Shown here: piece after piece, positions 1 through 64,000 of the stretch
How positions within the stretch are numbered: the stretch's first letter is position 1
Layout: each line of letters starts with the position of its first letter
Source: Guillardia theta CCMP2712
Lineage: Eukaryota; Protista; Cryptophyta
Length of the DNA stretch: 64,000 nucleotides
Assembly (NCBI RefSeq): GCF_000315625.1
Contig: NW_005434637.1
Location: 567,013-631,012 of the forward strand
Direction: 5' to 3'
Position numbers and translations under genes: made by a program
Notes under the pieces: generated by a model
Seen by the model: the letters and a program-made list of their open reading frames with translations, nothing else
Database searches by the model: none
What the model was told of the DNA's origin: nothing

Positions 1-1400
1 TTTCTAGTATCCCAACATCGTCATGTATAACCTTTTCTTGCAAAATCTCCTGAATTCTCTTCTGAATGTGCTCGATGCGTTGATCAAAAAACTTGAGAAC
101 AAACAATCAGCTTTCAGCGAATCATTCCTTCACAGTGAGATTACCTCATTGCGGTGAGAGTTCCTGTCCATCACTCTCCTTCGATCATCTCTCTTCATCT
201 GTTTTTTTTCAATCACAAAGGTTACACTCAGTATGAAGACCAAATGTGCCAAGAAAATTTCACATGTTCTGGGCGTTCCATGATTCGCTCTCTCCTCTCG
301 TGATCTGCGCGGTCCATCATCCGGCGTCTTCTTTCCTCATGGCGTCTTGAGCCCATGGGACCCATAGGACCCATGGGACCCATCATATCATGTGGATCAT
401 TCATAGACATCTCTGGAATTCTGGAGTAAGTTGCCTTCAACCTATCATTTGAGGAAAATTAGATTATTCATGAGGTTGGATGATCTTCATTGAAATTACT
501 CCATCTCATCGATTTTTCCATCTTTGTTGAGGTCGATCTCTTCAAAGACCTGGACAAGCTGTCATTTTTATGAATCAAAAATTACAAGCAACGAAAGAAC
601 CTGTGTAGCATGGTCCTCCCTAACCTTCGGAGAATGCATTCCTCTGTTCGAAGTCTCAGACACACCATAAAACAAGACAGGTAATCATGGACAACCTGGT
701 TTGGTAAACAATTTCAAGAGGATTCTTCCACATATTCGGGTTTACGAAGCTATTAGTGGTACAGTTAGCAAAGCTCGTACTTGAAGAACTGAGGAAATGG
801 AATACTGGGGCATGTAGTGAGGGATATGTGAGGTCCTGGCCCACTCCCGTTTGTTCAATGAGCCGTCTTTGTCCTTTGATAGATGCAATCAGAAGAAAAC
901 AAACATTATTGATTTCACAGTATGTACCAGATCATTGCGCTTGAACACGTGTTCAGGTCCATGTCCTTAATCGCATGAAAATGAAAACACAATCAGGAAG
1001 GAGGGAGAAGTCACTTACTCCTCATCTGGAAGTTATCCATCATGTCTTGGTTGCTCTTGACGAAAGCTTCAAACTCATTCCTGTCAATGTGACCATTGGA
1101 GTCTTTGTCTGCCGCATCAAAGAGATTCTCCTGAAATAAAACATCAGCGTCGCAAAATCCCCCAAGCAATTATGGAGCGCATACATGGTCTTGGGTTTGC
1201 CTGTGATGGTTCAAAGACATCATTTCCGTGAAAAGGTGGCGAAGTTCTTGGTCGATTTCCATTCCATTCGGAGCTGCTCCAGCCTTGGTTTCGGACTTCT
1301 CGTCTTCTTTCGCAGCATAGGAAACGCTGACCAAGGCGAGCGCCACCAAGAATATTAGGACTCCCTTGAGGGCTGTAGATCTCGTCTTCATCGCAGTCAT
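1..1400 (-). CDS. Secreted EF-hand calcium-binding protein, multi-exon, 3' end runs off the window
   Basis: Signal peptide MTAMKTRSTALKGVLIFLVALALVSVSYA; EF-hand loops LFDAADKDSNGHIDRNEFE (~1065-1130) and VFEEIDLNKDGKIDEME (~500-550) in separate exons bounded by GT-AG; GPM repeats and Arg/Glu-rich exons downstream; last exon open at position 1. Confidence 0.75.
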
Positions 1401-2156
1401 CTGCAAGGAAGAGTTCATTTACAAGGGATTTCACAAAGCTCGGTCAAATGTACTAAAACCAACTTCCGCATGTACATAACCTCGCTCGCGGTCCCAGCTT
1501 TGTCATTATCAGGCATTGCTCACTCTTCAACAAACCTAGATTCTTCCACGATCGCCTACTAGCAAACTTTCTTGCACAACCAGTAAATAGCTTTGTTTCA
1601 CTGAATACTCGGCTCAAACTCGTGTGTTGTTTCATGCTCCTCTCGGCACCCTCGTGACATGGTCCCGTCACCCCTTCACCTATCCCACCTGCAGCAGCGA
1701 ACCGAGAAATTTGGTTGCAAGTTGACATATGGCTGAACACCTTTGTGAAATTTTGAAAAATGGATACAGAAAATAAATTGTCAACTTGCGATTTTAACCT
1801 CTAGGCACAAATGTTATTTCAGAGATTTATGTAAATTTCTTGTACAAAATTGCATATTTTTGCTTTAAAATTTAGAAATACTTGATCATATTTCAAAACA
1901 AAGGTGACTTCTTGAAATCTTCTCCACAACGCCTGCCTTGAAGTTTCGCCGGACAAACTAAATCAAAAAGGCAGAAACAAGTCATTAATGAGGTGGATCG
2001 AAGATTTCCTTGCTGCCTTTCCTAGGGCGATATGCTGAGAAGGAGAGCAGAGATGCAGGAGGGACGAAAGTTGAGGGGAGTGACGAGGAGGGAGAGAGAG
2101 CGAGTGTTTCTAAAGATACAGCAGAGCAGAGAAGAGCAGAGAAGAAGGAAGAGGAG

Positions 2157-3252
2157 ATGGTAGTTCGTTGTGAGTTCTTGACCATTTCGCATCGCTCCAG
2201 ACCTCCCCGACGACTTCAACAAACGTTGTGTAGCTTTCCATGACGGCAAAGAATCATGAAGACACCAAGCCGGCAATAGTATCGCAGACGTCTGTATGTA
2301 AGATCTCAGAGTAATGACAAGCACTGCTGTGTATTGGGGGTCTTGATTGGTGCGCAGGAAAACTTTCATTGTGCTCCTCCGTTCTCGGACCGATTCCATT
2401 TGTTGTGAGGATGGCGAGTCTATATACCCATGTGAATTGGTATTATGTGACGGCCGAAAGGCGTGGAAAGGAGAGCATGGAAGTAAGATTGAATTTTTGT
2501 TTGTCGGTCTCAGCCTGATGCTTGTCACAGCTGAAGGCAACTCCAAGAAAGTTCGTGAACTGTACTTAGGTCTCGAGACGAGACTGCTATCCCGTGATTG
2601 CGACGGAAATTTAGGCTCGATATCCTTTGATGAAGAGAAAGGGATACTGCGTTTCGAAATGTCACCTGAAAGTGTCGGCAAGAAGAGGAAAAATGTGCGT
2701 TGAATTGGCCGATCTTGTAGTGCCTGAAGCATTTCAGGAGGAATTGGAAATATCGTTGACCAAGGTTGACAAAGTGAGAGATATTCAGGTCAATCTCGGG
2801 CATCGTGTTGTGCTGTCACCTCTCTCTCTCTCACTGATAGGCACCATCAGGACATCATAAAGGATTGCGCAAGGATTAGACTGCGAGAATTGAATCGCCT
2901 CGATCAAGATTGTGATGCCATGCGGTGTCCCACCAGACTTTTGAGGTATGGCATTTTGAATTTCCTTGCAGGACCTCTGTGAATATCAAGCAATGCGAAG
3001 CTCGGGAACTGATATCTCAGTTGGAGGAGGACGTGGACAAGGTACGTTCAACGGCAACAGTGCACTCTGGCATGACGCGATGGTCCCGGAAGGTCAAGGA
3101 GCGCAAGAAGGTTCTCTATCAGAAGATCCGACTTCTCATCAATGCTAAACGTGTAAGTGTAAGGGTATCGCTGAGAGGCAAGAACATTTGATGTTGAGAG
3201 GCAGGCGAAGTTGAACGCGCTGAAGAGGGAAGCTACTAGTTCAAACACTTAA
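2157..3252 (+). CDS. XRCC4: XRCC4-like non-homologous end-joining factor, multi-exon, 5' end uncertain
   Basis: Head-domain motif ELVLCDGRKAWKGE (cf. L-TDG--AW-G); coiled coil; spliced C-terminus KKVLYQKIRLLINAKR|AKLNALKREATSSNT* matches the XRCC4 ligase-IV-binding helix (LYKRFILVLNEKKTKIR in human). Stop TAA 3250-3252. Confidence 0.65.
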
Positions 3253-3355
3253 TTTATCTGTATAGTATGTTGGAATTTCCTGGAGTGTAGACGATTGATG
3301 GCTGAGATGACAAAGGGAATCTCCCCGAAAATATCGTACAAAAATCTCATTCCAG

Positions 3356-5255
3356 TTAAGGTTGATGAATATCAACTATCAAGGCGTTCGTTCCGGTTAG
3401 GTAGAGGCATGACGTGAAGACTTCGGGACACCTGCCAAAGGTCTCAGAATTCAGCCCTCGCCGTAGTAGAGATCTTGATCGATCGCTTTCAATCTCTCCG
3501 ACCTGCGTTGCAAGCTCGGATAAAGTACTGTCGCGCACTTTCGGAGTCCACTCATTCGCCTTGCAGGAAATCACTCGGGGCACATCGAGATCAGACTGCT
3601 CACCAGCGCAGAATATTCTGAGGTGCTTTTTCGAATTTCATCAGATTGAATGTAATCTTTTGCGAACTCGCGAAATTCCCGGAAACTTCTGATCCCTGTT
3701 CGTTTGCAAAATACCCACAGTGCAGCGCTTGAAGAGGTCAAAACAATCAAAGTTGCGATGAGAAACGCCTGGACACATCTTGTTACACAAATATGATCGC
3801 AGTACGAATCAGCAACGGTTACCTTCCACGCCAATGCCGTTCCCTCAGCCTTTCGATCTTCAGCGAACTCATCCGAGCCTTCTTGAACCCCAAGAATTCT
3901 CAACTGATTATTCAACTCCCTTATCTACCACACTTGTCACGCTCAACCAATTTTGTCAATGATCGCAAACCACCTTCATCATGTATTTTTCCCTCTCTTC
4001 CATCATCCTTATGATTTCTGAATTGGTTTCAGGATCTACGGTTTCACTCCTTGACTCTGATCCACTGACCAGTCAATTTATCAATCAATACCATAATGGT
4101 ATACCCAGTCTCGCCGATTGGGCGGCAGCTGCGAAGACTTTCTGGCCTTGTATTTCGCCATAACGAAAGAATTTGAAACGATTTCTCGAGATTTCAAGCA
4201 GTATCTGTTGCAGTTATGTTAATCAAGGAAACTTACGTCCACTTTGGAAACAGATTCGCACTTTAGAATATCTTATCCAGCTGCCAGGCCACCAGATGTA
4301 TGGAGTATCATTGAAAGTGTTTCTCGTCCATATGCTTGAAGAATCTTCATGTTTCCTTCCACTCACAGTTCCTTTAGACTGGGATCACTCGCAGTATACC
4401 GCCATAGTTGAACGCAACATACCAGGCAGGAGCCAGTGATACTTTCTCTTAAACTCTGAATCAGACATATCTCCAATTCCTGCCTTGAATGGAGTGTCAG
4501 GTGATACACATGGACCATAATATGATAAAAGATTACAATCGATTTCATGAAGCGAATTTCTTTCTCCTCTGGCGTCGGCTCCCTTTTCACTCTCTCCTTC
4601 GGTATTGCCCTAATGGAACCGTCCTGCTCCACGACAATGCGGAATCCACTTTGATCGCTGTTGGTATCCTCCTTGGAAACAGCAACCTGCGACTTTCTGG
4701 ATTTCGCCAATCTTTGCCAGACGGAGGCAGCAGCGATAGGGCCCACAACATCTACACCGGAAAACTTGTCTTCGTCAAGATGCTCCTACCCCATGCAACA
4801 CATCACACTCTCGCCAAAGGTCATGTTGTTTCATACCTTGGGGATTGCTGTAGTAAGCTGCTCCTGATTCAATTCTCTTCTGCAATAGCGTCTTGTCAGA
4901 GTGATGCCGGTGTATCGCGATCATTGCAGAGGGTTAGCTTGCATTGCTAGACAACACACCTCATCCTGTCCATCGATGACCGCTGAAGAGATTCGGCATA
5001 ACGGTGTTCTTCTGCCGTCGGTTTGTATGTAGAGAGAGCGCAAGACAGCGTTTGAACATTTTTCTGGAAAGAGCGAAATAAATCATCAGCACAACATGGC
5101 TCATGCAAGCGGAAATGTGCGATCATCGAATCATCGCCAACCTGAAAAGCACGACGATCAAAGCTTACGGTCTTCACTATTCTGTTGCTGAAGCTCTTCC
5201 TAAAGAAACGCGCTTCAGTCTCATAGATTATTCGTCCTCTTCAAAACTCTCACAT
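3356..5255 (-). CDS. Hypothetical multi-exon gene (possibly two genes); C-terminal part resembles TMEM242/DUF1358 membrane proteins
   Basis: Spliceable exons MKSFSNRIVKT|VGDDSMIAHF...; EHLDEDKFSGVDVVGPIAAASVWQR...; distal exons AEGTALAWK|AFLIATLIVLTSSSAALWVFCKRTGIRSFREFREFAKDY give one TM helix plus a G-x-x-S-x-x-EFR pattern like TMEM242. Linkage across 4200-4480 is unresolved. Confidence 0.4.
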
Positions 5256-5640
5256 GTCGCCTGCTCCTCCTTCTCGGTCTCTCTTGTCTCGTCGTCAAGC
5301 CGATCAGTATTGCATTGTGCTGTCTTTTACGTGTTCCAGCCTGATAACTTTTGAGGGTGATGGGAGTCCCTGGTAACTTATGAGGGTAAACTGCTGCACA
5401 GACGTCAAATCGTGTGAAAACGGTCATGGAGGTGAAGATGGCAGGACAGCGAAAAATGAGAGAAATAAGGATGAAAGAAGATGAGACAATCCGAACATGA
5501 GATGGTGATGATGTGCGAATGTCAGAATGCGCGATGATCACATGAATATTTGAGAACGTGAACAGATATGAGGATATGAGGGTATAAGGAAGGATAGTTC
5601 TGAAGCAGGTTTGTACCGGGGAGCTCAAATGCTGCTGCAG

Positions 5641-7068
5641 ATGCCTCCGACGGATTTGACGAATGAACGGCAACTCATCCGTGAGCTGGAGATTCTCAAA
5701 GAGCTCTGCACGACACCCCCGACTGTCAGTTTCTTGTTGCTGCTGGTTGACAGAGCCGTTACGCTCACCTCTCAACAGAACCGGAGGAGTGAGGCGCGGC
5801 GATCAAGCGTGAAGCCCTTCACAGCAGATGCGAGCAAGAACGAAAAGCAGCTTGCCCTGAAGAAGAGGCCTTCGACCTCAGAGTGTAACTCCGAAGGGTG
5901 GAGGCAGCATTCCAACACGTGACTAGACTCCCTCCCACCGAGAGCCTGCTGACATCCTCGTGTGGCTCAGTTATGAGAGCCTGAGGGAGGATGGTAGATC
6001 TTCCGAGCGGGTGGACATAACTGTGGCGCTGAGGTGAATCTTTACGTTGAAACCGGCGACGTGTTCGTGGTGACCTGAGGACTTGTAAGGTTGAACAAGA
6101 CAACTCATTTTCGAGACATGAACATCTTCGCTCTCGTAAGCTGATTTGCACGATTGTTTCCTGGACTTGTTGGTTAGCCTGATGAGACTGTGACTAGCAA
6201 TCTACTTTGGCGGATGAGCTGTGTCAGGCTGAAGGGATTGCAAGGAGCCGAATAGCATTCTACGACTTGGATACCAGAAAGATCCAAGCCATGAGAGATG
6301 TTTGTATGAGTGACACCAATGATGGAAGAATGATGGAGATTTTCAGGCGTATGAAGCAATCTATCTTAGCTTTGCCATTCTTCCACCGACAAGGAAAGGT
6401 TTCAGTCCTTCGCGTAGTTCTCACGATGTGGCTATGAGCGTTCTGAATCAAGTCAGTTTCCTCACTCCTGGCCTGGAATGACATGTCCTGTCTTCAAGGT
6501 ACGATCAAAGACGGGTCCAATCCTCGATATGCCGCTGGCTAGCAATATTCTTGATTGTCAAGTTGTAACAAGTTCGACGGACTCGTACAAGTCTTACACC
6601 TCCTCGCCGAGGTATCCAAGAACTGCCCAGACAGAATGGCGACGGTTCTTATTCCACGATGCAGGCAACAGCAGCAGGGCTCCGCACGTGAAAGCTCAAC
6701 GGGACAACAAATCTTCTCTTGCCATCCAACCAAACTCACATTTGAAGTTCGTTGTTTTGAGTTGCCTGCAGCGGTTCTTATTTCTCCTCAGATCCCTCCC
6801 CCAAGACCGAAGACGCAAGGAGGGTTGCTATATTCCACGGTCAGTGTGTGATCCTAGATGCCTCTGACAAAATGCTTTAGACTGAATTCGCGGAAATGCA
6901 AAATGCCATTGTGAGAGCGAAGCAAAGGTTGGCGTTTGCTGAGAGGAAAGCGTACACAGCGGCAGAAATGGTATATGATGTCGTTAACGTACAACTCTGA
7001 ACCTCAAACCCACGCAGGCTAAGAAGATGGCAATATCCATTCGGCATCAGTCGAACCATGTATTATGA
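5641..7068 (+). CDS. Hypothetical multi-exon protein with coiled-coil C-terminus
   Basis: Coding-like exons MPPTDLTNERQLIRELEILKEL..., ADELCQAEGIARSRIAFYDLD...LALPFFHRQG, and terminal TEFAEMQNAIVRAKQRLAFAERKAYTAAEM|AKKMAISIRHQSNHVL* (TGA 7066-7068). No family recognised. Confidence 0.5.
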
Positions 7069-7316
7069 AATCCCGTAGAATGAATGAGGTCAAATGTGAG
7101 CGAGTTGAAACTCATCGAGCCAGGCATGCTGTGTGAGGTTTTTATTCAATCAAGAAACAGTCGAAGACCGCTCAAAAATCCACACTTCACAATAGTTTGT
7201 AACTGCACATAACGCATTCCAGCGATTCATGTAACATCACAGAAAAAAAAAAGAATAAGTTGTGGTGAAAAGTTTACAAGGTTGTTGTACACATCCAACC
7301 CGAGCAATGAATGTGC

Positions 7317-10300
7317 TCACCATGCCTCCAGAGAAGACAAAGTGCACTTGCTCCTCGTGAATTCCTGCCGATGACATCAGACTTACAAGTCGTCTTCAGA
7401 ACTAACAAACAACGATCAAACCTTGTCAGCGGCGCTCCTGGCGTAAAAGTTTGCGCAGATCACGTTGCTACACATCTGGGAAAGACTCGGGTTGTCCACC
7501 TGAGGGCACAGCCATCGAGGTCAGCAGCGAGTCCAGCCGCTCCTCCCACCATCACCCGTGTGCACAGCTGGCATTGCTTCCACAGGGCGTTGCGAGAGTG
7601 CTGGGTTTCGATGAGCGAGGCCTGAGCGGCGAGCACGTGGTCCTCCTTGTCAGCCTCGCAGTCGCTGCAGAGGATCCTTGGGGGCTTGTCCGACTGCGCG
7701 CTCGACTGCGTGACGGACTTGCTGCAGCCGATGCACTTGTGGCCCTTGATGATGTAGTTCCTCATGATGTTGCTGCTCGGCTGGAAGTGCTTGATCAGCC
7801 TCACCCCGCTCCCCATCGATCGCGACGAGTGACCAAAGATCCGAGCCTCCGCGTTCGGGACCAGGACCTGCAGGTAAGCACGTCAGGCCCGTAGCTCCCT
7901 CATGCGGGCGGCCGACACCTCGAAGAGCTTCACGATCGGGTTCTTGAGCTGGTTGTTGACGTACCACTGTCAAGCTCGTCAGGCAGCTCAGGAATAGGCG
8001 CAAGACCCTCAACCTCGTAGTCGACGTTCAGCTCGTTCTTGACCGCGAACGCCGGGTCCTCTACGCTGTCGCAGGTTCTGTAGACTTTTTCTGTCGAGTT
8101 GATGACCTGGACGTACTGCAGCCTCTCACCTGTTGCCGGGCTGTTTCTTCCTCTCTCGTTCATTCGCTTCACAAGCTCCATGTGCGGGGCTCGTCCTTTG
8201 CTGCCATCCTTCCCCACAGGCCTGCAGAGAACAAGTTTGACAAGAGGGACTCGTCCTTCAACCAGCTCCGAGACTCTCGTCCGCACGAGGCTGATCGCTT
8301 TGTCGACATCGGGAGGCGAAGTTCGCATGACGACCTCGAGGCACTCGTTGTAAACTTCCTGGACGAAGGGACAAGAGTCCCTGCGGACGGTCTCTATGCC
8401 CTTCACGTCGATCTTCTCGGGGGACTGTGCCGAAGACGAGAACATGAGCCCGGCGTATCGCTTCTTGGAGAAGAGGAGGTAGGGGCAGTAGACTTTCTCG
8501 AATTCCAGCTTGATTGGAGCTGGAAACGTCTTGGTGACAGCCTGCGCCGCTCGCTGACCAAAGTCCATCGCCTGCTCGATGTCCTTGGCGGAGCTACCGG
8601 GAAGGTGAAAATCGATCATCACCGAGTCCGTGTCCCCGTACACGACTGTAGCTGCGCATGCATGCTGTGCCGTGAAGTCTCTCTCTATCAGACTGCGAGT
8701 CCTGTTGATCAGATCTCGCCCTATCGCCGTCACGGTGGCGGCGAGTGGCAAGCAGGGCAGGTACCCGTTGGTGGCGCCACAGAAGCCATAGATTGAGTTG
8801 CAGGAGATCTTGTACGCCAGCTGGCGGCCGTTGAGGATTTTCTTCATCTGCTGGTCCGTCTGCCCCTGCATCGCGAGCTTCGCGTCCTTGCGAGCCTTGA
8901 GCAACCTCCGCAGGATGCGAGGAAGGATCCCGTCGTGCTCGCGCCCGTCAGGGTCCGTCCAAGATTGGATGAACTTGAACTTCGCGCCTCCCACCTGATC
9001 CTCGTTCGAGCCCGAGACGTCAAACTCCAAGGTTCGAAGCCGCTGCTTGTCAGCCTCCGCCTGCTCGCCAGGCTCTCTCACCAACGTCTCGTACGACAGG
9101 TTGTAGGCGATGATGATGCTGGAACAGCGTCAGACTCCTCGGATTCTTACACCTTCAGCCCTCCTACCTGGGATATAGAGAAGCAAAGTCCAGCGTGCAG
9201 ATGGGAGACCAGTAGCTTCCAGTCTTGGCATTCAGAACTGTCGCACCTTGGTACGAGGCTCCACCCCCCTCGCTGCTCTCAGGACTTCCCTCCCCGGCCC
9301 TCTCCTTGTGTTTATAGGGGATCAGGTAGTCCATGTCCCGGCAGGCCCGACACAACTGGCTCAGCACCTTGTACTGCTGCGCATGCTGAACGAGCTCGTT
9401 GATCAGAACGCCGGTGACCCTCGCCATCTCCACCAGGTTGATCAGCAGCTCGAGCTCCCCGATGAGCTTCAGCGGCAATGTAGCCCTGCATAAACGTGAG
9501 CAAGAGCAAGTCCAGCCGTCCAGCCACCTCTGGATGACGTAGAGGGCAACGTTGGACTTCTGGTCGATGCCGGCTGCGCTCAAGGCCTCGAGGTCCTCGT
9601 CGTGGAGGAAGACTTCATCTCGGTCGAAGAAGTGCTGGCAGGCAAACAAGCTTGTGAGATGACAAAGGTATCGAGGGCTCCCGCGTTTCACCTTGGCGAC
9701 AGCTTCCAGCGAGTAAGACCGGAGCTTGTGCTCGCGCTCGATCTCTCTCTGCAGATCTATCACGATCCTCCCTGGAATCTTGCTGCAGAGCTGCTGGGCC
9801 ACGTTGTGCATCTTGGTCCTTCGCTGCTTCGCCTTTGATGGGTCCCCCTTGAGTCTTCCAAGAGAGCAGTCGCATCCCATTCCCAACTCCTGCAAGCAGA
9901 ACTCACGCGCAAGGACACGAGCGGGCAGGAAGACCTCGATCCTGTCAAACAGCAGGGACAGGGCGTTGCCTCCATAGACGACCACCAGGTCAGGGTCGAT
10001 CTCCTTGGTTATGAAATCGCAGAACTTCTTAATCATCCGTCGCTCGTCGTCGAACGCTCGGATCTAACGTGGGGAGCCGTCAGGGTCAAGAGGCCTGACT
10101 GGAGCCGCACCTTGAGGTAACTCGAATCGCTCGAGACGATGGACTTGATACTCCCGACAGAGAAGATCACTTGCCTGGACCAGGTCTCTCAGCAGGGAGG
10201 GGAGGGGGCAGGAGGGTTCAAGGATCAATCACATGCTGATTGGAGGGTCGAACTTCTTCTCTAGAGCTACTCCAATGAAGGAGATCTCCTGCGTTCCACC

Positions 10301-12714
10301 TGCACTTCACTTCAGATGGGGTGGAACGGCGTCTTCCTCCTCACCTTGTGCTCTCGAAGCAAGGTCAATGCTGACGGTCGTGACGGGCGCAATCCTTGAC
10401 CAACGATCCTCCCTGGCGTCAAGATTGCAGATCGCGAGCTGCTGAGATCCCGTCAGCGGGCAAGAGGAGGGAGGCGACTAAGCAGCACATCTGCGAGATT
10501 CACTGAGATTTCCGTCCTGCAGGAAGACATCTTGCCGCCGCTCCAGCCGCAGATCTGACAGCAGTTGAGAAGCAGCTTCTGCATGTTCAGGACTCACGTT
10601 CTCCGCTTCTAGATCGTTGGACAGCACTTGGTAGGTTCCTCCCTTGACCACTACCCATCCGGCAGACTAGGGGACAGAGTCACGACAGGGGGTAATGGCG
10701 GAGCTGGAAGGACCTGAAGGTTGTAGTCCGACAGAAATCGCATCGTTGGCTCGATATTCGCATCGTAGAGTTCCAGCGATACCTCGCCGTGGGCGATACT
10801 TGACTGGGCTCGCGATGAGATGCTTTCAAGTCGGCGATCAATCAAAGGCCTTGTCAAGATCCTCAGCATGTCCTGAGAACGGCAGAATGTAACAAGCTGC
10901 ACGTGCACATCATGAGATCACGTTGTAAAATTCTATAGAGGTCGTGCTCAGCTTTGCAAATTTCAATCTCTGTGAAACCGATCAAGAAACGAGGTTGCGT
11001 ACAGTAGACAGGGCAACCTCGTCGTATCTTGAGCCAAACAAGTCCTTCTTAGTTGTTTCCTCCATCTCCAAATTCTTCCCGATCTACATGAGTATGAGCT
11101 CAACGAAACTCTCCTCACGCTCACACACCGTCGAGGTCACTTTCTCCAGTATGACGACCTGCGAACATGAACTTCAGACGGCAGGACCTTTCGGAGCAGC
11201 AGCTACTTTGAGGAGATTCCACTCTCCGTCTGATAGCTTAGAGGGTCTCTTGACATAGAGATAAGGCCTGAAACCTCCTGATCCAGACACGTCAGAGCTT
11301 CGAAATTGAACTTCACGAACAACCTGCTCGGACAAGGATGCTTGTCCCATCTGCGAGGGTTCCGAACAATCTCATGGTAACAGCCTGCTAGAAATGAGAA
11401 GCTGATATGGTAAACTTCAGCGATACTGGTAATCCCGGGTCTTTACAGGCGATGATATCCAGCAACTGAAAGGAAATGTCTTGAGTGCAGTCCGGATGGA
11501 GGCTGCAGCAGAATCACACATGAACATCGAAACGAATGAGAGAGACCTTTGAACTTCGGAAAAACTAGAAGACAAGTGACCTCCTTTGTGGTTGTCATGC
11601 GCTATCTGACTTCCTGACGGTATCGACTCCTGGTTGTGCTCAGAAGCGGCCTGAATTGTGGGGGGCAGGTTGGTGGAATTCGCAGGTTCTTGAATTTGAG
11701 ATGAAATCGAGCTACTCAGCATGTCAGTTAAAAGAGACTTCTTCTCTCTCAGCTCTTCTGGTGTTCTGGAGAAGATCAACTCAAGTTCGCCAAGGCTGTG
11801 ATCTAACCACAGGATCAGTACCGCTCGACTTCAGCCCCCGGGCACATACCTTCGTGAGTGGAGTCGCGAGCCTGCGCTTCTGACAAGTCGCGCCGTGAGC
11901 ATGTCTCAGCAGCATGGCAAGCAGTTGGCCGGGCATGTGAGTCATGGAAACTCAATTTCGCACATCCTGCTACACCACTTGAACAGGTCGACGAGGATGC
12001 AACCCACTCACCACTCTCATCTCCTTGCTTCGTCGCTTCGCCATCCCGAACACTATCCACGAGATGATTCATCTGAGCACCATCTCCAACATGCATTCTC
12101 TGCTCAGAGGTAGTTCTCGATGAAGAACGTGACGAATGTGACGAATCGACTTTTGAAAGTGAACACAATCGTTTGTTACTGCTCGTTGATTCCGAAGAGC
12201 ATTGGGAACATATGTCCACATTCTCCTTGATATCACCCTCGGGGTCACATAGCAAATTTGACGACTGAGAGTTTTGAGAGACTTTTTTCTGCATGGATGA
12301 AGGGGTTGCACAGAAAGAATCGCTAATTTCGCACTCGAAACTGGACATAAAAACTATCATCAGGGCAAATAAACATGTCTGGGTGACCTACCTATCTATT
12401 ATTTGACTCAAAGCCCTTTTCTTCCTTGCTACTTCGCCTTTGTTCTCAGAATTGCGCTGCAATTTGGTCCAAGATTTTGAGAGTATCAGCCTAGATGGCT
12501 GATTGCTTGCACGACTGGGGGTTGGACGAGGATCGCTTGAAAATTTCGTTGAAGACGTGAACTGCTGAAAGTGTCACATTACCAGATGTGAAGTGAACAT
12601 TACCTTGGAACTTGATGAGATCTTTGAGGAACTCAAGAGAGATTCGCGTTGATTGCATACTTCACTCTGCGTGAACGGAATGAAGCCTTCATCCTGGTCC
12701 TCTTCGTCTGACAT
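7317..12714 (-). CDS. Family-B DNA polymerase, Pol delta catalytic-subunit-like paralog with inactivated 3'-5' exonuclease and long low-complexity N-terminal extension
   Basis: Region II LDFASLYP|SIIIAYNLSY, region III RQLAYKISCNSIYGFCG, region I YGDTDS (8623-8640), KLEFEKVY..SKKRYAG, KGIETVRRD; Pol-delta-type N-terminal MRLFGTLADGTSILV..GFRPYLY; C-terminal CysA (CIGC..CSDC) and CysB (LWKQCQLC..CSNVICANFYAR); ends SSLEAW* at TGA 7317-7319. Putative start MSDEEDQDEG at 12714. Confidence 0.9.
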
Positions 12715-12917
12715 CTCAAGGCTACCGCGTGGTTCAGACAGACGGCAAGAAGCAGGTTTTGCAGAAGCAGGTTAATGAATCTGACGGCAGGCTGACATTT
12801 GATACGATGAACTCTCCTTGCTATGACTGATCAGGCGCCTGCCTCGCTGCATCGCACGCTTTCGACCTCGTGGCGGCATGCACGCCAATTCAATTTGTCG
12901 ATCCTCCCAAAGGTTTT

Positions 12918-13112
12918 AGTTAACCGTGCCTACCCCGGCACTGACGACCCGGCGGCCGGGCGCCGCGTACGGTATTGGCCCGGCCCGGCCCGGATCGGAC
13001 ACGGTACGGCACGGTCCGATCACGGGCCGGGCACCGTGGCACCGGTCACCCCGGGCCCGGGTCACCCCGGGCGTGGCCGCGCGGCCGCTGAGCCCGGTAC
13101 CCGGTAGTCCGA
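12918..13112. repeat. GC-rich low-complexity, palindrome-rich intergenic patch (CCGG/CCCGGG/CACGG words)
   Basis: Abrupt rise in GC; begins right after AGTTAAC; contains CCCGGGCCCGGG palindrome and GGTCACCCCGGG twice. Confidence 0.8.
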
Positions 13113-13114
13113 CT

Positions 13115-14529
13115 GACGGAATACAAGTTCGTTAGACTGAGACTCTCACTTGCCAGTACTAGTCCAAAGTCACGCCGCAGATACCACATCGACCTTAGTT
13201 GTAACAAGACAGTTTTTGCTCAAGACCGAGTTTAATGCACACAAAACCAGAATTGAGGAGCACATGAGAGATAGACTGTATGCTAGGATGTGAAACCCGG
13301 CCGCAGTAGGAAAGCCCCCTCAGGCTTCGTCCCACGTACTACAATGCCGCCTCGCAAACACGTACTAAGTCGTCTTGGTTTACAGGAGAGTTTTTGTTAA
13401 CTCGGCGCTATCTGACCGGCACGGCTGGCATACGTTCCATCCTCCCCCCGGTACGTTACATCGGACGTCAGAAAGTCACACAAACAAGAGAATGTCAGCA
13501 GAGTTCCAAGTCGAGATACAGTACGATAAGACTGTCTGCGTCAAGTTCACAGTTATGCTGAGCGGGCAATAACCATTCAAAGATTGTCCATTCTGAAGAA
13601 GATTTTCATGCAGGGCTATTAGATGTGCAGTAAAGAGATAAGGGAGATGCATACTATGATAGGCAAAGTAGCGAGCGGATGCAATGAAGAGAGATAGAGT
13701 AAAGATAAGAGTGTCTGAGAAGAGAGAAGATAAAAGAGAAGACGAGAGAAGTTTGCTCGCCAGCATTTGAAGACCAAAAGATAAATTTTTGAACCGTAAA
13801 GAACTTGTGACCAGAGATTGCTGCCGCGACATTGGAACATCCGTTTCAAGGCATTTGAAGATGTTTTGCAGTTGTACCTTGTTCGCCAATCCAGAAGTAG
13901 CTCCAGTTATGCATGCCACAGCCTAGCTCCATGACATGAAACTTCTCAAAGATCAAGAAAATATGAATCGAATAAGCTCCAAGTGTGTTTCCACAGTTCG
14001 AGCCTGTCAGATATTCGACCGACCAATCTGGCTGGGGAAGGCTTGTTTTTCCAATTCGAAGATCAATCAAACAAATTGAGGCTGAGATGACTCGGAGGCC
14101 TAAACAACTTGCGGCTAGAGAGAGAGCCTGATTGAAGAGAGGAGTCATCCGAATGTGTAAGGCTTGATAGAATTGCATGAATTTTCGGAACAGCAACGAA
14201 ACAATACCAAGAAAGAAAAAACTCCAGTAAACAATTCAACTAACCAAACATAAGATCAACATGATTGAGCATGTAATTGAGGCTCATAACCGACGGAATA
14301 CAAGTTACGGTTAGACTTGTACTAGTCCAAAGTCACGCCGCACTGAGATACCACATCGACCTTCAACTGAGTCGTAACAAGACAGTTTTTGCTCAAGACC
14401 GAGTTTAATGCACACAAAACCAGAATTGAGGAGCACATGAGAGATAGACTGTATGCTAGGATGCCAGTGTGCCCAAGTATGAGAGGACCTTAGCAAGGCC
14501 TCGCAAACACGTAAGTCGTCTTGGTTTAC
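13115..14529 (+). mobile_element. Decayed repeat element, probable retroelement fragment bounded by ~240-270 bp direct repeats
   Basis: Direct repeats 13115-13383 and 14292-14529 with a 90-bp identical core (13201-13290 = 14374-14463); purine-rich interior with stop-ridden coding-like frames; RLVLVQSHA is weakly reminiscent of an RNase H strand/His motif. Confidence 0.5.
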
Positions 14530-14544
14530 GGGCCATCATCTATA

Positions 14545-14695
14545 TCTCGGATCCGGGCGCCCCTCCCCCCGGGGCCCGGGCCGCCCGGGCCCCCGGGGGC
14601 CGGGGGCGACCGTGGCACGGCATCCGACCGTGACGACGACGTTGCTCACTCAGGCCCGCCGGTGACTGACGCCAGTCCGATCCGAGACTGAGTAG
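14545..14695. repeat. GC-rich low-complexity intergenic patch
   Basis: CCCCCCGGGGCCCGGGCCGCCCGGGCCCCCGGGGGCCGGGGG; shares ACCGTGGCAC with the 12918-13112 patch; ACTG/CAGT words at its end. Confidence 0.8.
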
Positions 14696-14922
14696 TATCG
14701 CGCTCCATAGCTCCCTCCCGGCGGCTAATTCGGGAGTTTTGGGGACAGAACTGTCTCGTTGACCCTTCCAATCGCTGAGATTTGCTAATGCTTTGCTGGG
14801 TCAACGCTACCAGCAAATGTGAAACCAAAGGAGGTCTGCAAGTGAGGCAAGGAGGAGGCGGCAGGAGTGTGGAGCCAAGACAAGGAAGGGAGCACCTCCT
14901 GGTGCTGCAAGAGTAGACCAGC

Positions 14923-17493
14923 ATGTCGAAGCGCAGGTGGAAGAAGCGAGGGGCTTGTGCAACGATATCATTCGCTTTAGTGTGCCTCATTTGCTTGGAT
15001 GGAGTGAGAGCCCAGTCGAGTTCACCATCCCTGTCCAGTCCAGTTTTCAACACATTGACGAAGGAGGCAGCAACGAATGCACCAGAAAATGTCGTGGATG
15101 AGATCGTTGAGGATGATCCCCTGGGGCATGCGGAAGTAACAAGAAAAGAGCTCAATGAAGTTCTCAGAAAGGTGATTGACAGGCTGCATTAGTTATTCTG
15201 TAACTTGATGCCCAGGCGCGCACTCTTGTGAAGAAATCGAAAATCGTCACGGGCGAGTCTGCAGAAGAAGCCAGGCAGATAGCTTCTCAGCAGGCTGATG
15301 CAGGAGCCTTGATTGCAGCGAATGAGGCGGCAGTTGCAGATGCATATGACGTGGCATCGGTAACTGCTCCAAGGCCGTAAGTGGACATGTATTGAGGTCC
15401 TGGGTGACATAAAGACTGACTCCTCTTGTAGATTTGCACGGAAAATACCGGATGATGGAAGGGTCAGGTTTGTAAATGCAGGGAAGGGAGGTGCGACAGT
15501 CAAGGGTTCAGCATTGACTTCAGAAGATGCAAGATTCCAGTTGTTATCTGCGTCGTCCACAAGGGATAAGACCAACCAAGAATGGGCAGGAGTTTTGAAT
15601 GGTGCTGTTCAAGAGCAAACTACTCAACAGCTCGAGCACAATTTACAGCATGAATTCCTCTCTGAGAATTCTGCTGACGGGAAGAAAGGTACTGGATTTA
15701 CTGGTGTATCCGATGGCCCTGTTTGGCATGCAGATTGGACTGCGTCTGCAACAAAGAATATTAAATCAACCAAGCCCAAGAGTGAATGTGTTGACGTCAG
15801 CTGCTTTGATCTGAAAACACAGGATGTCGCGAGTGTTGCAAGGAAAGAGTCGAATATCCCACCTGGCATTGGAATGCGAGGAATTCCATCAGGGGCTGCA
15901 GCGTCCTCAAAGGAATCGAACCCTTCTGATGGAAATGCGAAATCTGCAGTGAATGGTTGCATGCCAGAGCAAATCACATTGTGTAAGGCTGGCTGTGTTT
16001 CTCGGGGAAATCTGGAGATGGGAAGCGATCAGTCAGCTGATCGGACATGTGTGTCAAAATGTCTTGGACCCTGCTCGACTGCCTTGGGCTTTGACGCTCC
16101 GAATGCGCAGACGATAGCTCAGCAAATCAAGAAGGAAGAAAATTTGCTCAATGAATTCACCAAGGACCTCGTTTCTGCATCAAAGAGCACTTCGCATGCG
16201 GCTGTTAACAAAGATGAAAAGCAAAATCCTTTAGCCGATGACATTGTGAAGCAATCTATCAAGAATTTGCAGATGCGGGCAGGAAGCCAAAGTTCTTCCA
16301 CATCTGGTGCCAATGGGATTTGGCATGGGGATACCAGCAGCAGGGATGGTTCAACAAACGCAGTTGGTGACGGAGTCAAACCGTTCCCTGCCATGGCTTC
16401 AAAGAGTGGAGAACAGACTGGCGTCTATGACTGTAGAGGGCAGGCGATTGTTGTTGGAAGTGTATTAGGCAAGATTGTGCCAGGGCAGCCTTGTGAGGAC
16501 AGATTTTTGATTGCGACAGCTGGCATGTGGGTTGTGAAAGGATTCGGACAACCCTCAGCCGACAAATTAATCCAGTCGAGTCAAAACGACGGCCAGAGCA
16601 GGGTTGAGATTAACCTAAAAGGAGTATCTGCGGACTCGAACGGAGGAATCAAAGTGCAAATTTTCCCGAGGATTGGAGTTTTCGCCAGCTGGAAGATTAT
16701 TCAAGGATCTGCAGGTGATATTTATCTTCCAGCAAACCTCGCAGCACTCGTAGCCGCTGGGAAGACCAATGTGGCTGGCGTACACGATCAAAGTCAATTC
16801 TCAGAGAAGTTGAAAAAGATGAAAAGACCCAGCTCAGATGGAACGAAGCAAGCAAGTGGGTCGACCAAAACAGAATCCATGATCGTGGATCGTCAGAAAG
16901 CAGACTGGAGCAAGACTGGGGTGTTCGAAAGTGAAGATACAAAGTTGAACATGTGTCCTGGACCTTCATGTCCGACAGATGGAAGGGTCAGTCGAGTTCA
17001 TTTGATGAAAATGAGCAGCCCATTTTGGAAGTATGTAATTGCGTCTGCTCTTGTGGGGTTCATCCTTTCAGCTAGGGTATGTTTCACCTGCACCAGACCA
17101 AGACTGACTTGTTTTCTCTTCAGTACATTTGGAAGCACAGAGAAGCGATTGCAGAAAGCTCAAAGCCGAATGTGAGTCTAATCGGAGAGTGATGCAGTGC
17201 AAGTTTACTCTTTTGTTTGTCAGGAGTATGTCGAACTTCCTGACATTTGGGGCCGTTTTTCTACAACTGAAGCAGAGGACGTGAACAAACGTGGTGGAGC
17301 AAGGCCCTGTCCTGGTATGACTGCGAACGAAAGAGTAATTATGGTCGAGAATGCTTCTGACAGGATCATCATGGTGGATATTGGCGAGGTAAAGTTGTGA
17401 TGTGAAGGGTCCGATCTGTTCACGTTAATTCAGACTAGTTCCAACCAGCCGGAGGATGCGAAGAGCAGTACAAAAGAGCGAGGATATCAGTGA
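14923..17493 (+). CDS. Type-I membrane protein of unknown function (signal peptide, Cys-containing ectodomain, single C-terminal TM, short cytoplasmic tail)
   Basis: MSKRRWKKRGACATISFALVCLICLDGVRA signal; large exon ~15430-17076; TM FWKYVIASALVGFILSAR|YIW; terminal exon TSSNQPEDAKSSTKERGYQ* (TGA 17491-17493). Confidence 0.7.
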
Positions 17494-17549
17494 CCTTGAA
17501 GACAACAAGTATTAAATTCAGTGAACGTGAAGTCGTTGATTGTGAGAGA

Positions 17550-17710
17550 AGTCAGCCAGACCGGGCCCGTCCGAGCGGTGCGGGGACGCCGCGCGGGGCG
17601 GGTGCGCTGCCGGGCAGCCTCCCGAGTGCCGCTGCTGACTGCCCGGCTGCCGAATGATAGGCCGTGATGACGCTGTCAAACTTGCCGGGCCTCGATCAGT
17701 GATGCCGGAA
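17550..17710. repeat. GC-rich intergenic patch
   Basis: CCGGGCCC, GCCGCGCGGGGCGGG, CTGACTGCCCGG words between a stop codon and the next gene's 5' region. Confidence 0.65.
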
Positions 17711-17961
17711 CTTTCGAGTGCACTGCTGTACTTATGGACTATTCTGCCTTCCTCGTTTAGAACCGAAATATCTTGAGGCGGACTTGAATCGTTGCAAAGG
17801 TTCTCTTGTCCGGGACTGCACCTCCTAAACGCTGGAAGCGGCGGAGGAGGCGAGCAGGAGCAAGAGGGACTCAGAGGAGAGGGAGAGGGACAAGAGTTGG
17901 AAGGTGAGAGTGTGTGGCATGGGAACCTTTGCATCCAGCTGAACGGTAAGTGTTCGCCAGG

Positions 17962-18641
17962 ATGGGCAGCAGCGGAAGCACTCTTCTGCCGCAAGCGCAA
18001 AGAAAGGTAGCTGAAAGGATTTCAGCGTCTAAGGAAGCTCAGAAAATAGTCGAACAAGCACGGTAACTATGTGGTATGGTGTTTGTTGAGACCTGATTTT
18101 GAAGCAGTCAGGAATTCAAGAAGGAAATATCCAAGGACAAGGACTTTGGCAACGAATTTGACCATCACCAGATAGAGAAGATTCTATCAGCAGGTACCGT
18201 TTCAAGCGGCAATAAGAAAACTACTGGGGAACTGACCGCAAAACTCCGACCTGCTTTAGCAAGGTGAATCTTTGATAGCTAGATTCAAGAATAGGTTGAA
18301 ATGTTTTCATTCTGCAGGGTGGAAGACAATGAGGAGGGTATTTCGGAACAAGACTTGAAGTTCATTTTTCTGTCAGCGAAGGCTAGCCCTGGTCATACAC
18401 AATCTTTATACAAGGAAGCATCATATTCTAAAGTGCACATTGTTAGGATCCTACGTTTCTGAAACTTCGAAAAAGTTCTCCTTAAAGGAAGAGGATATTA
18501 GATTGTTGGGCAAGTACCTGGTATCGAGATTTTCCTTTGAAACTCCACATGTCATGATTCTTTGCGCAGGCCATAAATGATTTCCAACCCGATCCAAACT
18601 CGAAGGACATCCCTGTGGCCTCACGAAATTTTATGCAGTGA
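17962..18641 (+). CDS. Small hypothetical protein, putative N-myristoylation (MGSSGS)
   Basis: In-frame splicing MGSSGSTLLP...IVEQAR|QEFKKEISKD...PALAR|VEDNEEGISEQDLKFIFL...|AINDFQPDPNSKDIPVASRNFMQ* (TGA 18639-18641). Confidence 0.55.
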
Positions 18642-18646
18642 AAAGC

Positions 18647-21600
18647 TCAGTTGTCTTTGTCAAGGAAACAGCTGATGTTCAAACGATCTCCCTGAAAGTT
18701 CGTCCTCATGGTCAATAAAGAATGGCACTTTACAGTAACGCGGTACCTTCTTCCGAGCGAAGAATGCATCTTGATAATGTCCGTAACGAGCGAGTGTAGA
18801 AGAGCAAAAGTATATTGTATCTGTGACATGTCAGACAGCCAAGGAGCACACCACCCTATGATGAGGACCAGAATCGACACCATCGCAAGTCAAGATTTTC
18901 TTGCATAACTCGATCCCCGATTTCCCTTTGCCCATTTCCAGTAGCATCCTGACCATCTCTTTCAATATGAAGATGTCGTTTGGAACATTCTACGACAAGC
19001 AATCATTGCACTTCCGATAGTAAGAAAGGAGTCGTTGACCTGAGATGCCTCGAGTAAACATTCCTCGGCCTCATCGAAGTTGCTTAACTTGAACATGACT
19101 TGGGCTTTCAAAACCAAGCCTTGATAGTTAGAGGGATCTAGTTCAAGGAGCTTGGTTAGCCCCTCCACTGCTTCTTTGAATTTCTGTCTATACAGTTAAA
19201 AAAGCTCGGAACAGAACTGAACTTCACCTCTTGGTAAGTCAAATTCAGTTGCGCAAGAAGTAAAAGTGACTCAGCGTTCTTTGGATAGATTGCAAGAACA
19301 TCCTTTAACAATCGCTCCGCGTGCGAGATATCATCACGCCATTCTTGACTGATTGCTGCTGGAATTTCCTGAAAACTGAACGAAGTTTGTCCTCGTTCCG
19401 GAAAAGCAGAACTCTTTGACAACATAATACATCGAGCAAGGTTAATCTTTGCATCACAATGCGAAGGGTTCAGTACTAGTGCTGTCTGGAGGAAGTCTTG
19501 AGCCATCAAGAGATCTCTTTCTGGCTGCAATGACATCAACTTTCCCAAAAGACAAAGAACTCCTTATGTCCAATCAGTTGTGTTGCGTCCAAACAGACAT
19601 TCAGCGACTCACCTGCATGTTTCATTGTTGGCGTCTTCAACATGCCAAGAAGTAAAGCATAAGCCTTTTGGCAATCCTTGCGATTCCCTTTTGAGATTCC
19701 GCGCTCAACCAACACGATCGCAAGGTTGAAAGCTTTGTTCACGAAAAGAATCAGCATCCAGCATCGATTTGAAGAAATAATTGCCTGTTTCATAACAATC
19801 GTTGCTTTCATTCCATAACACCGTATACAGCATTTCCAGCACCTTTTCAATCATGTTTGGATGTGCAAGGCATCGCAAGTGGACTAGAGAACAATTACCT
19901 CCGAATTTGAATGCTGAGCCTTCGCGACCCATGCAAGACCCAACATGGCACATGGGTTGAGCCTGCCGCCATGACCCGAATACTTGGAGATGGACCTGGA
20001 AGGACAAGGAGGAAGTTTGTTTCAGCAACAGAGAACCAGTCGAAGACGTTACCTGCACAGATACACCTCTGCTTCCTTAGAGTTGCCTTGTATGATGCTG
20101 ATCATACCTTTCAGGACCAGACAGCCCTCGTGATCATCCTCTTTTTGCAGCACTCTTTCAATCAGTTCCTTCGTCTCTTTAAGATCATTTTGCGCTGTCC
20201 GTGTGATGAAGCACAGGTACGACATTCCAGCAAGAGCGCCAACGTGGTCAGGATCGCTCTGTAAAATGGCAGCGAGCAAGGACTTTATGTTGCTCACTGC
20301 TGCCCCGCGATCGATATTGAGGTCTTTACGGCACTCTGCAAAGAGTTGGACGAGACGGAGCTGAGACAAGGAGTACCTAGCTGAATTCAAAAGCATGCTA
20401 TCGCTGGGATTTGATCTGCAGATTGACTCAAGTAACTTGCAAGACCCAGGAATGTTTCCCAGCAGTCTCTCAACCCTTGCAGTGAGAAGTAAGATCTTGG
20501 GATCACTCGGAATTAGTTTAGAAATTGCGTTGAAAACCAAAAGAATTCTTCTCAAGGAGCAGTCGAACCAAGAAGTTTGGTTCGGAGACATGATCTTGCG
20601 TCCTTGCCAGGAAAAATATTTCTTGCTGTCTGTGTCCAAGCTGATGTTTGCAAGTATGTCTTCAAGGCAATGAAAATGTATTGTCTCTGCTGAAATCAAG
20701 TCAGAAGGCGGGGAGAAGATATGAGGTGTATGTGTATCTTGGAGGAGTATGCTTTGAGGTGGAAAATCGACTAGTAGATCCCCTGTACTCGGTAAGGGCA
20801 GGAAAAGACGAAAGCAGCTTGGAGGAACGGAATCGATAGGGTACGGCGTGTGAAACGAAAACTTGCTCTCAAGCATGAACACAAGGCACTCAAGAGCAGA
20901 TATTGACGACAGCAGGTGCGCGCGGCTGATACCCTCGGGCTCCCATCCCCATCCCCATCCTCCCAGCCACTTTGGGTTCACGTCCCCTGAGTTCATACCC
21001 CCTGCTCGCGCGGAGGAGAAGGCGAGCTGCTCCAAGAGGTCCAGGAGGCTGTCGCAGCTAGCGTCGGTCCTGTCATGCAGAAGGAACTCGAAACGATGGT
21101 AGCTCATGAGAACTCGCTGAAGAGCGTCGGGCGGCGATACTCTGCAGGTGAACTCAATCCAAGGGGCAGCGTCGAGCTGCAGGGCCTCGCTCTTGGCCTG
21201 CTTCTTGAAGACCCTGATACTTCGCATGAAGAGAGCACGCGCCTCCTCGAGGTACTGATGCCCCCCAGGAACTCTGACGGTTCTTCTGACGTGGGCAAGG
21301 AGGGCCCACAGGACATGCTGCCTGTGGCGGAGCAAATCTTGGATGGAAGAAAGCGCTTGCAGGTAAAAGGCTGTTCCTCGGAGTCTCCCGCCTCCTGACA
21401 AGTTTTCGTATATGATCTCTGAGAGAAAATCTGCAACTCTCGCCATATCTGACAGGTTGTGATGACAGACGAGGAAACAATAGTTCAACTTGATCCTGTG
21501 TTTCAGCAGCAATCTTCGCTTCCTGTCCACGAAACAACGAGGAGCAAAAGCTTTATCCCAGGCAATTAACTTGTTGTATTGTGCCAGGGCCGAATCGATT

Positions 21601-24600
21601 TGATTTGTTTTGGCGAAAAGGTCCCCAAGGGAGGTACCGACTTCCATTGGCAGAAGGGCTTCGTTCCACATTAACTTAGGGAAGACAACTTTGAGACAAG
21701 CACTCTCTGCCCACTTCAAGAATTCCATTTGCCTTCTAGTATCATCCTCAGTGTCATTCTCAAGGACTGATAAAACATTCGCATATGAAAGATACACCTT
21801 TGGATTAACTCTTCCACTTTCGATGTTGTTTTGTAAGCGATCAATGAGTTTTTGGAAGGTATCGGTTCTCTTTGCGTCATCTTGTTGGACATCAATGGGT
21901 AAATGCATTGAAACAAGCCTTGCAAGATAGAAGTTTGCATCAACACAACCACGTTCCGTTGCTAGGAGTCGTTGTAGAATGTCTGTAGCAACATCGCCAG
22001 GCAATTTCATTTCCAGTTCTCTGTCATAAAAGTTCTCTAAAACGTCTGACTGTGTGATAATCCTAATATCAATTGCGTGTTCGATGCTCCGAATGTTGGC
22101 AATCATCTTGCTTTCATGAAGTCTCTTACAGACGTGTCGCCACTGTAAGCTTTGCATTTTGAGGCATTGTACTCTTCTGGGATCCAGGCAAGGTAAGTTT
22201 TCCCTCCATATGTGTTCGCATCCTTCTGGATTTGGATACTTCACACGGGGGCTGAAATAGGGCAAATTCAACAAGAAGACGACGTCAAAAGGGATCGGAG
22301 ACGCGGGGTTGGCGTGGTAAGGATGAAGAGTCAAATGATCGGCATATTCAAGGAGGATCTCCCGATTCTTCGGTGCATATGTGACTGCTAGACGGCAACA
22401 GTATTCTCTCAAACCCCATCCAAAGTCTTCGATGTCTTCGGAATTGATCACCTTCAACAGTTCAACATGCGCTCCTCCACACTTCATTTCAAAATACAGC
22501 TGTCGTCCCAATAGAACAAGTATTCTTGCCAGAGATTTCTTTCCAGCTTGTTCTTGGTTCTCTGCTTGTCGGATTGCCATCAATAGAATATGCAAACTTT
22601 CTTGGAAATTCCCTCTGAACTGCATGAATGAAGCCCATTTTGATAAAGCTTCAATTTCATGTGGAGCTATCTCACATATCTTTCTGTAACAGTTTTCAGC
22701 TTCTTGCAATGCAAAGGACGAGCTTGACAGAAGTTCTTTGGTGTAGCTGTAATAACTAGATTGCTTCCCGATACTATCATTAATACACAGATGCTCAACC
22801 TTTTGCAGGAAGTTGAAATCGAGTGTGTGTGCTCTGCAAGCAAATTTCAGCAGACATCTCCCCTAACGAAATAGTATCAGCAACTGCATTTCACCAATCA
22901 AAGGCATATTCACAAGAAGCATCAAACTTGGAATATGCTTGCCTTTTCCGTACCGGAATTTGTCTGCAGGTCCACATTCCTTTGAATTGTTTCAGCATCA
23001 AAATCCTCGCATGCTATACTGATGATACGTTCAAAGCGTACTTGAGAATCACAATGGCACTGCTATAATCGCCTGCTTGCTGCAAAGATAATGCGACTGA
23101 TTTCACTCGACAGATTTTTGAAGGTACAAATTCACAATACTACCTGAGATAGGTACGACAAGAGATGCCAAACTTCCACGTGTTTTGAGCTCAACCTTAA
23201 TGCTTTCTTAAGGAGCTGTAAACTTCGTCCCTGGTTCTCGATTTGAAAGCCAGGATGCTTAGTAGCTTGCCAGGTTGTCCATGATCCCTTTCTGTTGATC
23301 CTTTCTCTCCGATATCCCGACAAAATTGAGGAGAGTTCGATGATGCTTTGTAAAGTATCATCATACTCACCGAGAAGCTCTACGGCATTGTTGAAATTTT
23401 CATTCCATACATACCATCTAGCCTATTAGATCAGAGGGGTAGTGTCAATTAAAGCGAGAAATGAAATGGTGAAACCTTCAGAACTGCGAGGATGGACCTA
23501 TGCTTTTTGCTGGACACATTCTGCATTGCTTTCTCCCACGAAATTTTGGTCGCATCATATAACCCCCTTGCATAGAAGATGATGGCTGGAATGATGACAC
23601 CCAGACGATTTGGGTGGTTCACAGAAAGTGAGTAGCAAACTTTGATTGCCTTTCTGGTCAATCGAATAGACTCGAACTTATCCAGCACTTTAGTGAGGCA
23701 CGCCCTCCTGAACAGAACCTGAAGTCTTCAAGTTACAGATTACATGGCCAATCGATTGAAAACCTCATTGTCGTCTGGTTCGCTTACTAAAGCTTCATCT
23801 AACTCCTGCATTCATGTCAAAGTTCAGACACAGATAGGCATAAAACAATTCCAACCTCCAATCGTTGTTCTACATCACGCTTCCTTCTTGTCTTGTCCTT
23901 TCAAGATCAGTTAATTTCATTCACAAAATGTTTCAGGCAGTATACAATCGTTTCCATCTTCGATAAATTTTCATACTCTGAAGCCAGAACTTCGATAGAA
24001 GCTATTCGACCGATGCATTTGTAGCATTCGATGCAGCGTATTATGCAAGCAGCACAGACATTGTAAAAGTAGCCGCTTCTGAGATCGTCATTTGCAAAAT
24101 CAAGAGTCCCTCCATTGAGCAAATCTTTCAAATACTCTTCAAAAGCATCTTCTTCATGATTGAGATTTGCCGAGAGGCTAACCTCATTGGCTGCATCCGA
24201 CTTGAAGTTCTTGAAGATGTGTTCAATTTCTCCCCCGATCCCCATACTTGGCCAACTGCCACTGGTTGAAATTGCCTTTTGGTTGTTGTTTGCAACTTTG
24301 TCTGATGGGTCAACTCTCAACGCATGTTTCAAAAGACGCCTACAAAAAATATCATTGCAGGTCATCAAAACTCAAGATTGTATAACGAACAGTGCATCTG
24401 ATTTGTTGTGACGGCAAACAAGATGGAAGAAGGAGAGATTTATCAATGAAGACCTGAACACTATGTGTTCTCGAAATTTCTGGTTTTCATCCAATCAGCC
24501 AGAAGCTACAAGCAAACAAAAACTAAGTCTTGCCTCTAGAACGATGCTTTCTTTTGATTTACGCTGCCAATGCCTTGAAAAAGGGCACAAACTTTATCAT

Positions 24601-25566
24601 TGGCTCGCGTTGGTTCGTGCAAGTTACCTCTTTCGAGAATTTGCTTCGAGGTCTCGACCTGCAGACTCAGTTGCGGCAGATATCACCTAGAGATAGAAGG
24701 TTATCCGAATGGTTGGACAAAGCATAGAATTCTTTTTACCTGTTGATACAAATCTACAATCATGTCATGTATTTGATGTTTGATTGGATTCTTGTCATCT
24801 GCGAATGAAAACAATTGTACAATGGATGGCAGGACCAAGTCATCATTCGACATCAGCATGAGAATTGTGGCTAAATTATAGCTTGCGATCATTTCAAAGC
24901 GTTTAAGCTGAGATTTGGTTGCGAGTATTTTCATTGGTTTCAAAAATTCCAAAACCTAATAATCAGGTAAGTCAATTTCATATTCAGATGTTCGAATACT
25001 TCGTTCAAGTCCTTGATGGGCTGGACTACGTCGTTGAAGAGGTGTAGAAGAAGCATGGCTCTGTTGATTCTGGCTGGGACGAAATCGCTTTGTACCTTGA
25101 CAGCTTTCGCATAGAATCGTTCAGCTTTCTCAAAGCTCTTGAAACTTTCAGCTGCAACACCCGCATTGTGCAAAAGGCTTGGATCTTTCGGATCGATACG
25201 AATTGCCTCTTCGAAGCATTGTAAACAACCCTCACGGTCGCCAAAGAGGTGAAGAACTCGACCAAGGTTGTTCCATGATTCTTTATCGTATGGATCTTTC
25301 ACTACTGCATCCTGAAGCTTTGCTTTGAGCCCCATGAGATCATCACTTGCCAGCGATTCCAATGAACCATAGTTGAACAGCCGGGCAATGAAACCGCAGC
25401 AGATGAATGGTTTTGTCGCAAGAATGCGAAGGTGCTCAATGCTGCAAGTGGCTTGACAGCCGGTCAGCACCATGTTGCTTCCGCCAGGCCGCATGTCATG
25501 CGCCTTTGCTCCCCGCCATTCGTCAAAGTCATCGAAGTAAACCGTCTCCTCTTCGCCCTCCTCCAT
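18647..25566 (-). CDS. Large tetratricopeptide-repeat (TPR) protein, multi-exon
   Basis: TPR consensus repeats e.g. SWNNLGRVLHLFGDREGCLQCFEEAIRIDPKDPSLLHNAG..AERFYAKAVKVQSDFVPARINRA, EAENCYRKICEIAPHEIEAL, ALVLNPSHCDAKINLA, LLELDPSNYQGLVLKAQVMFKLSNFDEAEECL; 886-aa exon 20049-22709; start MEEGEEE at 25566. Confidence 0.85.
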
Positions 25567-26062
25567 CTCATGAGAGCAAGGCACAGAGCAAGGCAAGCCT
25601 GAAGGTAGGCAAGGTTTCGCCGAGCATTTTTTTTAGGACTTCGAGTCAATCAGATCGATGACTAGCTACATCACAGAAGCTGCCGAAATACTCTTGGAGA
25701 CATTTTAAATTCCGATCAGAATTTTGGAACTTCCAAATGCATTAGGAACTGTTGACTTTATGTTCATATTTTTTCAGTACCTTAACGTACAACGAACTTT
25801 TTTTTCTTGATTCTTTTTTCCTCCCTTGGGTTGTTCATCAGGAGACGCGCCGCCTGCCAGCAAACGTCGAAATCCTTCAGACTACCCCTACCCCCTCTTG
25901 ATTCACCCCCACCCCTCTTTCTATACCTCAACACCCACTCTCAGATTGATTTGGACCCCTACCCCCGTGGAGGTTTTTCTCCACTCCTACCCCTTGTCGT
26001 ATCATGCTAGTCATGTCGAGGGGATCGGGAAGCAGGATGGTCGCGCCGTGATCGGAGTGAGG

Positions 26063-29000
26063 ATGAGGTTGTTGAGCGCTCAGGTATTGTGTGTACTGCT
26101 TCTCATCCTGCCGAGCGAGATCAGCACCAACGAAGAGTTGTCTCAGCCGGTTATCGGCGCTGCATTGAATTGGAAGTATGATCCATCACCTGGTAACAGA
26201 TCGGTATATTTCGATTTGCAAATTGCAATGGGTAGGTCAAGGTATTGTACGTACCAGAAAGGTAGCGCTGTCATGTGCACAGATGTGGAGGACAGCAGTG
26301 CATGTACTAGGCCAGCGTGTCAGGTTGCGAAAGTTCATGGTATCCTGTGTGTGGGGCAGGTGGTAGCCAATCGAGAAGGGTTATATTTGAAGTACTCTGC
26401 TGAAAACGGGTGCCCTTCTGATTTGGATTTGTCTGACATCTCTTCTTCTGGGCGTGTGGGTAAAGTAAATGAGTTTCAGGTAGAGAACCTATTTGACAAC
26501 CTTGAAACATGTGCGACCCCGAGCAGCAATACGTCAGGGATAGTGACAGGGCGCTTGAAGCATCAAGTCCTGATCGATGACGACACCATTGCTGTCGTTG
26601 CATGGTTATTTGACGGCAATGATCAGTTTCAGAACTCTGACATGGGGGAAGTCACAAGTCAAAACTTTGGAAGTCTGGAGTGTTTTTTGTCAACTGGCTT
26701 TCCTCTCTTTCGGATCAATGGCTCTTCATTGAATACCAGCAAAGGGTATGCATATATTCCAGTCTGTGATGGGGCAATCAAACAATCTTGGTTTCCCTCA
26801 GTTTCATTGTTTCAATTCAAGCCTTCAGGGGCCCTCAGTCAATTATTCTTTTCGTTCCGCATGAGCTGCTTTCACCCGTCGTTTGTTGATTACGGATGTG
26901 AAGGCACTTTGACAGCGTGTCCAGACTTTGTGGGTAATGTGTCAAATACGTTTCATTCAAGCAACAACTCTGAATCGCAATGCTTACTCAGCACGTGCAA
27001 TGAGAAGTTGTTGAACCAGTCGTTATTCTTTCTTCCCTTCACATTTTATACTTATACGCAATTTTCCTGTTCGAACATCTCATCTCACATCGCTCCCCAG
27101 ATTTTGACTTCAGGAGAATCGTTGGACAACTTTTTCGTATGTACAGTTGGCCAATCTTGCGAGATTCCAATTAACGTTACATGTCCCATAGACGGTTGTA
27201 TCCTGACAAGCGCTGAAAATTTTGACGCTCTCAAGCCAGATGAAGTCGTTGAAATAGATCGGCAAACAAGCGGCAATGTCATTCACGCGTTTTACATTTA
27301 CAAAATTCATAAGTTTGAAAATGTATACGATTTCAAAAACAGTGCAGCTGTTTTCTCGAACTGCTTCGTAGCCAAAAAGTTGAATTGCAGTGTTAGTCTT
27401 CCAAGCTGTCAGTCTCGTCCAGCGTGCGTGACGATACGATTGCAACCAGCAAGAAGCGTTTACAACTTTTATTTTGAGCTTCCAACTCCCACTGTATACA
27501 TTTCAACTTGTTTTCAAGAAGATGTTTTGGCGGTGGAGTTGAAATTCAACACTTCATTTCTTGATTCATACATCCTGGAAGTTTCAGGTGGGGGCTCAGA
27601 TTGCTTCTATAGAATCGATCAAGGCATGTTTTCACGATCGGCGCATTCATTATGCATGTCTTTCACATCATTGTTGGAAATTTCTGAGGTCAAAAATCCG
27701 TATCGATTTCGAATCTCGGTCAAGACTGACAAAGGGTATTTGCACGGGGGTGCTTCAAATGAAATATCTGTATTTGATTCAATTACATGTCGAGAAGCTG
27801 ACTTGCTTGCTGTAACTTGGCATAGTCAAAAGTTGAGAGTGTATGCAAGGATGCCAAATGGTAATCCTTATGAAATCTTTTCTAAAGTCACAGGATCTCC
27901 TCAGCAAGGTGCGATTGCTATGGATGAGCGACACAGCACGCTGTATTCGTTGGTACCCAGTCAGGAAAATGTGGAAGATTCAGTTTTGCTAAAGATAGAT
28001 CTACGAGGTTCCCCTTCTGTTGCAACCTCGTCACAGATTTTCAGGAATTTCTCTGTCTGGAATCTTGAATACAACGAGGCATATGATAGCTTTGTGGCTG
28101 TCAAAGTTTTTGGTTCAGAATTCACGGTATTCACTTTCAATTTTTCAAGTGCCAATGTTCAGGATTTGCTCCAATTGGAACGTCCAATTCAATTCGGCAT
28201 TTCAACTTTTTGTACGAGATACCAATTGTACTTTCTCGTGGACGCTCTTGACTCGTCCGTTGTTGAAATAGATCTTCAGAACAAGAGTAAGAAGTATCAT
28301 TCGCCATATCATTCTTCATCAAGACTAATTTCAATTTCGTTCCTTACAGAGCAAAAGATTTTATATGGAGTTTCAAGTGGCTGGCCTCATGATTTGCGCT
28401 TAAGTTTTCTAAAATTAATAGATGGGGCATGGCAGGTCGTGAATACAACATTGTTGGACTCGTCTCTTCATGATTCTGTCAATGCCATGGATCTTGAATG
28501 CTTTGCATGGTATCGGCTCAATGTTTCTCAGGGATTTGAAGTTTCTGTATTTGATATGAGCTCTTGGAAACTACTGCAATCGATCCCTTACCGAGAAGTG
28601 GTCGGAGATGTATTTTACCTATTTCCACAGAAAAATGTGAAGCCAAATATACAAGCATTGCTTCTACCTTCGATCAATACTAACCTTCAAGTTGTCACAG
28701 TTGCTGGAAAGCACTTTGGGTTCAGAGACTTGAACCCTGAGATTAAAGTTGATGATCTTCTCTGTGAAAGAACCAGTTGGTACCGAGATGACATGCTTGT
28801 GTGCGTACTCCCACATTTTTTTCAAAGAAACAAGGCAAACCAATATGAGTTCAAGGTCGAAATCCAGGACAAAATTTCTTCACCTCAGGCAACCGCTTTA
28901 TACCTGGAGTACTGGATTGGAATTGTCCCTTCATCATCACCAGTTTTTGTTGGCTCGAGTTACTTCACCATTTCCGGGTTTGGTTTTCGTGAGCCCTTCA

Positions 29001-32000
29001 GCGATTACAAGTGTGCGTTTTCCACGATACAATATACCGCTGTTTCCTCAGAGCTTGTTGAAGGACAGAAGAACAAACTTGTCTTCAGGTTACCTTACTG
29101 GTCATCAGCAGCGCGCACAACAGATGTATATTTGCTGCGAAGTAACAAACATGATTTGAACAATTATGCCACAAGTTTGATTCAGTCGAACTCAACGATC
29201 TCATTTCATATGACTGAGACATGGAAAGGGATTGTGCCTTCAGCCGACTTTTTGCCTGCCTATGGAGAAGTGTTCTTCACTGTGTTGGGGGATGGTTTTG
29301 ACTTGGATGAGAATTATTCTTGTACTTTAAATTTTCAATTCAATTCGTTTTCGACGATTGCAATTGCCGCAAACCATACAGCAGTATTCTGTAACTTCTC
29401 ATACCGTCTCCTGGACTCTGGTATTGCGAACGTTTCTTTGCTAAGAAACGAACAGGTAGTACTATTTTGGCAAGCCGGTGATCATTTATTGAAGGAACAT
29501 TCAATTCCTGTATTGTTCAAGGAGGTCTGGATTAATTTCAGTCCCTTATCTGTAGTCGGAGTGGCGAATCATGAATTCATTGTGGATGGGTCCGGTTTTC
29601 GGGACAGTTACGCTTGTGTATTTCATTCATTAAATAGAGGTGATGAATTGCGGTGCAATGCTACTGTGAATGACTTCGGCAGATCATTGTCATGCTGTGC
29701 TGCTCAACAATTAAGTTTGAATACCAGTGGACAATATTCTGTAACGATCGTATCCTTGTCAAAAGATTCTCCTGTCAACAAGTACGGATCAGAGGCGAAG
29801 CTTGAATTCTATGAGAAGGTGGAGAGCATCCTACCTGTAGACATAGAAATCAGCGGCATGAAATCGTTCGATGTTCGTGGATTTTGCTTTCAGCCAGGAA
29901 AGAATTATGAAATCTCACTCCTAGTCCAGAAGTACGACTTTAACAACGCTACTGTCTACGAAAGTTCATATTCAAGTCAGAGTTTTTCGTTTATTAGTCC
30001 AAGACAGTTGTTGTTTTATGTGGACACAAGCCTCTTTGTTTCTTGTATTGCAAACGTATCATTCTTTGCAAATGTTGAAAGTCATCGTAGTGCTCTCATT
30101 GCCAACCCTGGCCTCATGATCCACTTCAAAGAAAGAGTGATTTCGCTTTCTTTGGTTGAAGTATATGCAGCAGAAATTACTAAGATCCTGTTTAAAACTT
30201 CAGGATTCAACTCGGCACAGTCATATTCTTGCAAATTCTCACGGAATACAACCTCGAACGAGCTTGGTAACGAGGTTTTATTCCAATTCCCAGCAACCGT
30301 TTTGAACGCATCGTATGTGGAATGTTTGGTTAATATTTCCATTGCAGGCAAGGTTCTCGCTCAGATAGCAAGAACAGACAACACAATTATTGACTCAGGG
30401 GTTGAATTAAATGTGTTGGAATATTGGGACAAGTTGTATCCTGTCTATGCATCGACTGGGGGTGCAATAATCACGATTTTCGGCGAAGGATTTGATCATG
30501 CTTCAAGGACTTATCGATGCAGTTTCACACAAGAGAACGTGATTTACAATGCCACTGCTGATCCTGGTTCTGGATCAACCACTTTGGTATGTACTTTGCC
30601 GAGTTCGTTTCTCGCTGGATCCGTCACAGTTACTGTTAGTTCACAAGATCCTAGGGATCGCATTTACCCAATTCAGCTAAGGAGCGGGGGTCAAGGACGA
30701 ATCATTAAGCTTATTGAAGAGATCAATCAAATATTGCCTACCCAATTTTCTGCCCGTGGTGGTACGAATCTGACCGTTGTAGGTTACGGTTTTGTGCAAA
30801 CTGAAAAGTATTTCTTCAATTTCAGGAACATTCGAGTGACAAACGATTGCATTAGACATAACCAGAGCTATCTTGTTTGTCAGACTCTTCAATTCAATCA
30901 CAGTTCCAATACAGATATTCTATATCTTATGAACTATGAGGTTGGATATAATGTGACGCTTCATTCAGTCAAGATTTTTTCAGAAATTGAATCCATAATC
31001 CCTTCAAGTGCTTCAGCATATCATGGAGCAATCTTGACGTTGACTGGATATGGATTTGATCCAATCAGAACATACATAGTTAGGGTTGCAGGATCATCAG
31101 CTGTACAAAAAAATATGTCCTTTTCCGCGACTGCAAGGAATCAAAATGAGATTTTTTCGAACTTTGCGATCTGGACATTTGAGTCAGGAATGACTTCCAT
31201 TGAAGTTTTAGAAAATAATGATTCTGTCTCACTTGCATCAAGTCTTCAAAAATTTCTCATCTTCCCTGAAATCATCAGTATTCAGCCGAACCGATATGCT
31301 GCCGGATTACAGCAAGAGTTAACTGTCTACGGAGCAGGATTTGATCCTACTAGGAATGACTCCACTTATAGATGTCTAACTACGGCAGGCACTGCATCCA
31401 ATCTCGTTCCAGCCGCTTCATACACCAAGCTTCTTTGTAATCTTTCTGCGTGGACTTTCGAAGCCCGCTCTACCTCCTTCTATTTGTTAGACTCTTTTTC
31501 ACAACTAAACGTGACAGGAGTTCTGGATATCAACTTCACAGAATCCGTGTCTGGTCTCCAACCCAATGAATCTTACTCTCAGAATGGAATCTATATTACA
31601 ATATTTGGTGCAGGATTCAACAGGGGTTCGAAATACAACTTAGAATTTTATCGCCTCTACACCGATGAGAAGTTGGAGGTTACAAATATGACAAAGATTG
31701 AGGAGAAATATATCGTGTTTTTCATTTCTTCCCCTTGGAAATTCGCTGGTGGCGATGTCAATGTTACTCTGAAGAATTCTGGATTTCATGTTCAGAATTT
31801 ACAACGATTCCGTTTCAATTCTGTCATAAATTTTCTTGAACCAACAACTGGTTACTTTTTTGGATCCGTCGTACAAATTGCAGGTTTCGGATTCTTACTC
31901 AATCAAAAAACTTATACATTTCGCGTTACGGCTGGAGCAAATTCTTCTTGGAGTATTCAGTCTGAATCAGTAGAAGCTTCTTCGCCTCAAGTAATCGCTT

Positions 32001-35000
32001 TCCAAATACCAGAATGGAAGTGGGCTCTGGATGGAAATGGAACCTTCACTTTCTCTGTATTTGAAAGTTTCAGAAAAGTTCTTGTTGCTGACTTCTCAGA
32101 TCATTTTGAGATCAAGGTGGGATGGATAGGCATCACTCATCAATCGAGGCTGTCTTTCAATGGAGGAGATAGTATCACTGTGTTTGGAGGTGGATTCAGT
32201 TCACGAGTTGATTTCTTTTGCAGATTCACACCAAGTGATAGCCAGGTATCGAATATATACAAAGAAGAACCGGCATTTGTTATGGATTTGAGGAGATTAT
32301 CATGTCAGACGCCGTCATGGATCTTTGCAAGCAGCTTTGCGACATTTTCCCTTTGGTACTCTGTTGCTGGTCAAAAACGAGAAGTGAATCAACTATTATA
32401 TCCCGTTGGCTCTACAAAAGTATTCTTCGAAGGGTATCCTGCACTGCTTGGTGGCACCTTGAATGGTCCCATACGAGGACAGCAGAAGGTTACTCTTGAT
32501 GGAAATAATTTTGGGATGGTAGACCTGACGCCAAAAGTCCGACTTGGAGACACAGCATGTGAGTTCACGACATGGCTGTCGTCTACACAGATGGTCTGTG
32601 GTGTACCATCGAAGCATGGGGTTGCAGTGACCGCAGATGTTATAATATCTATCGGACCATATCGGGTAGGAAGCAGAAGTCATGCTTTTACCTTCGATGG
32701 CCCTTCTTTGAGCGAAATATCTGTGACGAGAGTAAACGCGACAAACAAGCTCTCGGAATGGTTCACAATTTGGGGCATGAACTTTCTACTATACGACAGC
32801 AGCCCGGCAGCCAGAACAGGGGGGACAGCCTGTGAAACAACAATTTGGTTTTCAACTAGTTCTATGAACGCCAAAAATGCAGCTGGGAATCAAGACTATG
32901 TTCCCGTTCATATGACCGTTGATTATTCAAGCTCAGTATCGACCCTATCACTTGCGTTTTCTTTCGACCATCCGGAAATTTCTTCTGCAGGTTTTTTGGC
33001 AAATGCTGCACAAGCTGGATCAATCTCGCTCTCAATCTGGGGATCTGATTTTGGTCTTGCTCAGATGTCCATGTCTGCGAGAAATGGTGGAACGAATTCG
33101 GAAAGCACAAGGTGGCGTTCTTTCACCTCAGTTACGATACGTGCGGTACGATCCGGGCTGACTACCAAAAGTGCACAAATATCGCTGGGTGCAACTAGGT
33201 TCTCAACCTCTACAGAACTATTCACAAGTGATGGATTGATTTTATCAAGTACAAAGGCGAAGAACAGCGCATACGGCCAATCTGTTAAACTCTTTCTACA
33301 AGGTTTCAGTCTTTGTCCGTTCGAATCGAGTGGCAAGTCATCGATTGGATCATCAATGGCCAGGGCCACTATGTGGCTGTCCACAACCTCTCTTCAAGCA
33401 CATACTATTGCAGGAATTGCTCACACCAAGAAAGTTCAAGTCAGTGTTTCAAGAACTTTATATTCACTTTCTGAGGCTTACAGCTTTTCCTCGCCTACCA
33501 TGTCTCTTGTTTATTCCAAGATTGATGCTGGAGCTTGGACTGAAATTCCAGTATCCTGGAATTTTGTGGGGCAAGACTTTCAAGTACTTTATCGTATGAA
33601 CCAAATCATAAAAAGAACATTGTCAACAGGTAATGCTTTTCAACATACCGATTTGCATTCTGACTTAATTTGTCGAACAGATGACGATGTTTTTTCGGTT
33701 GACTGGTTGATCCACGACAACGCATTAGCAACAGTAAATGCTCCATCAAATTGGAATTTTGAAGACATTCAATCAGTCTCAGATCTGCAAAAAGTTCCAT
33801 TTTCTCAGGATATAGTGCAGGGCTCTATCATCACGCAGAGAAGTCAAATCTATGGATCTTACGACAAGCAGGAGGTTGAAGGGACAACTCTAGAATTTGT
33901 TTCCTCGCGCTCATATGCAAGCACGCGATCTACATGGCAGGACTTCACTTTGGAAGTCGTTTTAGTTAATCTCGATGAAAATTGGATTGGAGTCACGTTT
34001 CGTTATGTAGATGACAAAAATTATTATCGTTGGGAGATGAATGCACAAAATAACATCTTGCGTTTGAAAAAACGTAAAGAAGGAATTCTTTCTGTCCTGT
34101 ACGAAAACTCTCAGACAAAGATATATGATAGCAATATTGTTTATCGGATATCAATCAGAGTAATTGAGAACACAGTGGAAGTGTACATGGATGAATTTTC
34201 CAAAGCTCCTCCATTTCCAACTCTTGGGACTTTACTGGTACAAAGAGAAGATCCTGACCTGGGACTATCCAGGAAGGGAACCATTGGAGTTTGGAGTGCA
34301 GGGAGCCTTTTGTCCTGCTTCTTGAGTGTAGGGGTCTATCGTCCATTGCAAGTTGCACGAATGAGTAACCTGATTGTAAATGGTGGAGGTGAAATGACTC
34401 TGCATGGAAATAACTTTGGTCATTTTGCCTCACTCAGACATCGTATTCGACATACCGCGGGTGAAACAAGTCGATGGATATCTGACAGTAGTATTTGGTG
34501 TAGGAACCAGCCTGGACAATTTGCAACCAACAGATTATCGATCTCCCTGATGACCGTTGGTACCATTTCAGAAATGCTTTCGTATAATCATCCTGCTTTG
34601 AGTTGCAGCATCAGGTCGAATACTGCAAGTACTGGATCCCAGAGATTGACTGTTTTTGGCAATAATATGGCCGAAAAGTTTTTCAGTCAACAAATCAGGC
34701 GGGCAGGAACAGCCTCAGAGGCTACTCGATGGTTTACAACTTTTGAAATACCTTGTAAGGGGTGTTTTGCTGAGAAATGGGCCTCAGATACGTCAATTCA
34801 TGGGTATACCAGCGGTGGTATTGGGTCAAGTCAACGATTGATGGTATCAGTTGGGATAATATCTGGTACCATCAGCGATGTGTGCTCCTTTGACGTACCA
34901 ACTTTGAGTGGTTCGAAACGAATGAATGCAATTTCAACTGGCTCTTCAATGGTAACCATAGTTGGACAGCATTTTGCAAACAATGCCAATACAGCAACAG

Positions 35001-36999
35001 CAAGAATAGCAATGAATGGAGGAGGAACATCTTCAGAAGCGACGACATGGATCTCTCAATCTAGTGTAGCAACACGACTGAGTCACATGCACGGCAGGAC
35101 AAGTCTGGCGATTGTTACCCTCAACCAAAAAATTGGCTCAAATACACAAACAATCAGTACCGACACTCAGCACATCAGCACTATATCCAAAAACAACCCT
35201 TCAACAGGCACAACAATGTTGACAATCAAGGGAGCAGGGCTCGGGCTCGGAGGGCCGACGGGAGGGGCGCGGGGGGCCAGGACGGCGTGCGAGGCGACGG
35301 AGTGGGAGTCGGACACGTCGGCGCGGTGTCTGACGGGGTGGGGCTGGGGAGGGACGGGGAGCGGGCGGGCGACGGTGACGGTAGCAGGGAGGGCAGGGAG
35401 CGCGACGGAGGCGTACTCGACCGACGCGGCAAGGGCAAGCTCGCTTGTACGGGCGAACGCGGGGGCGACGGGGTCGTCGAGCGTGACGATAGCCGGGGCA
35501 GGGCTCGGGCTCGGAGGGCCGACGGGAGGGGCGCGGGGGGCCGGGACGGCGTGCGATATGAAGGATCGTTGTGGCTGTCAGAAACAAGTCTTGTCTGTCA
35601 TGTTTTCTCAGGGTTAGGTGGCTCGGGTTCTGTTGTTGTTACTACATCGTTGTTGCTTTCTTCGCTGTCTTCCTCGTTTTCGTTTGATAGCCCTGATGGT
35701 CTCATGGTTGTTTCAGCAAACGTTGGTTCGGCGTATGGAAACAGTCTGTATATAGATGGGTCGTTCAGCACGTATGATTTGACCTTGTCATCAAGAATTT
35801 TGTTTACGAGTAGCGAATCAACCCAATGGCTTTCAGAAACAAGTCTTGTAAGCTTACCACCTGCTGGGACAGGTGGGCAACAATCGTTGATTGTAACAGC
35901 TGGTCTGTTGGTATCATCCAGAAGCCAACTCGTCTCTTATGATCAATACAAGATTCTGAAAATTTCATCGGAAAGTTGCCTGGATATCACTTCGACGAAC
36001 ATCTCCTCTGATTCGATCCAAATTGAATATTCGAGCGCTATTCTAACTGTGTCAGGAATCAATTTTGGTAAACAAGACATCACCTCAACCTATCAGATTG
36101 GTCAATCAAGTTGTGCAAGTGTGCAGTGGACCTCAGACACCTCAATTGTTTGCACAACCACGGAGAATGTTACGTCATGGTGGTGCAATGATTGTGTGGC
36201 TGGGAAGTACACGGAGTACATAGACTCTCAGAGTTCCGCATTCAATTGCGTAGATTGCCCGGCACTTTCAACCTCAGCGCTGCGATCAACCTACTGCTGC
36301 GTTTATTGTCAGAATGGCACATGTGACCAGTTGAGTCTGGCGGAAGCATATTCCCTGCCTAACGCCTCGTGCGTACCCACAACTCCCACAAACCACATTC
36401 GAGGGGGAGTGCCATTCGCGTCTAGCTCCTCAGCAGCAGGATGCTCGTTCAGTGGGCAAGACATCGGTGGGCAGTACGAAGGCGCATTGTGCTATTCGAA
36501 CATCAATGACGGGGTCTATGGCAGCGGAAGCCAATGGAAATCGAATGCTGATGACAATGCATCGTTTGTGGGGGTTGTGTTCAATTCAACTCAGAGAGTG
36601 AAGTATGTTTCCATCGTGGCGTCGTTAACATCCGATTACAACTGCACACTAGGTGCAGTGTGGCAACTACAGTATCTTCCTCTGAATTACTCCAACGCTA
36701 AACCTGAATATGGGTCTGCATACTGGTTCAATGTTGGAAATTTCAGCCTGACAACGTGGGGAAGGAACATATTTGAGATAAATGGAACAATCCTTGCAAA
36801 TGCAATTCGGCTATATTCAACGGCACCTGCCAGCAGTTGCTTAGATGAACTAGAAACGTTCAGCGATGGCGACACCATTCCGAGCGTGAATACGACATGC
36901 CAGGAAGTTCTTGATACCAGCTACGGATCAGAGGGGACGTGCGAAGCAGTATGTGCAGGCACTCGCGTTTACAACTCTTCTTCTTCCACTTGTGTGTAG
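26063..36999 (+). CDS. Giant secreted IPT/TIG-repeat protein with beta-propeller-like region, ConA/DUF1080-like lectin domain and C-terminal discoidin-like domain; frameshift at ~35556
   Basis: Signal peptide MRLLSAQVLCVLLLILPSEIST; many TIG repeats (P..G..ITI.G.GF..Y.C.F, later G.NFG..R.G.TACE.T.W.S.T...C); lectin-like segment WQDFTLEV..WIGVTFRYVDDKNYY..GTIGVWS (~33930-34330); repeats continue in a different frame (ORF 35287-36999: EGSLWLSETSLVC...); no C-terminal TM seen. Confidence 0.85.
35231..35556 (+). repeat. G-rich coding cassette with internal ~62-bp direct repeat spaced by one TIG unit (264 bp)
   Basis: GCAGGGCTCGGGCTCGGAGGGCCGACGGGAGGGGCGCGGGGGGCC(A/G)GGACGGCGTGCGA at ~35234 and ~35498; composition sharply different from the AT-richer flanking exon. 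Confidence 0.9.
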
Positions 37000-37102
37000 C
37001 GTGCATATATCAATAAAGTCCAATACAAGAACTATATCCACTCACAGCGTGTTCTGAAGCCTCCGACTGATTCCGGTGGCTCACTGGGCCTGGTGGTACG
37101 GC

Positions 37103-38303
37103 ATGCGGCAGGTATGGCGAAACCCTCACATAGTAGAACACGGCCCGCCTCGGAATGGAACATTTTCTGAGGCGGGCTTCTTGCGGTTTGCCTTAGCCTC
37201 CTCTCCGGTGCTCCATCGCTCTCTGGTGGGGGGGATCTTGATCGCTGCTGCTGCTCTCCTGCCGCATGTTGCCATCCAGGATCCAAGACGAGGAGACCCG
37301 CATGAAGGTCTTCGAACAGCGCAAACTTGATCTTATCCGACGAGCCATCGAGCTTGTACATACCTGTGACTGTGAAATACAAATGTTCATATACAGCAAG
37401 TCTCTCAAGAACGGGGACGAACCAAAAGGATCCTTGACGCAGTACTCCTCTTCAGACGTTGATCTCTTGCTAGCAAACTTCCTGGACGAGGAGCGTGTTG
37501 AAATTCTGACCGATCAGGAATATGATAAGTTGAACGTGAGGAAGGCAAGCGGATTTGTTGGATGCTCATGAAACCTGCAGGCTTTGCAACAGAGCGATGC
37601 GGATGCGACTCAAGCAAGTGAAGGTTGTAGGCAGGAGACGGTCACTGCGGATGTTCAAGCTGTGGCAGATAGGTATCTCGGGCTGCAGTTCCAGCGCTGT
37701 ATTGACTGTTTCAGGGCTCCAAGCACAGAAGTACAGGCAACGAGCAATGCCGCTCGGAAGCCAATCATGTTGGTAGCCGGGGGAGGATGTCTGTCAGGGG
37801 CCAAAGCGCCTCCTCGGTCAGCAAGTGTTTGAGGGACTGACCTGAATGAGTCTAAAGTGTCTCCTGCAGTGATGTGCCTCCTCGCACGCACACGAACGAG
37901 CACGGTTTGCCTCCTAGAGAGATGCCTCATGCAGGTGTGTATGCGATGATCTGCCTGAGGCCTCTGATCACAAACAATCAGTCAAGAGAGACTTGCATGC
38001 TAGTGATAATGAAACGAACTTGAACGAGGTCACTGAAGGTTCCTACAACCCTGCGATTGAATTCGTCCTCATTTTCTGCAAGATGGTGCCGACCAACCCG
38101 AAGCAAAGAAGGCAAAGAAGAAAACACTGAAGGAAACACTGAAGGAAACAGGTCTGGAAACACTAAAGGAAACAGGTCTGGAAACACTAAAGGAAACAGG
38201 TCTGGAAACAGGTCTCCTGTCTTGTGTGTTCGATCCTTCTTTGACGTCTGAGGTTCAGCGAATGATGCAGACTTGGACAACGCAGCAGAAAGTAGCACAC
38301 TAG
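37103..38303 (+). CDS. Divergent MADS-box (MEF2-type) transcription factor
   Basis: RIQDEETRMKVFEQRKLDLIRRAIELVHTCDCEIQMFIYS...LTQYSSSDVDLLLANF aligns with MEF2 [56 protein letters not shown]; probable last exon carries NLS-like PEAKKAKKK and ETLK/ETGL repeats, TAG 38301-38303. Both termini uncertain. Confidence 0.8.
38122..38215 (+). repeat. 12-bp minisatellite (GGAAACACTRAA / GGAAACAGGTCT), probably coding
   Basis: About 8 units of two variants; translates as TLKETLKETGLETLKETGLETLKETGLETGL in the MADS-gene frame. Confidence 0.9.
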
Positions 38304-38517
38304 GTAACAGCGAATCCTGGATGCTGATGGTAGAAGAGCCTTGATGAAGGATGCCGCGTCCGATGGTGGAGACTTGAAACGATTATCATTTGTAACCCAC
38401 AAGCTCTCCCGTCAATCCATTTATTCTCAATGAATCAATCTACCCAGATCTAACAGAGCATCATACAACATTGTGAGAGCACTTGGCATACAACTTCAAA
38501 CCCTTGAGATTAGTCCT

Positions 38518-39498
38518 TCAAGGGAGGGACACATCGCCATTGTTCAGACTCCCATCGTCTTTGCTTTCCTTGTTCTTGGAGTAGACCCATGGAGCAACCA
38601 CACCGATCCAAGGCAATCCGCGGTACTTCTGAGCATAATCAAGTCCGTAGCCAACCACCTTCCAATCCCACGTCAAAACTCGTTGCTTTTGTTCCTCGTG
38701 AGACTTACGAATTTGTTTGGAATTTTCCACCCGATGTACTCAGCAGTGATGTCAGGCAAGGTCATCTCAAACTGCAAGGAATGATCAAAAACAGGTCAGC
38801 CTCGGGTTCCGACAGCAGACTGTAGCAAGTAACCTTGTGCAAGAGTACACATGTCCTGATGGATCGTGGTTCTCGTGCATTCAGCTGCTTCAGCATGTAG
38901 CGCAAGGTGTTTCCTGTGTCGAGAATGTCTTCTATGACAAGTACATCTCGGCCCTTGATGTCCATTTTGAGGTCGAGGACAAGTTGAACAGCTCCGCTTG
39001 ATGTCGTTCCTGAACCATACGACGAAAATGACATGAACTCCCAGATGTGATCAACATGTAAAGATCTGAGAAGTCGAATGACTCTGTCAGACATATGAAT
39101 CATTCGTGATGAATTGTTACCGAACAATGTCCGCGAAGAAAGTGGTTGCTCCCTTCCCAAGCAAGGATCAGAAGAACGATTGTGCGTACGATAGTAAAAC
39201 ACACCTTCAAAGTGCAGATTACAATCAAAGGCTTCTCTGAGTTTGTGTATTCCTTGGATATCTCTACCAAAAAATTATTCCGAGGTCAGGATATGGCCAA
39301 TGATCCATGATTTTGCCTCACCCTCGCCAAGCTCTTTGACTCTTTGCTTGATTTGCTCTTCTGTGAACTTAGCGGATTGTTAGCCTTGTCCCCTTACAAA
39401 GTACAAAGAGGAGGAGACAAAGTATACCATACCATGACATCTTCAATCTCAGAAGGATCCATGAACCCAGGAAACGAAACCTCCGACTTTCTCGACAT
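38518..39498 (-). CDS. HPRT: Hypoxanthine(-guanine) phosphoribosyltransferase
   Basis: [17 protein letters not shown]|[30 protein letters not shown]-binding [16 protein letters not shown]|[18 protein letters not shown]; several short introns. Confidence 0.95.
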
Positions 39499-39729
39499 CC
39501 TGAGAAGACCTGATTAACTAAACAAACATAAAAGTTCTAGGGCCTCCTCGGTGAACCTCATTTGCCCAGCTTTCTCGTTTCCCATCGTTGGAATTTATCT
39601 GCGGTCCTCATATCTTCATAACTTTCCATTCCATCCCCATCCTTCTCCCCCCCTCACCATCTACCCCCTGCCACTACTTCCTTTCCTCGTGCATGGCCTC
39701 CATGCCGGCTTGAGACCTACTTCGGAATC

Positions 39730-39872
39730 AGTTAACACGGCGGCCCGGGCCGGCCTGGCACTGCCGTCACGGTGACCGGCCGGGCCCGAGCCTCCGGTCG
39801 GGTCGAGTTCACTGAGCCAGATCGAGTTCACTGAGCCTGGGATAGGGCGGGCGGAGATGCTGACTGTTAACT
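39730..39872. repeat. GC-rich intergenic patch bracketed by AGTTAACA...TGTTAACT, with internal 16-bp direct repeat
   Basis: GTTAAC at 39731 and 39866; TCGAGTTCACTGAGCC at 39803-39818 and 39822-39837. Confidence 0.75.
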
Positions 39873-39958
39873 AGGTTAATTAAAACGCTGCCATCCAACA
39901 AAAAAGCGGTTCTAGCCCTTTGAAAGGTTGATTCCGCTAAGATTAGAAAGTTTCGAAG

Positions 39959-40550
39959 ATGTCACGAGTCTGCCAGTTTCACATGATGGATTCTCAGGCG
40001 GCGAGAGTCCACTTGTTATTTGATAGTACGACTGCTTAAACCCTTATGATCTTACTCTGTGCCCTTGCCCGCAAACGCCGCAGTGCACGCACAAACAAGC
40101 TGGGTGCAATCGGACGTACTTCGGATAGAGATTTTGATTCCAGTGTAGCCCGATCAGCTTTCCTCTTCTTCTGCTTAGAAGACCTGTGCTGCATTGTCGA
40201 AGAGAATAAGGATGGGAGGAAGGAAGGAAAGAAGAAATGCCAGGCATTATGAAGTTTAACCTTTTAAGAACATCTTCAACTGATGCGAAGTAGAGTGGAG
40301 GTATGGCAGAAGACTTTGGCAGGGAATCGGTGAGATGGGGAGAGACGGTCAGATAGGGATGATGACACTGTTTGGTTCTCCACTAGTTGCCATCTGCACA
40401 CATACAGTACACAGACTCTGCTTTACAAAGAGTCACAAGTTTGAGTTTCCTTGCCTCCCATATAAAGCGAACAGGCATCGAATCGAGTTTACATGTTTCA
40501 CCACAGTCAATGCCTTTTACTTGCGTTCAAATTGTTTTCATTCATAAACT
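39959..40550 (+). CDS. Possible small multi-exon hypothetical gene
   Basis: Purine-rich exon-like blocks with plausible splice sites, but no consistent spliced frame could be built. Confidence 0.2.
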
Positions 40551-40571
40551 CACTAAAACTAAGCAACAACG

Positions 40572-43500
40572 TCAAATCATTGAATCGCCATTGATTCCTC
40601 GAATACGGTCAGAGTATGAGGCAGGTCCGAACCGCTTGGACTCTTCTAGTCTCCTGTATTTTCACACAAAGTTCAGTAAGATGTGAGAAACAGAAGAAAC
40701 GGTTATATAACCTATCACATTCAGCCTCACAGATTCTCCGTATGACCTGATATCCCTGTGCTCCTTGTTGACGATGTCATCCTTCGACAGAAGAATACCT
40801 GTAATGCAATCACATTCTTCATACTCACAGCTTTTCAGCTTCAAGTGCTGTTTACCGTAGAGTTCAATCCCTGAGATGCATAGACGGTGGTTGCCAGAAG
40901 AGTTCGGTCCTGTTTGCAGAACTCTGAAATGCGAGAATGGAATATTGCACTGGATGCAGACTGTCATGGAATGTCGCAGCGAACCAGCTCTCAAAGTCAT
41001 GGAATGGTCGTTGTTATGCTTCCTCAGTGTGAACCAATTAGTCCCATCCACAGATCCTTGAAATTCAAAGTTCCTGGTAAAATCAAGTCAGTGACACTTG
41101 ATAAAGCACCCAGAACTCACCGGATCATCATCGCTGGGGTGCTGAAGCCATGCCTTAGCGTGTAACGTGTCGGGACCAAGAGTCTCCCTTTGCCAAGATG
41201 TACTGAAAGCCAGCTCAGCGGAGTGTCCGACGTGTACATGTCCACGACATCCCGACCGACAAGGTCATATACGTCGCCTTCACATATAGGGAGAGGATGA
41301 TCCGAGTGGGATACATCTACTATCCCGGTTCTGGCAGGATTTGCGAAAGATGCTGTCCTTGTGCCCAGGTAGTACATGACCCCACGCTCGTCAAAGTCGT
41401 GATGATATTGAAGGTGTACTATATTGGTTGCATCTGCACCAGACGAGTAATGTGAAAGTTGATTTCCTTTCGAAACCATCTCAGGTGAAGCGTCTCCTAG
41501 TGGGTTGAACTTGATTCTCCCGAAGAACTCGACCGCATTCAGGCGAATGATGTGGTTTCCACTCGAGGTGATTCCAGTTACCATTATTCGAAGATATCTG
41601 AACATCATGTTCAATTTCGAAATGGAATGTTCGTCGTTCAAAATGGTAAAGTTTGCCCCTTGTGACGGTCTTTTCAATGTATCATCATTTGCATGTGCAC
41701 TCAAAGTCAGCCACTTCTCCCCATCGTTGGAGCCTTGTATATCCCAATTGCGCAAGTGATTTCCAGTGTCTTCGGGTCCTTGCTCTATATAGTATGATGA
41801 GGGGAACACAGATATCTGAGGACCAAAGTCAAAGCAAATCCAGCTGCCAGCCATGTCTTTGGTCTCAAAAGAAACATCCGATTGCCGAGGGCGGTCAAGC
41901 AGTCTGGTGATATGACTGTCCATAAGTGAGCCTGATGACGATAATGTGACGTGCATGAATCTGAACGCGTCAGCTGCAGGGTTGACCCAGTCATGTCGGT
42001 AACCGTTCGTCCCAATCCAATGCAACAATCCCCTTGGCCTCTCTGGTCTGATATCAAGGAAGCGAACCTCAAAGTCTTGAGCTTCTGTCCAGTACTTGAC
42101 ATCATCGTCAACGGCGACAGGAATCCATGTTAAAGCTGGAACTTGGAATTCTTCTGTTCTTCCATGAGTGTCAAGCTTTAAGCTCATCAATTTCAGCCTC
42201 ACGATGTCATCGGGAGTTCTCTGTGTCACCCAATGCCACTGCTTCAAATATCTTCGCTTGAATATCAAAGCTTTTCTTACAGAAACAATACGCCACTCTC
42301 TGAAACAAGTTCGAAGGCAGATTATTCCATGCCTCAAGTAATTCATACTCATGTCGTTCTCGTCATCATTTTCAGTCTGCCCCGAATTTGTTTGCCATCT
42401 ATGCCATTCCCTGACAGAGATTGTTGCATACGGTCGTACGAACAACTTGGTTGTTGAAACTTCTTCAGCCTTCAGCTCATTCTCACCATATGGCTCAAGG
42501 TACAAACCAGTCAATGTCAGCGTCGCTGAAGAACGTTTATTCGATGCAAGCATGGACGTATGGATAGGAGGATCCGGACAAATGACTTCGTCATCCAGAG
42601 CCTCTGCTGGTGAAGGAGTCTCTGGAAAGCTGCATGATGAGTCATCCATCTCCGACTCTGTGGGAGGCTCAGACTCCGTCAGCTCTAGCATCACTTTCTG
42701 CAAGGATTGATCTTGTTCCTTCTGGAGTTGTTGTAAAGCCGCCTCAGCCTTCAAGACTGCAAACCTGTAATCTCTATAGAAGCCCTGGATCACTCTTGCA
42801 GCTACCTCGTGTTTCGAAGTATAATTTCTTCGCATAGCAACGAGTCTACCAAAAAGTTCGACCTTGGAGATGCACAAGTGTTCGCGTCCGCTGGAATTGC
42901 TTCCAGTCATAAGGATACGGAAGTATCGAAATGCTCGAAGTGGTTCCGTGATGTCGTTGATGTAATGCAGGCTTGACGTTATCTTCTGAAACCCTTCTGT
43001 GATTCGGAAATCGTTCCTGTGCTCTCTGAGAGTCTGCCAATGTCTATCATTGTGGCTTGCTTGAAAATTCCAACTCCTCAAAGCGTCGTTGCCATCAGCT
43101 TTTCCATGATAAACCTCATAGCATGTAGGAATGAGCCCGAATCCTTCTCCCAAATCAATCTCGATCCAAGAACCCGGCTCAGCCGCCAGGCAAAACTCTG
43201 TGAGCGGACCAGATTTGAAGAAATTTGCTCGTAGCTCGCCAATTGAACCCTCAATTTCGTAGGTTGAAATCTTCAATTTCAACTTGGGATCCAGTAAGCC
43301 CGAAGAGAAATTCTTGTCTGGCACTGCTTGACTGCGAGCGAGATATTCAAAGACACCATTGGAATCTTCTCTTTCGTAGTTGAGTAAAACAGTGTGATAG
43401 CTGTAGACAGCTTCAGAATGTAGATGTGTATACTGCCCATTTCTGATGGTTTTGAGATTAGGCAAGGACAGGACATCCATGATAAAATCGTTGATGATAA

Positions 43501-46500
43501 GATATATCGGTAAATCTCTCTTTCCCCTTGCCTGCATAAACTTTTCTGCATATTTCTGCTGTTTCAACAGATTTTCTACTCGCATTTGACGTCTCGCTGC
43601 AGCCTGCTGGGTATCGAAGTAATAGTTCAACAATTGGATGGCTGCAAACGTAATCAGCACGTTTACAGGGTCCGTAAGGAACACTTTCTGTATCGTGCTG
43701 ATGCTAGAAGAAGTCATCCAACCAAAGGCCATCGTTTCCTCAAATGTTACGCCGAACAGCATGTTCCTGAGCAGAGAGTCAAAATGACGCAAAAACACAA
43801 CCATTAAACCAAGTACTCACAGGTAAAGGCAGAAAATCATGTAGGAGACCGAAAGAATGTAGGCAAATACCCCAACCCATGAAGGAAGTGCCCCAGCAGA
43901 GGTAGTCGATGTGTGCTTGAACGGAATGAAGCTTGTTTTCTTTGCAGCCTTACCCCTCTTTGAGACCCTTTGTCGAATTCGATGGACTATCGTATTTCGG
44001 CTTTCAAGTTTGGAGAGAAAGACATCTAACAACAGAAGTCAAGCATGCTAGAAAAGACCAGATAAGCACGCATAAATCACCTGCTGCTCGTCTTGCTGCG
44101 ATAACGGACCTTACAGCCTTTAGGAAATCACCTTTGCCTTCAACTGATCCCTTTTCAGTATATCGATTCTGAATCCACCAGCTGAGCGAATTGGTTGTTC
44201 TCGCGGCTTGCCCTGGTCTGAACTTCTGCCTGGCTCTCTGCACAAGCCTTATTTCACGTTCGTATCTACTGATTTTTTCTCTTTCAGATATGACTTCGAG
44301 AATGCTTTTCCTCTTTTCCAGATTTCCTTTGAGTCTGTTGCCTCTTCCTTGAGCCGTTGGTTGAGTCTTCCCTTGTTGATCTTCGGATTGTTCAGAAATC
44401 GGTCTAATAGGTGGATTGGACGGTATGGAAACTTCCTTGGGAAGGATTGCTTTGACGTTCGATTCATCCTGGACTCTTGATCGTTTTTGCATACTTTGTT
44501 TCTTTTTCAACGCTTCTCGTCGTCGCACATTCTACCAAAAAACTCCATTCAGCAAAACGCCTTGAAATTGTGAAGAAGACTCACCTTAAAGAGCATAATG
44601 AAGAACACGGTGGTTGGAACCTGCAACCAGAAATGCGTGAGCGTTAGTGACAGGTGGAAGGGCAACTCACAGTGATCAAACTGGCCAAGACTCCTTTGAT
44701 CAGTGCATCAGCAGGAGTCGAGGGGTCTTTGCCGTAAAAGATTGCATTCGCTGTCATGGAACTGACAATGTAGCAGAAAAAGCATGTAAGCATCTGAGTT
44801 CTGCTGAGCTGACTGTAAGGTTTTGCGTTGACAATGTGAGCAAGATTATGCTTCTCTTCAAGCATTTTGATGAGCTCATCTACGGGCCTGTATTTTGAAT
44901 TGCGCACTGTCCGGTCCCGATCTCGAATGAAATGGGCGGGTGATTTAAGAAATTCTTTCAGTTGCTTTTCATCAACATGTCTGCTCAGCATTACTGCACC
45001 GATGTAAACAAACAAGATTGCAGCCATGAATATAATCACTGCAAGTTGCTTTCCCTTGGCTGCCAACAAAGCAGATGCACCTCCAATGGGATCAACCATA
45101 TTCACATCAGGTGCTGGTGCGCTCTGTGAAGATGTGAAGTCTGTGAGATGGAAGCACTCGCATTTGATCCCGTCAATATCTAGTGATGAAACGGCACAAC
45201 CCCGAGAAGACCAATCCTTCTTGTTTGCATCCCAGAATGTGCAACGTTCAACCACTGATGAGGCATTGGAGGAATTGGTGAGACTCAAGTTTGCACTCTG
45301 TCCAAGCAAGGTTGGCTCGGTCAAAGGAATCATGAATTGGATTGGCTCCTGCGTTACGACAGACACGCCTTTAATCTCAAAGCTAGTGATGCCGCTAATA
45401 GCCTGTGCAGTAGTGTTTGGTTGGTCCAGGGCGTGAATGTTACTACCTGGGCTGAACTCCAAGATTTTCAGATCTATTCCGATCGAGGAAGACGAAGACT
45501 GGATCGACTCATCGGGAAGCTTGAAATATCCTCCTGTGGTACTAATATTCAACCCGCGCGTTGACCTCCCATCGTTTGCAAGCCGCGAAACCGTCGATGG
45601 TATTGGTCCATCAATTTTCCTGGCTTTCTGGCCCGGAACAAACCCCAAGAGTGCGACATCTGTAAGCGACTCGAGCTGAGAGGCAATATCAGCAGTCTCG
45701 TTGGATGCGCTATCTGAGCTTCTGAGAGACTCTGAAAGAGATTGTTCTATCACTTTGTTCAAGTTGAGCAGAGTGTTGTCACTTCCACCACCTACTTGCG
45801 AAGACCCCGTCAACAAATTTGTGACCAGACTCCTTGTACTTTCCCTTTCTGATGCCTGGCCCACAGAACCAATGCCTGTAGCAGATTGTAGTCCGTCGCT
45901 GGCTGTATCAAGAAGCTCTGAATCTATTCTTGCGACTGACAATACTGAATCGATTGCTCCAGTGAGAGTCGTTCTCAGTGCAGTATCGCTCTGCAACAAC
46001 CGTCTCCTGTAGGACGGACGTAGGTTTACTGTGGTTCCAATTCCAACGATAGTTTGTAAGACCTTGGATTCGTCACCAACGCCCAGGCCAAGCTCGACAG
46101 ATTGCACGGAGTCTTGAACCGAAGGGAGGCTTGATTCATTCGATTGAACAAGAACAGTTATTTCTTGAGTGTCTGTGCACGCATCAAACACATCGCAAAT
46201 CCTTGCAGACAAGAAAAGAAGTCCGTCTTCACGATCTGAAGGTGGCAAACGAATGTTCATTGTCGGTGAAAGAGATCTTCTTCCAAGAAGTTTGGTTTGG
46301 TTCCCGCTGTGCAGCTGCCATGTGTAGGATAGTGGTTCATCTTCTGGATCATCAACCCAGTTAGAACACAAACCAACAAAATCCTGCGATAGAGCGATGC
46401 CTATTGTTGGAGAAATCTGTGTCGATCCTGCTGAAGGGGCACCGTTGGTCGGAAAGATGTACTCGCTAAACGAGTATATGTCCCCACCCTCAATCCAACC

Positions 46501-49500
46501 TTCCAGCCTGACCTTGTACACAGAACCTGGAATCAGCGAATTCTTTTCCAAAACGAAATATGCACTATCTTCTTGGCTTAAAACCTCGTATGAGTCGGAT
46601 TTATCACCTGCCACGATTTGCCAAGAGAACTTAGCAATTTCGTTGGTTCCGAGGGGAGTCAGACTACCGCTGAGCTTGAGTCGCTCCTTCACATTTTGCT
46701 TTCTTGCACTAATGCCATTAATTGTCACTCCAATGAGATTACTCCATCTTAGATTCGATGGAGTAGCGAGCAACCGACGGCGTATTTGACTATCAGGTGC
46801 AATTACCTGTACATCAACATATGTGGATGACGTGCGTGGACCGGGTTCTTTGATTGCAAGAACAGTGAATCTATAGGAATATCCCACTTGCAGGTTTCCA
46901 GACGGAATAGTCAGGGTAGGGGTATCTAAATACATTATTCCATCTTTGTCATCAAAACAAAACGGCAGCACACCAGAGTTTTCGACACATGACCATTGAA
47001 AACTCCACGCGTCAGGAGTGAAATCGGGGTCATAACTGTCGGATGCATCCAAAACCAAGAACTCATCTGATGTAATCATGTTCTTCGCTCTCAGTTTCGC
47101 CTGGACAGGTTGCCCTATGATAAATAATGTGACATTTTGCTCGCCGTATAATTCAGGTGCTTTAGACATGGAACCACGGAGGTTTAGGATATATGTGTTG
47201 CCCACAACAAGAAACGAGTTGTCTACATAAAGCTTGCGCGAAAACATCGTTGCACTATCGAGGGGAAACTTAGAATCAGAAACAATCCTCCATTCGAAGA
47301 AAAGATTTGTGTCTTGTGATACGTTGGAAGACATTGTCGATGTGTTGCATGGCGGCAACGCTGAATATCCCTCCACAGAGAATCCTTTTTCCCTTGTGAC
47401 AGATTGGATATTCGATCCAAGTATGTATACCTTAGGCAAGGGGTACTGTGAGACAAGAATAGGAATTTCCTGTTCAGCAAATTGCTCCAGAAAGTTTGTG
47501 ATTCTCAGAACGAAAGTATACGATGTCCCTGGCGAAAGAAGACTGTTTGCAATCGAGACATTCGCAACTGAACCTACCAGTGTCAAGTAAGATGTAACCG
47601 CTTCTTCATTTGGTATTCCTGGCCTTACTCCCCACAGGAATGTCATTTTTCGACCGGCTCCTCCATAGGACGCCGTAGCATCCAATACAATATCTTCGCA
47701 CATGCCGTACATTTTTGCTGATCGCACCACAATAGTGGGTTTCGGCGATACAAATGGAACTTGTACTGGCGCTCCTCCGTTGGTGTAGTAAGCAACATTT
47801 GCAGCGTCTCGAACTCGACTGCTTCTCAGTTCAACCATACTTCCAATGGCTATAGATGCCCCTGGTCCAAGAAATATTTCAAGGGAATCATCAGCAGGCC
47901 AGAAGCATGTTGGATTGTCACCTAAAATTGCAAGTGTTGCGTCTGATAGAAGAAACACACATGAAGTTGTTCCCACGATGTTTGCTTTATTTGTCGATTG
48001 ATCAAATTTGGCTGTGATCTTTACTCCAGATGTAGAGAATCGTACCTCTGTCATTATGGGAGCAGGCCGTTTTTGCACAGTGACCTCGAAGGGTGAACCG
48101 AGGGTTTGATTTCCATCCAAGTAAATATTTAGCCCAGCGACTCCAGGCACGTCGCAGAAGTAATTCAAGCACCAAGAATCAGATGGCGGAAGTGAGGCAA
48201 TCAACCACTCATAGTAGCATGTGACCGCTGGATACTCTGGTGTTGTACTTTTCCCTTCTAATTTACTTGAAAGGAGCGCCTCTGCCTCAGTCCAACTCAG
48301 GGTTTTTGAATTGCCATATGAATCTTTCACGGCCAAACAGACTGTGCTGTTCGTCAGAGCAACAGCTGTACTTGTGCCAGTCCCAGTAGCATAACTTGTT
48401 AATGCATTTTGTGAACCAGACACAACATTCAGAAGGAAGGGAGACGATGGAAAGCCTTGTACACTCTGATCGGCCAGCACTCTCTCTACATAAATTTGAT
48501 ATTGACCTATCGCAAAAAGATTCACTGCAAAAGAATCTCCGGCTCCGCTGTTCAATGCAAAGCTTGACTGAGCTGTTTCTGGTCCAACAGCTCTTACACT
48601 GATTGTAACAGCTTCATTCTGATTTGTATTACCATAGGTATCTCTCAACGTGATAAGAAAGGAATTCTCAAGACCAGCTGTAGCAATGGACCCACCTACG
48701 CTCTGAAGGCTAGACGCTTGTAAATCAATGGAAGCTGGCGATATTGAAGTAGTAAAGGGAGCTCCGGATATATCTACTGCAACTCCAATTTCATTTTCTA
48801 ATTTGATAGCAAACGTGTAATTGGCTGCAGCGGTGATCAAGTAACTGATTGTGGGTGCCGACGAAGACGATTTGACAATTCTTGATTGTATTGGGCAAGC
48901 ATTTGATGTTGTGCAAATGGGAAATACGATCGAATATTGTCCGAAATTGACGAGATCGCCATAGACTATCTCGTTGTTGTATTTGTCGAATGAATACAGA
49001 CTAATGCTTGACTCAACACCTGCAATGCCCCCGCTCAGACCAGTTCCTCGTGCATAACAATTAGGAGGATAAGGAAATCCTGGGCTTACTTGCACTCTGA
49101 TTCCTCGATAGTTTCTAATAAGTGACTGTTGATACAGGAGATTGATCAAATACAACCCTGATCTGGGTGCGTTGAAACTGAATTTGAACAAACCTCCCCT
49201 GTCAGTGCACACTGAGCTCTGACATGTCTCAACTACAGTTGTATTGGTTGCAACAGGTCCCTGCAAACTTATAGTGAAATTGTTTGTATAGGCAACATTT
49301 TTGAATGGAATGATAACTCCATCTTTGTTCCGGATTTGTACACTGAAGGTTTGCACTCCTACACTACCATATATATCAAGCGACTGTGTAAACGGATCAT
49401 AGTTTAATGATTGAGAGATGATGTCAAACTGAGATGGATCCGGAGCGCCCAAGGCAGAAAGTACAGAGATATTGTACGTGTTCAAGCTTTTTCCACCCCT

Positions 49501-52500
49501 AAAGATTTCCAAAGAAAACTTAACAGCTTGATCTGCTGCATAAGTGAAGATCTGTTTACTATTTTGAATCAACAGTTGTTCAGACAAAATGACCGAAGGA
49601 CTGAAAACGATAACTTGATGATTAACCTGATCTTCAGTAGCGATCCCTGCTCTGACATTTCCAAAGACATCTGTGCTGAAAATTTCAAAAGAGCCTGCAA
49701 CTCCAACAGGTGCCCCGTTTAGCCCAGGTCCACCTGCAAATGCTGACGTCGGCAAACCCGGGACTACAGTGATCTGACTGCTATCTCCGACTTGTAACCC
49801 GGATGTTGTTACTCGAATGGTATATGCTGCAGCTCTTGTCAAATAGTACAGCGCAGAAAAGATTCCGTTTGAAATTATTGGAGTAGCAGTTACCGTCTGC
49901 ACTTGATTTGAATCCGAGAGCATTGTGAGGAGAGAGGCAGAGAACGTATCGGTGTTGATTGTTCCGACTTGATTTCCGTATGCGTCTCTTGCAGTAACAG
50001 AAAAGCTTCCTTGAATGCCTGCTGTGGCAATTGAGTTAGATACGACTAGCGTACACGCAGAGGCTGCAATCAGCCCATATTGCACTATGAAAGTTTTGGG
50101 CTGTGTCGGTACAGAGTTCACAGAGATTGTCAATTGGTAGTTTCCAGAAATGGTAGGCGAAAGAGTACTCTGATATGTTCCTGAGCCTGCTGGATTCAAA
50201 GTCAGGGAGATCGACCCTTGATTTCCTGTATCAGCAGCTGTGTAGCTGATCAAAGCAGTTACTTGAGCAAGGTTTGGTACTAGATTGAAATATGAATCTC
50301 GAACATAGATCTGGAGATTAGTCGATTCTCCCGCCATGATTGATTTGAATAAATCCAAGGCCTGTCCTCCCACAGTAATGAGTGTGTTTGTTGCATTTAA
50401 AATCGCAGCATTCGTGATCAACTGCTGAGGGACAAAATTGATAGGGACTCGGTTCACAGAGACCGAGATACTGTATAATCCAGCCTTTGTAATGACATAC
50501 CTGCAAGGCACAATGTCAGGCCATCAAAGTTTGCAAAATAGAAATCAATCATTACCCCAGCATTCGTGCACAAGCTTTGGGGCACAAATTAGATGTTATA
50601 TCGGTAGAACATGGAATCGTTGTACGGCTACAATAACCCTTCGATGCGTTCACCCACGGAGTGATTGCAGTATCGTTGGAGTCTCTTGCCAAATCTGGGC
50701 TGAATAATACGACGAATACATCTGTTCCGTCCACCACATTGTTGTTGAACTCATCCCTAGTGAGGATCCAGAACGAGCTGAAGACCCCTGCAGTACTTAC
50801 AGACAGTGATGAACCACGAAGTTCCGATCTTGACGCACAGGTGATCCCACCAGTCACTCTCAACGAGTATGGACTTCCCAATATGTGAATGCCACTTCTC
50901 CTGATGGAGACCTTGTAATAGTCCTGCGAGCAAAAATCAGGTGGAGTGTTGAGGCAAAGGGCGAACTTCGTACCGCACTAACAGTGGTCCTATAGGTAAC
51001 GACATATTGCCCATTGTACTGTGGAGAAACAGCAGAAGAAGATGGATTATTCAAGTCTTCCACCTTGATTAAAATGTCAGTGCTAAAGAGCAACAATTCA
51101 AATCACAACAATCGTACATTTGCGAAAAGAAACGGTGGTCCGCCGATGAGAACATTGAAGAAAAGGCCTCCAGTTGTCAAACTGAAAGTTGGCAAGTGAG
51201 TGATATAATCAAGAAGACGAGATGAAAAATACTTGTTGCCGAAAGAGTCCTTGGACTGCACTGTAAATGTAGATGTCAAACCTGCCCTCCCATTGGTCAA
51301 AGAAGTCCCATAAGCAACCGATAGAGTGGCATCGGGCAAGCTTGGGTTGACTAAAACAGCAAATGGAGAACCTTGACTGTGGATGAAAGTAGAGTTCTGC
51401 AGACTACCGACATCCATCAAATAATTCCCAGATCTGGTCAAGAGCCATTGCGTTCGCCAACCATCATCAACGCGAGTTGGTGCAAATGTGATCGAATTGT
51501 TTGCCTGCAACATGAGTTGTAATCTTGTAACCAATGTCAAGTCCTGAATTTGCCTCGTAGGGTTTCCAAACGAATCTCTTGCTAATGTACTGAATGTTGC
51601 CGTTTCTCCAGCTACAGAGCCTGTAATTCCTGGACCATTGCTTGTGCACATACGAAAATCTACCGAACCTGGAACTACCTCAATGACATTGGGTAATCCG
51701 ATTTTTACGCCTCCAAGAGTGACAGACAATCTATAGTTTGCAGCAAAGGTTGCTTGGAAGAAGACAAAATACTGCAATTCATCCACAACGTTTGTCGTTG
51801 CTAACTGTACAGCGCCCGAAGCAAATTTGCATGTGGGTACATTTCCAGAAGCACATAGAGTATCGTTTACATATAGCAAAAAGGGGTCACTTTCTCGACC
51901 TGCTCCCCCATAGACTTGAATATTGCCTGATACGTCTCGAGCATATACTCTGAAGTCCTGCAATATCCCGGTAATAATGCTCTTTCTATTCCAGTCAACA
52001 GTGGTCCTTGACGTAACTGTGGCCCCAGGCAAGATACGAAGGTTGAATGGACTGTTGCTGATATGGGCAGTAGTTGTTCTTGATACAACTTCGACCCATA
52101 CGACAAATATTCCAGCGGTTGACAATCGCGGGACAAACGAAAATGTTCCATCGTTGTTGTCGATCACTGGAATGCTGGACGAAGAAACCCTAACATTGAT
52201 TTTGACTCCTTGTATCTGAACATCTTCTCCCAAGAGCGGCAATCCTGAGCTATCCCTGCAGAACATGAATCAGCACACACGATGATACAATCGCACACTT
52301 GTAGATACCTGGTTTGGACCACGATTGGATCTACAGAATCAGCACTTCGAAACATGTATGAGCTGCCGACCATTGTCGATTCTAGAGGAGAAACTGGTCC
52401 GACGTTGCTGATGCATTCCACTCTAAAAGGACTCTTGAGAATTCCTCGCCCATCAGGGGTACAGGTATCCGGTGTTACACATACCTCGGTTAGGATGACG

Positions 52501-55500
52501 GATAATTGATAAAACCCCAGACTTGAAAGCACGTAGCTGAAAGTGTAAATTCCATTTCCTTCGAATGTTGCATCTGTCTTTTGTCCCTGATTGATGTACC
52601 ATGTGAATCTTGACAAGTCGCTGGTGATGACATTTCCGTATTTATCAGACTGAACGATTGAAATTGTTGATGTCTGGGTCTTGGCCGTGCTGCTTAGCCC
52701 TGTTCCTTCAGCATAGCAACTAGGAGCATAAACAGCATCGGGTAACATCCGAATTGCAAATGGTGAACCGGAGATAGGAACTGAGGCTGCATTGATTATC
52801 ACGTTCACTTTAAGCGACCAATCTCCACTCCTCGTGATGGTGGACATTACTTTCCAAGCCTTGTCAGCAACTTGATAAGTTGGAGAGTACGTAATTACTG
52901 TTTGCTCCTCCCCAATAAATGCTTGTTTCTTACTCATCGACAGGTCCAAGACCGAATTTTCTGCTGCAAGATTACCAAATCTGTCACGAATGAATATCAA
53001 CATATTCTGTATAGTCCCTGCTGTAGACAGCGACAATGGTAACGTGGATCCTGATAGCGCATCAGAGGTTCGAACAGTGCATTTCGACAAATCTACAACA
53101 GAAGAAGTCACAGAAAACTCTGCGGGGCTCCCGCGAATGTTGATTCCAGATAGTTGTATCATGACGTTGTACCGTCCTGTTTGGGTCAAGAGAGCTTGCG
53201 CAGTGAAAGTTCCATTAAGATTATTCAACATGCATCCTTTTGCAGAATAGCACGGAATTTCTATATTCAGAGAATTCACCACTTTGATTGAAAACCTGAT
53301 AGTGGTGGAAGAGAAGGGATCGTACTCACCAAGGTTACCGTATAGGTCTCTGGTCTGAATGAAAAAATTTTGCACAGATCCAGCAGTAGCTATAGTCAAT
53401 GCCTGGTAAGTACATCCTTGCGCTACTATAGGACCTGGGCTGACCTTAATAGTTCTCGGTGAACCTGGAAGATTGAGAAGTTGTGGTCCATATATCACTC
53501 TCAAAGTGTACGAGCCAGCAATCATTAATACGAAAGTACATTCGTATGTGCTCGTTCCAAATGCACAGGTTCTATTCATCATCATCGAGCCGACAGTATC
53601 GTATTGGGCTACAACGAAACTTTCAGTTTTCTCCCAACCCTTCGAAAAAGCAAACAAATCTGGCTTATTAGAACCACTGCCATCTCTTGCTTGAATTGAG
53701 AAAGTTGTAGTAACACCAGCAACAAAGAAAAATGGTATTGCAGGCTGTACAACACAGAGATTGGGATCTGTCGCTGCAGGAATCACATACATTTGTAAGA
53801 TTCCATTCAATGCATCTTGTCCCCAATACAGCTGAAGGTTGTATTGCCCCTTATCGGCAGGCTTCCATGAGATGATGTATGTGCCATTGACGTAGTCCTG
53901 AAAGCTAAAAGTGATTAGAACCGTTGACGGGCTTGACACAACACTTGCACTGAACACGAGACCTCCATCTGTCAGATTGTTAGAAAATCTGTCTCTGGTT
54001 ACAATGATAATATTGCTCCGATCACCAAGTTGTACGATATTGAAGTCTGAGAATGTGATGCTGAACAAAGTTTTTGTGATATCAATAGCACTTGGAAGAA
54101 CTGAAAATGCAAGTGGCGAGCCAACTATATTGAGTCCTCCCAAGGTGGAATTTATCACGTAGTTGCCTGACACCGTCAATATAATTCCCACTTCATACGT
54201 AAACCGCGCAAGGGCATTCTGTTGTGCGACCAGCAGTAGATTTGGATTGCAAGGTTCTACAGAACAAACCCTTTTGATGTTCAACCGTACAAGATAAGGC
54301 AGAGTCGAAATGTAATTATTTCCAAAGACATCTCTCAAGTCAACTGCAAAGGTTGATGAGACTCCAGCCGTCATCGAAGTAGATTTGGAATACAATCGCG
54401 ATGTGCTTGAAGAAGGTTGATTAGAAAACACAGTAACGTTGTACGGACTTCTGCCTACCCTACTGCTATCAGACAATAATATGTTCAACAAATAAGCACC
54501 AGACCGCGTGACGACGTAACTTGCTACATGCATGAAGTTTGTGTATACTATGCTCACAGGGACAATCGATGGGCCAGTCAGTTGTGACACGATAACATGA
54601 GGTGTCTGGTCAGGCTGATACCTGATAGCATTTCCGAAAGCATCAAATGATTGTACATTGAATGTTGAGAGTACTCCTGCTGTTATTGTCAGCAAACCAT
54701 CACCGGATACAATACTTGTCGGTCCACTGGGTACAGCTGGAACGATGGTCAAATTGTAGGGGCTCTTGTCGATAGGAAGAATCTCGTTCAAGAAAACACG
54801 AATCACGTAATTTCCAACGATATATCTCACCACACTTGCATTGTACTTCCCATTTTGCAAATCTGTCATGCGAATCTTTGGACCAGAGTCAACCGAGTAG
54901 GAGACATTATCTCCTCCACTTCGTTTGTTGATGCCTCGAAAGTCTCTGATCTGTACAGAGAAAGAAAACAAGATTCCTGCCGTCCCCCTGGTTGCAAGGT
55001 TGGCGTCTGAGTTGAATCCAGTGACCTTGGAGCGACCTGCATCTGCAGGACCAGCTTCATCAACAATGATTAAAGTAAACGGACTTCCAGCAACGTTTTT
55101 GCCACTCAGTTTCACGTTAGCTGTGAGATTTGCTTTCTCATTCGGAGCCGTGAACTCAACGATGTATAGCCCGCCTATAGTTGGAAATGGTGTAACAGTA
55201 GTCACAAATACTGTTTGCAACGAAGGATTAACGATGGATATGTCCCATGTGTCAGTGCTTTGAGTCCGATCGTTTCCATATAAATCTCGAGCTTGAATAG
55301 AGAAAGAAACTACATCCGTAATGACTCCACCATAATTATCGAAAATAAGTGTCTGAGAAGGGTCTGTGAAGCCCGGGCTGAGACTCAAAACTGATATTGG
55401 AGATATCAGCTGAGATTTGTAGAAGACAGATACAGAAAACAAGCCACTTTTTGTTACTATAAGCGTTGTTGTGTTATCAGGAAATAGTTTCATCGTGAGC

Positions 55501-58500
55501 TGTTGAAAACTATCTACAGACCTTATGACGTAGAGGTCAAAAATGATTTGAGTCGAGGTTGATATTAGATTTCCGTAACGGTCCCGAGCGATCACAGTGA
55601 CCGACCTTGTCGTGCCAACTACACCAACACTGAATCCAGCAGAAAAGGATATGGATGAAACAGTTGTATTCACATCATTTGGCACCACTACGGCTTGAAA
55701 CGGGCTTCCAGAAATATGTATATCGTTCAGCAGAATTGACAGGCTATATCTGCCTGCAGCTGTCGCAGTGTACGATACTCCAAGTCTTCCATCCAAGGAG
55801 TCAGATGTTGCTGTCGAGCCAAAGCTCTGACCAACGAATGAGGAAGTGAATCTGATGTTAGACGATAGTCCAACAGTGCGCACATTTCCAAAAACATCCC
55901 TGGTGAGCACATTCACAATTCCGACTGTGCCGGCCCGCAAGGACTTCGCGAATAGATATGTTTCATTCAGATAGATCAATGTGCTCATATTCGCATCTGG
56001 AAGACCAGGGATGACATCAGCAATTGGTATGTTTGTCCCCAATGCGATCGATACGCCGTTTGCTGTTCGAATACTCAGCGACGATCGGATCTGCTTTCCA
56101 GCTGTCAGAGGCAGCCGGACTGGAATGCCGATCTCCACAAGTTGGCCCGTTGGTGTTTGCGAACAATTGCCCGACCGACTGAGAATGACTACCTGGCTAG
56201 TAATGTAATCAGAACAACACTGTACGAAATGAGAGTTTTCGAGTCTAGAAGATAGCACAGATTGCACTTGACCAGTCGATTCATTTCTAGCAACGATGAA
56301 GAATTCTGCTTGATTGTCGGTAATGTTGGACGCTGTGCCCGTCCAAATATAATCCCCGCTCGAATATCCACATGAAGAGACGAAGGAAGGAGGAAGGGAC
56401 GATAATTCTTCGCTGGAGCAAAGTCTGGTTCCAAAACTCTCACAGAATTGCAATGCTTCTGAAAAATTCCTCTGCCCCGAACACAAAACTCCGGACCTGT
56501 TCTCACACATTCCATGCAAGTTGGGACGACATAAAGCAGACTCAGTGCAAGATAGATCGTTGATCGTCTGCCATTTGAGAAGATTACAATCAGTAAATTG
56601 TCTTGGCGTGAATGTTTGTAGGAGAATATTGCCATCTAGTCCCATCACTTGCGTAACTTTGTACGGCTGTTGAACATTGAATGATGCAGCCACTGAATAT
56701 GAAAATTCTATACTCGCGTCGCCAGGAATTTGAGTCGTACTCAAGAATCGCACATGCAGTATAGTCTGTGCACCAGTCGCGACTAAATCAGAGAAAATGG
56801 AGACGTCAGTTATAAGTGGGATCGAAAAATTCATCGCATTTGGAAGAAAACTACTTAGTCTGCCTTCCAAAGCAACTTGAACTGGATACTTGGGAATAAA
56901 GTGTTGGAGAAATTCACCAGGCTGCACGATAGCCACGATTGATGTGTCTGCAATCCAAGAGACATCAAAGCAGTAAGTCTCGCCAATGGTTGCTTTCACT
57001 GTTGTAGGTGGATATATTCCAAAGTTCCTTCCCGTTATCGTCACTTGACCAGTAAACTTCGGGTAGGTCTGTCCAGCCAAGGCAGGTAGAACTGTAGGGG
57101 TAATATTCAAAGCCTCTGGAGCATCGTAGGTGAAATGCGATGAAAATTCATTGCAATTGGATACGTTCTGATATTGGATGAAGAATAAATCAATACCTTG
57201 TCCCAGGCCAGGATGAGTCAAACATGTCACTGACGAATCTGATGTCCATTCAAATCTTTCACAGGATGATCCTGCATACTTCAGCGCAACATTCTGGCTG
57301 TAATCAACAGTTCCGAAGTTGCTCCCAGAGATCGTGACGAGTTGTTTTCCTCCAGGCGGTCCATTTGTCAACTTTGTCGAGCTAATGCAAGGAGTGGAAA
57401 AATTGAATAAAGCTTGTGCAGTGCTTTGAAGCTGTATTATCGTTACAAGCGATGAAAGTTGAATACCCTGCCCCGCTCCTAGTTTGCAGGAGACTTGGGT
57501 ATCAGAATTCCACAAGGATGCTTGGCAAGATGTACCCCCACTCCGTATTGCAACTGAAAACGAAGACCGACCAAGAGAAGCTCCATACATGGAAAGAATG
57601 TCTCCTCCGACAGCGACAACAAAGTGAGAACATTTGGACTCATTTGTGACATTCAGCAAAGATTTGCAGGAAGGTTTGAAATAAACCAAGTTGAGCTCTG
57701 GGGGCTGATACGAAAAACTTTTGGATTGTGTTGAGATTTGATTCATGATAGTGGTTACAACATCGCTCGAATCAGGAATCCCATGTGGTATGACGCAAAA
57801 TATTGAGCTATCTGATTTCCATGAAGTCCCCTCTGACGCGGTGTAACCAAAACTATTCTTCAAACTCGAATCAAAATATCCCAAATTCCTGCCAGTAACA
57901 GTGAGATTGCTACGCCAGGAATAAGATTGATGTAAAGTTTGATCGAAAGAGAATTGATTTACACTGGTTTCAACTCTTATTCCCGAGGTTATTGATGCAG
58001 CAAGGTACTTGCCAAGTCCTTGTACTGCTCGCAAAGACATTGACGAGTCTGATAACCATTCAGTTGCGGTGGCCGAGCTTCGTCCAAGGCGAGAAGAACT
58101 AGAATAAGAACTTCCAAGACCGAAAGATACTCCTTGAGCTTGAATTATTACTGTGTGAGCATCTGTTGGAAGGTTTGAACGGTTCACTAGCATTAGCTTC
58201 CCTGCTTCATACCCATAGCCATTGGTTAGAGTTCCAACTTGATTCATGGATGTTAGAACTATCTGCTTGGATCCTCCAGAGCCGGTGCTTGTTGAAAGTG
58301 TCATTGATGAATCGGAATACCATTGAGTCCTTTCGCAAGAGGTACCTCCCCCTCTACCTACAGCACTCAATGCCCGCATCCCAATAGAAGACCCAAAGAC
58401 GTCTTGCTTCCTGGGCTTTGCTGTGCTAAGCCATGTATCACTTGCAAGCGGGGGATTGATAAGATCATCGTTGCAACTAGCAGCAAACAGCCTTTGGAAC

Positions 58501-61500
58501 ATCGATAAGTTTGCAGTGCACCCGATTTCTTGCAAGCATCCAGCAAAGATTGAATCACATTCACAAACTCCATTTCTTCCATAACAATCTATCCTCTGTG
58601 AGGAACAGTGTGCAATTCTGAAATAATCACAATACTGACTAGAGGACTTTCGCTGGAAGACAACAGGTCTGTCGCTACTGAAGCTCTCGGTGAGTGTTCC
58701 TACTCCAAGACTCATTGTAGCTGACAACCTCAAGGATGAACCAACAACGGATGGCGATCTACATGTCATCGCAGAATTTGATATCCACTTTGAATGCTCC
58801 GCAGATGATTGGCCAACTCGCATCATGGGACTAGAAGCGAAGACCAGAAAGTTTTGACCTATGATCTCTACCTGGGAAAGCCCAACAGTTGCCAAGTTAG
58901 TCACAGAAATGTTTTCTGAGGTCATCGTTAATTTGTCAAAACTCAACACATCCGACAAACTTGAAGAAATCATAGCTGAAGTTACAGCTATAGCATGCGA
59001 TCGTGCAAGAGAGGAGGACGTCTTGCAAATAATTTCCGATTCTGATATCCATTCAGTCAGTTCGGAGGCTGTACGTCCTAGTCTGGCACTAGCACTTTGG
59101 GGAAGATATGCATCTAAAACGCGAAGAGACAACGGTGCTCTTGATAGGAAATTGGAATGATTCGAAGAAAATCCCACAACTTCGTGACGATCAAATGACA
59201 AAACATTTGACACACTACTCGTAAGCATACTGGTAGTAACCAACAGCTGTTTGGAATGACCAAAGCCCGGAGAAGCCTTGCAAGTCAAAGATGATTTACT
59301 CAACCAAGATGTCGAAGAAATGGATGACGACCCAATTGAACCACCGAGTGTGAATCGCGAAACAGATACTGACCCCATAAACCCTTCTTCTACTGTCTCC
59401 GCCAGTGAAGTAACTACTGCAGAGAGGTTCAGCACAGGACTGTTATACGAAACAGAAACGCTTGACACCTCCTTCAACACTGTGATGGCAATGACATGGC
59501 TGCCCATACCCCCTGCTACGCAGCGAGACGTGATCGCGCTGTCTGATGTCCACGTCGTCGCCTCGCTCTCGCTCCCTCCAAGCCGCCCCCTGAGCGATAG
59601 ATCCCATATCCCCAAGCCTGTCCCTGCTATCCATGTCCACATCGAGCCGCTCCCTGCTACGTTCACCCCACGCCCGCTAGATATCTCTGCATGGTCGAAC
59701 GAGTGACTGGTCATCGTCGTATCGACTTGCTCCCCAACCGTGACTGTGATTGCCATACTCGAGCCCTTACCAGGAGCTCGGCTGCATGCCACTGCGCTGT
59801 CTGAGGTCCAAGACGTTGCCTCGCATGCACTCACTCCTGCCCTCCCAGCAATCGTGTACCCTGCTTCTCCGAAATCCATACCATGAATCGTCACTGCTGG
59901 TCGCTTTCCTGACCCTGCCCGGTTCGATACCAATGAAGCGTTGGCAAGGTCACTCAAAGTAAGGTGTCCCGAGTATAGCGTCCAGTTCTGTGGGCACGTG
60001 CTCTGGAATGCCAGTAGCCGTGAATGGTCCGCGCAGCCTTGCTTGCCCAAGCAGTCTGCAAATGAAACCTCGCAGGCGCACCTGCCTTCACCTGTGCTGT
60101 TGCTCTCTACGCACTGCGTGTAGTTCACGCTGCATGTATCCCGCGCAGCATGGCTGCAACTCCCGTACAGCACTGAGGGTGCGGCGTAGGCAGCTCCTGC
60201 AGCTACGGTCCCTACCAAGCTTCCCGATGTAACAGATACCCGTAGCTCCTTCCCGATTCCTTGCGCTTGCTTGCATGCTACCATCGAGTCCGATACCCAC
60301 TCGGTGCCCTCGCAGCTCGATATCCACACCCGGCCCATTGCACTCATGTCTGCTACTCCTATGCCGTACCCTTCAAGCCTGACCTCGCCCCCACCTACAG
60401 CTGGTCCTGGAGGTCCCTGCTCGAGTGCTGGTCGTAGATGAGGGACGCTGTACGTGACGGCTTCCGTCCTGGTTCCGACTATCTCTCCCACGGTGACACC
60501 GATGCGCAATGAGCCGCCCACCCCATCAGCCATTCGACAAGCCAAAGCTGTGCTCGATGTCCACATGCTCGCTTCGCATGCACTGGATCCTGTACGGATA
60601 GTTGCCGAAGAGTCATATCCGTCAAACCAACCGAAAATGCTCAGCTGTACCCTTGTCAGGTTCGTCCAGTTAGACATATTCGTGAAGTGCGAGGCCGTCA
60701 TGTTCAAGTAGGTCCCATTCGAAACATTGCCCACAAGAAATGTGCCATTCGACGACGCTGGTGTGTTCATCAGGCTACCCGGCCACATAAACCCTTCTTC
60801 TACTGTCTCCGCCAGTGAAGTAACTACTGCAGAGAGGTTCAGCACAGGACTGTTATACGAAACAGCCTCGCTCAATGTCGAGCTCTCCTGCATCACGCTG
60901 ATACTAATCAAATGACTGCCTCGCGTGCCTATCCCTGCCTGACATGTGATCGCGCTGTCTGATGTCCACGTCGTCGCCTCGCTCTCGCTCCCTCCAAGCC
61001 GCCCCCTGAGCGATAGATCCCATATCCCCAAGCCTGTCCCTGCTATCCATGTCCACATCGAGCCGCTCCCTGCTACGTTCACCCCACGCCCGCTAGATAT
61101 CTCTGCATGGTCGAACGAGTGACTGGTCATCGTCGTATCGACTTGCTCCCCAACCGTGACTGTGATTGCCATACTCGAGCCCTTACCAGGAGCTCGGCTG
61201 CATGCCACTGCGCTGTCTGAGGTCCAAGACGTTGCCTCGCATGCACTCACTCCTGCCCTCCCAGCAATCGTGTACCCTGCTTCTCCGAAATCCATACCAT
61301 GAATCGTCACTGCTGGTCGCTTTCCTGACCCTGCCCGGTTCGATACCAATGAAGCGTTGGCAAGGTCACTCAAAGTAAGGTGTCCCGAGTATAGCGTCCA
61401 GTTCTGTGGGCACGTGCTCTGGAATGCCAGTAGCCGTGAATGGTCCGCGCAGCCTTGCTTGCCCAAGCAGTCTGCAAATGAAACCTCGCAGGCGCACCTG

Positions 61501-64000
61501 CCTTCACCTGTGCTGTTGCTCTCTACGCACTGCGTGTAGTTCACGCTGCATGTATCCCGCGCAGCATGGCTGCAACTCCCGTACAGCACTGAGGGTGCGG
61601 CGTAGGCAGCTCCTGCAGCTACGGTCCCTACCAAGCTTCCCGATGTAACAGATACCCGTAGCTCCTTCCCGATTCCTTGCGCTTGCTTGCATGCTACCAT
61701 CGAGTCCGATACCCACTCGGTGCCCTCGCAGCTCGATATCCACACCCGGCCCATTGCACTCATGTCTGCTACTCCTATGCCGTACCCTTCAAGCCTGACC
61801 TCGCCCCCACCTACAGCTGGTCCTGGAGGTCCCTGCTCGAGTGCTGGTCGTAGATGAGGGACGCTGTACGTGACGGCTTCCGTCCTGGTTCCGACTATCT
61901 CTCCCACGGTGACACCGATGCGCAATGAGCCGCCCACCCCATCAGCCATTCGACAAGCCAAAGCTGTGCTCGATGTCCACATGCTCGCTTCGCATGCACT
62001 GGATCCTGTACGGATAGTTGCCGAAGAGTCATATCCGTCAAACCAACCGAAAATGCTCAGCTGTACCCTTGTCAGGTTCGTCCAGTTAGACATATTCGTG
62101 AAGTGCGAGGCCGTCATGTTCAAGTAGGTCCCATTCGAAACATTGCTTGCGAGTTGTTGAAATGCGATATATTTGTAAGGTTAGAGCAAATTGATTGGTT
62201 CAGGAATTGCACTGGCATAGACACCGGTACCAAATAAGATTCCAACACACCAAGGAGATTTGCATCATTCGTACCCCTTGGATTAAATGAACTTGGGGTT
62301 TCCAGTATGTATGAATTAAATGTCTTATGAAGGACAGCTGATCGTATTCGCTCTATTTGAGCTGTATCGTATGACAACATTTCCGTCGAAGATGAGCTTA
62401 GTAAGCTCGATGTGATCACAAGATTCAGAGACGATCCAACAGAAGATGCTCCTCTACAAGAGATTGATGAATCAGAATACCACTGAGTAAAAAGCGAGCG
62501 AGAGGAAGAAATGCGCACAGCCATCGACGTCGTTGCACTATCAAAGAGTCCATGTATGTGCAATTTACTTGATTTCCAATCCGCCACGAAATTCGATTTG
62601 ATTGAGCTCGATATTGAGAGCTTGTCATATGAGTAGACTTCTGATACGCTACTAACTAACGCTGAGGCTGTCAGTGACATCTGAACGCTTGATCCTCCAC
62701 CTCTTGGAACAGTACATAGAATAGAAGTGCTGGAAGTCCATTCTGATTGCTCACACGCTGTCAATCCCAATCTTAACGCAGGACTAAAAAGATGTGAGGA
62801 CAAATTATATGCAGGATATTCAATAGAGAACGACCCTTGATGGCGATTTGTCATGCTTTGAGGTGTCCGAAGTTGAAAAGCGTCGAATGAAACCGCTGCT
62901 TCTGACGTCCCGGTCAGTCTTCTCAACGTGACAGCAATGGATTGTGAGCCTCCATACCCCGCAGGGGCTTTGCAGGTAATGAAGGAATCACTAGACCAGA
63001 TTGTTGCTTCACAAGCTGTGTAACCAACACTGGATCGAACTGAGAAATCTGCAAGACCAAAACCTAGGCCCAAAACGACAACTGAATGATGTTCACTTCC
63101 ACCGAAATTGTACATAAATCGATCATCGGGAGGATGCTGGTTCGCGATAGCTTGTGTTGAGTTCAACAAACACAAGTCAGCTAGACTTTCTGCAAGCTTT
63201 GACCGTGCACAACCAGCATCAAGCATACATTGGAAATAAGATATATCGCATTCACAGGCGCTCCTGATACCGTCCGTTCTACAAGAAGAAAATCGTGTAC
63301 TGCATAGCAGTGCCATTGGCTGGAAGCAACCTACACTTATGTTTGGAGCTAAATCCAAACAAAATGGATGAGTTCTTAGGTCGTAACAATCGCAACTCCC
63401 GTCAAAATTACACCTTCCATTGCCATTACAAGTGACGGAATCTACACAATATGAGGTACAATTCCCTCCATAGTATCCAGCAGAGCATGATTGACAGGTC
63501 TGCCCAATAAAGTTGCCTTCGCATTGGCATGATCCATCAAACAAACAGGTTCCATGCCCTGAACATGTGTGTGTCGAGTCACAGAATACATCGCATGATG
63601 AACCAAAAAGGTTCAAATCACAAACATCGCAGCGCTGCCCAGTGAAATTTTCATTGCAGGTGCAGGATCCATCAAAGTCACACGATCCATGACCAGAACA
63701 ATTCAAAACAGGGTCACACATGACATCACAATACGCTCCAACGAAACCATTTGCGCAAACTCCACAATCCAAACCAGTATATCCCTGCTTGCACTCGCAG
63801 CTCCCATCCTCCTGACACCGCCCGTGCCCCGAGCAGTCCTTGTCCTCCTCGCACCGTACCTCGCACTGCTCCCCGTACCCTCCCGTGCACATGCTGCACC
63901 GCTCTCCTCCCCACCCGCCCTCGCAGGCGCAGCTCCCGTCTCCTTGGCATGTCCCGTGCCCCGAGCAGGTCTCGCCCTCCTCGCAGTACGCCTTGCACTT
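40572..64000 (-). CDS. Giant polycystin-1 (PKD1)-like receptor: EGF repeats - TIG repeats with Cys-rich inserts - lectin-like module - filamin/Ig repeats - REJ - GAIN/GPS - 5 TM - cytoplasmic discoidin-like x3, IQ and Sfi1-like motifs; 5' end off window; frameshift at ~62146
   Basis: EGF: CSGHGRCQEDGSCECKQGYTGLDC; filamin: G.GL..AG..F...D.YGN..G.Y...GSPF; REJ: LVLDASDSYDPD..FQWSC, NGAPSAGSTQISP..NWVDDPEDEPLSY; GPS: CTFWDANKKDWSSRGC..CECFHLTDF (~45134-45246); PKD1-like TMs SRTQMLTCFFCYIVSSMTANAIFYG and GWMTSSSISTIQKVFLTDPV; ORFs joined by short introns (e.g. 52256-52308); stop TGA 40572-40574. Confidence 0.88.
59376..62146 (-). repeat. Intragenic tandem duplication, period 1416 bp (472 codons)
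   Basis: 59530-60730 matches 60946-62146 with no difference seen by eye (all small ORFs recur at +1416); a further ~80-bp match at 59376 vs 60786. Confidence 0.95.

What the first reader, a model, noticed from the sequence alone, without database searches (positions are those of the whole stretch)
7317..12714. Proofreading-dead Pol delta paralog with intact polymerase site and CysA/CysB
All three exonuclease motifs have lost catalytic acids. ExoI is SIDLAS (canonical SFDIEC; ~10355-10372), ExoII is DPDLVVVYGGNALSLLFDRI (canonical GYNIxxFDLPYL; ~9940-10000), and ExoIII is YVIQR|ATLPL (canonical YCLKDAYLPL; ~9528-9542). LDFASLYP and YGDTDS are intact and the C-terminal Zn/Fe-S cysteines are retained. 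Pol alpha and zeta are the known exo-deficient B polymerases, but the N-terminal domain, EMARVTGV, LPCL and the terminal W are delta-type. Inference: an extra error-prone or strand-displacing polymerase that may still bind the B subunit.
Basis: partly seen in the sequence, partly recalled or inferred. Interest (0 to 1): 0.8.

Follow-up and report, generated by a model that had tools for sequence, protein, structure and literature searches.

The report
Proofreading-dead Pol delta-like polymerase gene
The alga Guillardia theta keeps, transcribes and conserves a second-type DNA polymerase delta gene whose error-correcting site is destroyed while its DNA-copying site is intact, and relatives in other protists share the defect.

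Summary
On the minus strand, 12714..7317, I assembled a 20-exon, 1418-residue open frame in the Guillardia theta nuclear genome. The public model XP_005832100.1 is only its residues 789-1375 and misses the exonuclease half.

- **Active sites:** polymerase motifs A, B, C and KKRY are intact, and so are both C-terminal cysteine modules. Three of the four exonuclease carboxylates are gone (ExoI DxE to DxA, ExoII D to S, ExoIII D to R). No splice variant restores them.
- **Not a pseudogene:** against a 95.6% identical relative, exons differ 3.0% and introns 10.0%. All indels lie outside exons and dN/dS is about 0.1. One intron is confirmed by an RNA contig, and Hanusia phi has a transcript.
- **Relatives:** the defect is shared with a group of uncultured eukaryotes. 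These genes sit with exonuclease-intact relatives in a well-supported clade that carries the C-terminal domain. That clade lies beside, not inside, canonical POLD1, and shows no affinity to Pol zeta or giant-virus polymerases.
- **Function (inferred):** a nuclear, non-proofreading polymerase for specialised synthesis that uses Pol delta's accessory subunits.
- **Not verified:** a canonical POLD1 or REV3 in this genome.

The parts
7317..12714 (-). Whole coding region of the Pol delta-like gene: 20 exons, 19 introns, 1418 codons plus stop
   Evidence: Model assembled from GT..AG introns, giving one open frame. Residues 789-1375 are identical to XP_005832100.1.
11447..12714 (-). Exons 1-4: serine-rich N-terminal extension of about 345-370 residues, then the start of the conserved N-terminal domain; RKKR at residue 84; no signal peptide
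   Evidence: The extension is 22% Ser. Maximum 12-residue hydrophobicity in the first 90 residues is 0.23. Splice sites at 12603-12565 and 12391-12341 are predicted only.
11803..11849 (-). 47-nt intron (GT..AG on the minus strand), the only one confirmed by RNA
   Evidence: A contig of run X8 joins 11802 to 11850 (table 5).
10529..11387 (-). Exons 5-9: Pol delta N-terminal domain (VTMRLFG...GGFRPYLYV, ...YDANIEPTMRFLSDYNLQ/SAGWVVV)
   Evidence: tblastn to locus L001 and comparison with P0121. Introns 11104-10897 (208 nt) and 10528-10442 (87 nt) are the least certain of the model.
10349..10375 (-). ExoI remnant VSIDLASRA (canonical SFDIEC): Asp kept, Glu replaced by Ala
9938..9991 (-). ExoII remnant DLVVVYGGNALSLLFDRI (canonical D..TGYNI.NFD.PY): catalytic Asp replaced by Ser
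   Evidence: The L001 ortholog reads DMVVTYERETLATLVNRL.
9470..9544 (-). ExoIII remnant LYVIQR|ATLPL (canonical YC.KDA.LPL), split by the 42-nt intron 9527-9486: Tyr kept, Asp replaced by Arg
   Evidence: The homolog P0430 has no intron here and reads ALVMSQRSQLPL with no insert.
9635..9691 (-). 57-nt in-frame intron upstream of ExoIII
   Evidence: The relative L004 carries a 2-nt insertion here, which would shift the frame if this stretch were coding.
8014..9485 (-). Polymerase domain exons (EMARVTGV, motif A LDFASLYP|SII, motif B KISCNSIYGFCGA, LPCL, motif C YGDTDS, KKRYAG), with intron 9167-9119
   Evidence: PF00136 at 300 bits; human POLD1 at 234 bits; motif alignment.
7317..7966 (-). C-terminal domain exons: CysA (C-x2-C-x18-C-x2-C, 7735-7658), CysB (C-x2-C-x11-C-x4-C, 7573-7455), ending ...LEAW
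   Evidence: PF14260 at 31 bits.

Best explanation
This is a functional nuclear gene of Guillardia theta. It encodes the catalytic subunit of a divergent Pol delta-type DNA polymerase, which I call the 'delta-2' lineage. The protein can still polymerise DNA but cannot proofread.

**Shown**
- The gene is complete, spliced, transcribed at a low level and under purifying selection.
- The polymerase active-site motifs and both C-terminal metal-binding modules are intact.
- Three of the four exonuclease carboxylates are substituted.
- The same inactivation is present in Hanusia phi (ExoIII) and in an uncultured eukaryote lineage (ExoII and ExoIII). A further genome-encoded member of the wider clade has also lost ExoI and ExoIII residues.

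**Inferred**
- The protein lacks a signal peptide and carries a basic RKKR patch, so it probably works in the host nucleus.
- Through CysB it probably docks on the Pol delta B subunit, and it probably uses PCNA.
- It would then carry out synthesis where proofreading is a hindrance: extension past lesions or mismatched primers, or repair and recombination synthesis. That is a functional analogue of Pol zeta, which arose independently.
For: - **Gene model:** 20 exons in one frame, 1418 residues. An exact match to XP_005832100.1 covers residues 789-1375.
- **Family:** PF00136 300 bits and PF14260 31 bits. Human POLD1 scores 234 bits against 139 for Pol zeta.
- **Motifs:** motifs A, B, C and KKRY are identical in pattern to proficient Pol delta, while ExoI, II and III are altered.
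- **Selection, compared with L004:** exon divergence 3.0% against 10.0% in introns. All indels lie in introns or the UTR. dN/dS is 0.09-0.11 over 747 codons. By part it is 0.06 in the exonuclease remnant, 0.16 in the polymerase domain and 0.075 in the C-terminal domain.
- **Transcription:** a spliced RNA contig removes 11849-11803, and a few raw RNA reads map. Hanusia phi has a transcript that is 82-84% identical.
- **Shared inactivation:** seen in L001 and P0430. The more distant clade member P0181 has lost ExoI and ExoIII residues.
- **Phylogeny:** the exonuclease-dead clade has support 100/99. It sits inside the delta-2 clade (99/96), which is separate from canonical POLD1 (100/99).
- **C-terminal domain:** CysA and CysB keep the canonical spacing in every delta-2 member.
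- **Targeting:** no signal peptide and no RGG box.
Against: - No biochemical data exist; loss of exonuclease activity is inferred from residues.
- Expression is very low: 5 reads in about 20 million read, of mixed direction.
- Only one of the 19 introns has RNA support, and two N-terminal introns are uncertain.
- I could not show that G. theta has a canonical POLD1, POLD2, REV3 or REV7. So 'specialised extra polymerase' and 'Pol zeta analogue' are not anchored in the gene complement.
- No REV7-binding motif or PIP box was found.
- The position of the delta-2 clade relative to REV3 was not tested in a tree, because no REV3 sequence could be obtained.
Confidence: 0.6

Rival explanations
1. It is a nucleomorph polymerase. 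The protein would be imported into the periplastid compartment and would replicate or repair the relict red-algal nucleus without proofreading, which would fit the fast evolution of nucleomorph genes.
For: Cryptophyte nucleomorph genomes encode no DNA polymerase, and the imported enzyme was still unidentified in 2017 (PMC5443833). In chlorarachniophytes a non-canonical POLD is imported (PMC5635652). So far the named organisms with the exonuclease-dead form are nucleomorph-bearing cryptophytes.
Against: The modelled N-terminus (MSDEEDQDEGF...) is acidic, has no hydrophobic stretch and has no ubiquitin-tail box. No upstream exon with a signal peptide was seen. Another organelle-targeted family-B polymerase was flagged elsewhere in this genome (note s1-437033, untested). 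The taxon of the uncultured orthologs is unknown.
Confidence: 0.07
2. It is a scaffold rather than an enzyme. The protein would be kept for assembling a complex through its C-terminal domain and exonuclease-fold remnant, in the way the inactive half of Pol epsilon is kept, and polymerisation would be dispensable.
For: The C-terminal domain and the exonuclease remnant have the lowest dN/dS, 0.075 and 0.06, against 0.16 for the polymerase domain.
Against: Every polymerase catalytic motif is intact in G. theta and Hanusia and largely so in the uncultured orthologs. The polymerase domain is by far the best conserved part across the clade: 42-49% identity against about 25% for the exonuclease domain. 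The dN/dS differences rest on 3-11 substitutions.
Confidence: 0.1
3. It is the only Pol delta catalytic subunit of G. theta, so the alga would replicate its lagging strand without Pol delta proofreading.
For: I could not retrieve a canonical G. theta POLD1 in three word searches and one exhaustive search. The public record names this gene 'DNA polymerase delta catalytic subunit'.
Against: Those searches list only the top 120-150 of thousands of hits, so a canonical copy would not be visible. Expression is far too low for a replicase in growing cultures. Every supergroup sampled has a canonical POLD1 in a clade that excludes this gene.
Confidence: 0.05
4. It is a gene captured from a giant virus, or a decaying pseudogene.
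For: Pol delta is the closest cellular relative of giant-virus PolB. The language-model search listed giant-virus fragment clusters first.
Against: The best of 89 viral-contig matches is 41% identical, below the cellular relatives at 48-49%. Giant-virus PolBs fall in the outgroup that lacks the C-terminal domain, or elsewhere, and never with delta-2. The gene has 19 spliceosomal introns, a eukaryote-type CysA/CysB domain, no stop codons and dN/dS about 0.1.
Confidence: 0.05

Closest known systems
DNA polymerase delta catalytic subunit (POLD1 / yeast Pol3)
   Same: It has the same domain order: N-terminal domain, exonuclease fold, palm/fingers/thumb, then a CysA Zn module and a CysB Fe-S module. 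It gives the best sequence match of any solved polymerase (234 bits for one exon). The signatures are delta-type: EMARVTGV, LDFASLYPS, NGRQLA.K.S.NS.YGF.GA, LPC, YGDTDSVM, KKRYAG and a terminal W.
   Different: The DEDDy exonuclease site is destroyed (D-A-S-R instead of D-E-D-D). The exonuclease domain is only about 25% identical to others, against 43-55% among proficient enzymes. There is an N-terminal low-complexity extension of about 345-370 residues. The gene branches outside the clade that unites canonical POLD1 of animals, fungi, stramenopiles, Rhizaria, Discoba, Giardia and malawimonads.
DNA polymerase zeta catalytic subunit (REV3 / REV3L)
   Same: It is a B-family enzyme of the delta branch with a retained but inactive exonuclease fold, an active polymerase and a CysB module. 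In yeast that module recruits the Pol delta subunits Pol31 and Pol32 (abstract of PMC3526297, listed). The predicted working mode is the same.
   Different: Sequence similarity is much weaker: 139 against 234 bits. The exonuclease-intact clade member P0121 scores 246 bits against zeta and 748 against delta, no better relative to zeta than a canonical POLD1 does (315 against 1187). The vertebrate-type REV7-binding motif is absent. There is no large insert between the N-terminal domain and the exonuclease domain. The nearest relatives still have an intact exonuclease, so the loss is independent of the one in REV3.
Uncultured 'delta-2' relatives with intact exonuclease (P0121 on locus L003, P0003, P0004/P0276)
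   Same: They are the closest non-orthologous proteins: 48-49% identical in the polymerase exon and in the same clade (99/96 support). They share KISCNSIYGFCGA, NLSYETL, GVLIN.LV and the CysA/CysB tail. P0121 also has a long low-complexity N-terminal extension.
   Different: P0121 has canonical ExoI, II and III (SFDIEC, GYNIFNFDLPY, YCVKD). P0003 and P0276 are fragments without the exonuclease region. Their organisms are unknown.
Nucleomorph-targeted, virus-like POLD of chlorarachniophytes (Bigelowiella natans JGI 138180)
   Same: It is a non-canonical Pol delta-like gene in the host nucleus of a nucleomorph-bearing alga (PMC5635652).
   Different: That protein has a targeting leader, was localised to the nucleomorph and groups with giant-virus PolB. 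This one has no leader and does not group with viral PolB.

Membership tests
Family B DNA polymerase | Match to the family B polymerase domain, with motifs A (DxxSLYPS), B (KxxxNSxYG) and C (YGDTDS) | tested here: met
   PF00136 at 300 bits on exon 7930-9084. The motifs are aligned.
Pol delta catalytic subunit (POLD1/Pol3) | Closer in sequence to Pol delta than to Pol zeta, alpha, epsilon, or herpesvirus or archaeal PolB | tested here: met
   234 bits (human POLD1) against 139 (zeta), 91 (alpha) and 88 (herpes) for the polymerase exon. The exon carrying the exonuclease remnant and the start of the polymerase domain also hits Pol delta best.
Pol delta catalytic subunit (POLD1/Pol3) | Active DEDDy 3'-5' exonuclease site (ExoI DxE, ExoII NxxxFD, ExoIII YxxxD) | tested here: not met
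   The residues are DxA, no Asp in ExoII (Ser), and YxxxR. All 12 canonical and outgroup sequences aligned, and also the clade's exonuclease-intact member P0121, keep the acids.
Pol delta catalytic subunit (POLD1/Pol3) | C-terminal domain with CysA (Zn) and CysB (4Fe-4S) four-cysteine modules | tested here: met
   PF14260. CxxC pairs lie about 207, 229 and 261 residues after KKRY, as in primate POLD1. The fourth CysB cysteine lies across intron 7555-7500.
Pol delta catalytic subunit (POLD1/Pol3) | Falls inside the clade of orthologous POLD1 genes of eukaryotes | tested here: not met
   IQ-TREE with LG+C20+F+G4: canonical POLD1 clade 100/99 and delta-2 clade 99/96, as sister groups when rooted on PolBs that lack the C-terminal domain. 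The same result holds with giant-virus PolBs added.
Pol delta catalytic subunit (POLD1/Pol3) | Assembles with the B subunit (POLD2/Pol31) and PCNA | not testable with these tools
   Only the cysteine modules can be seen. No PIP box was found by pattern.
Pol zeta catalytic subunit (REV3) | Inactive exonuclease domain with an active polymerase | tested here: met
   This is a resemblance in design only.
Pol zeta catalytic subunit (REV3) | Sequence affinity to REV3, and REV7-binding motifs (phi-phi-x-P-x4-P-S-R in vertebrates) | tested here: not met
   Bit scores. The motif is absent by regular expression (consensus taken from PMC4333420, which also notes that fungi lack it). No tree with REV3 could be built.
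Giant-virus (Nucleocytoviricota) PolB | Groups with viral PolB and lacks the eukaryotic CysA/CysB tail | tested here: not met

The most novel reading that the evidence does not exclude
The 'delta-2' clade would be an old, separate eukaryotic B-family catalytic subunit, in effect a fifth type beside alpha, delta, epsilon and zeta. It would have split from POLD1 before the radiation of the sampled supergroups and survive in a few protist lineages. Within it, proofreading was lost in at least one lineage (perhaps twice, if P0181's placement holds) while the Fe-S docking module was kept. That would be an independent replay of the step that produced Pol zeta.
Probability: 0.25. Interest if true: 0.8.

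Novelty: new variant of a known kind. Interest (0 to 1): 0.6.

Why it matters
**Why the case is unusual.** Among eukaryotic B-family replicases only Pol alpha and Pol zeta are known to have given up proofreading. A third case, independent and selectively maintained, inside the Pol delta branch shows that this transition is repeatable. It also offers a natural experiment on what a Pol delta body does once the exonuclease is disabled.

**The public record.** The GenBank model is truncated and simply named 'DNA polymerase delta catalytic subunit'. Surveys of replication genes would therefore count it as the ordinary replicase.

**If the wider clade is old.** It would add a branch to the history of eukaryotic polymerases.

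**For cryptophyte biology.** The gene is one more candidate to check in the still-open question of which enzymes serve the nucleomorph, although the evidence here points to the host nucleus.

Tried and rejected
1. **Canonical POLD1 and REV3 of G. theta.** Three word searches, the exhaustive representative search, earlier scan notes and papers gave no G. theta sequence other than this gene. The searches show only the top hits, so this is no evidence of absence.
2. **Rooting with REV3.** No REV3 sequence could be brought in as a reference, so I compared HMMER scores to solved structures instead.
3. **RNA support.** The one raw RNA run gave 5 reads. Only intron 11849-11803 is confirmed, and the two introns at ExoIII rest on comparative evidence.
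4. **Synteny with the uncultured ortholog locus L001.** None was seen.
5. **Organism of L001, L003, L005 and P0003.** Accession searches in papers found nothing, and cluster look-ups gave no names.
6. **ESM Atlas search.** It returned only generic PolB fragment clusters.
7. **REV7-binding motif and PIP box.** Neither was found; only a partial PxxxPSR in low-complexity sequence, which I do not count.
8. **Reading ELILM as the end of exon 7.** Rejected because no in-phase acceptor follows. I used the GTTGAG donor, giving a 208-nt intron, which is uncertain.


Full report
**Where and what.** Earlier notes of the scan name the genome as Guillardia theta. I confirmed this: the public protein XP_005832100.1 / EKX45120.1 ('DNA polymerase delta catalytic subunit, partial [Guillardia theta CCMP2712]', 587 aa) is an exact substring of my gene model, residues 789-1375. 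The gene is on the minus strand from ATG 12714 to TGA 7319-7317.

**Gene model.**
- I read the minus strand and placed 19 GT..AG introns. This gives one open frame of 20 exons and 1418 residues.
- Sixteen of the introns are 39-59 nt. One is 87 nt and one is 208 nt, and these two, in the N-terminal domain, are the least certain.
- The public model covers only the part from just after ExoIII to the start of CysB. The dead exonuclease is therefore invisible in GenBank.

**The observation.**
- Pfam gives PF00136 at 300 bits for exon 7930-9084. It gives a weak 24 bits for the exonuclease family PF03104, and PF14260 for the tail.
- I aligned the protein with 12 exonuclease-proficient sequences, canonical POLD1 and outgroup, and with the related P0121. 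Motifs A (LDFASLYPSII), B (NGRQLAYKISCNSIYGFCGA), C (VVYGDTDSVMI) and KKRYAG are intact.
- ExoI is SIDLAS (D kept, E to A). ExoII is VVYGGNALSL (no Asp; Ser at its place). ExoIII is YVIQR|ATLPL (Y kept, D to R).
- CysA is C-x2-C-x18-C-x2-C and CysB is C-x2-C-x11-C-x4-C. They have the same spacing after KKRY as in primate POLD1.
- By established knowledge of DEDDy exonucleases, and of the yeast pol3 proofreading mutants (recalled, not looked up here), losing three of the four carboxylates abolishes activity.

**Could splicing restore the acids?** No.
- The two small introns flanking the ExoIII exon are in frame (57 and 42 nt). Reading through them gives ...YVIQRWLDGWTCSCSRLCRATLPL, which still has Arg at the Asp position.
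- The close relative L004 has a 2-nt insertion inside the 57-nt intron, so that stretch cannot be coding.
- The homolog P0430, which has no intron at this point, has no insert there...ALVMSQRSQLPL.

**Is it a live gene?**
- A metagenome contig, L004, is 95.6% identical over 2716 nt.
- Within it, exons differ at 3.0% of sites and introns at 10.0%. Every indel lies in an intron or the 3' UTR, and there are no stops.
- dN is 0.011 and dS is 0.10-0.13, so dN/dS is 0.09-0.11 over 747 codons.
- By part, dN/dS is 0.06 for the exonuclease remnant, 0.16 for the polymerase domain and 0.075 for the C-terminal domain. Counts are small.
- RNA evidence: one contig of run X8 skips 11849-11803, with GT..AG on the minus strand. 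Another contig lies in the polymerase exon, but both come from runs whose RNA status is the index's guess. The single raw RNA run gave only 5 reads among about 20 million. Expression is therefore low.
- Hanusia phi, a sister genus, has a transcript-derived protein that is 82-84% identical. That transcript is spliced at one intron but reads through three others.

**Relatives.**
- The exhaustive search and the word searches show a sharp drop after Guillardia and Hanusia.
- Next comes a group of uncultured eukaryotes: P0129/P0268/P0269 on loci L001 and L002, plus P0430-P0432, about 41-47% identical.
- Their upstream exons also lack the acids. ExoII reads VVTYERETLATLVNRL and ExoIII reads LVMSQRSQLPL, sharing the Q-R with G. 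theta. I could find no DxE.
- A protein from an unnamed NCBI assembly (P0181, GCA_027487435.1) has also lost the ExoI and ExoIII residues.
- The closest exonuclease-intact proteins are P0121 (1605 aa, uncultured, locus L003 with ordinary eukaryotic neighbours), P0003 and P0004/P0276. They share unusual residues with the G. theta protein: KISCNSIYGFCGA and NLSYETL.

**Phylogeny.** I ran a careful IQ-TREE analysis (LG+C20+F+G4, 39 rows, 1004 columns).
- It was rooted on a group of PolBs without the cysteine tail. Giant-virus genome bins fall into that group.
- A 'delta-2' clade has support 99/96. Its members are P0181, then (L001,(Guillardia,Hanusia)) at 100/99, then (P0003,(P0121,P0276)).
- Its sister group, at 100/99, contains canonical POLD1 of animals, fungi, a choanoflagellate, oomycete, diatoms, Blastocystis, Bigelowiella, Reticulomyxa, Naegleria, a euglenid, Gefionella and Giardia.
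- So this is not a recent duplicate of an ordinary cryptophyte POLD1. Long-branch effects cannot be excluded, because the exonuclease-dead branch is long.
- No viral contig is closer than 41%, and none joins delta-2.
- REV3 could not be added to the tree. P0121 scores 748 bits against human POLD1 and 246 against Pol zeta. A canonical Naegleria POLD1 scores 1187 and 315. There is therefore no sign of zeta affinity.

**Domain history.** Identity of the G. theta protein to others is 42-49% in the polymerase domain but about 25% in the exonuclease domain. Proficient enzymes keep 43-55% in the exonuclease domain. The exonuclease fold was therefore released from catalytic constraint long ago. It is now conserved again, presumably as a structural part, as in Pol alpha and Pol zeta.

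**Localisation.** There is an RKKR patch at residue 84. This argues for the host nucleus and against the attractive nucleomorph idea. The 5' exon has no RNA proof.

**Mechanism (inferred).** The protein would be a PCNA-dependent and B-subunit-dependent polymerase without proofreading, used for synthesis that proofreading would abort. Pol zeta docks on Pol31 and Pol32 in yeast (abstract of PMC3526297, listed), so the retained cysteine modules make sharing of the Pol delta accessory subunits plausible.

**Literature.** A survey of B-family polymerases describes Pol delta and Pol zeta as one branch, with only zeta exonuclease-inactive (PMC7544198). My searches found no description of an exonuclease-dead Pol delta paralog.

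**Open points.**
- Whether G. theta has a canonical POLD1 and a REV3.
- The taxa of the uncultured carriers.
- The age of the delta-2 clade.
- A second, related transcript glimpsed in run X8.

Noticed in passing
window 8399-8421 and 8617-8634 (run X8, record 6): A 238-nt contig of a run guessed to be RNA matches only two short stretches of this gene: DTDSVM (18 nt, exact) and PEKIDVKG (23 nt, 1 mismatch). Their spacing is 6 nt shorter than in the window. This looks like a transcript of a second, fairly close paralog of this polymerase in a G. theta-labelled sample; it is neither the Hanusia ortholog nor a canonical POLD1.
   Followed up: partly
window 10204 and 7243: The DNA contigs of run X1 lack 1 base at 10204 (a C-run inside intron 10232-10175) and 2 bases at 7243 (3' UTR) relative to the window. 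These are homopolymer length differences or assembly errors outside the coding sequence.
   Followed up: yes
window 7317-12714 compared with XP_005832100.1: The public gene model covers only residues 789-1375 of 1418. It misses the N-terminal extension, the N-terminal domain, the whole exonuclease region and the last two exons, which carry the last two CysB cysteines.
   Followed up: yes
P0002 (Hanusia phi transcript): The Hanusia transcript is spliced at the motif A intron. It reads through both introns around ExoIII, in another frame in between, and through the intron after ...DYE. It is a partly processed message, which hints at inefficient splicing of these very short introns.
   Followed up: partly
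window 25826-35617 (+), 44644-50511 (-), 52164-62123 (-): Three uninterrupted ORFs of 3263, 1955 and 3319 codons lie in the same window. Neighbouring ORFs carry TIG, discoidin (F5/8 type C) and TPR domains.
   Followed up: no
P0308 and P0222 (Gefionella okellyi, EukProt): The malawimonad Gefionella has two Pol delta-type proteins: one ordinary and one divergent long-branch copy that still has the exonuclease motifs. Extra Pol delta copies may be more common in protists than assumed.
   Followed up: no
L007 (IMGVR GVMAG-M-3300017792-3, 275 kb), match 3001-3927: A giant-virus genome bin encodes a 1322-residue PolB with a CxxC-rich tail. In the tree it falls among cellular Pol delta rather than with viral PolB. 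It is either a host-derived gene in a virus or a mis-binned eukaryotic contig.
   Followed up: no
window 7365-12603, introns of this gene: Sixteen of the 19 introns are 39-59 nt long, and several are multiples of three without stops. ORF-based reading therefore runs straight through them, for example at 9691-9635 and 9527-9486.
   Followed up: partly

Follow-up and report, generated by a model that had tools for sequence, protein, structure and literature searches.

Mutational signatures point to underlying repair enzymes. Snap-back SD-MMEJ and polymerase-theta insertions (PMC2943611, PMC5728401, PMC4912351) are short reverse-complement copies of the sequence adjacent to a break; the last junction shows microhomology, and back-and-forth copying is possible. 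At V(D)J coding joints, P nucleotides add a few bases that form a palindrome with the flank, as do the excision footprints of hAT/Transib-type elements, which come from a hairpin on the flanking DNA, and in fungi RIP makes repeat copies decay unusually fast through one dominant type of change. The insertions described here share these features. They were found in a window of 64,000 nucleotides from the cryptophyte Guillardia theta CCMP2712 (contig NW_005434637.1, positions 567,013 to 631,012), where two diverged direct repeats had led to the original prediction that a process inserts ACTG-type oligomers into repeated DNA. Very probably, the locus is an old TRIM/LARD copy whose LTRs have diverged mainly by insertions of the form X-C-rc(X), a process that has acted in at least two repeat families. 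No description of this insertion grammar was found in the literature searched.

An old non-coding LTR retrotransposon

The two direct repeats are real, lying 1.17 kb apart with a (near-)identical core of ca. 88 to 97 nt, and they are the end-repeats (LTRs) of a single old non-coding LTR retrotransposon copy of ca. 1.5 kb (Table 1). Family boundaries and the polarity of the indels were taken from LTR alignments of 39 and 105 copies (the window LTRs against 103 others). The family is abundant in the 87-Mb genome, with at least 228 LTR copies counted by a conserved 23-mer of the repeat and more than 334 candidate matches genome-wide. At the window locus and at least 20 others, direct terminal repeats of 328 bp, ca. 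1.2 kb apart, bound an internal region, which in the window element matches 20 other full copies end to end. Perfect 5-bp target-site duplications are present in 13 of 14 full copies, and the termini are exactly TG...CA in 10 of the 14, the remaining four differing at one terminal base. No gag/pol coding capacity was detected in the element, whose ORFs reach at most 147 aa, are unlike between copies and have no Pfam match. We classify it as a non-autonomous LTR retrotransposon of the TRIM/LARD kind, extending from ca. 13114 to 14624 and lying against a GC-rich island.

Immediately beyond the LTR, across the family, stands CTCCCCCC, the complement of which, by inspection, is a polypurine run rich in G that adjoins the LTR on the minus strand. 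The position of this run suggests that the minus strand may be the element's reading direction. The segment beside LTR copy 2 contains CTCATAA, which may correspond to the anticodon loop of tRNA-Met (initiator). A search for a tRNA primer-binding site with a 13-mer returned one non-tRNA site, where ARAGORN found no gene, and a spaced pattern returned nothing. Neither was an autonomous partner of the family found among the LTR-motif pairs 3.9 and 5.6 kb apart, as in one of the two another transposon interrupts a family member, and the other consists of two LTR fragments with host genes between them, encoding a kinase and a solute symporter.

Table 1. Features of the element and of its surroundings, in window coordinates; indels already listed in the original prediction are marked †
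Feature	Position	Strand	Basis or remark
GC-rich island left of the element	12920-13108	.	77% G+C
Left copy of probable 5-bp target-site duplication, CCGAC	13109-13113	.	Directly before the element's TG
LTR copy 1, full length, TGACGG...CCATC	13114-13441	.	39- and 105-copy alignments
12-nt derived insertion in copy 1, GAGACTCTCACT †	13139-13150	+	Other family copies read TTAGACTTGTAC here
CCAG insertion in copy 1, TG-C-CA-G-TA †	13153-13156	+	Not in family; fits centre-C rule
9-nt filler in place of ca. 36 bp in copy 1 (deletion-insertion)	13299-13307	+	Family alignment
4-nt insertion in copy 1, AGGC (equally CAGG), giving CCT-C-AGG	13321-13325	+	Fits rule, 3-nt arms
3-nt insertion in copy 1, TA-C-TA (originally read as ACT) †	13363-13367	+	Fits rule
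Internal region, non-coding	13442-14291	.	Polypurine-complement run 13442-13451 abuts LTR copy 1
CTCG private insertion in internal region, GA-C-TC-G-GA	14091-14094	+	Comparison with full copies; rule test
LTR copy 2, inner ca. two-thirds	14292-14532	.	Alignment to copy 1 and family
Small 2-3-nt change in copy 2, AAGTT-ACG-GTTAG; AC-G-GT	14307-14309	+	Alignment; exact event ambiguous
ACTG insertion in copy 2, CT-G-AG with an additional A †	14342-14345	+	Not in rest of family; fits rule
CAACTG added in copy 2 by inverted copying of AGTTG, which follows it and now reads AGTCG, with a G †	14364-14369	+	Family alignment; fits rule
CCAG insertion in copy 2, TG-C-CA-G-TG †	14464-14467	+	A small deletion-insertion comes next, as far as 14479
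Junction of ca. 45-bp deletion in LTR copy 2	14497-14498	.	Family alignment
80-bp GC-rich filler in place of ca. 33 bp of LTR copy 2	14533-14612	.	LTR homology ends at 14532 and restarts at 14613
Outer-end remnant of LTR copy 2, TGGCACGGC...ATC	14613-14624	.	Family LTR-end match with internal deletion; short, tentative
Right copy of probable target-site duplication, CCGAC	14624-14628	.	Same 5-mer as at 13109-13113; tentative because the LTR end is damaged

The two LTRs of the window element differ by three clean substitutions and ten indel differences. Two of the substitutions are of the CpG/TpG type and located at the element edges, and the third (AGTTG/AGTCG) is, by family polarity, a T-to-C change in copy 2. 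CpG decay was rejected as an account of the divergence, since none of the three substitutions relates to the indels, and so was recombination between LTRs of different subfamilies, which would need many substitutions too, while only three are present. The marked indels of Table 1 are all present as originally described. Each of these micro-insertions occurs in no more than 3 of the 105 copies, in practice only in the window element, and they are derived, the longer allele not being the ancestral one. The 105-copy alignment shows no tandem duplications among those listed, in line with the earlier observation that most do not simply duplicate adjacent bases. The ca. 45 bp that had been considered unalignable do align with the family, copy 1 having suffered a ca. 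36-bp deletion with a 9-nt filler and copy 2 a different deletion of ca. 45 bp. A 14.8-kb contig from an independent run matched positions 12900-13205 without any difference, and 38-nt raw reads over 13083-13143, 14303-14363 and 14486-14546 gave single-copy depth and zero indel calls. The insertion CCAG at 14464-14467 has an identical counterpart that arose independently at the same site of a second element (contig C71). Both LTRs, presumably identical when the element integrated, appear to have gained their insertions independently and after integration; this timing rests on the correlation with divergence described below and on the logic of LTR pairs, because no de novo event was observed.

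Form and frequency of the insertions

At a site ...X|R..., the insertion yields ...X-C-rc(X)-R..., and the other strand shows the mirror form rc(X)-G-X, where X stands for the 1 to 6 bases (mostly 2-3) just before the site and rc(X) for their reverse complement. We scored private insertions of 3-9 nt in two unrelated repeat families against a null of shuffled inserted bases, which does not capture every alignment artefact, although all equivalent gap placements were examined. Pooled, 72 of 111 fit the rule, with 14.1 +/- 3.1 expected, and a control in which the flank is reversed but not complemented gave 6 against 6.4 expected. The LTR alignment contributed 46 of 72 (8.1 +/- 2.4 expected), with 3-nt arms in 14 cases against 1.1 expected, the internal region 10 of 19 (1.9 expected) and the unrelated family 2 12 of 16 (3.8 expected). 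One 890-bp segment of family 2 behaved differently, with none of four insertions fitting and all four being tandem duplications, which are a minority of the scored insertions. Between LTR pairs the rule is followed by 8 of 10 clean differences of 4-5 nt, and in the window element by all 7 clean events. Within the 12-nt insertion of copy 1, the palindrome TGAGA-C-TCTCA spans 13138-13148, and, decomposed by hand, the whole insertion may be read as two successive fold-back events.

The identity of the centre base matters. In the LTRs, C predominates, A and T are at chance and G is in weaker excess (12 against 5.5), and spacer-less palindromes with the flank are not enriched (14 observed, 17.8 expected). 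Among longer events, 14 of 55 take a zig-zag form, X-C-rc(X)-N-X, in which X is copied again (0.6 expected). The scored events keep both flanks and most are pure insertions without flank loss; the simple ones have no flank duplication, 2-3 nt being repeated in the zig-zag subclass only. Microhomology of at least 2 nt into the far flank was found at the return junction of 7 of 26 pure events (p = 8e-4). Site preferences are weak, with no clear target motif. Footprints of the Tc1/mariner type (TA...CAG/CTG...TA), fill-in duplications by Top2 or Spo11 and the loss of a target duplication were rejected, as the direct duplications or TA sites that they predict are absent.

Private scars per copy increase with private substitutions (Spearman 0.51, p = 2.5e-8), with a density of ca. 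1 per 3-5 private substitutions across three alignments. Private insertions number 132 against ca. 48 deletions, and LTR pairs hold 83 substitutions versus 32 indels. The GC-rich regions around the element are also enriched in odd palindromes centred on C or G. The left island contains 20 with arms of at least 3, against 5.0 +/- 2.3 in base shuffles, and the filler of LTR copy 2 together with the right-hand island contains 10, against 2.9 +/- 1.7, whereas the same count in a control ORF gave 9 against 12.2.

Possible mechanism and rival explanations

The scars most likely stem from erroneous reverse copying where the DNA is nicked or broken. A 3' end at the nick or break would gain one C and would then copy back a few bases of the strand that it has just left. 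This step could be a snap-back stabilised by a protein, a switch of template, or a hairpin with C at its tip that is opened off-centre. Sometimes the end might reverse a second time, giving the zig-zag form, before being re-joined, often at a microhomology of 2-3 nt. It should be noted that folding back over a turn of a single base is unfavourable on steric grounds if no protein holds it, and the authors of the SD-MMEJ model agree for snap-back of adjacent bases (PMC2943611). The genome has five family-A polymerase loci and one Ku-domain match, which are silent on polymerase theta dependence. We regard as possible, if rather doubtful, that a lineage-specific enzyme adds these C-centred copy-in-reverse insertions, biases the genome toward insertion and, where it acts repeatedly, makes intergenic GC-rich palindromic islands grow; a specialised end-processing polymerase, a terminal transferase, a hairpin-forming nuclease or a domesticated transposase could be candidates.

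The scars might also be excision footprints of a cut-and-paste transposon with C...G ends and without target duplication. Its terminal C would be left on the flank, and the flank would be sealed as a hairpin, opened 2-5 nt off the tip and joined, giving X-C-rc(X). This route accounts for the constant C, the intact flanks and the 2-3-nt arms, and one member of the LTR family holds a 2,662-bp insertion with 14-nt TIRs, 5'-C...G-3' ends and no target-site duplication (one copy inspected). At least 20 near-identical full-length copies of this 2.66-kb TIR family indicate that it was recently active. However, a symmetric two-hairpin model predicts a G on the far side, and among the 20 single-base cases a G follows C plus the arm just six times. 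The density of the scars would demand very high excision rates, their sites lack a clear target motif, and no transposase was found, the inspected 2.66-kb copy having no long ORF. Excision seems unlikely to be the source of the scars.

Much less probable is an origin in reverse-transcription errors (template jumps) at copy formation, rather than in genomic mutation. Reverse transcriptases can add untemplated bases and snap back, and errors in plus-strand strong-stop DNA, a step of the established retroviral replication scheme, can make LTRs differ at birth. Yet the grammar recurs in the unrelated family 2, in whose copies long inverted repeats occur. The palindromes are likewise present in the GC islands beyond the element's borders, and the scars accumulate with private substitutions.

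The original prediction, in which an enzyme supplies repeated DNA with ACTG/CAGT-type oligomers and so acts as a frameshifting counterpart of RIP, was right about a process that adds short non-duplicative oligomers, which is real, frequent and stereotyped, but almost certainly not about the word that it adds. None of the results points to a targeting of repeats or to a RIP-like defence. Recurrence of the motif does hold in the window element, where five events create ACTG or CAGT. The first case originally listed, an ACTG placed between CCG and ACGG, is not an indel at all, being the point where the target-site copy CCGAC joins the first bases of the element, TGACGG. In the other copies of the family the class is unremarkable, with 14 of 109 private insertions (rank 8 of 136 classes; mean 6.2, sd 4.4 creations per class), and words containing CG rank higher. 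The sequence is set by the flank, consisting of a C plus the reverse complement of the 2-5 bases beside it, as in the pooled test, and the flank-dependent rule predicts each ACTG/CAGT insertion of the window element. The word is seen because the flanks read AG or TG (CT-G-AG, CA-G-TG, CAACT-G-AGTTG), which makes the ACTG motif a by-product of a simpler rule. Finally, although assemblies are error-prone in repeats and some insertions are tandem duplications, an artefact of assembly or of sequencing, or replication slippage of the ordinary kind, is hardly credible, as the independent contigs and raw reads match the assembly at the private insertions wherever reads can resolve them, and slippage gives direct repeats, not C-centred reverse-complement copies.

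Significance and comparison with known systems

The copy-in-reverse signature, one base plus an inverted copy of the flank, is so uniform and frequent that it indicates a biochemical step which is specific, tractable and outside the standard picture of end joining. If it were general in this alga, the usual deletion bias would be reversed, GC-rich palindromic islands would have a mechanism of origin, dating of LTR elements by substitutions only would mislead, and genome-editing junctions in cryptophytes would become predictable. Should a lineage-specific enzyme be responsible, this would be a previously undescribed mutational signature shaping genome architecture.

As for the element itself, its family resembles TRIM/LARD elements in being non-coding and present in many copies, with direct LTRs, TG...CA termini, target duplications of 5 bp and solo LTRs, although with a length of ca. 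1.5 kb and LTRs of 328 bp it is about as large as TRIMs get. RIP acts on duplicated DNA through C-to-T transitions, whereas here the clean substitutions between the two LTRs are few and insertions prevail. Arms of 2-4 nt are what a hairpin opened off-centre typically leaves. However, P nucleotides are spacer-less palindromes, a class that is not enriched here, and the 8-bp target duplication that hAT footprints retain in two copies is missing. Besides, the centre base is a constant C and not the complement of the neighbouring base. In comparison with SD-MMEJ, the inverted copy adjoins its template with a single base between them, mainly C, and there is no evident pre-existing inverted primer repeat with a loop. 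SD-MMEJ usually comes with a deletion, while most of the events described here are pure insertions with intact flanks, and they form a class that is both unusually common among the private 3-9-nt insertions and unusually uniform.

A non-coding LTR retrotransposon family

The two direct repeats of the original prediction are real and represent the LTRs of a single old element. When LTR copy 1 was searched against the 87-Mb, 669-contig eukaryotic genome (the window being C37:567013-631012), more than 334 candidates were recovered, many of them paired ca. 1.2 kb apart, and a conserved 23-mer from the repeat occurs 228 times. Alignments of 39, then 105, copies gave a repeat length of 328 bp. A perfect 5-bp duplication lies on either side of 13 of the 14 full elements, and 10 have exact TG...CA termini, the other four differing at one terminal base. 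The internal ca. 870 bp is homologous between copies, with only short ORFs that show no conservation between copies and no Pfam domains. Given the paired 328-bp repeats, the 5-bp duplications, the TG...CA ends and the lack of conserved coding capacity, the family belongs among the non-autonomous LTR retrotransposons (TRIM/LARD type). A polypurine run adjoining one LTR suggests that the element would read on the minus strand of the window. No tRNA-type primer site could be confirmed in the element, and two LTR-motif pairs spaced 3.9 and 5.6 kb apart yielded no autonomous partner.

In the family alignment, the two LTRs of the window element differ by three clean substitutions and 10 indels; 20 other LTR pairs gave 83 substitutions versus 32 indels, mostly 4-5-nt insertions. 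The segment described as unalignable was resolved into two distinct deletions. Copy 1 lost ca. 36 bp and has a 9-nt filler there, whereas copy 2 lost a different ca. 45 bp and also bears a small deletion-insertion. With the family as outgroup, the micro-insertions originally listed proved derived and private to the window element, except for "ccg[ACTG]acgg," which is the target-site copy joined to the first bases of the element and not an indel.

Features of the element in the window, including insertions (scars)
Feature	Position	Description
Left end, undamaged	13109-13113	probable target-site copy CCGAC, then TG
LTR copy 1	13114-13441	from family alignment
LTR copy 2, main part	14292-14532	
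GC-rich filler, 80 bp	14533-14612	breaks into LTR copy 2
Short putative LTR remnant	14613-14624	followed by second CCGAC
12-nt insertion	13139-13150	includes TGAGA-C-TCTCA (13138-13148)
CCAG	13153-13156	TG-C-CA-G
CAGG	13321-13324	CCT-C-AGG
3-nt insertion	13363-13367	TA-C-TA
CTCG	14091-14094	GA-C-TC-G-GA
ACTG	14342-14345	CT-G-AG
CAACTG	14364-14369	CAACT-G-AGTTG
CCAG	14464-14467	TG-C-CA-G-TG

Several other arrangements were noticed. At L016:1246-1855, one LTR copy contains a second, solo LTR of the family. On contigs C172 and C22 (loci L028 and L013), the 3' flank of the element, past the 5-bp target duplication, repeats ca. 14 bases of the 5' flank located ca. 17 bases upstream (20 nt of flank examined), as if the elements had landed within a 21-23-bp tandem repeat or induced a longer duplication. 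Elsewhere in the window there are two uninterrupted ORFs of >3,200 codons (25826-35617, plus strand; 52164-62123, minus strand), and their neighboring ORFs encode EGF/DSL, TIG, filamin and discoidin domains.

A palindromic rule for private insertions

Private indels across the family comprise 132 insertions versus ca. 48 deletions, with insertion lengths flat over 1-5 nt. Inspection of the insertions revealed palindromes spanning the junctions, significant against two null models. The rule has the form X-C-rc(X), where X is the flank and rc(X) its reverse complement. The insertion starts with C and continues with the reverse complement of the immediately preceding bases; seen from the other strand, it has a terminal G, and the bases before this G are the reverse complement of those immediately following the insertion. 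All seven clean insertions in the window element obey this rule, and the 12-nt insertion can be read, by hand decomposition, as two successive events. Scoring took in all equivalent gap placements, with expectations obtained by shuffling.

Private insertions fitting the rule, and controls
Data set	Observed	Expected
LTRs, 3-9 nt, window copy left out	46/72	8.1 +/- 2.4
LTRs, 3-nt arms	14	1.1
Element internal region	10/19	1.9
Family 2, all segments	12/16	3.8
Pooled	72/111	14.1 +/- 3.1
Center A (LTRs, arms >=2)	4	3.0
Center T (LTRs, arms >=2)	5	3.1
Center G (LTRs, arms >=2), weaker excess	12	5.5
No spacer (LTRs, arms >=2)	14	17.8
Flank reversed, not complemented (pooled)	6	6.4

Family 2, a very abundant repeat unrelated to the LTR element, occurs beside some loci. 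In its segments A and B, 12 of 12 insertions fit the rule; segment C supplies the four that do not, each of them a tandem duplication. Its copies (L099-L128, e.g., L105, L114, L128 and L120) are also dotted with 50-370-bp insertions that have one constant end (including GGATTTACTGGCAGAAGG), a variable one and 4-7-bp target duplications, the pattern of 5'-truncated non-LTR retroelement copies.

Among the 72 rule-obeying events, 26 are exactly C plus an arm of 2-5 nt, and in seven of these pure events the inverted copy extends at least 2 nt into the far flank (p = 8e-4), a sign that the return uses microhomology. Of 55 insertions 5-12 nt long, 14 show the full zig-zag X-C-rc(X)-(0 or 1 nt)-X (0.6 expected). 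No strong site motif was seen for the scars. Some sites do recur, with identical CCAG at ATG^TG in the window element and another on contig C71. There is also a hot spot in the LTR stretch corresponding to window 13286-13298 (GGATGTGAAACCC); within these 13 bases, insertions occurred independently at least eight times among different copies, including identical CCAG in two elements.

ACTG/CAGT had been proposed as a special inserted word. In family copies other than that of the window, it was created 14 times among 109 private insertions, ranking eighth of 136 word classes (mean 6.2, SD 4.4), the top being CG-containing words. ACTG is therefore not special, and, since all seven clean window insertions fit the rule, ACTG/CAGT is simply its output beside AG and TG flanks.

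The window element sits between GC-rich islands, and island-like filler overwrote part of LTR copy 2. C/G-centered odd palindromes number 20 versus 5.0 in base shuffles for the left island and 10 versus 2.9 for the filler plus the right-hand island (3.5-4x), with no excess in a neighboring ORF (9 versus 12.2). The excess would agree with island building by repeated firing of the scar process, but it is only suggestive, as the shuffle keeps base composition only. CCGGG-rich islands hold or adjoin several family copies (on C109 and C76, and at window 12920-13108), which could reflect insertion preference or island growth beside elements.

Origin of the scars

We infer copy-back at a C-tipped 3' end as the most likely source of the scars. 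A 3' end would gain one C, copy back the strand from which it had come, sometimes turn round again, and be rejoined at microhomology. A competing explanation is that scars are transposon excision footprints, for a flank hairpin keeping the terminal C would yield identical ones. A 2,662-bp element, with 14-nt terminal inverted repeats and 5'-C...G-3' ends, splits one family member (L135:914-3575; G000:C17:38213-40874); the one copy inspected has neither target-site duplication nor long ORF, and at least 20 full-length copies of 96-99% identity point to recent activity. However, the partner G expected from excision is not enriched, and a very high rate would be required. Reverse-transcription errors are unlikely: the more private substitutions a copy has, the more scars it tends to carry (Spearman 0.51, p = 2.5e-8), and scars therefore build up in place, not at the birth of the copy, the rule also holds in the unrelated family 2, and C/G-centered palindromes are enriched in the GC-rich stretches around the element too. 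Artefacts are improbable as well, with reads and assembly agreeing where checked: a 14.8-kb contig of an independent run matches window 12900-13205 exactly, and over the private stretches 13083-13143, 14303-14363 and 14486-14546 raw 38-nt reads show single-copy depth and no indel calls (shared parts reach hundreds-fold depth, contributed by other copies).

A full-text literature search found no description of this scar grammar. The lack of enrichment of palindromes without a spacer excludes classical P nucleotides. Among described processes, the scars come closest to the snap-back synthesis of alternative end joining, in which snap-back at adjacent bases is, according to its authors, unfavorable unless stabilized by protein (PMC2943611). 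The scars differ from it in their one-base turn, marked C preference, absence of flank loss and uniformity. We class the scar process as a form of templated fold-back insertion, and there is a fair chance that a distinct enzyme activity underlies it.
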